DNA of 64,000 nucleotides. It comes from Macrostomum lignano. Taxonomy: Eukaryota. Where the stretch lies: contig NIVC01002093.1 in the NCBI GenBank assembly GCA_002269645.1, positions 124,001-188,000 of the forward strand, in the 5' to 3' direction. Each line of letters opens with the position of its first letter. Within the stretch, counting starts at the first letter, position 1. The position numbers were made by a program, and so were the translations under genes. Below are positions 1-64,000 of this stretch, one piece after another. The notes beneath the pieces were generated by a model. It made no database searches. It was given only the letters and a program-made list of their open reading frames with translations, and was not told the origin of the DNA.

Positions 1-1035
1 ACTCGCTCACTTACTCTATCACTCGCTGACTCACTCGTCCATTCGCTCACCCACTCATTCATCCACTCGGTCGCTCATTCACTGTCCCGTTTCTACATAC
101 ATAGCATGCATATCGTGTCTTTCCTATCATCGTTGGCTGCGTGCGTGTATACATGTGTGCATGCACGCATTTCGTTATCCATCTATAGTTCTAGTCATCC
201 ACTATCTTAATGGTAGCTACCGATCAATACAACTATCTAAGTAGTGAGTCTGGATATGTGAGTCTATATATGGTATATTCATGTCCGCATTTATAACGAG
301 TGCCTCGTACTATCACGTCTCCAGTCAATCGAGCTTCTTTTCTGCACATATATCCGCTCTCTCTATCTCCATCTCCCTCACTAACCATTATACACTATCT
401 ATACACTATATATCCCGTTCTTATTGCATACAATTCACTCGTAATGTCTCCCATTCTACACGTTTGATTAGGTCTGTCTAAGAATATGCATATCTCTAAT
501 TAGTTTAGTTCTGTTATATTGTGTACATAATATTATTATGATTATTAAATACACGTACGAAGTTTATGAATTCAATAAATTCTAATAAACAATTCCAATC
601 CATATATATATATAATTGATTAATTCATTAACATTCGCGGAAAAACGAGTCTAATATCGTTTGTTTGTTTGTTTGTTTATTTGTTTGTTTGTTTGTAGCT
701 TTGCATGTTTATTTGCGAGATCTGGTTGGCTGGCCGACTGGCTGGCTGGCCGATACGAGAATACAAGACAGAGCGCGAGACCAAAGCGAAACTAGGAAAA
801 TTGTTATAATATAAAGAAAGCATGCACCTCGCTTCGAATATACAACAAGAGGATAACATTATTAATTACACTGATTAATATATTAGTTAGAGTATATAAT
901 ATTGTCCCACAATAGGCAGACAAAAGAAACCAAATCCGGATGGAACGACAAGCGTACGGATTTGTTATATCAAACTTGAATGAAATAATAACTATAAAAA
1001 AAACGATTCTACCAAAAAACTCATCCACAAATATT

Positions 1036-1292
1036 AAGTTTGCTATTGACAACACAGCCGGGTTTATCGATATATAGAAATATACGAATATTTGAGGTTA
1101 CTAGGCATACCGGAGCGGATGAATATTTTTTTATACCAGAACCATATACGAGGTGCAGTCTGTCAATGGGGTTGTCACTCACAGGATTGCTCATATTGTT
1201 AGGCAGATTTCGTGCCGAGCGATCAATGCGACATGCAGCAATTTGGACAGTCAATTGTACACGGGCCGATTTGAAGGCCTATGCGTTTGAAT
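1036..1292 (+). repeat. Diverged direct repeat, copy 1 (partner ~2235-2475), flanking the 231-bp array
   Basis: aagtttgctattg...gaaatatacg...ctgtcaatggg(g)ttgtcac...tgctcatattgttag recurs at 2321-2475; gccgatttgaagg recurs at ~2236. Confidence 0.7.
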
Positions 1293-1370
1293 GAGTAGAC
1301 GGCCGACAACAGCGACGTGTCGGTACGATCACAGGCTGGTCTACCTGGACCAGCAGGCGCGATACGTGTG

Positions 1371-2122
1371 CCAGCGCCCTGCCATTACGACCACAGACTG
1401 GCATACACGGACTGGCGGTCGCAAATTGCCAGGTGTCGAAACCGTCCGCGGGTTGGACAGCCGGTCGGTCGCGATGTGTCGTCGTCAACAGTACACACGA
1501 CGACGCGCTGGACCGGAGCCAAACCGCAGCACCGTCGGGTCACCTGACACTTGGAGCGGTCGCGCACAACACGGCGCAGTTCGGTAGGCACTATACGTGT
1601 TCTAGCGCCCTGCCACTACGACCACAGACTGGCATACAGGGACTGGCGGTCGCAAATTGTCAGGTGTCGAAACCGTCCGCGGGTTGGACAGCCGGTCGGT
1701 CGCGATGTGTCGTCGTCAACAGTACACACGACGACGCGCTGGACCGGAGCCAAACCGCAGCACCGTCGGGTCACCTGACACTTGGAGCGGTCGCGCACAA
1801 CACGGCGCAGTTCGGTAGGCACTATACGTGTTCTAGCGCCCTGCCACTACGACCACAGACTGGCATACAGGGACTGGCGGTCGCAAATTGTCAGGTGTCG
1901 AAACCGTCCGCGGGTTGGACAGCCGGTCGGTCGCGATATGTCGTCGTCAACAGTACACACGACGACGCGCTGGACCGGAGCCAAACCGCAGCACCGTCGG
2001 GTCACCTGACACTTGGAGCGGTCGCGCACAACACGGCGCAGTTCGGTAGGCGCGATTCGCGTGCCAGCGCCCTGTCACTACGATCACCGGCTGGCATATA
2101 TGGACTGGCGGTCGCGAATTGT
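1371..2122 (+). repeat. 231-bp GC-rich tandem array (~3.2 copies) with nested hairpins
   Basis: Unit starts at 1371, 1602, 1833 and 2064. Internal inverted pairs tgtcaggtg/cacctgaca, gtcgtcgt/acgacgac, ccggtc/gaccgg and gtcc/ggac. Confidence 0.95.
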
Positions 2123-2134
2123 TTGAAGATTTGA
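1433..2134 (+). CDS. ORF of three 77-aa repeats through the array; coding status uncertain
   Basis: Frame is stop-free from 1295 to 2131 and the unit length is a multiple of 3; no recognisable domain. Confidence 0.2.
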   Translation: MSKPSAGWTAGRSRCVVVNSTHDDALDRSQTAAPSGHLTLGAVAHNTAQFGRHYTCSSALPLRPQTGIQGLAVANCQVSKPSAGWTAGRSRCVVVNSTHDDALDRSQTAAPSGHLTLGAVAHNTAQFGRHYTCSSALPLRPQTGIQGLAVANCQVSKPSAGWTAGRSRYVVVNSTHDDALDRSQTAAPSGHLTLGAVAHNTAQFGRRDSRASALSLRSPAGIYGLAVANCLKI

Positions 2135-2234
2135 ATATATATGGACGAATATACATTGGACGGGTCTATATGATACATGGAAACGACGCAGTGCGCAGCA
2201 GATCAAAACGACAGCGGACAACCAGCCGGAGGAG

Positions 2235-2475
2235 AGCCGATTTGAAGGTCTACACACATTTGAATATATAGAATATGCGCCAGCAAAATTATTGCTCAAC
2301 AAGTCAATGATATTTCTGGCAAGTTTGCTATTGCCGACGCAGTCGGGTCTATCAATACGCAGAAATATACGATTAGTCGAGCACTATTCTGTCAATGGGT
2401 TGTCACACACGGGACTGCTCATATTGTTAGCCTGACTAATTGTGAGCGACCGATGCGACGCATAGAAATTGGACA
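2235..2475 (+). repeat. Diverged direct repeat, copy 2
   Basis: Shares blocks with 1036-1292. Confidence 0.7.
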
Positions 2476-2687
2476 TATACGCCGAACTATTGGCGCAGTT
2501 GAGCCATATATCAATAGATTGTAGTCAATACAGTCAGTCAGTCGAATGTCTAGACGTAGTACAGGCCAAAATGACAGTAGCAACAAACGATGCAGACGCC
2601 ACAGCCGGTTGATTGTACAGATTGTACAAAAGCATACGAAATCACCGCGCATAGCATCAATAGTAGCAGTAGCAGTAGCAGTAGTAA

Positions 2688-2726
<39 letters not shown>

Positions 2727-3036
2727 CAGTAGTAGTAGTAGTAGTAGTAGTAGTAGCGGTGGTAGCAGCAGTAGTATTAGCAACAGCAATGGTAGTCTGG
2801 TCGAAGCCTATTACAGAAGTCGAATTATGTAGAATTAACGCGAGGTGCCCGAAGTTCGAACTAACAACGTGTTTGTCACAACAGCATAGTCGAATTTGAT
2901 TCAATACGCGTTTCTTCGTCTTGATTGGACTAGTTAGCTCTCGCCAGACAGAAGGGGTCTCTTTTATAACAGCGCCGTAAGAGGGTATATGCGAAATCAA
3001 AGAGAAGACAAATAAAAAACAAACTTCGGTCTTCAA
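2419..3036 (-). CDS. Possible secreted Thr-rich (mucin-like) protein, 205 aa
   Basis: Hydrophobic N-terminus (VCFLFVFSLISHI), poly-Thr from an (ACT)n tract, then RGD and Cys-rich text; could be a microsatellite artefact. Confidence 0.3.
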
Positions 3037-3414
3037 TACAAACTGCAGAAAATAAAACAGGTTTTAGAGTAAGTCTGATACTGATTTGCGTAGTCTATGG
3101 TCAACCGTTTTATCGATTTTCTTATTTTCTGTGAAAAGAACGGGACAGACAGTATATTTTATATTATATTACGCAGAAGCTACTAATGGCTAAACACAAA
3201 GCTATTCCTTGCCTGCCACACACTTCGCACCCCACAAACTTATGTACACTCAACCAAACAGTTAGTGAAAAACATTACATTGACTGCGCATTTCAGGCTC
3301 TGATAAGATCGATAAACTGGCTGAACGGGTGTGATATTTGCAACAGTCTGTCTAGTTTGGACCACAGAGAAAAGAAAGCCAAAATAGCTAACCCGCCTAA
3401 ACCGAACGAAAGAA

Positions 3415-3456
<42 letters not shown>

Positions 3457-3515
3457 CGCAGGACCACTTATCCTGTTATTCGCCAATGACGATGAGTTCA
3501 TGCGCGATGTAGAAT

Positions 3516-3578
3516 CGACAGCCAATAATGGCAACAAAAGTGAGTAGAAACGATTATATTTTATCAATATATCTAAGA
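3516..3578 (+). repeat. Inverted copy of the exon/intron junction at 5657-5720
   Basis: gacagccaataatggcaacaaaagtgagtagaaacgattatattttatcaatatatctaag matches the reverse complement of 5657-5720. Confidence 0.85.
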
Positions 3579-3771
3579 TTCGCTTTTACGTTTGATTCAA
3601 CAATAAAATGCTGCTACGCACGCAGTGTACAGCAGACAGAGCATAGAACAAACAACCAAATGGATTATAGCTGGGTTGAACGAATTACACACAGCCGACT
3701 GGAATCAGGTTAGTCATTGTTGAGCATGTCATATTCTATATTATTACAGAATACACATCGCTGTTTATTAG

Positions 3772-3774
<3 letters not shown>

Positions 3775-3863
<89 letters not shown>
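3775..3863. repeat. (CT)n microsatellite
   Basis: Direct reading. Confidence 0.98.
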
Positions 3864-3866
<3 letters not shown>

Positions 3867-4130
3867 GTCACATGTACAATTGTGTATGTTAGGCTAGCAA
3901 TCCATTCTAAATGAATGTCTTACAGCAGCATATCGCTACCCAATCAATTTCCGACAGCGCGTGTGACCATCACATTGGTGTGCCAGTGGATCCAACATAA
4001 TGGAGTGTATTGACAATCAACGACCAACAATCCGTCAACCAGTTCATCGGACGCTGCCTCGTCCAGACGCGGTGCCTTCTCGAACTATTTGACTGACTTT
4101 ATTATGATTCAAAATAGTCTACATCTTACA

Positions 4131-4470
4131 ATACGGAAAAAATGTAAAACAATAAAAAGAATGGCTCACATTTGTAAATATAATTTTTTTAAACTGTATT
4201 ATATTTCAAACGAAAATTTTAATCAGCTTATTGACAGTTATTATCCGTTGTTCGTATGCTGGTTCGAATTTTTACTTTTTTTTCTGTTATATCGAATATA
4301 AATCGTGTATTCAGATTTGACTCCATTGAGCAAAGCTTTGACAAACAGACGCATACACGCACACACACGCATCACTAGCAAAGCAACATTGACAATTATA
4401 ATCACACACCGTTGGCATCTATTAGGACAAGTTTGACAGTTAATTAAGATTACTAATTTGTTGATCTATT
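4131..4470 (+). repeat. AT-rich module preceding heptad array 1 (duplicated at 8969-9367)
   Basis: atacggaaaaaatgtaaaacaataaaaa...gttaattaagattactaatttgttgatctatt is shared by both copies. Confidence 0.9.
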
Positions 4471-4473
4471 GAT

Positions 4474-4899
4474 GTGACCCGACTGACTGGTGTTGTGACC
4501 AAGTTGACTTGTGATGTGACCTTGGTGACTGGTGTTGTGACCACGTTGACTTGTGATGTGACCCGACTAAATAGTAATGTGACCATGTTGACTGGTGATG
4601 TGACCCAGTTGAATGGTGAGGTGACCCGACTGTCTAGTGATGTGACTCAGTTGAATTTTGATGTGACCCGACTGACTGGTGTTGTGACCACGTTGACTTG
4701 TGATGTGACCCGACTATCTAGTGATGTGACCATGTTGACTGGTGATGTGACACAGTTGAATGGTGATGTGACCCGACTGTCTGGTGATGTGACTCAGTTG
4801 ACTGTTGATGTGACCCGACTGACTGGTGATGTGACAACTTTGTATTGTATTTGTATTGTATTGTATTGTAGCGTATTGTACAACTTTGGGCTGGGTTAA
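4474..4899 (+). CDS. Heptad-repeat coiled-coil reading frame (L-x-x-D-V-T-x, ~17-18 units of 21 bp)
   Basis: Indel-free, stop-free 21-bp units with a 147-bp higher-order duplication (4529 vs 4676); no good ATG or splice acceptor. Confidence 0.4.
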   Translation: MTRLTGVVTKLTCDVTLVTGVVTTLTCDVTRLNSNVTMLTGDVTQLNGEVTRLSSDVTQLNFDVTRLTGVVTTLTCDVTRLSSDVTMLTGDVTQLNGDVTRLSGDVTQLTVDVTRLTGDVTTLYCICIVLYCSVLYNFGLG

Positions 4900-5150
4900 T
4901 TACCATAGAAGAAACTGTAGCGATAGAATGCTTAGAGGAGATTAGTGCAAACAAACGGCATTGAATAACGAACTTGAACTTAAATAAACTATAGTGCATC
5001 TCAGTGCGTATTGTTAATTACGTATTGTTAATTACGCATCTCAATGCGTATTGTACTTGAATTCATATTGCGTATTGTACTGCGCCGCCGCCGCCGCCGC
5101 CATATTCGCCGATTCACAAGGCATCTCGACCGCCGCCAATGCACTCGCTC

Positions 5151-5500
5151 TCATCGATGTCGCAGTCGCCGTGTCTGGATCCTCGGGTTCATTAACGCCG
5201 AAGTCGCCGCATCTGCAGCCACAGTCGCTTTGGATGCCTGTCGTGACAATGCGTGTGCCCGGATACGATTGATAGTATGCGAGCTGACACAACTATTAGA
5301 GCCACTGCTAGGAATCCTATTTAACCGGCGTCGTTGATGTGTCGGCGGAGTTGACAAATGATGTTCGCTCGACAACTGTGATGACGAAGATGCATCTGAT
5401 ACAATTTCGCAGTCGGAGCGCACCATCTGTTGACGTCGCCTTTTACAACTGGGTTTGCTCGTCGGCGAAGCAAACGACGCGCCATCTTGAACACTCGGCC
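5151..5500 (-). CDS. Exon 2 of the PLDLS-repeat gene (basic/Ser-rich, KRRR NLS-like)
   Basis: Acceptor cacag| at 5501-5505; the phase-1 intron 5501-5696 joins in frame (..NGNK-R-PSVQDG..). Confidence 0.55.
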
Positions 5501-5696
5501 CTGTGATAATTATTTGTAAAAAAGACGCTAATTTATACAATTTAATCCTTTCATTCAACAAATCAAGCAAACAAGCAATCAATCAATCAATCAATCAGTC
5601 AGTTCAAACGCTCATGTATAACAGACCTGTGTCTATCAGTCATTTGAACTAGTTAAGCTTAGATATATTGATAAAATATAATCGTTTTCTACTCAC

Positions 5697-5820
5697 TTTT
5701 ATTGCCATTATTGGCTGTCTGCGACTTTGGCACTGTCGATGGCTCGTCAGCAGCGACAACAGCAGCAGCACCAGTAGCACCAGTAGCAGCATCAGCAGCA
5801 GCAGCAGCAGCAGCAACAGG
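5697..5820 (-). CDS. 3' part of exon 1 of the PLDLS gene, beyond the LINE insertion
   Basis: VAAAAAAADAATGATGAAAVVAADEPSTVPKSQTANNGNK continues the poly-Ala frame; GTGAGT donor at 5696-5691. Confidence 0.6.
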
Positions 5821-7295
5821 TATCCGAAGTTTGCAGAACAGTCGGCAACCGCTGCCGTCTCCTAGCGTGCCTCGCTGCCAGGTCGTGGGGCTGGTCTAAA
5901 GACAGTCTCCTAACTACCTTCAAAGCAATGCAACTCAGCATCCTGCACTACGCGTCACCAGCATGGCAACCCTGGCTAGCAGACACCGCCATGTCTTATC
6001 TCCAACGCGCGCAGAACCAGGCACTCCGTATTGTCACAGGTCAGCTTCGCACAACCCCGGCTGAGGCTCTCCACCTCGAGGCTGGAGTGTGCACCGTCGC
6101 TACCATGCGCGACCAACTCTGCCTCGCGGCGTACGAAAAAGCGCTGCGCCTCCCGGAGGACCACCCGCGCCACCGCGCGGCCGCGGCCCAGGTTCCGCAC
6201 CGCACGGCCAGAAACAGCTGGCGCCACCGCGCCCAGCAACTTCTGGCAAGAATGCCGGCAAACCTGGGCCGCCGCGAAGCCCTCCCACCGCTCCCCCGCT
6301 GCCCTTGGATCCACCTGGCTGCGGGCTGGACCGTGACGCGCTTGCTGTCGACCGTCGCCGTCAGACCCAGGCAGGCTGCTCACCCGACGACGCAACAAGA
6401 CAGCGCTGACTTAGCCAGGGACCAGGCGATATCATCCGTCCGCACGGCGAACGCTGACCTGGTTCTTTACACGGACGGCTCCGCCGAAGGCGGCTGCTCC
6501 GAGGGGGGCGCAGCATGCGTGGTCACCCGCCGCGGCGACCCCGCCTCCCCGCAGGTCGTCGACACCGTCGCTGCCCGCGGCGCCTCGCCGACCTGCAGCT
6601 TCGACGAGGAGCGCCGCGCCCTCGGACTGGCCATGGCCTGGCTCAACGACCATCAAGTCACCGGCCGAGTGTTGATCTGCTCCGACAGTCGCGCACTGCT
6701 CGACGCCCTCATGAGCATCGTGCCGAGATGCTCGCTCCCGGACTTGAACTGCCGGGTTGCCTCCCTCACTCTCCAGTGGATCCCAGCGCACTGCGGCATC
6801 CCTGGTAACGAGATGGCGGACGCAGCCGCCAAGAATGCCGCATCCATCGCTGGCGCGCCAGCGAGCACCTCGTACAGCAGCGCGGTGGCAGCGGTCAGGC
6901 GCGAGATCGGCGACCCGCCCCTGACCCACGCCCGCACGATTTCTGTGTACCGCGCGCTCAACCGGCAACGCGACCGCGCCGAACTTCAGAATCGTCAGGA
7001 TGCCGTCCTCCTGGCGAGGCTCCGCGCGGGCCACTGCAGCCTTCTCCGCGCGTACAGTCGCATCGTCAACCCGACGGCGGACCCCATTTGCCCACGCTGC
7101 GAGGGGGGCCCGGAAGACCTCGAGCACTGGCTCGGTTGCCCGGCCCTCCGGAGGCTCCGCCTCGAGCTGTTCGACGAGGACACCCTGGACCCCGGGATTC
7201 TGACCGTCGCCCCCGCGAGGTCGGTGGCGCTTGCGAGGCGAAGCCTCTGACTCCCTCGGCGCCTTTGCCCCCAACAACAACAACAACAACAACAA

Positions 7296-7300
<5 letters not shown>
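5821..7300 (+). mobile_element. 5'-truncated non-LTR retrotransposon (I-group-like) with RNase H and (CAA)n tail
   Basis: RT C-terminal region (LTTFKAMQLSILHYASPAW), RNase H motifs YTDGS, ICSDSRA, WIPAHCGIPGNEMAD, Cys/His motif CPRC..EHWLGC, tail at 7272-7300. Confidence 0.92.
5928..7250 (+). CDS. LINE ORF2 remnant (RT thumb, RNase H, zinc knuckle)
   Basis: Motifs listed for the element. Confidence 0.85.
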   Translation: MQLSILHYASPAWQPWLADTAMSYLQRAQNQALRIVTGQLRTTPAEALHLEAGVCTVATMRDQLCLAAYEKALRLPEDHPRHRAAAAQVPHRTARNSWRHRAQQLLARMPANLGRREALPPLPRCPWIHLAAGWTVTRLLSTVAVRPRQAAHPTTQQDSADLARDQAISSVRTANADLVLYTDGSAEGGCSEGGAACVVTRRGDPASPQVVDTVAARGASPTCSFDEERRALGLAMAWLNDHQVTGRVLICSDSRALLDALMSIVPRCSLPDLNCRVASLTLQWIPAHCGIPGNEMADAAAKNAASIAGAPASTSYSSAVAAVRREIGDPPLTHARTISVYRALNRQRDRAELQNRQDAVLLARLRAGHCSLLRAYSRIVNPTADPICPRCEGGPEDLEHWLGCPALRRLRLELFDEDTLDPGILTVAPARSVALARRSL

Positions 7301-7352
<52 letters not shown>

Positions 7353-8130
7353 CAGCAATAACAACAACAGCATCAGTAGCAGCATGGGCATCGGTCGGCA
7401 CAGACGCGCGGTTTGCATCGTCAGACTGTTGTCCAGTTGCTGTTGATAACGCAGCATCTAGATCGCAGTCGGCCGCGATTTTTCGAGTTTCAACAGCATC
7501 GTGTACATTGTCGGCCGAGGTATCCGATGCATGCACCAGTTTAGCGTACAGGTCGTTTACGATGGGTTCTAAACGAGTCGGTGTAGTTCGTTGAGCACCA
7601 TCTCCACAACCGGCAACGTTGTTACTAGGCGCATTATTAACAACAACAGCAGCTGTCGACGACAATTGTTGGTCAAGTCGATGCCGCGTATTGGCAATAC
7701 TGAAATCGAGGGGTTGCACCTGCTCGTAGGCATCATCGAGGACAGGGCTCGCCTTCTCGTCAGCATTGGACAAGTCGTCGTCGACACTCGAAGCGGCATC
7801 GGCGGCGGCGGCGGCGGCGGCGTTACGCATACTAAGATCCAGAGGTTGATCATAGAATGCAGCCGAATGCATGCTAAGATCCAGAGGTTGATCATAGAAT
7901 GCAGCCGAATGCATGCTAAGATCCAGAGGTTGATCATAGAATGCAGCCGAATGCATGCTAAGATCCAGAGGTTGATCATAGAATGCAGCCGAATGCATGC
8001 TAAGATCCAACGGTCGATCTTCAGCAGCAATTTCGTCACCGTCATTGTTGTTGTTGTTGTTGCTGTTGTTGATGTTGGCAGAGCGACGACACATTGTCGA
8101 TTTGCGAATTGACTGTTGTTGTTGCTGCAT
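7301..8130 (-). CDS. Exon 1 (5' part) of an unknown low-complexity protein with 5x PLDLS plus 1x PLDFS
   Basis: ORF 7066..8130 track; 42-bp repeat encoding PLDLSMHSAAFYDQ; poly-Q, poly-N and poly-A tracts. Confidence 0.7.
7827..8013 (-). repeat. 42-bp coding tandem repeat (14 aa), ~4.5 copies
   Basis: gcatgctaagatccagaggttgatcatagaatgcagccgaat repeated. Confidence 0.97.
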
Positions 8131-8181
8131 GCTGATACACAGTAGATTGAAATAACTATGATAATAGAGAACTAGAGAACT

Positions 8182-8304
<123 letters not shown>

Positions 8305-8968
8305 TATAGAATCAGATTCTATTCGTCCTTTTTTCGAGCTAGTTAGTCGAGCTTTAAGTAGAGGGTTGATGTCAAAATTACTCAGAGATATGTCTATGTC
8401 TTAACCTATTCAGATAATAGCCTGTCCAATGTGTACAGGATGCAATTGACAAATCGAGCGCACCACAAGTAGAGTTTTAAGTCAAAAAAATGTCTATGTG
8501 TTAACATAGTCTGATAATAAACTGTCTATGTTGTACAGTGTGCACTTGATAGATCGAGCGCGCATGTACCAAGGAGTTCTATAGCTAGTATAATGGATTG
8601 GAATCTTGCTTTACTTTTATATGCAATATTATGTGCAAATATAGAATCCAACTGACTAACAGACAATTGTCTATGGTTCAACCTACGATAAAGCCACCCC
8701 AGAGTGTATATTATAGCATTCTATGAGTGTATGCGCCCTGTATAGGAAACTTTTGTCTATGGGTTGAATGGAAATTCAAGCGTTTCCAAGTACAGTTTAA
8801 CTTTGAAGATCAATTGAAACAGTATAGCTGCACTTGTATACTGAATCAATCATTTAATGGTGTTTATGACTTTAACTGATTTACTAATGCCTACAAGAAT
8901 GCATAGTTTGAATCAAAAGCTAGTTTGTGTTTTCCTCAGGCAGATTTTCCAAGATAGAAATGTCCAAG

Positions 8969-9367
8969 ATACGGAAAAAATGTAAAACAATAAAAAAGAA
9001 TGGCTCGCATTTGTAAATTTAATTTTTATCTGAAACTATATTATATTTCAAACGAAAATTTTAATCAGCTTATTGACAGTTATTATCCGTTGTTCGTATG
9101 CTGGTTTGAATTTTTACTTTTTTTCTGCTATATCGAATATAAATCGTGTACTCAGATTTGACTCAATTGAGCAAAGCTTTGACAAACAGACGCATACACG
9201 CGCACACACACGCATACATACATACATACATATATACTTACACAATGTTAGCAGTTTTGATTACATTCATTAGCAAATCAACATTGACAATTAGAAACAC
9301 ACACATATTTGGCATCTATGAGGACAAGTTTGACAGTTAATTAAGATTACTAATTTGTTGATCTATT
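8969..9367 (+). repeat. Second copy of the AT-rich module
   Basis: Homologous to 4131-4470. Confidence 0.9.
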
Positions 9368-9401
9368 ACAGCCAAATTATTGTGTTGAGTGAGAATGAGA
9401 T

Positions 9402-10465
9402 TGACTGGTGATGTGACCGTGTTGACAGGTGATGTGAATATGTTCACTAGTGATGTGACCAAATTGAATGGTGATGTGACACAGTTAAATGGTGATGTGA
9501 CCCAGTTGAATGGTGATGTGACGAAGTTGAATGGTGATGTGACCCAGTTGAATGGTGATGTGACGAAGTTGAATGGTGATGTGACCCTGACTGACTGGTG
9601 ATGTGACACAGAATGACTGGTGATGTAACCAAGTTGAATGGTTATCTGACCAAGTTGAATGGTTATCTGACCCAGTTGAATGGTGATGTGACCCAGTTGA
9701 ATGGTGATGTGACCCAGACTGAATGGTGTTGTGACCCATACTGACTAGTGATGTGACCCAGTTGAATGGTGATGTGACCCAGACTGACTGGTGATATGAC
9801 CCATACTGACTGGTGATATGACACAGACTGAATGGTGATGTGACCCAGGCTGACTGGTGATGTGACTCAGGCTGACTGGTGATGTGACTCAGGCTGAATG
9901 GTGATGTGACCCAGGCTGACTGGTGATGTGACCCAGGCTGACTGGTGATGTGACCCAGACTGAATGGTGATATGACACAGACTAAATGGTGATGTTACCC
10001 ATACTGACTGGTGATGTGACCCCGACTGAATGGTGATGTGACCCATACTGAATGGTGATGTTACCCATACTGACTGGTGATGTGACCCATACTGAATGGT
10101 GATGTGACCCATACTGAATGGTGATGTTACCCATACTGACTGGTGATGTGACCCATACTGACTGGTGATGTGACCCAGGCTGACTGGTGATGTGACTCAG
10201 GCTGACTGATGATGTGACCCAGGCTGAATGGTGATGTGACACATACTGACTGGTGATGTGACCCAGACTGAATGGTGATGTGACCCATACTGACTGGTGA
10301 TGTGACTCAGGCTGACTGGTGATGTGACTCAGGCTGACTGGTGATGTGACTCAGGCTGACTGTTGATGTGACTCAGGCCGACTGGTGATGTGACTTAGGC
10401 TGACTGGTGATGTGACCCAGGCTGACTGGTGATGTGACCCAGATTGATATGTGATGTGACCACAG
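9402..10465 (+). repeat. Minisatellite related to heptad array 1: 21-bp units decaying into 19-20-bp units
   Basis: Core ggtgatgtgacc; the heptad frame stays open only to 9601. Confidence 0.95.
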
Positions 10466-10920
10466 TGACTAGTTAGCAGATTTGATTACAGTCACCAGCA
10501 AACCAACATTGACAATTATAATCACACACACACACACACACACACACATTTGGTACCTATGAAGACAAGTTTGACAGCAACCGGCTCTGGCTAAAACCTT
10601 GACCCATCTGAATTTGTGTGTGTGTGTACATGTCTTTGACAAAGTTTTGGCGTCAACAACTAGCAACGGAATATTGGTCAATAAACCACTTAAATATTCA
10701 TACAAACAAATCTTATAACGCATGCATAACGGTAACGGCATAATCTGTACACATACAATTATTTAACAATAATATGTACAAACCATGAGCAAAAATATAA
10801 TCGCATAAATAAACAATATATATGTACAAACGATTAAAAAATGGCAGAAGCAACATATAAAACATTGTGATCTTTCCTTACTTACTAATTAATATACAGC
10901 TTTCGGTTGGTTTATCTCAA

Positions 10921-13805
10921 TCAATTTTCCAATTTTAACAGCCAGTCATGTGCACCAGTCGTGTGCATGTTCACCAGTGTGCATCGACCATACTCAACAA
11001 TGCAGACAGTCATGTTCACCCGCATGCACCGACCATGCTCGCCACTACAAACAGCCATGTTCACTCGAACCGAACCGTCGACCACGAGCCTCGAATAGTC
11101 ACCAGTGACTCGAGCCGTCCCGTTGGAAGTAGGGAAGATATAGCGCATTTCATCGGGCACTTGCACTTTCTTCGAGCGCAGGCGTGACAAACTTTTCGCA
11201 CCATAGAATGAACGATTTACACAATCGTCTCGGTGACAACAGTGTTGCACCACGGCCTCGCGAACCTTGCTTGTGTGGCACCTCGCTTGGTGGTAATCGC
11301 GTTATGACGGTATCCATACTGGAGCCTTTGTTTTTTAACGCGTCTTCGAGGTGATGCCGACACAGATAGATCCACGGCAATACACGATTGCTATGGAATA
11401 TTGCAGTGCCCAAGAATGCCAGCTCGCGACTGATTGGCATTATGAAATCGCGCCATCTTCCTCGCGGAGAATTCGTTTGATTGACCAGCCGTGCAATGTC
11501 GGACCAGGTACCTTCTGTTTGTAAATTTGACCAGGAATGTTTCTCGATCATATTAACCAATTTCAGTAGCCTGTTTCTTACGAGGTCATACTCTTCGACA
11601 GACAGGAACAACTCGGTGTATTTTTGTTGTCGCGCATCATCATTCAGATGGTACCGATTGTCCTGTTGTCGGCTGACTCGTCCGAGTTGCGCCTGTGTGT
11701 ATTATAAGAGAAGCAAAAATTCATCTTTATGTATCATCATTATCATCATTATCGTTCTTATCATCATCAGCATCGTCATCACCACCATCATATGCACAAT
11801 CATAGTTTATAGTTCTAATCTACACATAATATAGATTATAATTTCAAAAATATAATCAAGCAAACAAACAAACAAACAAACAGGTACTTACGTAGACAGC
11901 ATCGATTCGAGGTATTAGAAAAGCAGACACTGTCTTTCGATGGTATAGATTGCTGGGCAACTTCTTTACTCCGCTGGCTATTCCATGTAATAGTCTGGCC
12001 GCGGTAGTGACGTCATCTGCTGCGCCAGTGAATACGCCGTTGGGTGGTTCCGATAACCGGAGTGCCCTAATTACAGTGATGGCACCGAAATCAGACTCAT
12101 TTTCCAATAGAGTCTTGACTGCGGCTAGGATGCACTGTAATTGGCATGCTTTTACTCCGGCGGTACTTGCTTGCCAGACACCGCGGGTTTTCATCTCTGT
12201 CAAATCTGTGGCCACTTGGTGCGGAGCATTTAACCAAGTCTCCAGACTGACGCCCAGCTTATGTTTTAATTTGGCAAGCGTTCCTCGAACCGCAGTGGTC
12301 AGTTGTTTCCGACGATGAACATGCGACTTGTTTTCTTCAATCTTGTTATTGATTTTCCACCAAATATCGACAAGTCGCTTAGTCATGTCCTCGGCGATAG
12401 ACTGTGCTTCACCATAGTCGACCATGGCAAGTGGATCATCAGTCTCGCTCACACTGCTGTCGGAACCACCCGCATTGTCATCCGCTTCGTCCTGGATGTC
12501 GGTGTCGGAACCAACCGCATCAGCGGCTTGGTCGCCGTCAGGTGGCGCTGGTACGACAATGACTCTGCCTTGCTCGGACCCTGCATTGTCATTGTCCTTG
12601 GCACATTGATCGATCGCCTCCAATAAGCTGGCAACAATTTCGTCATCTGTTGTCGCGACGTCGTTACCAACAGCGATCTCTTCTCCTACTTCGTGGTGCC
12701 GTTGTACCGCGCTGGCCAATCTACCGACATCCGGACGCTTGTTGAACTGACCGATGCTCGTCTCGAGACCACGTGTCAGCTGTCTAGACGCCAATTCGAC
12801 GTGACCACGGAGTACACGCGTCACATCGACGATGTCCATGTCGATGGTCTCCATGTCTGGACGCAGCTGTTCTGCAAGCATGTCAAGCTGACAAGCTGTT
12901 TTCTGCAGATCAGTCAGATAGCCTGTTGGTTGTTTAATCGTGAAACAACACCCATTTTTACTCTATAATTAGTACACATCAATAATTGTACAATAATATT
13001 ATGCAATCCTATCTACTGATAGAGAAAAACTGAACGATTAAATATTATTACCTTGAAATTGGCGCACCTTTCGTATCATCGCATCGGTGATGCTGTTGCC
13101 GACTGAATCACTGTTAGACGATTGATGAACACGGTCGTCGCCAGATGGTCTCTGTTTGAATCGATCCGATCCAACTTGGGTGCCATCGTCTGTGATGTAC
13201 AACTCTTCGACAGACTCGACGACACACGGTCTAACATGATCAGGTGCGGTATTGGTCGACCCGGTTGCGAACTTAGCTGCTGATTGGCGTTCGGTGTTCG
13301 ATGCCGGGGTCACCGTTTGAGCGCGGCGTTCACTGTTGACTGTCTTGGTCGCAGTTTGAAAATTGGAATCCCTGCTTGGTCCAACGTCTACACCGTCGAG
13401 TAAACCACTTGTAGACGGACCAGCTGATAAACTGGCAACCGGTAGTTCAGCAGTCTGTTGAGCAATCACATCTGTCGGGCGTGCGTTTGTTGCGTCAGGC
13501 TTTCGCTTGTATGATCGTTTTATATGTCTTTCGATACATCGAACGACCCGATGGCAATGTGGACACATTGTCATGCCATATGTGTCACCATCGCGCTGCA
13601 GCCTTACCGCCTTCCAGACAGCAATCGCCCTAACAAATATTGGCAACTCGGAAGATGGACCATTCTTTTCTTCCACTGTAGCCAAGTCGAAATTGCGGAC
13701 GAATTCTATATGACGTCTTACTAGATGACGCGCCATACTCCGCTAACTAAACAACTGTGCGCAAACAGGACACGCCGCGTTGTCGTTACGGTGATTGTCG
13801 GCCAT
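10921..13805 (-). pseudogene. Three-exon gene: C2H2 zinc fingers, acidic linker, helical C-terminal domain (possibly tyrosine-recombinase-like)
   Basis: ATG at 13805; exons 13805-13052, 12922-11892 and 11692-~11150; both GT-AG introns keep frame (phase 1, phase 0); CPVC..RHLVRRH and CPHC..RHIKRSY; in-frame TAG at 13745-13743; probable frameshift near 11300. The recombinase call is weak. Confidence 0.6.
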
Positions 13806-14064
13806 TATGTAGACTAGTATAATAATATAATATAAATAAATTTCTAAATTTATAGGCTTATAGCAATTAGGTTATGAACAAAGAATATGCAAAAAAGGAA
13901 GAAAGAATTCCGTATAAGGTTTGTCAATTTAAAATAACAGTAAAAACGCGAGATACAAATTCTTATATCTATGGCAAATAGGTCTAGCTGAGACCGATTT
14001 TGTACAGGCCTTGGTGTCTGATCCATGGCGGAAAGAATAGAATGGAGTGCTAATCTGAGCCAGC

Positions 14065-14288
14065 TATTTTTATCTCGCTCAATCTCAACTTTTAACATCC
14101 CTTCCCGCCGTTCTTTCCTATCGACTCGCGACTGCCATAGACAAAGTATTTTCCGTCTCGTTTTCGTTCCCCTCTGAAATGTCTACCCCAGCATAGTATG
14201 AGCTCGCATCAAAATATGCTTTCAGCCAATATGAAGGAACGGGGGCGAAAGGGGTGTTAAAGGCGAAAATCAAGCGAGATAAAAAATA
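14065..14288. repeat. ~55-bp imperfect inverted repeat with a ~114-bp spacer
   Basis: tatttttatctcgct..tttaacatcccttcccgccgttctttcc (14065-14118) vs the reverse complement of 14233-14288. Confidence 0.7.
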
Positions 14289-14294
14289 TCTCAC

Positions 14295-14500
14295 CAGTGT
14301 TTAACCAATGTTAAAGCATACGAAGTCAAACCGCCAGTGTGTTAAAGTATATAGGTCAAAACGCCAGTATTAAAGCGTACGAGGTCAAAACCCCACCACT
14401 AAAGCACGAGGGGGGTGGGGGGGGTTGAAAACATCACTGCTGAAACATTAGTGTTCAAACCAACAGTGTTAAAGTATCTGGGGTCAAAACATCAATGTGT
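14295..14500 (+). repeat. Degenerate ~30-bp tandem repeat (ccagtgttaaagcatacgaggtcaaaac-like)
   Basis: Recurrent gtcaaaac / cagtgttaaag blocks. Confidence 0.65.
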
Positions 14501-14559
14501 TAAAACATAGGAGTAAATCAACCAAGTACACCAATCAATTGCGTCAGCCATGTACAATA

Positions 14560-14960
14560 GCCAAATGCACCGACCAAATGCGCCAGTCAAATGCGCCGAC
14601 CAAATGCGCCAGCCAAATGCGCCGACCAAATGCGCCGACCAAATGCACCGACCAACTACGCCGACCAAATGCACCGACCAAATGCGCCGACCAAATGCGC
14701 CGACCAAATGCGCCAGCCATATGCGCCGACCAAATGCGCCGACCAAATGCACCGACCAACTACGCCGACCAACTGCACCGAGTTCTCATTGGCTTGTCTA
14801 ATATATAGACCAAATACGCCGACCAAATGCACCGACCAAATACGCCGACCAAATGCGCCGACCAAATGCGCCGACCAAATGCGCCGACCAAATGCGCCGA
14901 CCAAATGCGTCAGCCAAATGCGCCGACTGCTGCCAACTGCGCCGACCAAATGCGCCGACG
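14560..14960 (+). repeat. 13-bp-core minisatellite (gccgaccaaatgc)
   Basis: Direct reading. Confidence 0.95.
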
Positions 14961-15305
14961 AGTTCTTGTCTATGGCTTGTATATGTGCATTAGGGAAATC
15001 TGTCACGATAGTGCTGCGTGATAGATGTTCATATATTCTATGGTCTATGGGCTAGGGAAATCCTATTAGGCGAGGGAAATCCGAAATCTAGTGGGCGCAC
15101 TTGGCTGACGCGCTTGGCAGCAATCGGCGCAATTGGCGGATTGAATTTTGTCATTTTGCTGAAACCTAAAAAAAACGGTCAATGTCGAAAATTTAGGCCA
15201 GATAGAGCAAGTACTGCAAGAAGTGACACTCGGCATCGCAACAACTCACTGCTTCAACAGAATTGAGTAGGCAACTTTTTTACGGTTTTGGGCTCTTGAG
15301 CTCAG

Positions 15306-15344
15306 CCAATCAGAGTCGATCTGACCGCCCCCGGCTCGACCAAT
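15306..15344 (+). promoter_or_regulatory. Two CCAAT boxes around a GC box
   Basis: ccaat 15306, ccgccc 15325, ccaat 15340; no linked gene identified. Confidence 0.25.
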
Positions 15345-15971
15345 CAGAAAAGACTGAAGTGCTAATCCTGCTCACAACCTCCAAAGAAACGCTGGAAATC
15401 AATGGATGAATGATTAGACAGAACAGTGTAAATAAAAGCCTTCTAATCCGCATTTCGGTTGTACAAAACGCAGCAGAGTTCCACTACTATGTATTAGAAA
15501 GTAAAATATATAAGTTAGTTTTAAATATAGAAGGTTAGAAGATGCTAATCCAAATATACTAAAATTACTTAATAGTCTGATTTAACACAATGAAACTAAA
15601 ATTTTCAACTTCTGGTAAGACATAACCAAGGGCACCAACACCAAGGAAGTCGATTAATTTACTAGACCTAGATATCTATTTTTTTCTGGCAATGTGCAAA
15701 ATGTCATCCTGATTCATGAGAGCAGAACTATTGATTTAAAGATGCCATGAAGTGGCATTGCTGCTTGCAACAACAATAAAGATTGTGAATTGATAAAACT
15801 TAAAAGCGAACCTGCCTAGTCCGACTTGCGATGAGAGCGATCACTTTTTGAAATATTTCTTATCAATACAATTTATAACAAATATAGATTAAGCAATATA
15901 TATAGTGTGGTAATCAATTTTTATTAGGCAAATCTTGCTATAGAAAGTATTTTACTTTATATATAAAAATA

Positions 15972-16421
15972 TCTTCTTATATCTAAAGCTGAGTGGACCG
16001 GTCGACCGGCCGGGTTTAACGCGTATCTCATCCTAGACGGCTGCCAACTGCGAATGCGGGACTTATATATTTTTTATAAAAGTCTTAGACACCCAACAAT
16101 TTTATTTAGTTAAATAGCTTTATGCAAGACGTTACTATAAGTATAGGAAGTAACGAAAGTAATTGCCGAAATGTTTTCGCGACCTATGTAACGTTCATGT
16201 GACGTGTTAGCAGCGTAAATAATTGCTGTGACAGAAGTCGACTTAATGTAACGTTTCTGTGACGCAACGTTGCACGCTGGGTGGTAACACCAGCTGTACG
16301 TGTATTTAGTCCGATTAAAAACGAGTTTTTCGCGGGTATGGACCCGCTTTTTCAAAAAATACGGGCCGTGCACAAAATCAACCGCACCGCAACGCACCGG
16401 CCTTCGAACGGTAATTTCTAG
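15972..16421 (+). mobile_element. Probable short non-autonomous Helitron
   Basis: A|TC start (tcttcttatatctaaagctg), imperfect GC hairpin then CTAG|T end. Confidence 0.4.
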
Positions 16422-16554
16422 TCACTTCGTCATCTGCCATTTCGTCATCTGGGGTGTCTGGGGTGCTCATCTCGACTAGGGTCACTTCGTCATCTTAATT
16501 AGCATGCACACCTCAAGAGAGTCATTTCGTCATCCGTCGGAAAAAATCAGACGG

Positions 16555-17000
16555 CAGAGCGCTCGGCCCCGACGAAGTCCCGGTCGAAGCGCTGCGGCTC
16601 CGCTATGGCCTCCCAGGCAGGTCACACAGGCGTTACAAACCGCATGCTCGCCGGCGCTCCTGCGCCCACCGAGTGGACCGTCGCGCACATCGTGCCAATC
16701 CCGATCAAGAAGGCAGGGACAACGCGGAAAGAAAACCACCGCGGGAGCTCGCTGATGTCCTGCAACGCGAAGCTCTTCAACCGGCTGCTTCTCGATCGTC
16801 TGCAGTCGGTGCTGGACCCGTAGCTGGTCATTGTCTTCATTGACTTTCGAAGGGCGTACGTTTGACTCGGTGTTGAGAGCCGCTCTCCCCTTTGTCCTTC
16901 GAGCCTACCGGGTGCCCAGCAGCTAATCGACGCTGTCATGGCGCTGTATTGCGACACTCGAGCTGCTGTGGTGACAGCGAACGGCCTGTCCGGCCCTCCG
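16555..17000 (+). mobile_element. Degenerate RTE-like reverse transcriptase fragment
   Basis: GPDEVPVEALR, EWTVAHIVPIP, SCNAKLFNRLLLDRL, VFIDFR; related to 22623-23309. Confidence 0.8.
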
Positions 17001-17134
17001 CAGAGCCAATGCACTGTTGAGTGAAATCTATAAATAGCAATTCTCTATGCAGTTTGCCAGTCAGCCAGGGTCAGAACACAGTAACTGAGCATCTCCCTTT
17101 CATATACTGAAGCTGTCGAATATTTAAATATTTA

Positions 17135-18481
17135 CGAGGTGTATTCAAAAAGTTCTTTTCGGTGCCCTACAAAACTGAACACAAAACAACTGGAACTATG
17201 AAAACACTGTTAGATTGCTTAACATGATTCGGTCACTCAACATATTCACCGCCAATGTCTTTGCACTTCTGCCAGCGATTTACCAGGCCTCTGATTCCGG
17301 AACTCACACCACTCGCGTCCGTTTGGCGAACAGCTTGATTGCATGCAGCCTCAATGTGCTCGACGCTGTCGAATCGAATGCCCCGAAGGTGCTTCTTCAC
17401 AGATGGAAATAAGAAGAAGTCGCACGGCGACAAATCAGGCGAATAGGCTGGATGTTGGAGCACTTCCCATCCCCATTTGCTCAGGAGTTCCACGACGTTG
17501 TGCTTGCGATGTGCTGGCGCATTGTCGTGCAGCAGGATCACGCCAGATTCCAGCAGATCAGGGCGCTTCTTTCGTATTGCTGGGCGCAGCTTCTCCTGCA
17601 GAATCCACTTGTAGTAGTCCCCATTGACGGTGGTTCCTTGTGGGACTGCCCAGTTCAGCAGGATTCCTTGGGAATCAAAAAACATGACGTGCATGATCTT
17701 CATCGCGCCCTGCTTCCTGATGGCCTTCTGAGGTCTTGGAGAATGTGCTGGAAGCCATTCGGCAGACTGGGCCTTTGTCTCAGGATCCCAGCTGTAAACC
17801 CACGTCTCGTCTCCAGCTACAATTCTTGATAGAAAATCCTCCCCTTCTCGATGGAACCGACGCAGGTGGCTGCTTGAAGCCACAGTTCGCTGCATCTTTT
17901 GCTCACCTGTCAGCAGGTGTGGCACCCACTTGCAAAACTTTTTTCTGCAGGTGAAGACGCTCCGTCAGAATGGTGTGGACGCTTCCTACTGACACACCAA
18001 CGTCTTCTGCCAACTCTTCGCAAGTCCGTCGCCGATCATCATCCAGGAGCTCTTGCACTTTCTTCACAACAGTCTCGTTGGTTGCAGTCATCGGCCTTCC
18101 AGAGCGATCATTGTCCTCAACGCTCTCTCTTCCCTCAGCGAACAGCCGGTACCATTTTCGAACTGTCTGCTCAGTTGGTGCACATTTGCCAAGCACTTGC
18201 TGAAGCTCCCTAAACATATCCGGTGGCTTTTTTCCTTGCAGAAACTGAAACTTCATCAAGCTTCGAACGTCTTGCTTTGAAAATGATTCAGCCATGGCCA
18301 AGAAATTGAGTGGTAGCTGATAGAAATGTTCGCTGCTCTAACATAGTTGCAAACTGAGACTTAAAACCCTAGGAACGTTTAGGCCATAGACATAACTTGG
18401 TGAAATCGCTAAAATTCTGTTTACAAGGCTTTTTAAAAATAAATGCCAAAGGACCGAAAAGAACTTTTTGAATACACCTCG
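17135..18481 (-). mobile_element. Full-length mariner (DD34D) transposon, 1347 bp
   Basis: Perfect 29-bp TIRs cgaggtgtattcaaaaagttcttttcggt; TA duplications at 17133-4 and 18482-3. Confidence 0.97.
17233..18301 (-). pseudogene. Mariner transposase with one frameshift near 17940
   Basis: HTH region; WVPHLL after the shift; GDETWVY, LHDNAPAH, YSPDLSPCDFFLF. Confidence 0.95.
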
Positions 18482-18725
18482 TATAGCTCGCAGCAGCAGC
18501 TCAAGAAATTGAAGTTTAGTCTATGGCCATAGACATATTGAGCTCTCACTGCGAGAAAAATACACTAATTAGATACGGAAAATACAGTTTTTCGAATATT
18601 TAATCCCCTTAGCAATGAGCTAGAGCTCATTAAAATAGCCTAAAGCCTGCTCCGGAAAATTTGCAGTTTTCCCATATAAGTTTCAACACTGAGTTGCCAC
18701 TATTCAAGGAGGAGTTGTCGAAATG

Positions 18726-18746
18726 ACACACACACACACACACACA

Positions 18747-18800
<54 letters not shown>
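18726..18800. repeat. (CA)n microsatellite
   Basis: Direct reading. Confidence 0.97.
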
Positions 18801-18808
<8 letters not shown>

Positions 18809-19551
18809 ACACGTGAACTTTAGTATATGCAGATATAAGATAAGAAAGAAGATAGATAGATAGAGAGACAGAGAGATAGCTTTAAAAGCAAGCAAAAATA
18901 CCTTGAAATTAAATTGAATGAACTTACAAATGAACTATCATACGAATATTATACGTACGCACAAAGCAGACACAAACAAAACATTCTTTGTTAATTTGTT
19001 TTTGCACCACTCACAAATCGAATGTGGGTAGTGCATTGAGGTAAGATGAACTTAGTATAGAAGAATAAGGGAATCATACCGCAATGTTTTATGCACGACT
19101 TAGACTTGATTGATCAGTGGCTTAATTTTGTTCTATTAATTCTGCACTACTCAAAAAAGCACTCCAGGATTTGATATTGCACCAAATTTTGTCCCTGGAG
19201 TCTCGGAGGGGCTCCTCTCGTGACCGAGGTGCACTTATCTCCGAGCACTGCCACCTGAAACCTGCCACCTGCAGGCACGGTGGACAGCGGCTATGCTAAT
19301 TTCTCATATATCTCTATTCATCTAATTTTGAGAAACTTTGAAGTTTTTTGTCACAAAACCTAATGGAAATGAGAATGGAACCTACGGAATCTGCCAATTT
19401 TACTATAGAATCTGCGAAGTTGACAACAGAATCTGCCAATTTCACTTGCTCCAACGAACCCCCACCCCAAAAAAGCTTTAAAACGTTTTAACACTTGTTA
19501 ATTATTATTTTATTTGTAATTTTTAACAGAAAATTAAACAAAATTGTTTTC

Positions 19552-19905
19552 CTAAACAAAATAGCCTAATATGGTGCCTAATGGTATGATATGGTGCCAT
19601 ATGGTATTATCTGGTGTTCTTCTCTGTGCTCCTCTTGAACTCGTCGCCGCATCTCTAATGCAGCCCGTCGCGCGTTTTCTGTTTGCGTGCACCGCCTGGC
19701 CTTTTTTGAGCGGTAATGGACCAGGTGGCCTAAGCGCCAGCGACGGCGGCGTTGGCGGCGTTGGTGGCGTCGGCGGCATCTCCGGCACCTGCGGGATAGG
19801 AGTCGGGGGCGTCTGCGGGATAGGGGGAGGCGGGGGCGGGGGCATCTGCGCGGGCATCTGTGGGAGAGCGTGCGGCGGGGGCGGGCGCTGCTGAAGGTCC
19901 AACAA
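19552..19905 (-). CDS. Pro-rich ORF with a basic tail, unknown
   Basis: ORF track; same architecture as 25012-25794. Confidence 0.25.
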   Translation of the reverse strand: MLDLQQRPPPPHALPQMPAQMPPPPPPPIPQTPPTPIPQVPEMPPTPPTPPTPPSLALRPPGPLPLKKGQAVHANRKRATGCIRDAATSSRGAQRRTPDNTIWHHIIPLGTILGYFV

Positions 19906-20760
19906 CTCTTAGGGCCGCTCGCAGTTGGGCTACTGTTAACCGGTCGAGATCAGACATGGCGCCAGATGAAAAATCTTAGAGCTAAAAAAATTGAGCTCAC
20001 GCAGGCAGCCAAAAAATGACAAGTCGCCTGTACTTCACAAATGCACAGTTGCTCGAATGACCTAATCGCATGACCACACTCACCTAGGCTCACTTTACAG
20101 GGCTGCGTCAGCATCTGGGTTCCCCCAACACTAACCGCGTGCACACGACATTGGTGGGAGGGGCGGGAATCCCTCGCCGGATGTACACTCGCTGGAGGCC
20201 CACCCTGCTGGATGTACACTCGCTGGAGGCCCACCCCGCTGGAGGTACACTCGCTGGAGGCCCACCCTGCTGGAGGTACACTCGCTGGACGCCCACCCTG
20301 CCGGATGTACACTTGCTGGAGGCCCACCCCGCTGGAGGTACACCTGGACCCCGCTGGAGGTACACCTGGACCCCGCTGGAGGTACACCCCGGGGGAGGTG
20401 GTACACCCCGAGGGAGCAGCTTGCCGCGTCGGTGCTAGAGGCCGACATCAGCCCGACGGACCTTCGCAAAATGACCCTATCTGCCAGTTTATAGTAGTTT
20501 TGTCAAAGAGAAATTAATTATTATTTTATTTGTTATTGAGTATTTATGGAAATTAGCTCGTATTATAGTTTCAGAAATCAATTTTTTTCTTTAAAAAAAA
20601 GGTTTATTTAATTTTATTTTTAACAGAAAATTTTTTTTTGTCCTCCTGCCGCCTCCTTTCTGCCGCCTCTGCCGCCGCGTCCGCCCGTGGTGCTCGTGAG
20701 TCCTTGTCGTTACTCCTGAAATGTTGGTTTACTAAAAGATTATACATTCTGTAACATAAT
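19906..20760 (-). repeat. Near-identical duplicate of 24096-24875 (gag 5' end and leader)
   Basis: Shared MSDLDRLTVAQLRAALR start, shared leader minisatellite and shared gccgccgcgtccgcccgtggtgctc block. Confidence 0.93.
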
Positions 20761-21074
20761 CAAAATGATCAAAATTTCTTTGGCCGCGGCCATGGCCCCC
20801 TTGCCCCCCCCCCTCTGGATCTGCCCCTGGTGTCAGACAATGTATTTTCGATGGGGAAAAACAAGAAAGGGTTTGCCATAAAAAACTATGAGAAACTGTT
20901 AAGGTGGACGCCGAAAAAGCGGGCAACCTCAATAAACAACCCACCTCAAAGAGCGCTCAATCTTACTCTCCCCAGTTAATGGCTCAGCCAATGACGAACG
21001 AGTTACACACAGATTCTCGCGGGACCCCTCGCGAGATCTCGCGAGAATTGAGCCTTTCCTCGCGAACCCAACTG

Positions 21075-21240
21075 TAGATGGTTTCATGCTCATTCCATGG
21101 ATGGCAGAATAGCCATACATGATCATCGATGTATTACTTTCCATACATGGACATGTATGATTGTTAATTCTTGCTGTATATACTACTCGTTAAGGCACAT
21201 TTGAGTTTTAAAGAAATAACCAAAAGAACTATAGCTCAAA
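21075..21240 (+). repeat. Duplicate of 28127-28315
   Basis: tagatggtttcatgctcattcc...gaactatagctcaaa in both. Confidence 0.9.
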
Positions 21241-21633
21241 CTAGCCATTTAGCCCCCTCCGGGTGGCTTCTTAGCAGTTTAGCGCTTGTCTATAAGCAGT
21301 TTTGCACAGTCGCTGAGCAAATCTCACTAATATTCGAGAAGTTCTGCAGTAGCAAATCTCTAAGCAGTTGTACACCAATTTTACTGAGAGCTAAAAATTT
21401 CTAAAAAGTTACATTTCTTAATGTTTGAAACTTTGCAATGTCAATTCATTTATAGTTCTTTTATGATTATTCGTTATTTTCAAATCCTCACCAGATTAGC
21501 ACTATTCTCCCACATTAGCCATACACCCCCAGATTAGCCCCACTTCCCCCAGATTAGCACTACTCCCCCCATATTAGCCGCACACCCCCAGATTAGCCCC
21601 ACTCTCCCCAGATTAGCACTCAGCCCAGATTAG
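21241..21633 (-). mobile_element. 3' end of a non-autonomous Helitron in minus orientation
   Basis: Reverse complement of ~48595-48990, including the hairpin and CTAG|T. Confidence 0.85.
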
Positions 21634-21965
21634 TGTATGCCTTAGGTATTGCCTACTAGCTCTATGAAAGTATGAAGTTGCTAAGCTGCTAAATTTAATA
21701 AGACTGAATTGGGATAAAACTGCCGATATGTATTAAAAATTGATTAGTGAACTGTATTAAATGCTGAGAGAAAAAAGATTCTTGAAAGGATCCTTTATTT
21801 CAGTTTGCTAAATATACTGAGGAGCCCGCCGAGAGGAGAACTGCAGACTGCTGAGGGGAACTGCAGATTGGCGAAAGGATCATTCATGCAGACTGCAAAG
21901 GGACAAACTGAAAACTGCTTAGGTAGTTCTTTCAGACTTAATTAAGTTCTAGGCTGCTGAGGATA
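21634..21965 (+). mobile_element. Internal Helitron-family fragment
   Basis: Matches ~49760-50165. Confidence 0.75.
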
Positions 21966-23372
21966 GTGGCGCCGCCGCGTCATCAACTGCCGCACCATTA
22001 CGCCGCTGGCTCTGCGGTCCGACCATCGGCTGCTCATCTGCGACCTTCGGCTTCGGGACCCGCTCTACCGTCCGCCAAAGCGGCCACCGCGGCGCTACTA
22101 CCGCGCGCTCAGGGACGCCGAGACGCGACGTCGCTTTGCCGGTGCCTTTGTCACTGCGCTGGGCGACAAGCGTGGAGGAGCCGAGTACGCGGAGGTGAGC
22201 GCTGCAGTTCGAGCCGCTGCGGAGCAAGCAGTCCCGCTGATGCGACCGGCCCAGCGCGGGCAGCCGGTCTGGCAGGACGACCCCGCGATCGACGAAGCGA
22301 GGGAAGATCTGGAGAGGCTCCGTCTGAGTGGGCGGCAAACTCGCGAGGCGGAGGAGGCTCTGGCGGCTGTCTACCTGCAGCGGCAGCAGTCCGCTGTCGA
22401 TGACGCCATCTAAGCCGTCTCTGCCGCAGGGCCCGATGCCAGAGGGCGCGTGGCCTGGTCCGTCATCAACACTCTAACGGGGCGAAAGCGGCGCATCGCG
22501 CTCAACCTGGCAGGCGACACTCCGGATGAGCGCAGGAACAAGCTGCGCGAGTTCTTCGCCGCCATTGTCAACGCGCCGCCCCTCCGCTTCCAGAAAATCT
22601 GAGGCTGCCGCCGGAGACGCCGTTGCCGGCGGAGGAGAGCTTCAACGTTGCCCCAGTCAGCACAGCCGACGTTGTGAAGTTCGCTCGGCAGTCGCCGGGC
22701 GGCAAAGCGCTTGGTCCGGACGAGGTGCCCACCGAGGCGCTGCAAATCCACTGCGTGGCCACTGAGGTTGCCAGAGTGATGAACCGCGTGCTTTCCGGTG
22801 AGGTGGCGCCAAACGAATGGACCACGGCGCACATCGTCGCCATTCCAAAGAAGCCGGGCACCACCAAGCTCGAGGAGCATCGAGGCATCTGCCTACAGTC
22901 CTGCGCCGCGAAGCTGTTCAACCGCATGCTGCTATCGCGGTTACAGCCTGTGCTGGACCCGTACCTGCGGCCTGAGCAGAACGGATTCCGGCCCCATCGC
23001 GGCACGGTGACGCAGATCCTGGCTCTTCGGCGAGTCATCGAGGAGGCGCGCATCCGCCAGTTGACCCTGATCCTGATCTTCGTCGATTTCAGGAAGGCTT
23101 TCGACTCGGTCGTGAGGGACGCGCTCCCAGAGGTGCTCCGTGCGTACAACGTGCCAGAGCTGCTGATTTCTGCTGTCATGGCGCTGTACCACGGCACGAC
23201 GGCGGCTGTCTCAACACCGGACGGCCTATCAGATTTCTTCGAGACATCCTCCGGGGTGCTCCAGGGAGATACGCTAGCGCCGTTCCTATTTATTCTGGTG
23301 CTTGACTAGGTGCTACGGACTGCTCTGCCTTCCAACGACAACGGCTTCCTGCTGCGGCGACGCGTGGGTCGT
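21966..23372 (+). mobile_element. RTE-clade non-LTR retrotransposon fragment (endonuclease end to RT), truncated at both ends
   Basis: SDHRLL; GPDEVP; QNGFRPHRGT; FVDFRKAFDSV; GVLQGDTLAPFLF; stops and frameshifts. Confidence 0.9.
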
Positions 23373-24145
23373 GGGTCTGGGCTGTCCCAGTCTCTTTGCC
23401 GCTCGTGCTGTAACAGACGCATGTCCTGATCGTATCGTAGGACGACATTCCAATCGTAGTCTGCTTCCATGAGCTCGCCGATATGTATGTTGAAATAGAG
23501 ATAAGCCTTCAAGCGCCGCACATCGATGCTTCCATCGCTTCCTTTTGAGACGAACTGGTTGGACTCAAGCAGCTGCTGCATTATTCTGGCGTTAGCAGCG
23601 ATCCATTGCCCAGTGCTGATGCTGTCAAGACTGGGCGCACTGCTCTTCGCCGCGCCCCGGTCGCGATCATGCGGCAGCCAAGCCATCTGCTCCCGTCTGC
23701 CATCCACGAAGTTTGGGATGAGCAGAGGGCGTCGTGCCGGCCGCGCCTCCGCCGAAAGCGAGCCAAAAAGTGCCGAAATCAGGTCGACCTCTCCAGCTGT
23801 GGCGGCGGCATGCAGACCGATTTCCTGCCGGAGTTGCGCCTCTCGCTTCTTCAGTTCTAGCAGCTCGATCCGCGACCGAGCTTGCTGAATTTCGCTGTCA
23901 AGTCGGCTCACTTGGGCGATGTTGGCGGTGTCAACATTATCCGATTCTTCCCCGCTCAGCAGCTGATTCATCGCAGCATCTGCTTCGTCCCCTTCTGCAT
24001 CATCTGGGACTTCGGCGTCACCTGGCTGTGGTGGAGCAGCTTGAAGCCGCTCAATAAGCTCTTGCTTGTTTCCCGAAACCGGTAGGCCATTGTCTCTTAG
24101 GGCCGCTCGCAGTTGGGCTACTGTTAACCGGTCGAGATCAGACAT
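23372..24145 (-). CDS. SAP-domain gag-like ORF1 of a DIRS/Ngaro-type retroelement, 3'-truncated
   Basis: LTVAQLRAALRDNGLPVSGNKQELIERL (SAP), coiled coil, QWIAANARIM...YLYFNIHIGEL..YDWNVVLRYDQDMR..W. Confidence 0.65.
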
Positions 24146-24384
24146 GGTGCCAGATGAAAAATCTTAGAGCTAAAAAAATTGAGCTCACGCAGGCAGCCAA
24201 AAAATGACAAGTCGCCTGTACGAGTACTTCACAAATGCACAGTTGCTCGAATGACCTAATCGCATGACCACACTCACCTAGGCTCACTTTACAGGGCTGC
24301 GTCAGCATCTGGGTTCCCCCAACACTAACCGCGTGCACACGACATTGGTGGGAGGGGCGGGAATCCCTCGCCGGATGTACACTC

Positions 24385-24610
24385 GCTGGAGGCCCACCCT
24401 GCTGGATGTACACTCGCTGGAGGCCCACCCCGCTGGAGGTACACTCGCTGGAGGCCCACCCTGCTGGAGGTACACTCGCTGGACGCCCACCCTGCCGGAT
24501 GTACACTTGCTGGAGGCCCACCCCGCTGGAGGTACACCTGGACCCCGCTGGAGGTACACTCACTGGACGCCCACCCCGCTGGAGGTACACCCCGGGGGAG
24601 GTGGTACACC
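24385..24610. repeat. GC-rich minisatellite in the gag leader (gtacactcgctggaggcccaccc); also ~20190-20410
   Basis: Direct reading. Confidence 0.85.
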
Positions 24611-25011
24611 CCGAGGGAGCAGCTTGCCGCGTCGGTGCTAGAGGCCGACATCAGCCCGACGGACCTTCGCAAAACGACCCTATCTGCCAGTTTATAGTAG
24701 TTTTGTCAAAGAGAAATTAATTATTATTTTATTTGTTATTTTTAACAGAAAATTTTTTGTCCATTTTTTTCTTCCTGCCGCCTCTGCCGCCGCGTCCGCC
24801 CGTGGTGCTCACGAGTCCTTGTCGTTACTCCTGAAATGTTGGTTTACTAAAAGATTATAAATTCTGTAACATAATATATGATTACATCATAATTGCTATA
24901 AGCTAAAGCTGATGTCTTGCTAATTGGGAGTCTGCTTTTGGGGTTTGTTTGCCTCATAAAAAAAGAAATACAAACTGAATATGTCAGTTTCAAGGTGCCG
25001 GGTTGAATCAC

Positions 25012-25794
25012 TCATAATGACCAATGGGTTTGTATTTTGCGTTTTTTTCGAAAGTCCGGTACCCTGAGCCAATCGGAGAGACTGACAAGTATGGACTTTC
25101 CGCAAGGCACGCGTTGCCCCCCCCTCCCCCAGAGACCTGTGAGAATGCCAGAAAACAACTCGTAGTTGCACAGCGCGTATTTAAGTTGCGGGTTTACCTT
25201 GCACTTCCGCTTGGCAGCCCGGGCCTCCCTCGCCGGCTGCGTTTGCAGCCGTCGCTTCTCCTTCTGCGTCAGCGGCGGCGGCGGCGGCGGGGGTGTCGGC
25301 GGCGGTGGCGGAGATGTCGGCGGCGGCGGCGGGGGTGTCGGCGGCGGCAGCGAAGGTGTCAGCGGCGGTGGCGGAGATGTCGGCGGCGGTGGCGGAGGTG
25401 TCAGCGGATGCGGAGGTGTCGGCGAATGCGGCGGCGGTGGCGGAGGTGTCGGCGGCGGTGGCGGAGTTGTCAGCGGCGGTGGCGGAGGTGTCGGCGGCGG
25501 TGGCGGAGATGCTGGCGGCGGCAGCGGAGGTGTCGGCGGATGCGGAGGTGTCGGCGGATGCGGAGGTGTCGGCGAATGCGGCGGCGGTGGCGGAGGTGTC
25601 GGCGGCGGTGGCGGAGATGTCGGCGGCGGAGGTGTCGGCGGCGGTGGCGGAGATGTCGGCGGCGGCAGCGGAGGTGTCGGCGGATGCGGAGGTGTTGCTG
25701 CTGCTGCGGCGGCTGGTGCTGCTGCTGCTGCGGCTGGTGTTGCTGCTGCTGCTGCTGCTGCTCCGGCGCCGGCGGTCGCGGCGGCAGTGTGCAA
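25012..25794 (-). CDS. Ala/Pro-rich low-complexity ORF with a basic tail, unknown
   Basis: Built on a (GGC)n-derived repeat open in several frames; may be non-coding. Confidence 0.25.
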   Translation of the reverse strand: MHTAAATAGAGAAAAAAATPAAAAAAPAAAAAATPPHPPTPPLPPPTSPPPPPTPPPPTSPPPPPTPPPPPPHSPTPPHPPTPPHPPTPPLPPPASPPPPPTPPPPPLTTPPPPPTPPPPPPHSPTPPHPLTPPPPPPTSPPPPLTPSLPPPTPPPPPPTSPPPPPTPPPPPPPLTQKEKRRLQTQPAREARAAKRKCKVNPQLKYALCNYELFSGILTGLWGRGGQRVPCGKSILVSLSDWLRVPDFRKKRKIQTHWSL

Positions 25795-26150
25795 CAGTGC
25801 TTGCGCAAAAAAACTAATATGAATTTAGTTCATATGTTCATAATGTTCTAATGTTTATAAATTTAGAATGTCATAGCACGGGAACCAAGGGAGATGATGG
25901 CATCGTGATTCCGAGGAAAGTGGAAGTTTATTTTTTTTAGTAAAGAGCGCTATTTGACAATTACTTGGAAATCGAAAATATTTGTACAAATTTTAGTTTC
26001 TTATATCACTTTAGTCACAGTTGCGTCTGATACATCCTACTTCTAAGTAAGAACAGTTAAAATCCTTAAATCTGTTCTAATGCACATTGCCAGGCAATGG
26101 CAAAGAAAAAATTGCCAAACAATGAAAAATTAGCTTTCAGCAAAAACTTT

Positions 26151-26267
26151 CAGCATTTAAGCTCTCAGCATTTAAGCTCTCAGCATTTAAGCTCTCAGCA
26201 TTTAAGCTCTCAGCATTTAAGCTCTCAGCATTTAAGCTCTCAGCATTTAAGCTCTCAGCATTTAAGC
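26151..26267. repeat. 15-bp tandem repeat (cagcatttaagctct) x~8
   Basis: Direct reading. Confidence 0.97.
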
Positions 26268-27689
26268 CTTCTGGGCCTGCTTGCATGTAATCTTCGACCT
26301 TCATTACGCTCGTAGATCGGTTGCTGCTGCTGCAAAGTTTGGATTTGGATTTGAATTTGGCTAACCGAATTCACACAGAAGTTCGAAGCTCGAAAAGCTG
26401 AAATGCCATAGATGATTTGCCACTTAGCCTTCGTGATAAGATATTCATTGGTTTAATAAGCAGCTTTGGCTACTACAAGTAGCAATAACGAAACCTACTA
26501 GTATTCACAAAACACAAACTACACACAAAATAAACGTTTACAAAAACGAGTATTGTGATAAATACAATATGAATATATATTGCATGCACGATAAGCAATT
26601 TTTAGGCCCTAGACAAACCTATTTTTGGAGCGTCAGAGATTTTAAAGCTATTGGCCCTAATTGCCTATCGCCGGTCGGCGAGTTCTACCAGTCTTTCTCC
26701 AATAGTCACAGCACGGTACAAGAAAAGGAAGAACGCAGATGAACAGGAACCGAATAGATTTAGAGAGTGATAATCCTATGTGATACAGACTGATAATTGG
26801 CTAGACGATTTAATTTGATTACTTCAAGTTACAAGCTTCAATGCAACTCGCGGCGCAGATAATTTCGAACTGATAATAGCGGAAAATGATAACGAGACAA
26901 CGATTAATAATAATAACTTAGTTACGCAATGGCAAGCAGATCTCAGCTGAAGAAGAAAAACCGAACAGGACCACGGAGAAGACTCCTAACCCCTGGCCTA
27001 AACCAGAACCTACACTCAAACGAGAGCCCTGCCGAATTGATCGTTTAACGGAGCACTGACTAAATTCTATTAGCGCTGCCCTTCAGTGTGACACTGAGGC
27101 CCTCTGGGTCGAGGCCACGTACTTGGTCAAATCCGACAGTCTCTAACTAGACCGCGCTTAATAGCGACGACTGCAGACAGGAAACTGCCGTATCGTTACG
27201 CTACAAGACTGAAGCGGTCGGGCAAGGGAACAAGGGCAAGGGTGCTGATTTTTTTTATATTTTTCGATAAATGGTTCACGAAAACATATATTGGACTGCC
27301 GAGAAAACAATTGGACGACCGATCCAATTCTGGAGTCTTTACAGTAGAAACTCGAATACTTGAGTTTCGATTTTGCACGACAAAAAGTCCAAATAACTTT
27401 TCTGGACGACCTTCTGGCGCGCTGGGACCGGCGCCATTCGACTCGGGTTGCCGAAATCTATAAGAACATCTTGTTCGCATAGCGTGAAAGCCACTCTGCA
27501 AAAATGCCAAATTGCCGACTGCAAATTGTAATCCAGGTCCACTTCTCAAATTCACGCCAGACCAAGCTGCTCATGGTAAAGATTCTGCAAGTAGTCAGGT
27601 GCTCCCGCAACCTCCAACTAATCAAAACTACCCGAGCCGCTGAGCATTTTAGCATTGCACTGAGAGCTAAACTGGACTAGCTCTTTTTA

Positions 27690-27810
27690 CAGTTTCTACA
27701 GTAAGGACTCCATTATAGGAGTTTCTACTGTAAGGACTCCAGTATTGGAGTTTCTACTGTAAGGACTCCAGTATTGGAGTTTCTACTGTAAGGACTCCAG
27801 TATTGGAGTC
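27690..27810. repeat. 29-bp tandem repeat with an inverted copy at ~27323-27362
   Basis: gagtttctactgtaaggactccagtattg vs tccaattctggagtctttacagtagaaactc. Confidence 0.8.
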
Positions 27811-28406
27811 GTATTGGAGATTAATGTAGAAGTACATATGTACTGTGTACATATACAATTGGGGATAGTCATGTACAGCTACAATTTGGGATTAATGTAC
27901 ATATACGAGTACATGAATTATTGTACATGGGATTAACATGTAGTATTGTTTCGAGTTGTACATGTAATCTTGGTACGCGCGCGGGCCGGCTGGGGAGGAC
28001 ACTGTTACATGTAGAAGTAGATTAATGAAGATCCCCAGGGCCGGAATCATGGCCAGATCATGGATGATCCATGCATGCACCCATCCATGCATCATCCCTG
28101 ATCATCTATGGACCGATCCATGTTCATAGATGGTTTCATGCTCATTCCATGGATGGCAGAATAGCCATACCTGATCATCGATGTATTACTGGACATACAT
28201 ACATGGACATACATGTCATACATGGACATGTATGATTGTTAATTCTGGCTGTATATACTACTCGTTAAGGCACATTTGAGTTTTAAAGAAATAACCCAAA
28301 GAACTATAGCTCAAATTTCAGAACAAGACCTGCAACATACAAAGTACTACCACAATAATACTTCAGGCACTACTTTAAGGTATAACTTAGAATCAACCAT
28401 TGGCAC

Positions 28407-29533
<1,127 letters not shown>

Positions 29534-29539
29534 CTAAAA

Positions 29540-32500
29540 TCTAATCTAATATATCTAAAGTAGCAACCCCCCCTCCACCGGCCCTGTCTGTCTGTGGGTA
29601 TGTAACAGGTTATCTCCCAAAAGGCTCAACCGATTTTCTCCGTTTCTTCGCCAAAAGATGTCAAATGTGCCCGGGACGGTACATGTAATTTTATTAAGCT
29701 CTAGCTCAATGCTAAGGGGATTAAATATTCGAAAAACTGTTTTAAATGGCCTTTTTAGTGTATTTTTTTATCAGCCTGCGCGCAGCGAGAAACTTCACAG
29801 CCAATTTTAATGATTGCGCCAGAGCCAACTGATAAGAAAATTCACTTTGCCCCACTGCCCAGATAATTACTCTATTTAACTTGCGTAACCAATTAAGGGG
29901 GGGGGGTATAATAAAAATTCTGGATGCTTCCAATCCAATATACTAAAAATCAAAACTATGTACCTATAGGAACCTTCGTTTAACTTGTCTGTGGGTATGG
30001 AACAGGTAATCTCGATAATGGCTAGATGAATTTTTTTCGGGTTTGAACCATCTGAAAGAAGAACATCTCAGGATCATTCGTGAGTTTGAAAATTGGAGAA
30101 ATTCGATCGGGAAGTGGGTTAGTTTTTTGTTCAAAGACTGTACCCCCTGAGTTTAGCCATTTTCTGAACATTTTGGACACTTCTAGGCAATCTGCTGAAT
30201 GCCTAGGTTAATATTTTGCTGCACATTTTATATCACTGGAAAGCTTGTCAGAAAAGGAATTCAATGGTACAAGTTTTAAAATTAGAACTTTTTGAATAAA
30301 ATAATTATTGAAGTGTTAAGGCATTTTTTTGCGAAAAAATTAATTTACTTTGCACATTGGCCGTGTGTACCTACTGTACAATTCACTCGCTGTTAGGCGA
30401 GTGATTGCATAACACATGCAGCGGCGCCGCCGATAGGGTGGGGTCTGAGAGAAGGGGTAGAGAGAAAGGGGACGAGTGTACTGAATATTTGTATCTCCGC
30501 ATGCACATTGACCAACCGCCAGAGCTGTTGACAACTGCAGTTAGTGAGAAGGCAGGGCTTCACTCTCTTTGCCCAGAGCTTTGGCTGGACACTTCATATG
30601 GCCGAACTGCAAGTTCTCACTCAATTTTCAAATCTAAATATACTAAATCTCTAAGGTTTGTATGTCCATAACGCTCTAGTCTAAATATACTAAATCTCTA
30701 ATATTTGTTTGTTTGTATGCTTGAATGTCCATAACGCTCTAGAGACTGCAATTCTTCACCGATTTTGATCGTGTTTTCGCCAAAAGATTCAAAATTGTCT
30801 GGAAAGAAGACAGTTGAAATCTAAATATACTAAATCTAAATCTAAATATACTAAATCTCTAAGGTTTGTATGTTTGTCCATAACTCTCTAGAGTGAGCAA
30901 TTCTTCACCGATTTTCATCGCGTTTTCGCCAAAAGATTTGTAATCAGCCTGAGATTGTATGGTTAAAATCTTTTTAATCTGCTTCAATGCTAAAGGGATT
31001 AAATATTCGAAAAACATGCTTTTTTGAAAAGGTCAAGCAGCTCTTTCGACTTGAAATGCATTATAAAAATGCTAGAGAAAAAACTGACTGGCTGAATTCT
31101 GATTCTGATAAAGATTGCATCACAACAAGTTGAAAACACTGTGCCAAGTTGAAAGACAGAAATTGTTGCGTAACCATATTGCTAACTTTAATTGAGACTG
31201 ATGCTGACTGCCTGCTGAGTATTTGATTATGTCATAGCTGCTTCGTGTGACTTTCACTCAAAGAGAATTTGTGTTAGTATTCGTGTAACGTTCTAGAGAT
31301 CGAACCGATTGACCAATTTTAATCGCGTTTTCGCCAAAAGAGTTGTAATTATCTGGAAAGAAGACAGTTAAAATTTCTTTAATCGGCTTTAATTATAAAG
31401 GTATTAAATATTCGAAAAACGAGTATTCCCAATAAGAGGGCAAACTAGGTTGAATTCTTGACTGGCTGAATTCCAATTCCAATTATGATTGCGCCATAAC
31501 TTTTCTCTCTCCACTGTGTAAGCTTCATTACTGGTTGCAGTGCGCAAGGAGAAAAAATGCTCAGTGGCTGCGTGTGTACATTCTGACCCTGGCTCTGACT
31601 GGCGGACTCCATAGAAAATTGCTATTTATAGATTTCACTCAATCAAATGTGCATTTGCTCCGCCTGCACGCCTACACACTGAGCAGCCTATCACTGCTTT
31701 GTATTTTAACTGCAGTTCTGAAGCATATATCGCCGATTTTGTTGTCCTCCCATCAATAGGCGGAGTAGCCGCACTGTAGGCACTAGGACTAGGTTTAGGC
31801 TAGGCGTAAGGTCCAAGGTTCGAGTCTGCCTCCCCAGCGGATAATTAAAATTAAGATAATTCAATAATTTACAGCTTGTGCCTCGACTAATTGGAACATT
31901 TTTTGAATAATTTCAATTGAAACATTTTTATTAATTAGCAATTAATTTTTTGCTACTCGGCACAAGCCACTAATCAAATTTGATTTGTAAAAACTGCTTC
32001 GAGTATAACTGATCCCATCAATGGGTATTGTCTAGCTCCATAAAAGTACGAAATTACTCAACTGCAGACAATGCTGCTAAATTGCTTACAGGTATTGCTA
32101 AATGCAGAGCTTTTCAAGACTGCCGATATGTATCGAAAATTGATTAATGAGCCGTACAATTCTGAGCAAATTGCAGTTTTCTGAGGGAACTGAGGTGCCG
32201 GCCAGAGAAGAACTGCAGAGAGTGCTGAAGGGATAAGTGAGAATTGTTAATGGAACAGTTTTAGACTGCAAATGGAATGACTGCAGATTGCTGAGGGGAA
32301 CTGCAGATTGTTAAAGGGATCATTGAAGTCTGCAAAGGGGACAAACTGCAGACTGCTGAAGTAGTTCCTCCAGACTTAAATCTAATTTATAGATTTCACT
32401 TAACTGAGCATTGGCTCTGCCTGCATACAACCCGTGCACTGAGCAGCCTATCACTGCTGTGTATTTGACTGCAGTGCCAAAGCATATATGGCTGATTTTG

Positions 32501-35500
32501 TCGCCTTCTGATCAAAAGGCGGAGTAGCCGCACTGTAGGCACTAGGACCAGGTTTAGGATAGGCGTAAGGTCCCAGGTTCGAGTCTGCCTCGCAGCGGAC
32601 AATTAAAATTGAATTAATTATTTTATTTTAGCTTGTGCTTTGATTAATTGGAACTTTTATGCTTAATTAACAAGGCACACTTAATGAACTATTTTTGCTA
32701 TTTGGCACAAGTCGCTAAGCAAAGTTGATTTGTAAAAACTGCTTCGAGTACATGTATTACGAGCGTACTGATCCCATCAATGGGTATATGGCACAGTTCC
32801 ATGAAAGTATGAAATTGCTAAACTGCAGACCATTCTGAAAAAAACTGCTGAAGGTATTGCTAAATGCTGAGTTTTGCAAGACTGCCGATATGTATCGAAA
32901 TCGTTAATGGTACAGTTGTAGACCGAAAATGAAATGACTGCAGACTGCTGAGGGGAACTGCAGACTGTCGAAGGGATCATTGCAGATTGCAAAGGGGAAA
33001 CAACTGCAAACTGCTGGAGATACTGCTGGATACGCTCATAGTTCCTCCAGACTTATGAGCGTATAGCGGCAAACTGCCGAGAGGAAAACTGCCGACTAAT
33101 TGGGAGATAATGGCAGACTTCTGAAGCTAATAACTAACTATTGAGTTTTGAGTGGATATTAACTGTGAAAGATTGAGTACAAGTTGTTTAGAGGATTACT
33201 GCGGGCTGCTAAGTGAAATCTTTTTTGCTAAGGGGACAATTCTATGCCGCTGAGGGTATACATGCTTAATTTTAATAAAAGTTGTAGAATGCAATGAATG
33301 TTGAAGATACTCTTGCTGGGGGCTGCGTTATTCTTCTAGAGCAGTACTAATCTGCTGTACATGTAAGTACTAATTTGAAAAGGGTATTACTAATCTGGGT
33401 GAAGAGTGCTAATCTGACGTAAAATGAAGTAATAAATATGCAAGACGATTGCAAATCAAATTTAAACTGCAAGTTGCAAAGATTTCAAATGGTTTCGATT
33501 ATTGAGAAGCATATGGAGATCAGTGGCCATCTGCTTGCAGATTTTGCGGAACTGTGCCGATGAACCATTGCTAAACTGCTGGTAAACCATTGCTAAACTG
33601 CTGGTGAAGCATTGCTAAACTGCTGGTAAACCATTGCTAAACTGCTGGTGAAGCATTGCTAAACTGCTGGTGAACCATTGCTAAACTGCTGGTAAACCAT
33701 TGCTAAAGTGATGGTGAACCACTGCAATTTTTTAATAAATGCTACTTTAAACAGAAGAAAACTCAACGAAACAAAAAGCAAAGAAATAATCACCATGTCA
33801 ACCATAAGAGAGGCGGTCTGTCGAGCACAAAAGACTCAATGGGAAATGCTAAGATGTCAGGGCTGGTATGGGAAACTGCTTTGATGTCAAGACTCATGGG
33901 AGAATTTCTACGATCTCAAGGCTTACGGGGGAATTGCTATAATGATGTGATTCTGGAGAGAATTGCTTCCATTCCAAGTTTCATTTGTGAAATTGCTGAG
34001 TTATAAAGGCTCATTGGAAAATTGCTTTGCTGTCAAAGCTCATGGTGATAATTACTCGAATGCTGTGGCTGTTGGGGAATTCCCGAGATTGTTAGGGTAA
34101 GGTAAGGGTTAAACCATAAAAGAATTGGCCTGTCAAACATTAAAGACTCATTGGGGAATGACAAAGCTCATGGAAGATATCTGAATGACTGAATTGTACT
34201 GTGGCTCAAGGCTTAGGGGGAATTGCTGTAATTGCAACACATGAGGATGTTGTGGAAATTGTGTTGCTCAAAAATGAGTTGCTATAATATCAAGGCTCAT
34301 TGGGAAATCGCTGAGATGTCAAAGCTCACTGGGATCCCTGTACTGCTGTAGGCTGTGACTCATATGTTATATCTGAGATGCCAAGGTTTACAGGGGAATG
34401 GCTTAGATTTCAAAGACTCCTAAAGGGAATAGCTGAAATTCACGAAATGACAAGGTTCATTGGGCAATTGTTGAAATGCTGTGGTTCATGGTGGGAATTG
34501 CTGAAATGCTGTGAATTGGCAGGGTTAGGGTTCAATAATAAGACATCATAATTGTCAAAGTGCCAAGACAACATAAGGTTAGTCGCTAAATTTTCAGGCT
34601 CATGGGTAAATTGCTTATAAGCTTTCAAAAGCTCATAGTAAAATTGCTGGAATGCTTGGACTGAGAGGGAGTTGCTGAAATGCTGTGACTCGGCTGCAGG
34701 TTAGGGTTAGGGTTAGAGTTATGGTTATGGTTTTGGTTAAATTATAGAGCGATCGTCGTATCAATCATTAATGATTTATCAAGGAATTGCTAAGATTAAA
34801 GGCTCTTGGGGTGAATTACTTGAATACTTTGGCTCTTTTGAGAATTGCTGACAGGTAAAGGCTTTCGATGAAATTTAGATTTCAAAGCTTATGAGGAATT
34901 TACTTTAATGCTGAGGCTCAAGGCTCATGGGGGAAATTGCTAACATGCCAAGACTCACTTATGGTTTAGGGTTAGGGGCTTAGGTGAGTTTCGGTTCAAT
35001 CAAGATTAACCGCTGTCAACCATCAATTAAAGACTTGCTAAGATAGCAAAGCTCATAGGGGTATTGCTGAGTTGACAAGGCTCACAAAGAAATTGCTGAG
35101 TTATCAAGGCTCATAAGAGGATTGCTGAATTCTTGGGAGAGGGGAGTTGGGTTGTTAGGATGTCAAAGCTCACTGCGCTGGGAGAATGCTGAGATTTCAT
35201 GGCTTATTGGGAGCATTGCAAAGATGTGAAGGCTTACTAGGGGTATTGCTGAGATCTCAAGGCTTACTGGGGGAATGCTGGGATGTGAAGGCTTACTAGG
35301 GTTATTGCTGAGATCTCAAGGCTTACTGCGGGAATGCTGAGATTTTAAGGCTTACTGAGGGAATGCTGAGATGTTAAGACTTACTGGGGGAATGCTGAGA
35401 TGTTAAGGCTTACTGGGGGAATGCTGAGATGTTAAGGCTTACTGGGGGAATGCTGTGATGTCAAGGCTTACTGGGAGAATTACTGAGATGTCAAGGCTTA

Positions 35501-36356
35501 CTGGGAGAATTACTGAGATGTCAAGGCTTGCTGGGGGAATTGCTGAGATCTCAAGGCTTACTGGGGGAACTTCGGAGATCTCAAGGCTTACTGGGGGGAA
35601 TTGCTGAGATGTCAAGACATACTGGGGAGTTGCTGAGATCTCAAGGCTTACTGTCATAATTTGTGAGATGTCAAGGCTTACTGGGAGAATGCTGAGATGT
35701 CGAGGCTTACTGGGGGAATTGCTGAGATGTTAAGGCTTACTGGGGGAATGCTAAGATGTTAAGGCTTACTGGGGGATTACTGAGATCTCAAGGCTTACTG
35801 TCATAATTTCTGAGATCTCAAGGCTCATGGACGATGGCTGAATTGTTGGGGGAGGGGTGTTAGGTTGTTGGGCGATTGTCAGAAAGTCAGGTAGTACGGC
35901 TCATGTAGTAGCTCATGTAATTCAGATAATGAAAAAGTACACACAAGTGATGCTGATTTCTGCTAATAGGAAATACCAGCGCATTTATTAAATGTTTGAT
36001 TCTTTGATTTAGGCTAATAAACAGAGAGGGTCTAAGGCCGTCACGGATTTGCATTTTGAGCTCCTGCTGCGGATCAGAATATGCCCCGGCCAGTGACGAT
36101 ATTCACAAAGAGTTTGTGCTTGAAAGGATAAGCACTATTTGCTGATTGAGAATGGGTTTTGGGCTGATGAACGAAACTTTTTGGCTAATGAAAGTTCTGA
36201 TTCATGGCAATTTTTTTTGCCAAAACGAGAAAAGGTATTTTTGATTAATGGAAATCAACCTTTTAGAAAATTATTATAGTAAGGTTGCTCTTGTGCGAAA
36301 ATAAAAACCAATTGGTGTCATTTTCAAGGCTCCCCAGCGGGGGGCTAAATGGCTAG
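29540..36356 (+). mobile_element. Composite of nested Helitron 5' ends and bodies ending at a hairpin plus CTAG
   Basis: TC..tatactaaa starts at 29540, 29934, 30633, 30680, 30820, 30841; end gctccccagcggggggctaaatggCTAG at 36356. Confidence 0.75.
35230..35830. repeat. ~30-bp Helitron-internal minisatellite (gctgagatgtcaaggcttactggggga); also ~38600-38790 and 51000-51450
   Basis: Direct reading. Confidence 0.9.
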
Positions 36357-39318
36357 TCTAAATATACTAAATCTCTAATATTTGTTTGTTTGTATGCTTG
36401 AATGTCCATAACGCTCTAGAGACTGCAATTCTTCACCGATTTTGATCGTGATCGCGTTTTCGCCAAAAGATTCAAAATTGTCTGGAAAGAAGACAGTTAA
36501 AATGTCTTTAATCTGCTCCAATGCTAAAGGGATTTAATATTCGAAAAACAGTTTTAAATGGGCGAATTCAATTCAAATTTTATCAGCAAGAAACTTCACA
36601 GTCAATCTTAATTGATTGCGCCAGAGCCAACTGATCAGAAAACTCATGGACCCCACTGCCCAGATAATTACTTTATTTAAATTGCGCAACCATACCAGGG
36701 GTCAAAAATAAAATTATTCTGGAGGCTAGCAGCGAGCTCTTTAAGCGTCAAAGATCTGTTTTTCGTAACGCTCTACAGACTGCAATTCTTGACCAATTTT
36801 GATCGCGTTTTCGCCAAAACTTTTGTAATTATCTGGAAAGAGGACAGCTAAAATTTCTTTTATCTGCTTCAATGCTAAAGGTATTAAATATTCGAAAACA
36901 AGTTTATCTAAATGCTTTTAATGGAAGGCCAAGCAGCGTTGAATTCTTGACTGGCTGAATTCCAATTCTAAATGATTGCGCCACAACTGCGTACTGCTCG
37001 CTATCTCGCTATAACTGTCTCGCTATAAACTGACTCTGAGCTTTTCAGCAGGAGGCAGTGTGCCAAGCATTGCGCAGGCACTCTGGAGGGAGAGAGAAAT
37101 CAGCCAGTGCATTTTAAAAGTATTGAAATTGAGAGACTTACTTAACTGTGCAATGGCTCTGCCAGCACCAAAACTGTGCACACTGAGCAGGCTATCACTG
37201 CTATGTATTTGACTGCAGTGCCGAAGCATATATGTCTGATTTTTGCGCCCTTCCATCAGTAGGCGGAATAGGCCTCCCTGGTGGATAATTAAAATAAGTA
37301 AATTCATTCATTTGTAACTTGTGACTCGACTAAATATAACATATTTTTTATTAATTTTAATTGCAACATTTTTTATTAATTAGCAAATAATTTTTGCTAC
37401 TTGGCACAAGCCACTTATAAAATTTGATTTTAAAAAACTGCTTCGTGCATTACTGATCCCATCAACGAGTACTGCCTCGCACCATGAAAGTATGAAATTG
37501 CTATTAAACTGCAGGCCATGCTGCTAAAATTGCTTAAAGATGAGCCGTAAAATGCTGAGCACATTTTTAGATTATTGGAAGATTGGAAGATTATTGGAAA
37601 GGAGAACAGAAGATGCTGAGGGAACTGCAGATTGTCAAAGGGATCATTCATGCAGACTGCAAAGGGAAAAATGGAACAAACTGCTGAGGTAGTTCCTCCA
37701 CACTTATGAGTGCATAGCAGCAAATTGTTGAGGGGATAACTATCTACAGAGTTTAAAGTGGATAATAGCTGTGAAGTATTAAGTGCAAGTTGTTGAGTGG
37801 ATAACTGCGGACTGCTGAGTGAAGTATTGTAGTTTGCTGATGTTAATGAAAGTTGTAGACGGCACAGTGGATATCTGCACGCTGCTAAGAGTATGACTGC
37901 AGTCTGTTTGTGGGATTAGAAGTGATAGCTAATTTCAGGATGTTGTGGAGATAACTGCCGATTTCTGGGGGGGGGGGTTAACTTCAAACTGCCGAAGTTA
38001 CTAAACTTCTTGAATTTAGTTTGAATCTTGAATCTTGAATTAGAAGTTTTAGTAACTGCCGAAGTTACTAAACTTCTTGAATAGTATAAGGCTTTTAGCA
38101 GAAGGTCGGCAGTTCGAGTCTGTAATGAAGCAGCGAATTTATCTTTGTGACAATAATCATTGTTTCCTATGAGGATTCATGCAAATTTTTAGCATTTTCA
38201 TTTTGTAGATACTTTTGCTGGGGCTACGCTAAGCTTTAAGAGCAGCGCTAATCGGGGAGAGCAGTGCTAATCTGATGTATAAAATAAAATAATAAATATG
38301 TAAGGGGATTACATATCAACTTTAACCTGCAAGTTGACAAAGCATTTCATATGGTTTCGATTATCCAGAAGCAATATGGCAATAAGCAAAGATTAGTGGC
38401 CATCTGCTCACTGATTGTGCAAAACAGTGCTGGTGAATCATTGCTAAACTGCTGGTGAAGCATTTTTAAACTGCTGGTGAAGCAGTGCTAAACTGCTGGT
38501 GAACCATTGCTGAAATGCTGGTGAACCATTGCTGAAATGCTGGTGAACCATTGCTGAAATTCTGGTGAACCATTGCTAAACTGCGGAAAGCTTTCAAGAG
38601 ATTTCAAGGCTTACTGGGGGAATTGCTGATATGTCAAGGCTTACTGGGGCAATTGCTGAGATGTCAAGGCTTACTGGGGCAATTGCTGAGATTTCAAGGC
38701 TTACTGGGGCAATTGCTGACATGCCAAGGCTTACTGGGGGAATTGCTGAGATGTCAAGGCTTACAGGGGAATCGCTGATATGTCAAGGCTCATGGACGAT
38801 GGCTGAATTTTGGGGGGGGATTTCTAGGTTATTGGGCGATTGTCAGATAGTCAGGTAGTACGGCTCATGTAGTAGCTCATGTAATTCAGATAATGAAAAA
38901 GTACACACAAGTGATGCTGATTTCTGCTAATAGGAAATACCAGCGCATTTATTAAATGTTTGATTCTTTGATTTAGGCTAATAAACAGAGAGGGTCTAAG
39001 GCCGTCACGGATTTGCATTTTGAGCTCCTGCTGCGGATCAGAATATGCCCCGGCCAGTGACGATATTCACAAAGAGTTTGTGCTTGAAAGGATAAGCACT
39101 ATTTGCTGATTGAGAATGGGTTTTGGGCTGATGAACGAAACTTTTTGGCTAATGAAAGTTCTGATTCATGGCAACTTATTTTTCAAACGTGAGAAAAGGT
39201 AATTTTTGATTAATGGAAATCAAAATTTTGGATAGTTATAGTAAGGTTGCTGTTGTGCCAAAATAAAAACCAATTGGTGTCATTTTCAAGGCTCCCCAGA
39301 GGGGGGCTAAATGGCTAG
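36357..39318 (+). mobile_element. Non-autonomous Helitron joined head-to-tail on both sides
   Basis: Starts tctaaatatactaaatctc and ends hairpin-CTAG; its 3' ~470 bp nearly match 35880-36356. Confidence 0.85.
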
Positions 39319-39889
39319 TCCTATATACTAAAAATGAGTTGTCTGTGGGTATGCGATAGATTTCAGAAAAATTGGCTCAATCGATTTTCTTCAAACTTGC
39401 ACCATTCGATCAGAAATTTTCCTGGGACGGTACATGCATCTTGGCTAAGAAATTGTTCAATGTTAAAGGGATTAAATATTCGAAAAACATGCTTTTTTGC
39501 AAAGGTCAAGCTAAATTTTCGACTTGAAATGCATTTTAAGAATGCTAGAGAAAAAACAGACTGGCTGAAATCCGATTGTGATAAAGATTGCATCACAACA
39601 AGTTGAAAACAGTGTCAAAGAAATGCACACACGACTTGAATGAAATTGCGTAACCATATTGCCAACTTAAATTGAGACTGATTCTGGCTGACTGAGAAAT
39701 TGATTATGTCATAACTTTTTACTCCAATTGACTTGCTGTAAGAATTGAATTATAAGGGCCACAAGTCATGTTCTCCAATTGAAAAGAGATAGCCGGATGC
39801 AAGCAGACTAATGTAGCGACCTTGGTTCGAATCTTAGTAGTGAAAAATGTTTTTTTTTATTAAAACACCTTAAAAAACACAAAATGCGA

Positions 39890-42850
39890 AACATTAAAGA
39901 GCCACCATGTCAAACATAAAAGAGCTATCATGTCAAACATATACGTGACTACATGTCAAACATAAGAGTTACCATTAAGAACATTAAAGAGACACCATGT
40001 CGAAACATTAAAGAGCCACCATGTCAAACATGAAACAAACACCATTAAGAACATTAAAGAGCCACCATGTCGAACATTAAAAAGCCACCATGTCAAACAT
40101 TAAAGAGCCACCATTTCAAACCTAAAAGAGCCACCATGTCGAACATTAAAAAGCCACCATGTCAAACATTAAAGAGCCACCATTTCAAACCTAAAAGAGC
40201 CACCATGTCGAACATTAAAGAGCCACCATTTCAAACCTAAAAGAGCCACCATGTCGAACATTAAAAAGCCACCATGTCAAACATTAAAGAGCCACCATTT
40301 CAAACCTAAAAGAGCCACCATGTAGAACATTAAAGAGCCACCATATCAAACATAAAAGAGTTACCATGTCAAACATTAAAGAGCCACCATTTCGAAAATT
40401 AAAGAGCCACCATGTCAAACATTAAAGAGCCACCATTTCGAAAATTAAAGAGCCACCATTTCAAACATTAAAGAGCCACCATGTCAAACATTAAAGAGCC
40501 ACCATGTAGAACATTAAAGAGCCACCATGGCAAACATATACATGACTCTATGTCGAACAATCAAGAGCCACCATGTCAAACATATACATGACTCCATGTC
40601 AAACATTAAAGAGACACCATGTCAAACATTAAACAGCCACCATGTCAAACATTTAAGAGCCACCATGTCAAACATATAAATGACTCCATGTCGAACATTA
40701 AAGAGCCACCATGTCAAACATAAAACAGACACCATGTCAAATATTAAAGAGCCACCATGTCAAACATTAAAGAGCCACCAGGTCAAACATGAAAGTGCCA
40801 CCATGTAAAACATTAAAGAGCCTCCATGTCGAACATTTAAGAACCACCATGTCAAACATAAAATAGCCACCATGTGAAACATATACGTGACCCCATGTAA
40901 AACACTAAAGAGCTACCATATCAGACATATACATGACTCCATGTCAAACATAGAAGAGCCCCCATGTCAAACATAAAAGAGCCCCCATGTCAAACATAGA
41001 AGAGTCACCATGTCAGACATTGAAAAGCCACCGTATCAAACATAAAAGAGTTACCATGTACGAGCGTAGAACAAAAAAGAGCCACAATGTATAACATAAA
41101 AGAGCCACCCTGTTAAACATAAAAGATAAACAATTTCAAACGTAAAAGTAAGCGAATTTTAAAGGAGCCGCTATAAAGCTAAGGAAATTGTCGCACTAGC
41201 TACTTATTGTCTGGTGGATGCTTGCTATTTGGGGATGCTATCTATCTTGGGGATGCTTGCTATTTGGGGATGCTATCTATCTTGGGGATGCTTGCTATCT
41301 GGAGGATGCTTGCTATCTTGGGGATGCTTGCTATCTGAGGGATGCTTGCTATCTGGGGGATGCTTGCGATCTGGGGGATGCTTGCTATCTGGGGGATGCT
41401 TGCTATCTTTGGGATGCTTGCTATCTGGGGGATGCTTGCTATCTTGGGGATGCTTGCTATCTAGGGGAGCCACCATGTCAAACATATACGTGACTCCCTG
41501 TCTAACATTAAAGAGCCACCATGTAAAACATATACATATGACTACATAACAAACATTAAACAGCCACCATGTCGAACATTAAGGAGCCACCATGTCGAAC
41601 ATTAAAGAGCCACCATGTCGAAAATTAAAGAGCCACCATTTCAAGCATAAAATAGCCACTATGTCAAACATTAAAGAGCCACCATGTCAAACATATACAT
41701 GACTACATGTCAAACATATATGTGACTCCATGTCAAACAATAAAGGGCCACCATGTCGAACATTAAACAGTCACCATGTGAAGCATATACGTGACTCCAT
41801 GCCAAAAACATACATGACTCCATGTCACACATTAAAGAACCACCATGTCGAACATTAAAGAGCCACCATTTCAAGCATAAAAGAGCCACTATGTCAAACA
41901 TTAAAGAGCCACCATGTCACACATTAAAGAGCCACCATGTAGAACATTAAAGAGCCACAATGTAGAACATTAAAGAGCCATGATGTCAAACAATAAAAAG
42001 CCATCATGTCAATTAATAAAGAGCCACCATGTCGAAGATTAAAGAGCCACAATATGTAGAACATTAAAGAGCCACAATGTCAAGCATTAAAGAGCCACCA
42101 TGTAGAACATTAAAGAGCCACCATGTAGAGCATTAAAGAGCCACAATGTAGAGCATTAAAAAGCCACCATGTAGAACATTAAAGAGCCACCATGTAGAAC
42201 ATTAAAGAGACACCATGTCAAACATTAAAGAGCCACCATGTCGAACATTAAGTAGCCATCATGTCAAACAATAAAGAGCCACCATGTTGAACATTAAAGA
42301 GCCACCATGTCAAATATTAAAGAGCACAATGTAGAACATTAAAGAGCCACCATGTCAAAAATTAAAGAGCAACAATGTAAAAAATTAAAGAGCCACAATG
42401 TCGAGCATTAAAGAGACACCATGTCAAACATTAAAAAGCCACCATGTCAAACAATAAAGAGCCACCATGTTGAACATTAAAGAGCCACCATGTCAAACAG
42501 TAAAGAGCCACCATGTCGAACATTAAAGCGCCACCATGTCGAACGTTAAAGAGCCACCATGTCAAACATTAAAGAGCCACAATGTCGAACAGTAAAGAGC
42601 CACCATGTCGAACATTAAAGAGCCACCATGTCGAACGTTAAAGAGCCACCATGTCGAACATTAACGAGCCACGATGTCAAACATAAAAGAGCTACCAAGT
42701 TAGACATAGAAGAGCCACCATGTGAAACATATATGTGACTCCATGTCAAACATTAAAGAGCCACCATGTAGAACATTAAAGAGTCACCATGCCAAACATT
42801 AAAAAGCCACCAATTCAAACATAAAATAGCCACCATTTCAAACACAGGAG
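39890..42850. repeat. ~20-bp minisatellite (aaacattaaagagccaccatgtc), interrupted at 41210-41465 by an 18-19-bp repeat (ggatgcttgctatctggg)
   Basis: Direct reading. Confidence 0.97.
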
Positions 42851-42944
42851 AGACATTTTCAAACGTAATAAGAAGCGTCATGCCAATCATAAAGGAGCCC
42901 CTAGAAAGCTAAAAGGAAATGTTGCACTATATACTTTTTGTCTG

Positions 42945-43190
42945 GTGGATGCTTGCTATTTAAGGATAGATACTTGCTATCAATTGGATGCTTGCTATCT
43001 GGGGTTCTTTCTATCTGGGGTGCTTGCTATCTGAGGGATGCTTGCTATCTCGGGGTGCTTGCTATCTGGGGGTGCTTGCTATCTGGGGGTGCTTGCTATC
43101 TGGGGGTGCTTGCTATCTGGGGGTGCTTGCTATCTGGGGGTGCTTGCTATCTGGGGGTGCTTGCTATCTGGGGGTGCTTGCTATCTGGGA
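42945..43190. repeat. ggtgcttgctatctggg minisatellite
   Basis: Direct reading. Confidence 0.95.
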
Positions 43191-43452
43191 GGAGGGGGGA
43201 TGTTTGCTGTCTTGGGATGTTTTCTTTTTGCATTGCGCTTCATTTGAGCAGTTTTTCTGTTGTCTTTGTGAAGACTATTTGGCGGGTTTTTTTTACTTGT
43301 AGAGAACAGAAGTTCTATCCAGATGTCCCCCATCGGGGGGCGAAGATTGCTAGTGCTGAGCTAATTTCTACATTGTTGAAAGAATCATTGTAGTAGACGA
43401 TGCTGCTAAACTGCTGAGGTTATTGCTAAATGCTGAGTTGCGCAAGACTGCC

Positions 43453-46353
43453 AATTTGCCCTTCGGCGCCGAGCCAGGACCCTCCAAAGGCGAGCGCTCG
43501 AAACCAAAGACCCATCTGACAGAGAGGCCTATACCCGTGCGATCCACGAGTTTAAGGGCCAAGTCAGAAGGGCCAAGACGGCCAAGTGGCGCCAATACTG
43601 CGAAGGGCTTGAGGGCTCTCGCCCCGTAGCCCGCGTGGTTAAGGCACTCACAAATGACCGTTTTTCTAAACTCTCTGTTGTAAAGAGACCTGACGGCTCG
43701 GTCACAGGGAGCTCTGAAGAGACTCTGGAGCTAATGCTCAACAGTTTCTTCCCTAAATCTCCGACTCAGCAGGGCCCGCCTGACCACACAGTGGGAGGGC
43801 AAGGCCTAGCAAAGTCTATAATCACCAAAGACCGCATTATTAGAGCGGCAAGGTCCTCTAACCCGTTCAAGGCGCCTGGGCCCGACGGCATCTACCCAGC
43901 GTTCTTGCACGAGGCGGCGAAAAACCACCGCTTTCTGGACCTCCTCTGTCGTCTCCTCCGAGCTTGTGTGGAACTGGGCTATGTACCAGTTGCGTGGAGA
44001 GAGGCCCGGGTGGTCTTTATCCCCAAGCCTGGAAAGAGCGATTACCAATCGGTGAAGGCCTTCAGGCCTATCAGCCTCACTTCTTTCTGCCTCAAGCTCC
44101 TCGAGAGACTGGTGCTCTGGCGCCTACTTTCAGTCGAGCTGAAGCGCTTCCCACTCTCGCAGAACCAGCACGCCTTCCGCGCGGGCAGGTCTACCGAGAG
44201 TGCCCTCCATGTCATTGTTGACTTCCTGGAGAGGGCCGTTCTTGGCAGCGGCTTTGCCCTCTCGCTTTTTCTGGACATTGAGGGGGCCTTCGACAACGTC
44301 ATCTTCGAGGCCTTTTGCAGAGCCCTGGAATCCAGGGCCACGCACCCTCACCTTGTCCGGTGGATCATGTTCATGATCCGGAACCGCACTGTTGTGGCCC
44401 ACCTGAACGGCAGCTCTCTTTCGGCGCCTGTCCAAAAAGGGGGCCCCCAGGGCGGAGTTCTCACCCCCGTTCTCTGGAACATGGTCATGGATGAGCTGCT
44501 TTGCAGTGATCTCCACGACCCCATTCTCAAGGTGGGCTATGCCGATGACGTGACCGCGATCTGCGCGGGCCCCTCGGTTGACACCATCAGAGATCTTCTG
44601 CAGGGCTTTCTGGGACGAGCGGAGCGTTGGGCAAACCAATGTGGTCTTAGACTCTCAGAGTCGAAAACCACAGCGGTCATGTTTACCAACAAACTGCTCT
44701 GGACCATTAAGCCCCTCACCCTCTATGGAAAGAACATTTCCATGGAGAAGCAGGTCCGCTGCCTGGGCCTCACTCTGGACCACAGGCTCAACTGGACTCC
44801 GCACATTCAAACTAAAGCCAAAAAAGCCCTGGCTGTCCTGGCTCAGATCAGGCGCGCCGTGGGCACCACCTGGGGGCTCACCCCAGGAAGCTGTGGTGGA
44901 TTTACACTGCAATCATCCGCCCCTCGATCAGTTACGCCAGCCTCGTGTGGGCTAGCGGTCTGGGCGTCAAGAGTAACCTCGACGCTCTCTACAAAATCCA
45001 GGGCAGAGCCTGCCGCATGACTATGGGCGCTCCACCCTCTACTCCTTTTGAAGGCATGAATGCCTTCCTCTGCACCCCTCCTCTGGATATTTATATCAAA
45101 GGAGAGGCGGCGAAGAGCACACGGCGTCTTGTGGATGCTGGGGTGGCCTTCAAGAAAGTGCGGGCCTTTAAGAAGCGGCCGCTTATCCCGCACTCTGACC
45201 TCTGCCTCAAGGCTCTAGAAGAATGTGGCGGGCTCAACATCCTCTCGGACTCGATCCCAGCCACCCTTCTCCTGAGCCAAAGGTATAAGGTCACTATTCA
45301 GCCTCGACATGAGGCGAGTGACAGCTGGAGCGATTCTGAAGTCCACTGTTACACTGACGGCTCTATGAAGCATGGTCTTTCAGGCTTCGGAGCGTGCGTC
45401 TTCTTCAAGGGAGAAGTGGCGTGGAGCTACTCCCAGCACACTGGGCTCAACTCCAGTGATTTTCAGAGCGAGGTGCTTGCCATCAGCTCCTGCGCGGCAG
45501 AACTGCGCCGAAGGCAGCTTAGCGGTCGGAAGCTTATTTTTCACTCTGACAGCCAAGCAGCCCTTCGGGCCCTCTGCCGCTGCACCACCAGCTCCAGGTC
45601 CGTCCTGGACTGCAACACCCAGCTCAACGGGCTTGCGCTAGGCAACCAGGTGGAGCTCAGATGGATCCCGGGCCACGCCGGCTTCCTCGGCAACGAGCGC
45701 GCCGACCTGCTGGCCAAGGCTGGCTCCGCCGGCGCGCTGCTGGGGCCGGGCCCGGGAGCCCCCATCCCCGCCTCGGTGATCAACTCCCGCGTTAAGCGCT
45801 GGGCTGACTCCGAGCATCTCCGCAGGTGGCACGACACCCGGAACTGTAGGCAATCCCGGGCGGCCGTCCCCTGCCCCTCCCCTCTCCTGCGTAGAGCCCT
45901 CCTCAGGCTCAACCGCAGAGACCTCAGAGCAGTTAGCATGGCCCTCTCCGGGCATGGCTGCTTCTCTCGTCACCGCTTCCTTCAGGGCCAGGTACCCGAG
46001 GAGCGGTGCCCCTTCTGCCGCTCAGGCAGTGAAAACGCCGAGCATTTTATCTGCCACTGCCCGGTTTTCACCAGGGCCAGGCTCACTCACCTCGGGCCAA
46101 ACCCGGTTCTCTCCGACGTTTGCAGGCCCGAGAGCATCCCGCTGCTCGCCCGGTACCTCAGGGACACGGGACGAGCCGATTTCTTCCCCACTGTCGGTGA
46201 GGAGGATCACGCTGCAGGCGAGACCGACGGGTCCCCCTGAGCGACTTCACTTCAACGGAAGTCATTGGTCGCCAGGGGCTAGCGGAATGGGCGGTCTCCT
46301 CCGCCTCCCCGCTGCATCCGCCGGACGCCCCCTGCAGCTAAGTCAAGTAAGTC

Positions 46354-46355
<2 letters not shown>
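43453..46355 (+). mobile_element. 5'-truncated non-LTR retrotransposon with RT and RNase H (R1/LOA-like)
   Basis: KAPGPDGI, FLDIEGAFDNV, GGPQGGVLTP, GYADD, YTDGS, WIPGHAG..GNERAD, CPFC..EHFICHC; one frameshift near 44885; 3' taagtcaa repeats. Confidence 0.93.
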
Positions 46356-46386
<31 letters not shown>

Positions 46387-46403
46387 CTTCATCATCATCA
46401 TCA

Positions 46404-48990
46404 TCACAATATACTAAATCTCTAAGGTTTGACCGGTATTCCAGTCTACAGCCTGAATGCCTGAACCGATTTTTTTCAAACTTGCTTTATTCAACTCAAA
46501 ATTCTTGTGAGATTGTGTGGGTGTAATTGCATTGAAAAATTCGAATGAGAAGTTGGTTAAATATTCGAAAAACGAGTTTTCCCAATGCTTTCAATGGGAG
46601 GCTAGAAAAGGTCAAAATCTCACTAACTGAATTTCAATTCCAATTAAGATTGCGCCACAACTTTTCTCTGTTCACTGTGTACGCCTCAATACTGGCTGCA
46701 ATAGGGGAGAGTAAAATAATGCTCAGTGGCTGCGTGTGTACATTCTGACCCTGGCTGACTGGCGGACTGCATAGACAATTGCTATTAATAGATTTCACTC
46801 AACTGTGCATTGGCTCTGCCTGCACAACCTGTGCACACTGAGCAGCCTATCACTGCTATGTATTTGACTGCAGTGCCGAAGCATATATGGCTGATTTTTG
46901 CACCCTCCGATCAGTAGGCGGAATAGCCGCAGTGTAGGCACTAGGACTAGGTTTAAGCTAGGCATAAGGTCCAAGGTTCGAGTCCGCCTCCCCAGCGGAT
47001 AATTAAAATTAAATAAATTCATTCATTAGTAGCTTCTGCCTCGACTATTTTGAGCATTTTTAGAATAATTTTTTGCTACTCGCACAAGCCAGTAAGCAAA
47101 TTTGATTTGATTTGAAAAATCCAAAGATCCCATTAATTGTTATTATCTAGGTCTATAGAAGTAGATATTACTAAACTGCAGATGATGCTGCTAAACTGCT
47201 GAGGTATTGCTAAATGCTGAGTGGTGCAAAAGATTGCCGATATGTGTCGAAAATCTATTAGTGAGCCATAAAATGCTGAGCAAATTTTTAAATCATTGAA
47301 AAGATCATTGCAGTTTGCTGAAAATACTGAGGGGCCAGCTGAGAGAACTGCAGACTGCTGAGGGGATAAATGAGAATTATTAAGGAAACACTTGCTGACT
47401 GCAAATGAATTGACTGCAGACTACTGAGGGGAACTGCAGATTGTTGAAGGGATCATTGCAGACTGCAAAGGGGACAAACTGCAAACTCCTGACGTCGGTT
47501 AGTTTCTCGAGACTTATGAGCGTATAAGCTGCAAACTGCCGAGGGGATAGCTGCAGACTGCTAGGATAATAATGGCAGACTTCTGAGGAGGATATCTAAC
47601 TGTGAATAATTGTAGCTTGCAGAAGGGACAATTCTGGGTCCCTGAGGGATAAATGAATAATATTAATAAAAGTTGTAGAGTGCAAATGAGTTGTATGACT
47701 GCAGTCTGTTTTGCGGAATTAGAAGGGATAATTTCAGGTTGTTGTGGGGATAACTGCCAATTTCTGGGGAGGGTTTAACTTTAAACTTCTGAGGCGATAA
47801 TAGTAGTCACCTTTTAGCAGTTTGGGAGTGGTGCTAATCTGGGGAGCGGTGCTAATCTAAGGGAGTGGGGCTAATATAAAGGAGTGGGGGGGGGGCTAAT
47901 CTGGGGGATTGGGGCTAATCTGGGGGATTGGGGCTAATCTGGGGGATTGGGGCTAATCTGGGGGATTGGGGCTAATCTGGAGGAAGTAGCGGTGCGAATT
48001 TTTGCGGAGTGGTGCAAATCTGGAGAAGTAGTGCTAATCTGGGAAGGTGAAACTATCTGGGAAGCGGCGGTAATCTGTGGAGCGGTGCTAATCTAGGCTG
48101 AGTGCTAATCTGGGCTGAGTGCTAATCTGGGCTGAGTGCTAATCTGGGCTGAGTGCTAATCTGGGCAGAGTGCTAATCTGGGCTGAGTGCTAATCTGGGC
48201 AGAGTGCTAATCTAGGCTGAGTGCTAATCTAGGCTGAGTGCTATCTTAGGCTGAGTGCTAATCTGGGCTGAGTACTAATCTAGGCTGAGTGCTAATCTGG
48301 GCTGAGTGCTAATCTGGGCTGAGTGCTAATCTAGGCTGAGTGCTATCTTAGGCTGAGTGCTAATCTGGGCTGAGTGCTAATCTGGGCTGAGTGCTAATCT
48401 GGGCTGAGTGCTAATCTAGGCTGAGTGCTAATCTAGGCTGAGTGCTAATCTGGGCGCAGTGCTAATCTGGGCTGAGTGCTAATCTGGGCTGAGTGCTAAT
48501 CTGGGCTGAGTGCTAATCTGGGCTGAGTGCTAATCTAGGCTGAGTGCTAATCTGGGCGCAGTGCTAATCTGGGCGTAGTGCTAATCTGGGCGCAGTGCTA
48601 ATCTGGGCGCAGTGCTAATCTGGGGGAAGTGGGGCTAATCTGGGGGTGTGCGGCTAATATGGGGGGAGTAGTGCTAATCTGGGGGAAGTGGGGCTAATCT
48701 GGGGGTGTATGTCTAATGTGGGAGAATAGTGCTAATCTGGTGAGGATTTGAAAATAACGAATAGTCATAAAAGAACTATAAATGAATTGACATTGCAAAG
48801 TTTCAAACATTAAGAAATGTAACTTTTTAGAAATTTTTAGTCTCAGTAAAATTGGTGTACAACTGCTTAGAGATTTGCTACTGCAGAACTGCTCAGAGAT
48901 TAGTGAGATTTGCTCAGCGACTGTGCAAAACTGCTTATAGACAAGCGCTAAACTGCTAAGAAGCCACCCGGAGGGGGGCTGAATGGCTAG
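46404..48990 (+). mobile_element. Non-autonomous Helitron family A, complete
   Basis: A|TC start inside (ATC)n; end gccacccggaggggggctgaatggCTAG. Confidence 0.88.
47830..48740. repeat. 17-bp minisatellite (ggctgagtgctaatctg) inside the Helitron
   Basis: Direct reading. Confidence 0.95.
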
Positions 48991-51936
48991 TCACAATATA
49001 CTAAATCTCTAAGATCTGACCGGTATTTCAGTCTACAGCCTGAATGCCTGAACCGATTTTCTTCAAACTTGCTTTATTCAATTGCAAATTCTTGTGAGAT
49101 TGTGTGGTTGTAATTGCATTGAAAAATTCGACTGGGAAGATGATTAAAAATTCAAAAAACGAGTTTTCCCAATGCTTTCAATGGGAGGCTAGAAAAGTTC
49201 AAAATCTCACTAACTGAATTTCAATTCCAATTAAGATTGCGCCACAACTTTTCCCTCTTCATTGTGTAGTAGGCCTCAGTACTGGATGCAGTGTGGAAGG
49301 GAGAGAAAAATGCTCAGTGGCGGCGTGTGTACATTTTGCTCTGGCGGACTGCATAGACAATTGCTATTTAAAGATCTCACTTAATTGTGCATTGGCTCTG
49401 CCTGCATACAACCTGTGCACACTGAACAGCCTATCAATGCTATGTATTTGACTGCAATGCCAAAGCATATATGGCTGATTTTTGCGCCCTCCAATTAGAA
49501 AGCGGAGTAGCTGCAGTGTAGGCACTAGGACTAGGTTTAGGCTAGGCGTAAGGTCCAAGGTTCGACTCTGCCTCCTTGGTGGATGATCAAAATTAAATTT
49601 ATTCATTTATAGCTTTCCCTCAACTAATTGGAATATTTTTGTTGAATTCGCAAGGCACACTTAATGAATAATTTTTGCCATATACAAAATTATTCAAATT
49701 CACTAAGCAAATTTGATTTGTAAAAAAACTGCTTCGAGCATTACTTATCGCATCAATGGGTATTGCCTACCAGCTCCAAGAAAGTATGAAATTGCTAAGC
49801 TGCTGAATTGGGTGAAAAAATGAATTGGCTGAATTGGGAAAAAACTGCCGATTTGTATCAAAAATTGATTAGTGAACTGTAATAAATGCTGAGAAAAAAT
49901 TAAGATTCTTGAAAGGATCCTTTATTTCAGTTTGATAAGTATACTGAGGAGCCCGCCGAGAGGAGAACTGCAGACTGCTGAGGGGAACTGCAGATTGGCG
50001 AAAGGATCATTCATGCAGACTGCAAAGGGGACAAACTGAAAACTGCTTAGGTAGTTCTTCCAGACTTATAAGGCTATAGCTGCAAACTGCTGAGGGGGAC
50101 TGCTTCGAGGATTGGTAGACTTCTGAGCTGTTGTTTGCTGAGGGGACAGTTCTAGGCTGCTGAGGAGATAAATGCTTAATAATTGTTATAGACTGCAAGG
50201 GGATAACTCCAAGCTGCTAAGATAATGACTGCAGTCTGTTTTGTAGGATTAGAAGGGATAATTTCAGGTTGTTGTGGGGATATCTCAGGAATTGCTAAGA
50301 TGTAATGGCTCTTTGGGGCAATTTCTGAGATTTTAAGGCCCTTGGAGCATTGCTGATATGCCATGTCTTACTGGAAGAATTGCTTGAATTGAGGTTTCAA
50401 AGACTTATGAGGGGAAGTGTTGAGATTACAAAGCTGAAGGGGGGGAAATGCTGCAATTGCTTTCTTTTGGGGGATGCTTGCTATTTAGGAATTTAGAATG
50501 CGTATTTGTGCCAAGACTGCCGATATGTATCGAAAAGTAGTGAACCGATTAGATAATCGTACTAAATTGTTAGCAAATTTTTTTTGTAGAAAATATCATT
50601 GCAGTTTGCTAAGCAGGAGACTGAGAAGCTGGCCAACAGGAGAACTGCAGATTGTCAAAAGGATCATTCATGCAAACTGCAAAGGGGACAAACTGCAAAC
50701 TGCTAAGGTAGTTCCTCCAGACATATAGATCATATCGTCTGAACGATCATATCATAGATGTAAAAATGTGAGATGTGCAGACGGAGTTCCTCCAGACCAT
50801 ATTCAGAAGCAATGATATGATCTTTGCTCCAGACTTATGAGCGTATGGCTGCAAACTGCTGAGGTGGTAATTGTGGACTACTGTGGACTGCTGAGTAAAT
50901 TATTGTTTGCTGTTGGGACAATCTAGGCCGCTAGAATGACTGCAGTCTGTTTTTTGGGATTGGAAGGGATAATTTCAGGTTCTTGTGGAGACATCTCAGG
51001 AATTACTGAGATGTCAAGGCTTACTGGTTGAATTGCTGAGATGTCATGGCTGTTTGGGGTAATTTCTGAAAATTTCAAGGCTCATGGGAATTTCTGAGAT
51101 GTCAAGGCTTACTAAGGAAATTCTTGAGATGTTAAGATGTCAAGGCTTATTGAGAGAATTACTGAGATGTCAAGGCTTATTGGGGGAATTTCTGAATGGC
51201 AAGGCTTATTGGTAGAATTGCTGAGATTTGATGGCTTTTTGGGGTAATTTCTGAGACTTCAAGGCTCACGGAGAATTGCTCAGATGTCAAGGCTTACTGG
51301 GGGAATTACTGAGATTTCAAGGCTTACTGGAGGAATTTCCGAGATGTCAAGGCTTACTGGCCTAGGAGAATTGCGTAGATGTCAAGGCTCAAGTTTAATT
51401 GCTGATGTCGATGCTTACTGAGGGAATTTCTCAGATGTCAAGGCTCGTGGGGGATGGCTGAATTGTTGAGATATCAAGGCTCATTGGGGAGTGGCTGAAT
51501 TTTTGGGGGGAGGGGGTTAGGTTGTTGAGCGATTGTCAGATCGTCAAGTAGTACGGCTCAAGTGGATCATTTAATTTGATGATGGAATAGTACACAAAAA
51601 TAATGCCCATTTCTGCTAATAGGAAATAAAAAAATCAGAGATTGGCATATTGAGCTCCTGCTGCAGACCAGAATATGCCCAAGCCAATGAAGATATGCAC
51701 TAAGAGTTTGTGCTTAAAAGGATAAGCACTATTTGCTGATTGAAAAAGGGTTTTAGGCTGATGAAGGAAATATTTTAGGCTGGTGAAAGTCTTGATTCAT
51801 TGCAATTTATTTTTGCCAGTAAGCGAAAAAGTAACTTTTGATTAATGGAAATTGAAATTAATGGTTATTCTTGGGTCAAAATAAAAACCACTTGGTGTCA
51901 ATTTTAAGGCCCCCCAGCGGGGGGCTAAATGGCTAG
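48991..51936 (+). mobile_element. Non-autonomous Helitron family A variant, head-to-tail
   Basis: tcacaatatactaaatctc start directly after CTAG; ends hairpin-CTAG. Confidence 0.87.
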
Positions 51937-52417
51937 TCTATATACTAATTTTGCGCTGTATTCGTGCGTGCGTGCGTGTAATTGATTTTTTCGAGAATGG
52001 CTCAACCGATTGTCTTCAAACTTGCACCATTCGATCAGAAATTTTCCTGGGATGGTGCATCATGCATCTTGGCTAAGAAAGTGATCAATATTAAAGGGAT
52101 TAAATATTCGAAAAACAGGATTTTCTGCAAAGGTCAAGCAGCTCTTTCGACCTGAAATGCATTGTAAGAATGCTAGAGAAAAACCTGACTGACTGAATTT
52201 CAATTCTGATAAAGATTGCATCACAGCAAGTTGAAAACAGTGCCAAAGAAATGCACACACGACTTGATTTAAATTGCGTAACCGTAATGCTAACTTAAAT
52301 TGAGACTGATATTGGCTGACTGAGAAATTGATTATGTCATAACTTTTTACTCTAACCGATTTGCCATAAGAATTGAATTATAAGGGCCACAATTCATGTT
52401 CTCCAATCGACAAGAGA

Positions 52418-52480
52418 TAGCCTAGATGCGAACAGACTGGACTGCTAATTCAGCGACCTGGGTTCGAATCTTAGTAGTGC
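52418..52480 (+). ncRNA. tRNA-Ser(GCT)-like remnant inside Helitron B
   Basis: Stem ctgga/ttcag with loop ctGCTaa; T arm ctggg-ttcgaat-cttag; no acceptor stem, so not a functional tRNA. Confidence 0.45.
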
Positions 52481-52709
52481 AAAATAATTTTTCATTAAAA
52501 CATCTTAAAAAATAAATGTTAAACATAAAAGAAGCACAATGTCAAACAAAAATGGCACCATTTCAAACATTAAAGGCCACCATGTCAAACATATATGTGA
52601 CTCCATGTCTAACGTTAAAGAGCCACCATGTCAAACAATAAAGAGCCACCATGTCGAACATAAAAGAGCCACCATGTCAAACACAAAACAGCTACCATGT
52701 CAAACATAA

Positions 52710-53840
52710 ATGGGGTGCCTACTATCTTGGAGTGCTTGCTATCTGGAGATGCGTGCTATCTGGGGGTGCTTGCTATCTAAGGGTGCTTGCTATTAGGTGG
52801 ATGCTTGCTATTAGGTGGATGCTTGCTATCTAGGGTGCCTGCTATGTTGGAGTGCTTGCTATCTGGAGATGCGTGCTATCTGGGGGTGCTTGCTATCTGG
52901 AGATGCGTGCTATCTGGGGGTGCTTGCTATCTGGGGGTGCTTGCTATTAGGTGGATGCTCGCTATCTGGGGGTGCTTGCTATTAGGTGGATGCTTGCTAT
53001 CTGGAGATGCGTGCTATCTTGGAGTGATTGCTATCTGGGGGTGCTTGCTATCTGGGGGTGCTTGCTATCTAAGGGTGCTTGCTATCTAAGGGTGCTTGCT
53101 ATTAGGTGGAAGCTTGCTATCTTGGGGTGCTTGCTATTAGGTGGATGCTTGCTATCTGGGGTGCCTGCTATGTTGGAGTGCTTGCTATCTTGAGATGCGT
53201 GCTATCTGGGGGTGCTTGCTATCTCGGGGGGATGCTTGCTATCTTGGGGGTTCTAGCTATCTGGGGGTGCTTGCTATTAGGTGGATGCTTGCTATCTGGG
53301 GTGCCTGCTATCTTGGAGTGCTTGCTATCTGAAGATGCGTGCTATCTGGGGGTGCTTGCTATCTGGGGGTGCTTGCTATCTGGGGGTGCTTGCTATCTAA
53401 GGGTGCTTGCTATTAGGTGGATGCTTGCTATCTGGGGTGCCTGCTATCTGGGGGTGCTTGCTACCTGGGGATGCTTGCTATCTAAGGGTGCTTGCTATCT
53501 TGGGGTGCTTGCTTTCTAAGGGTGCTTGCTATTAAGTGGATGCTTGTTATCTTGGGGTGCTTGCTATTAGGTGGATGCTTGCTATCTGGGGTGCCTGCTA
53601 TCTGGGGGGTGCTTGCTATCTGGAGATGCTTGCTATCTAAGGGTGCTTGCTATTAGGTGGATGCTTGCTATCTTGGGGTGCTTGCTTTCTAAGGGTGCTT
53701 GCTATTAAGTGGATGCTTGTTATCTTGGGGTGCTTGCTATTAGGTGGATGCTTGCTATCTGGGGTGCCTGCTATCTGGGGGTGCTTGCTATCTGGAGATG
53801 CTTGCTATCTGGGGGTGCTTGCTATCTGGGGGGTTGCTTG
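52710..53840. repeat. Expanded gtgcttgctatctggg minisatellite
   Basis: Direct reading. Confidence 0.95.
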
Positions 53841-54019
53841 CTGTCCTGGGATGTTTTCTTTTTGCATTGCACTTCATTTGAGCAGTTTTTCTATTGTCTA
53901 TGTGAAGGCTTTATTTGGCCGTCTTTTTGATACTTGTAGAGAGCCAGAGATTCTATCTAGATGCCCCCCATCGGGGGGCGAAGATTGCTAGTGTTTTCTA
54001 AAACAAAACGCTTTCGCAG

Positions 54020-54286
54020 GGGAATGGGGTAGAGTGAGGTGAGGGAGTGGGGTAAAGTGAGGAGAAGGAGTGGGGTAGAGTGAGAAGAGGGAGTGGGTAG
54101 AGTGAGGAGAGGGGGTGGGGTAGAGTGAGGAGAGGGAGTGGGGTAGAGTGAGAAGAGGGAGTGGGGTAGAGTGAGGAGAGGGAGTGGGTAGAGTAAGAAG
54201 AGGGAGTGGGGTAGAGTGAGGAGAGGGAGTGGGGTAGAGTGAGGAGAGGGAGTGGGGTAGAGTGAGGATAGGGAGTGGGGTAGAGT
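54020..54286. repeat. ~23-bp purine-rich minisatellite (gagggagtggggtagagtgagga)
   Basis: Direct reading. Confidence 0.95.
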
Positions 54287-55324
54287 TTGCAAACAATATT
54301 CCTAACAAAAAACATAACGATCCTACCTACATCGCCGAAGAGGTTTACATTATGCTGGTCTGGACCCCTTCTCTTCGGTGGAAAAAATCAGAAGTAAAAA
54401 TGCATTTACACACGGGATTTAAAAGAAAGGGCAATCTAACAAACAGTCGGAATCATGTAAATAAATTAAACTAAAAAGTCAGGCTCATCTGGATGGAATG
54501 GTAAGAGATGAGCTCTCCCAGCGAAACAAGTCCACGTGTCACGACTCACCAGCCCTCCCCCATTGTGAAACTTAAAATAAAAACGCAGTAAATCAAGGCT
54601 GGTCAAGACTTGAGTTATTTAAATCAACACAGAAGAGCCAAAACTTTGCCATATATTTGTCCTTCTACAGTTGCCAACAAACCCTCCTCCTTTCTCATCC
54701 GGGTTTTTGTAAAGACTTCACTTTAAGTGGATGAACGACCCTTTGCGAGAACACGCTAAACGACACAATATACATTTTCAGTCGATGCCGAAGTGTGCAC
54801 GTAACGATTGTGCAATGGATTAGGGGACTGCAAGTCAACGCAAGTTGCAAAGTGATAGAAGCGCACCCATGACAAGTCAGTTGAGGGGGGGGAAACTAAG
54901 CCATAACACGAGGTGCATAGAGTACATTACACACGCAACCCCACCCGCAGCGCACAAGCCAAGTCACCACAATTTTTACCTCTTATTTCACAGTATATGA
55001 ATTCACTATCAATGAAAAGGAACGGAAGAGGTAATCGTCAAGAAGAAACTAACCTCTATCGCTGTACTATAGAGTGTCGTAGTCGTATCCAAATCCTCAT
55101 CGGCCATACTAAATCTGAAGAGATAAGTGAGATAAATTCCCGTATTCATCGATACATCGGTCATCGCGAAATCGACCCTCCCTCCTACCCTCCACCCCTC
55201 CCTCCTACCCTCCACCCCTCCCTCTTACCCTCCACCCCTCCCTCCTACCCTCCACCCCTCTCTCCTTCCCTCCACCCCTCTCTCCTTCCCTCCACCCCTC
55301 CCTCCTTCCGGACGGTCCGGACGG

Positions 55325-55896
55325 TCATTGAGTTTTAAGTTTCGGTACGTCCGCTCAAGTACCTCTTACAACTGCCTGTCATAGGCCTTGGCTGTAAACC
55401 CATGGATGTATAGGGCATAGGGCAAGTGCCATTTTCCTAGCGCACGGTGTATGTTCTTGAGCCCTTTCGGAGTCTATTAACTTTCAGGCGGTGCATCGTT
55501 GCGAAGCTGGGACACAATCTTTTTGGATCAACCCGCGGCCGCCTCTACTCCACCCATTCGGCGTGAAATTGGGTGGTCGGGCAGGCAGTGACGTGAGGTG
55601 CGCCCCCGCAGGTAGGGCCCGAACTTTATAGAGATGTCGGGGCCCTGGACGACAACGTCTACCTTAGTAATGTGTTTTCGTTTGGCATAGGGCTTGCACT
55701 TTTGTTTGACCTCTAATTCAGCCTCCTCCTCTTCCGAATCACTCCCGCTGGCCTCTTCTGAATCCGCGTCTGCCTGCTCTTCGGAGGCCTGGTTGTCCGT
55801 TTCGGGTTCGTAGTCCGCATCAAGATCCACATCGTCCATTTCGTGGTCCTCCGACGAATCAGAGTCAGGAGGTACAACAGCCTTGCGCTTGGGTGC
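55325..55896 (-). pseudogene. Degenerate paralogue of the 60677-61611 exon
   Basis: KRKAVVPPDSDSS..DDVDLDADYEP; AEWVE*RRPRVDP; stops and a deletion. Confidence 0.8.
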
Positions 55897-56001
55897 CTGC
55901 AATGAATTGGAAGGAAGAAAAAAGTCTATATATGAATGTAGTGGACTAACAGGGCTTACTAGGGTCAATAAAGTGAGCAGAACAATCTACTTATGCCCAT
56001 G

Positions 56002-56160
56002 TTAAACCATAAGTTGCAGCATCTTGTGAAGCCGGGCCAGCTTATACCGGCCTTCTTCAGTGTTTGGGTAAAGGGCCTCAAAAGCCGTTTTGAAGGCCTC
56101 ATTACCGGACAGCAACGTGGAGAGCACGGGCGTGTAAACACTGAGGCACGTAGGCACTAA
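56002..56160 (-). pseudogene. Paralogous fragment of the 59690-60240 exon
   Basis: VYTPVLSTLLSGNEAFKTAFEALYPNTEEGRYKLARLHKMLQ. Confidence 0.8.
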
Positions 56161-58370
56161 TTTAATCAATTTCCAGCATTTATCCACAAAATAATTGTGT
56201 GTTGTGCCTACTATTTCAAAGATTGAAGTTTCGGTACGTGCGCTCATTTATCGGGATGTCTGGATTGCTGCGTTGATTTCTGTCAGAATTGCTGCGTGGA
56301 TTGCTGTCTCTGCATTGTTGCGTTGAAGTTTGCCTTAGTTGCTGCTGGGTATATTACTGCCTGGATTGCTGTCTAATTGCTGCGTCAATCCGTGCCTCAA
56401 TTGCTTCTTTATTAATCTAATACACTGACCAAAACGGGCTCTCTAAATCTTATACTTATACCAGTAAAAACGAAAATCGAAAACGAAAAATTTAAGAGGT
56501 CAATTTTCCAAGGAATTTAGAGGGTCAAAATTTCCAAGAAAAATCAGTCTAGATTTTTCATTATCCGGACTCAGTAGCTGAGGCTGATGGCTGCCGGACT
56601 CAGTAGCTGGGGCTGATGCACCGCCGCCGGACTCAGTAGATAGTGATCGTTTTTCTAGTGTTCAATTGCAACAATGAAATAGTATTTTATATTAGCACAT
56701 ATAATGTTTCCTGGCCAAATACTACCTTTATAACAAGAGTTGCGTTCCTCGGGATTTATTCAACATAGTGTTAAAGATGACATAGAATTGAACCTGTGTT
56801 GAAAACGAAAAACGAAAATTAATTAATGACCCAGTCTTGGAACCTTTTGTTCTACACTATTTCAAACCTTTAAAACCCCTCTATGGTTATCCATGAATAA
56901 CAATTGTTGATTTTATTCACGAAATCGAAATCTGAATGCGTTTTCCTTAAGTCATGGCGATTTGATTTACACATGTGCATTTTGGAAAGTTAAGCTCAGA
57001 TTTTTGTGAGCCTAAAAAATTAAAAATTGTACTTCTGCCGCGAGACCGCTCTGAACGACTGGAAATGAAGTGAATAAGCACTGTACGAAGTACCGCAGTT
57101 GAACTCATTATATTAAGGCTAAAAATGGGATTCTTCAAATTTCACCGTCACACATAATTGACCGGCATAAATAAGGGGTCAATCTTTGACCCGGTGAATT
57201 CTCGAAGTTGAAGCCATTATAGTAATGCAGAAAATGGGCTGTTCGGATTTGACCCCGTCGCAAAATTAACTGGCATAATTAATGCGCAAAATATTGAAAC
57301 AGTAAAATGTGCTTTATATTTCATAATATTTCACAGTTTGAGAAGGATTCAATTCTCAGAATGTTTAGTGTATAACAAACGAACATGAAGCTTTTCCAAA
57401 TGAGTTTATGGTTTTGATTGAAATTAATAGACTTAATTGTTATTCTGCTTTTTTATTGACGGTGCGAATTAAAGGAAGGACTGGTAAATAAAGGAAAATA
57501 AGAAAATAAAGCAAAGCAAATTCACTGTATGAACTGTATGAACAAATTCAGCATTGTACCTTTATTTTTGCCTCTCTACTCGTGTAATTTGGCCCCTTTT
57601 GTGCCTTTTAGTATAAGCATTGCTGCTTTTTAATCTCCCGTCAATAGCCTAATTATTGTCCCCGTTAATAGCTAATTTGTGCCTCCCAGACAGGTATAAC
57701 AGTGCCTTTCCGCATTTCCCTGCCAGATTTGTTAATTTTTCATGCGAATTAAAATGTCACATTATTAATAAAGAGAACGAATTCGATACAAGTAAAACGT
57801 TTGTAAAGCAGCACAAAATAAGCAAAAGGAAAAAATATCTCATGTACAATTGCATGCTAGTCCCTCTAAGAGAAGTATTATTATAGTTGTGTAGCTAAAA
57901 CTTCATAATATTGTTATTATATTGTTTTTAGGCCCCTTTTGTGCCCTTTTGGAATAAGCATTGCTGCTGTTTAATCTCCCGTTATTAGCCCAATTCGGCC
58001 CCCGTTAATAAATAATTTCTGCTTCCCAACCAGATTTCTGCCTCCCCATTTCTCTGCCAGAGTGTCATAATTAAACTAATTGAGTTCGCAAAGCACACGC
58101 GTAAAAGTTTAGCGCAAATGAAAATCAGAAGACTAAGCAAAGCACAAAGAAAAAGCAAACAAATTAAATTTTATTTTAAAACCGATATCAGGTCTCTATA
58201 CTGGTTTTTGTAGATTCGTAGCTAACGGCGACTGCGTGTCCTCTTTTTATTGGGAGCTCGTGCGTCCGGATTTGTACTCTGGAAGTATTTTGTTATTATA
58301 CGGTTTATAATTCGAAAGTCGATTTATACTTTTCTACATTTCTATTGTTAGAGCATTTTTACACACTTAC

Positions 58371-59095
58371 AGCTTTTGGACCGCTCTGGGTCTGTCCGCT
58401 GCCGCTTAGCGACTCGCGTAAGGCGCGGGCTGGCACTATTGTCCGGAGAACTACGGGACGCGGAGGCGGACGCGGAGGCGGACGCGGAGGCGGACGCGGA
58501 GGCCGACTGTGTCGACGCAGTGCTGCATAGAGAAATAAAGAACTGACTGTGAAAAAATTCACCGTGTCTGAAAAAGGTCTGTATGAAGGTCAAATATGTG
58601 GTAGGAAAATTTTACCTTTCCGTGCCCGTGGGTTCGTCGGCAGCAGTAGTCCCCCTTTTGGCTCGTGAGGGCCTTTTGCCTTTGCCGGAGGCGGGGGCGA
58701 ATGCGGCAGCTGTCGCACTGTTGAATGGAGAAATATAGAAGTAAGTGTGAAATTAATTGACAGTATTCAAAAATATCTGTATGATGCTCAAATATGCGAT
58801 AGGATAATCTTACCTTTCCCTGCTTGTGGACTGCTTGGTGGCAGCGCTCTCCTTACCAGGTGCGCGCTTTTTGCCTCTGCCTGAGGCGGGAGCGGATTCG
58901 TCTGAGGCGGGGGCGGATTCGCCGGCCGTCGCACTGTTAAATGGAGAAAAATAGAGGCAAGTGTCGAAATAATTGACAGTATCTAACAATGTCTGTATGA
59001 TGGTCAAGTATGTGGTAGGAAAATTTTACCTTTCCGTTCTGGTGAGCGCTCGCGCGTCGGCAGCGGCAGTGTCCCTGTCTGCAATTCCTGGCGCA
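58371..59095 (-). CDS. Four tandem small exons (59095-59030, 58933-58814, 58717-58616, 58522-58371) of a low-complexity A/S/P/K-rich protein
   Basis: Homologous introns with ..caacag|T acceptors and GAAAG|GTAA donors; the first three exons are phase 2-2 (66, 120, 102 bp). Confidence 0.6.
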
Positions 59096-59689
59096 CTGTT
59101 GGATGGAGAAATATAGAAAGAAGCATGAAAACAATTGACCTAGTGTAAAGGTGTCTCAATGATGGTGAGTTTTGTCGTGCGAAGAATTTACCTCTGTCTG
59201 GCTGAGGGCACTAGGGCGTTGGCGGCAGTCTTTGAGATCGTGGAGGGCTCCGTCGGCGCTTGGGCGTCGGCGACGGACTTGGCGATTTTGACGGCTGGGC
59301 GTCAGAACTAGTGGTTGGAAGGAGATAGATATGATGGCGTAAAGCATTGATCAGGCTATAGGATACCTGTATGTGGGTTAATTAATTAATAAGTAGCATT
59401 TTAACTGCTCGCAGCCGAAGCATTGCGCCTCTGCGACTGAGGAGAAGTCTCTTTTTGCTTCCTTGCCCGGCGCTGTGCTGTCACAGTGTCGTCAATCTAA
59501 ATAATTGGCGAATAGTTTTGGTGCATTTTCAGCTGGCGATACAGAATAGGTTCTTTGAACCTATTTAGTCCTTATCTAAATTCAATTTATGATGAATGGC
59601 TTGGAGAATACGAAGAAGGATTAAAAACTCGAGTTCAATAAACATTTACGCTTGGAGTCAATGAAGTATGCTGTAATATAACACTTACC

Positions 59690-60240
59690 CATTGGACCTG
59701 CAGATTTTCCTTTATCACCTCGGCCTTTAACTGTCTTGCAAACAGCGTCTCGTGGGTCCTTAATTGGCTTGGGCTCGGCTCATCGGGCATTGGAACGTAG
59801 TGGGGTAAGCAGGCATAGTCGAAACGCTCTTGATCGGAGGCAGCGTTGGCATACTTGCTCACAGTTTCATGCAGCACTCGTAAGTTGGCTCCCATCTTCA
59901 TAGTAAGATTACATAACAAAGCCACGAGGTCGGGCGCTTCCATATATTGCAGCATCTTGTGAAGCCGGGCCAGCTTGTACCGGCCTTCCACAGTGTTTGG
60001 GTAAAGGGCGTCAAACGCCGTTTTGAAGGCCTCATTACCGACAGCAACGTGGCGAGCACGGGCGTGTAAACGTGCTGCCAACGGCTTGGAGGCGTGGTAA
60101 CGAAAGAACCGAACTCGTCTACTCTGCCCCAATAGCGGAACGGGCTGACGAAAACGTTGTGAGCCGGCGCTTCCGCTGCTGTGGCCGCCGCTGCCGTGTC
60201 TGCAGGCGCACTCGCTGCTGCTGCTGCTGCTTCTTCTTGC
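59690..60240 (-). pseudogene. Exon of an unknown protein with a 1-bp deletion near 60040
   Basis: VSPFRYWGRVDEFGSF..HVYTPVLATLLS/GNEAFKTAFDALYP..; the paralogue at 56.1 kb shows the intact frame. Confidence 0.65.
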
Positions 60241-60676
60241 AGACGCACCGTCTTCTTTTAGGTTCATTTTTTCTAAGGCTGCACAGGTCGAAGGAGCGCT
60301 GCAGAAAAGCAAAAAATGACAGATTTAGTTTTGATATACTCGTACATGTCAATACGACGCTTGTAACATTTTATGTACGTAAACTTTTAGCGGGGTACGT
60401 ACACGTGCGTACATTTGGATACCCAGTATACTGGATATGGAGTAGTGCCATTGAATTCAAAGAAAAGGTTCAAATTTGGATTGTGATAATTTTAAAACTT
60501 TAAACAGATTTTCTTAAATGCGGCAACAATGAGAATTGCGCTTTTAGTGCCGCGAAATTAACATCATTAGTTTACAGTTCCCATGGTAAAATTTTTCTGT
60601 GTAAGTCAGAAAGTGACTAGTTAAGGGCTATATTCAAGATAATTAAGATAAACATAATATGCGGTAGCGTGCTTAC

Positions 60677-61611
60677 CACACCCGGAACTCTGCTATGCTG
60701 CGCGTCGGCCCCGGCGCTAGCGACGCGTTGAGCTGCACCGTCCATGAAGCGTTCGGCGGCGGCCTTGACATGGTCGGGGACGGGCCGTTCCGGGTCCAGC
60801 CCGACCAACTCCGCAAAGTACATATATACTTGATCGCGGAAATCCTCCGCCGCCTGAACGACATCTTTGCCCAGCTCGATCAGCGCGTCTGCTTCTTCTT
60901 CGGTGATGGGTGCGTACCACATTAGGTTGTCTGCTGCAATGAGTTCGTCGTTTGGCGCCCGTCGCAAATGCTGCTCAGGGCGCGAAAAGAAGTATCTGTA
61001 GAAATAATCTGGACGCTCATTGAGATTCAAGTTTTGGTACGTTCGCTCGAGTACTTGTTGCAACTGCCTGTCATAGGCTTTCGCCGTAAAGCCGTGAATG
61101 AATAGGGCGTATGGCAAGTTGTCGAAGTAACAGAGCGCTGCTGTGCCATTTTCCGAGCGGACGGTGTACGTTCTAGAGCCCTTTCGGAGTCTATTGACTT
61201 TGAGGCGGTGCGTTGTTGCCAAGCAGGGACAAAGTATTCTCGGATCAACCCGCGGCCGCCTTAACTCCACCCATTCGGCGTGGAATTCGGTGGCCGGGCA
61301 GGCAGCGACCTGAACTTCGCCCGCGAAGGTAGGGCTCGCACTTTATACTGATGTCCGGGGCCCTGGAGGACAATGTCTTTCTTAGTAAGATATTGTCGTT
61401 TCTTATAGGGCTTGCGCTGTTGCTTCACTTCTTTTTCGGCGTCCTCCTCTTCTGAGTCACTCTCCCTGGCCTCTTATAAATCCGCGTCGGCCTCCTCTTC
61501 GAACGCTTCGTTCTCCGGATTGGGTTCATAATCGGCATCGAGGTCGACATCATCAGTGACGCGCTCCTTGTCCGATGAATCAGATGATTCCGGAGGTACA
61601 ACGGGCTTGCG
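60677..61611 (-). pseudogene. Exon of an unknown protein: acidic/NLS region then a globular domain
   Basis: Acceptor at 61612-3, donor GTAAGC at 60676; ORF 60617..61270; in-frame TAA and a frameshift upstream. Confidence 0.65.
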
Positions 61612-61666
61612 CTTTAAAAATAAGACTCGAAACTTAGAAAATAAAAGTAGAAACTGCTGGGCTCAC

Positions 61667-62265
61667 CGAATGTGCTCACCATTCGGACGGCGGTCAGGAA
61701 AAATGACGATGCGAGCATCACCCAGCTCGGGCTGCTCCTTTATTCGCTGCTTTGTAGCTTTCAGGCTCCGCACATATGAATTGCAATCGTGCAGCACGGC
61801 CTGCAGCAGGTTCAGCAGATCCCGATCCAGATGCTCACTGAGCTTCAAGCGATTCTCCAGCTCCTTTTCAGTGTAGTACACCTGCCAGCCATGCGCCACA
61901 GCCTGTTCACAAGCGTACAGAGGCGGAATGTTGTGGAACAGCTCACCACTGAGGATGAAGTTCGGGCAGTAGCCTCTTGTCGGTCTCAGGTTAGCCTTTA
62001 TCGACGTGAGGTGCAGCGCAGCGTTGTAACTTCTGATGTTCTCCAGGAAATCGCGGCTTAGAGTGTGGCGCCCAGCAGATGCAGAATGCGCTCATGCAGA
62101 ACTGCTGGTACGATCTTCACGGGTAGCTTGAGCTTGCCGGCTGCACAGCAGAGTCCTGGCGCCTCGCCTTCCCAGCGCAGAGCACTGCATTGTCCACAAG
62201 GCAAACACATCCGGCCCAGCTGATGCGCCTGTGTTCAGGCTTAAATGGCCTGTTGAAAGTGAAAG
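61667..62265 (-). pseudogene. Helitron Rep/helicase N-terminal region, frameshifted and truncated
   Basis: CGQCSALRWEGEAPGLCCAAGKLKLP; FLENIRSYN; LQAVLHDCNSYVRSLK; DRRPNGEHIR then a GTGAG donor. Confidence 0.88.
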
Positions 62266-62510
62266 CGAGAAATAAGATAAAAATATTAATAAACTAAACA
62301 GTAGTTTTCAGACAAAAAAACTTTGCTCACAGGGCTTCTTCATCTGAAAAATCTGAAGCGTCAGACGCCATGCTGACATCAGGCAGGAGTGAGCTAACAC
62401 GCTTAGGAGTCCGGTTGGCCCAGAAGCTAGTGGTGGAAAAGCGAATGAGAAAATTTATACACTACTGAAACTTGGAGCATAGAAAACTTGAGATCTATAC
62501 TCACTCGGTG

Positions 62511-63525
62511 TCAGAGGAGAACCCGGGTGTAGCTAGCGGCGGGACAATGCGCAGAGTCGTAGTGTTCGGTATGTCGATTGTACAGGAGCCGCACCACGGC
62601 CGCAGCTGGCCTTACATCAGATGGAACCTCTTGAACCAGCTGTAGATGGCCATCGTCAACGTACTGGTAGATGGCATAGTCAAAGTCCAGCAGCTTAGCT
62701 GTTAAGGTTGCCCTCAGATATATGCGAAGCACAACTCAACTCGGCACGTTATTCCTTTTAAGCCTTTAGTTTAGGCGAAGCTTAGTTTAGCTTTTGATTT
62801 CGTCTATAGACTGTTATAGTTAACACACAGCGCGTATTGAGTTAGCAGCTGTTGGCTGATCTCAGGATTTCGTGGACTATATTGTCCGAAAAATGCAGCT
62901 CACCAAACGCCATCAGCAGAAAGATCAGGCTCTACAGATGATGTGCTCCTACACCAGGTTGGCTGCGCATTGTGCTGAGACACACTGCCAAGGGTGCGAG
63001 ATTGATAGATTATGCACGGCTTAAGACCTGATATGAAAAAAGTGTGATTTCAACAACGCGAGTAAACTGAATTTCCCCAACTACATTTAAAAGCACGGAG
63101 CACAGAGACTTCCCAATTAAATGAAATAAAGGCAAACTCACATAGGAGTACTAAAATTCACCACATAGTAGTGCCTGAGGTGGCGGTTGTACAGCAGCCG
63201 CACTGTGGATAGATAGCATAGTCGACATCAAGCAGCTGGTTCAGCAAGGCCGCAATGAAATCATGGACCTCAACTCTATCTCGCTGTGTGTCATGAAGAA
63301 CTCCTTCGACTGTCAGTCTGTCAGCCTGTAGCAGTTCTCGTTGTGCTTCAACAAAGGGCGAGACCGCTCACTAATAAGCTGCCGTAGCTGCTGGGGAGTC
63401 AGGTTGCTGTAAACTGGAGTTCCAATCAAATGGTGCTGTACAGCATAAAACCAGCAGTTGCCATCACCGGACATCGAGATGACTTGCGAGGCACTGATGG
63501 GCACAGTTCTAGGCGTAGATGACAC
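62511..63525 (-). pseudogene. OTU-like cysteine protease remnants, apparently two domains, upstream of Rep
   Basis: GDGNCWFYAV (63313-63525); LLDVDYAIY..VRLLYNRHLRHY (~63170-63260); LLDFDYAIY..VRLLYNRHTEHYD (62511-62732). Confidence 0.75.
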
Positions 63526-64000
63526 GAGACTGCGAGATTTTTATGTGTAAAAAAGGAATATTTGTCCTTGTTAGCATTGTATCACGCTGGCGCGCGTTAG
63601 ATGCACGATTTACTGTGCGTCTAATGTAGGTGTCTATGGCAATTTTCTATCTGAGTAAAGGCAACAAGCGTGCGTCTAACGCGTGCGTGTAATGCGCGGA
63701 AAGTGAGTATATTTTAATAAGTATACTTCTGCTACAAGTACAACGAACGAATAACAGGGAACTGTGTAAACAAGGTAGACTGCGTAGACGATTACCTATC
63801 ATTGACAGGGAAAGCGAATGAGGATGAAGGCGTTCTGCATTTGGAAGTTCAGTGTGGGAAAATTATTACTCATTGTTATTACTCACTCTACGAATTGAAC
63901 GTGCAGTTGTTGACAGTGTTGTAGAAGTTATAAACCACAGTTGGTTTCTTCTTGGCGTCATCACTTGGCGTCCCACCAGCAACGTCCGACGTGTCAGAAA

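Follow-up and report, generated by a model that had tools for sequence, protein, structure and literature searches.

A minus-strand open reading frame in the stretch of DNA analyzed here, which is 64,000 nucleotides long and is referred to below as the window, encodes five evenly spaced copies of the pentapeptide PLDLS. PXDLS is the docking motif for a cleft of the corepressor CtBP, and its canonical form, PLDLS, is used by E1A and CtIP and also constitutes the central motif of ZEB (PMC11209466, PMC2749851). The locus raises the question whether this frame belongs to a gene, whether the product could be a ligand of CtBP, and how the motif came to be present in so many copies.

The motifs are encoded by a tandem repeat, and a diverged copy lies downstream of it:

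7827-8013, minus strand: coding minisatellite with five PLDLS motifs and 9-residue linkers (MHSAAFYDQ)
7699-7713, minus strand: sixth, diverged motif, PLDFS, at residue 140 (codons CCC CTC GAT TTC AGT)

Tandem Repeats Finder delineates a 42-bp tandem repeat at 7827-8009 (4.4 copies, 99% matches, score 359) within an open reading frame of 354 amino acids that runs from 8130 to 7066 and starts with MQQQQQSIRKSTMCRRSANINNSNNNNNNDGDEIAAEDR. The array peptide comprises EDRPLDLSMHSAAFYDQ, followed by three identical copies of PLDLSMHSAAFYDQ and then by PLDLSMRNAAAA; read on from the start of the frame, PLDLSMHSAAFYDQ occurs four times and is followed by PLDLSMRN. The five PLDLS motifs start at residues 40, 54, 68, 82 and 96, that is, with a constant spacing of 14 residues (7999-8013, 7957-7971, 7915-7929, 7873-7887 and 7831-7845, all on the minus strand), and PLDFS is located 44 residues downstream, preceded by Q as in the repeat units. 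An earlier, sequence-only reading of the window had described five PLDLS motifs at this spacing in a 42-bp repeat, along with a sixth, PLDFS, downstream; translation of the open reading frame and the repeat search bear out both the coordinates and the description. The back-translated pattern P-L-D-[LF]-S matches six times in the 64 kb, always within this frame, against 0.11 matches expected from shuffled sequences. The motif and its array are thus genuine features of the sequence, well outside what chance would produce. The class LIG_CtBP_PxDLS_1 of the ELM resource is defined by the regular expression P[LVIPME][DENS][LM][VASTRG], which is satisfied by all five exact PLDLS copies, whereas PLDFS fails at position 4. 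Other readings of the 14-residue unit, namely as a PIP box, a clathrin box or a Sin3-binding AAxxL motif, do not fit, and the sixth motif, in which DFSIANT resembles the start of the Engrailed eh1 motif (FSIxxIL), lacks the terminal I-L.

The repeat has the properties of a coding minisatellite, being arranged head-to-tail in an open frame, with a period that is a multiple of three and with 99% matches. No differences exist among the three central units (100% identity over 126 bp), from which the edge units deviate, inside the motif, by synonymous changes alone: the codons are CCG TTG GAT CTT AGC in copy 1 and CCT CTG GAT CTT AGC in copies 2-4, and copy 5 ends with AGT. Such a pattern is typical of a minisatellite that has expanded or been homogenized recently, and the identity of the central units implies that the five-fold valency is very recent. 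Before the expansion, the protein probably contained two motifs 14 residues apart and the distal PLDFS. Copy-number variation of the 42-bp unit among individuals of the species is a likely prediction from this pattern.

Whether the frame codes for a protein has to be decided outside the array. Within the 42-bp array, stop codons are absent from three of the six frames, so it is the unique flanks, rather than the array, that determine the reading frame. The features of the candidate gene, in the order of transcription, are as follows:

8182-8301: (AG)60, which is (CT)60 on the strand of the gene, 52 bp upstream of the ATG, within a putative 5'UTR or promoter
7300-8130, minus strand: exon 1 before the LINE insertion, 277 codons from the ATG at 8130 (from the list of open reading frames and their translation)
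7300-7344, minus strand: poly-Ala tract (GCT)15, a (CAG)n microsatellite on the plus strand and the target of the LINE insertion
7066-7299, minus strand: read-through into the antisense LINE, with (GTT)9 encoding nine valines, then 68 unrelated residues; stop codon at 7066-7068
5821-7299, plus strand: 5'-truncated non-LTR retrotransposon, antisense within the gene; boundaries approximate, within the microsatellite
5697-5819, minus strand: exon 1 after the LINE, where poly-Ala resumes (AAAAAAADAATGATGAAAVVAADEPSTVPKSQTANNGNK), ending at a GTGAGT donor
5501-5696, minus strand: putative intron of 196 nt, GTGAGT...ttatcacAG, phase 1, read directly from the sequence
5151-5500, minus strand: putative exon 2 encoding a basic tail; stop codon at 5151-5153

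The most serious alternative to a functional gene is that the frame is a fortuitous or newborn open reading frame or a dead pseudogene, in which a chance PLDLS was amplified by neutral replication slippage. The three open frames in the array are compatible with this explanation, as are the identical central units with their very recent five-fold valency, and the flanking triplet microsatellites by themselves yield periodicity and open frames. The unique part of exon 1, however, behaves differently. At 7385-7826, this frame is the only one of the six that is open, and the probability that it would contain no stop is 0.0016 in shuffled sequence. In the unique 456 nt past the array, G occupies the first, second and third codon positions at 47, 11 and 17%, respectively, and T accounts for 41% of the third positions. 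The chi-square for three-base periodicity at 7399-7800, a segment that excludes the imperfect triplet repeat at the end of the region, is 60.6, a value reached by none of 5000 shuffles, and when the unique part is divided into three separate blocks of 100-150 nt, each with diverse codons, the periodicity of each block is reached by two of 5000 shuffles. Among all 456-nt segments of the window, this one is on a par with pure trinucleotide arrays and exceeds genuine LINE coding sequence. In exon 2, the periodicity is weaker (chi-square 13.8), and the probability of its open frame is 0.006. By our count, six of the eight nucleotide differences among the six motif copies are synonymous, compared to an expectation of about 27%, a small sample in which the sixth motif was chosen for its resemblance to the others; within the array alone, where no bias in picking the copies enters, all three differences are synonymous. 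These mostly synonymous differences, small as the numbers are, point to constraint on the peptide.

The exon structure adds to this evidence. The donor at 5696 conforms to the consensus (AAAA/GTGAGT), the acceptor is ttatcacag/G at 5501/5500, and the phase of the donor joins an open frame of 143 codons. In exon 1, a poly-Q/poly-N region precedes the PLDLS array, which is followed by a unique region of acidic character and then by the poly-Ala tract. The N-terminal 300 residues include 41 D+E and 15 K+R, whereas the 116 residues of exon 2 include 20 K+R and 6 D+E; exon 2 contains KRRR (5433-5444, in the context SCKRRRQQ) as well as HQRRRL, and the C-terminus of the protein is RLRHR. With the LINE removed, the predicted protein consists of about 430 amino acids (432 in the form used for searches), a length that is approximate because the junction falls inside the repeat, which makes the exact number of alanines unknowable. 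The earlier proposals of this reading frame and of a two-exon gene with KRRR in exon 2 thus hold up, the first on the periodicity, the single open frame and the synonymous differences, and the second on a GTGAGT...CAG intron that joins the exons in phase. Taken together, these features make it probable that the locus codes for a protein in this frame or did so until very recently.

In the window, this gene is interrupted. The inserted block has a GC content of 0.63, compared to about 0.43 in its flanks, and contains, on the plus strand, an intact C-terminal open reading frame of 440 amino acids (5928-7250), the product of which includes RNase H (Pfam RNase_H, 5e-11) and a C-terminal Cys/His motif; the reverse transcriptase part is missing from this copy. 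The relatives of this protein carry RVT_1 and RNase_H domains and are up to 44% identical to it (best matches 42-44%), and those relatives that have names are all molluscan, at about 30% identity. A short 3'UTR and a (CAA)9 tail (7272-7300) follow the open reading frame. The GC-rich block, the RNase_H open reading frame, the RVT_1/RNase_H relatives and the (CAA)9 tail together identify the insertion as a 5'-truncated non-LTR retrotransposon. A related LINE is located on a contig beside a gene for an Ig-domain protein.

Because the LINE lies inside the poly-Ala tract, the frame terminates at 7066 and does not reach the basic exon 2; the stop is 78 codons into the vector-like antisense sequence and well upstream of the donor at 5696. 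At best, this allele would produce a truncated protein that retains the motifs and lacks KRRR and the C-terminal helix; more likely, the transcript is predicted to be a substrate of nonsense-mediated decay. The LINE open reading frame, the part of exon 1 beyond the LINE and exon 2 are all still open, which implies that the insertion is recent, and it may be polymorphic. Uninterrupted copies, which the sequence-only reading had proposed to look for, were not found in the window: its one copy is the one disrupted by the LINE, and there is no second copy of the gene in the 64 kb. The interruption is what a dead pseudogene would show; against this explanation, both halves of the gene beside the LINE remain open, as expected of a recent disruption.

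The protein has no recognizable domains. In Pfam, no family matched better than E = 0.09, and at E <= 1 there were just two chance-level matches; sequence searches of the PDB likewise yielded chance-level matches only, and no chain of the RAI2 kind, in so far as such constructs are deposited, matched at E <= 10. AlphaFold2, run without an alignment, assigned exon 1 a mean pLDDT of 47.8, and the array region (residues 1-105) a pLDDT of about 40 with no secondary structure, although a disorder call from a single-sequence model is weak evidence. For exon 2, the mean pLDDT is 61.6, with one isolated helix of 31 residues (residues 73-103 of the exon, 5190-5282) at pLDDT 80-89 and values below 60 in the remainder. 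According to this model, the motifs lie in an accessible, disordered region. The views that the protein looks disordered and that it has no DNA-binding domain, both already expressed on first inspection, agree with the low pLDDT over the array and with the Pfam and PDB sequence searches.

Searches for homologs were negative throughout. The 432-amino-acid rejoined protein had no match at E <= 0.01 among 5.8 billion proteins, in a search whose candidate list was probably saturated by poly-Ala words, and the protein freed of low-complexity segments had none at E <= 1 in the same collection. The 27 matches of exon 1 among 1.84 billion representative proteins were spurious, being unrelated tandem-repeat proteins aligned only to residues 38-117; this collection was searched with exon 1, and exon 2 was covered by the searches of the 5.8 billion proteins. 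The exact 42-bp unit is absent from metagenome and viral contigs, and protein-guided locus searches of the same contigs detected no relatives. Within public data, the gene is an orphan.

An orphan interrupted by a LINE, in a window that consists almost entirely of satellites and transposons, is also what a non-functional open reading frame would look like. Such an open reading frame would not be expected to combine strong periodicity and varied codon use in all three unique blocks, a single open frame in the unique part, a GT-AG intron in phase with a long downstream frame and mostly synonymous differences between the motif copies. On balance, we regard this explanation as somewhat unlikely.

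The reading that we prefer, with a probability of roughly 0.35, is that of a lineage-restricted, two-exon host gene for a disordered protein of about 430 amino acids, the PXDLS motifs of which were multiplied by a minisatellite and dock into CtBP. Transcription and splicing are inferred, and for import into the nucleus, docking to CtBP and the sense of the effect we argue from the motif and from known cases. That the host has a CtBP with a PXDLS cleft is an assumption based on animal-type mobile elements: the mariner, the LINE with its molluscan named relatives and the related LINE beside an Ig-domain gene together suggest an invertebrate animal. Under the proposed scenario, a young, in-frame 42-bp minisatellite would have multiplied a canonical PXDLS motif to five copies, with a sixth, degenerate copy further on, and the most likely function of the array would be direct docking into the PXDLS cleft of CtBP. 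A single PXDLS motif is enough for CtBP binding (PMC11187106). The lack of a DNA-binding domain, the presence of several equivalent sites and the tetrameric state of CtBP suggest that the protein acts untethered. It might then compete with DNA-bound repressors, as MCRIP1 does, and the array might cross-link or polymerize CtBP tetramers, as RAI2 does, so that CtBP-dependent repression would be relieved; the basic, NLS-like tail encoded by exon 2 could provide nuclear import.

A variant of this scenario differs in the role of exon 2. The basic C-terminal helix and tail might bind DNA, chromatin or a transcription factor while the PLDLS array recruits CtBP, in which case the protein would be a tethered adaptor or repressor and would cause repression rather than its relief. 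Consistent with tethering, exon 2 is strongly basic and its 31-residue helix is confidently predicted, and most of the known PXDLS proteins are DNA-bound repressors (PMC6586819, PMC9890238); in Drosophila, 50-amino-acid tiles containing PxDLS are CtBP-dependent repression domains (PMC9890238). However, the helix is short and isolated, and neither Pfam nor the PDB sequence searches revealed a DNA-binding domain, so that a tethered role seems improbable.

It is about equally doubtful that the protein is real and disordered and the resemblance to CtBP ligands coincidental, with the repeat serving another partner, a structural purpose or low-complexity condensation. The motif consists of just five residues, and what was amplified is the entire 14-residue unit PLDLSMHSAAFYDQ, not the motif alone. 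Against coincidence, five of the five copies match exactly the canonical PLDLS that occurs in E1A, in CtIP and at the center of the ZEB motif series (PMC11209466, PMC2749851), and Q/R-P-L-D-[LF]-S is retained in the sixth motif and in the older of the edge copies despite their different flanks. If the array does not bind CtBP, the locus is one more low-complexity open reading frame in a satellite-rich region.

Finally, the gene could be considered the cargo of a selfish mobile element that manipulates host silencing, as the sequence-only reading had proposed. The gene indeed sits between two direct copies of a dispersed repeat:

4131-4848, plus strand: dispersed repeat, left copy flanking the gene, about 340 bp of unique sequence and a 21-bp minisatellite
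8969-10473, plus strand: dispersed repeat, right copy, unique part about 95% identical to that of the left copy, with a 22-bp minisatellite of 49 units

These copies have neither TG...CA ends nor terminal inverted repeats, and the only inverted matches in the search of the window were AG/TC microsatellites; an interpretation as LTRs or TIRs was rejected for lack of the hallmarks of either. A third, partial copy at 10472-10608, after the right array, is more readily explained by a dispersed repeat that carries a satellite than by LTRs, and we read the flanking copies as such a repeat and not as the ends of a gene-carrying element. More generally, minisatellites and transposons dominate the window, which includes the remnant of a mariner transposase and, besides numerous arrays, two more LINE-like elements; an Rfam search returned no matches. 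With no transposase, reverse transcriptase or integrase belonging to the unit, the sole such open reading frame and the only mobile element touching the gene being the antisense, 5'-truncated LINE that splits the coding sequence, and with no transposon hallmarks at the flanking repeats, no relative in viral contigs and no second gene copy in the window, a selfish origin is very improbable.

Returning to an untethered, multivalent CtBP ligand encoded by a host gene, the closest known counterpart is RAI2. Human RAI2 (retinoic acid-induced 2) has a disordered region with a pair of identical ALDLS motifs separated by 21 residues; they bind CtBP simultaneously, with a Kd of about 5 uM each and a gain of about five-fold together, and, as published in 2024, RAI2 inactivates this master corepressor by polymerization: together with tetrameric CtBP it forms stacked filaments and nuclear foci, and repression is relieved (PMC11187106). 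In the delta-11 variant, the linker of which is 10 residues, affinity and stoichiometry are unchanged and the filaments are even better ordered (PMC11187106). The orphan protein is similarly a domain-less, disordered protein with identical xLDLS motifs placed close together, and its linkers of 9 residues, compared to 21 in wild-type RAI2 and 10 in delta-11, are one residue off a spacing at which two CtBP tetramers are bridged. The steric objection that a 14-residue spacing is too tight for neighboring sites was dropped since RAI2 works with a 10-residue linker. Where RAI2 has a pair of non-canonical ALDLS motifs, the orphan has five canonical PLDLS motifs; its valency stems from a near-perfect 42-bp minisatellite, its binding to CtBP and any polymerization are predictions, and no homology to RAI2 is detectable in Pfam, the 5.8 billion and 1.84 billion proteins or the PDB. 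Should the array bind CtBP, nature would have produced, independently, a pentavalent counterpart of the two-site RAI2, in which minisatellite expansion could alter the valency in single steps. It would also provide a ready series for studying the effects of the number of short linear motifs and of a 9-residue linker on filament versus network assembly of CtBP, and would exemplify a de novo or orphan gene that gained regulatory power via one short motif. The more specific possibility, to which we assign a low probability, is that of a taxon-restricted CtBP polymerizer, RAI2-like but unrelated to it, with two to five or more PLDLS sites set by the unstable minisatellite. In that case, individuals or lineages would differ in the strength of CtBP cross-linking and inactivation, and the locus would represent convergent, multivalent corepressor inactivation driven by short linear motifs, with a built-in genetic dial.

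MCRIP1 (FAM195B), a protein of 97 amino acids with no known domain besides PxDLS, competitively blocks the binding of CtBP to ZEB1 and to Foxp1/2 (PMC6586819). It resembles the orphan protein as a domain-less PXDLS protein and acts untethered, but has a single C-terminal motif and shares no homology with the orphan in Pfam or in the protein search. In ZEB, all three motifs contribute to CtBP binding (PMC2749851). ZEB1 and ZEB2 are similar to the orphan protein in having several PLDLS-like motifs, the central one of which is PLDLS, within about 100 residues, whereas they are zinc-finger/homeodomain DNA-binding repressors, the motifs of which are mutually different and anciently conserved and are not a recent tandem repeat. 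Among viral proteins, PLDLS is used by adenovirus E1A, EBV EBNA3C and Meq of Marek's disease virus, and an E1A peptide is able to displace cellular partners from CtBP (PMC11209466). The five-residue motif is identical in these proteins and in the orphan; in contrast, the viral motifs are single or bipartite and belong to viral regulatory proteins, and no viral relatives of the orphan were found. The 48-bp VNTR in exon 3 of DRD4 is a coding minisatellite in which a short linear motif occurs in varying numbers of copies. Like that repeat, the 42-bp unit is in frame, is a multiple of three and multiplies a peptide motif, and its near-identical copies imply ongoing change in copy number; the motif and the partner differ, and the PLDLS array is known from one haplotype. 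For the mechanism of a multivalent, domain-less CtBP ligand, RAI2 and MCRIP1 thus offer direct experimental precedent (PMC11187106, PMC6586819). Disordered, domain-less ligands with multiple PXDLS motifs are a known kind of protein, and what is new is that a coding minisatellite provides five canonical sites, in an orphan gene that shows no similarity to RAI2 or MCRIP1.

The putative two-exon orphan gene, which carries the PLDLS-encoding 42-bp repeat and is interrupted in its first exon by a non-LTR retrotransposon (LINE), is surrounded by repetitive sequence.

Repeats in and around the gene
3772-3864: (TC)46 microsatellite
4131-4848, 8969-10473 and 10472-10608: dispersed repeat, the last a partial third copy
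5821-7299: the LINE, 5'-truncated, GC-rich (63%), within the (CAG)n tract
8182-8301: (AG)60 microsatellite, upstream of the gene at 52 bp from its ATG
8390-8567: segment in two diverged copies of ~100 bp each, upstream of the gene

The LINE within the gene retains an intact C-terminal ORF with RNase H and Cys/His regions, ends in a (CAA)9 tail and is present in a single copy in the 64-kb window. Its closest relatives, found in ENA/JGI assemblies, show no more than 42-44% identity, and the named relatives, at ~30% identity, are exclusively from molluscs. In the dispersed repeat, a unique part of ~340 bp precedes a 21/22-bp minisatellite (GTGATGTGACCCGACTGACTG) of 17 and 49 units, and translation of the repeat yields long 'VT.L.GD' repeats without stops in several frames. 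The two long microsatellites are mutually inverted and lie ~4.3 kb apart. The diverged segments upstream of the gene follow the pattern TGTCTATG...GATAATA...TGTACAG...GATCGAGCGC and are succeeded by further TGTCTATGG-like pieces at 8670-8770; they may represent a repeated regulatory element or a transposon remnant.

Features elsewhere in the window
11150-13736, minus strand: three successive ORFs of 153, 341 and 232 aa
17233-17925, minus strand: mariner-type transposase remnant, HDNAPAH...YSPDLSPCDFFLF, indicative of an animal genome
19906-20537 and 24094-24740: 647-bp direct repeat pair, 97% identical
34699-34739: short array of GGTTAG/GGTTAT, interstitial and telomere-like (TTAGGG type)
35178-35800: minisatellite array, 29 bp x 21
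39889-42844: minisatellite array, 23 bp x 128
43635-46406: second LINE, with a reverse transcriptase (RT) ORF (Pfam RVT_1, 2.7e-29) and an RNase H ORF
48085-48624: minisatellite array, 17 bp x 32
52711-53850: minisatellite array, 17 bp x 66

The second LINE, followed by an (ATC)17 tail, shares only 28% protein identity with the LINE within the gene; its RT and RNase H ORFs overlap but are not in the same frame, suggestive of a frameshift. Both copies of the 647-bp repeat contain 31-bp minisatellites. Between them lies a GC-rich block that carries an RT fragment (22623-23309, plus strand) and a SAP-domain ORF (23306-24145, minus strand); the whole looks like an LTR-like or split-array arrangement about a retroelement. 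The four minisatellite arrays are very large. Many array families found at 31-39 kb reappear at 46-53 kb with their order unchanged, which indicates segmental duplication of a satellite-rich block.

The three successive ORFs match no Pfam family, and the last of them encodes a zinc-finger-like CPHCH...H...H stretch; together, they possibly represent an unclassified transposon or a host gene. On both strands of the GGC-rich 21/42-bp repeats at 25012-25860, and in four or more frames altogether, there are ORFs of 170-275 aa with Pro-rich, Gly-rich and Arg/Cys-rich translations; these ORFs are almost certainly not genes but artefacts of the repeats.

Within the gene itself, the sixth, diverged motif downstream of the PLDLS array (7699-7719, minus strand) reads PLDFSIANT. 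The eh1 motif (FSIxxIL) mediates Groucho binding; although the terminal Ile-Leu is absent from the sixth motif, its 'FSIxN' is similar to the start of eh1.
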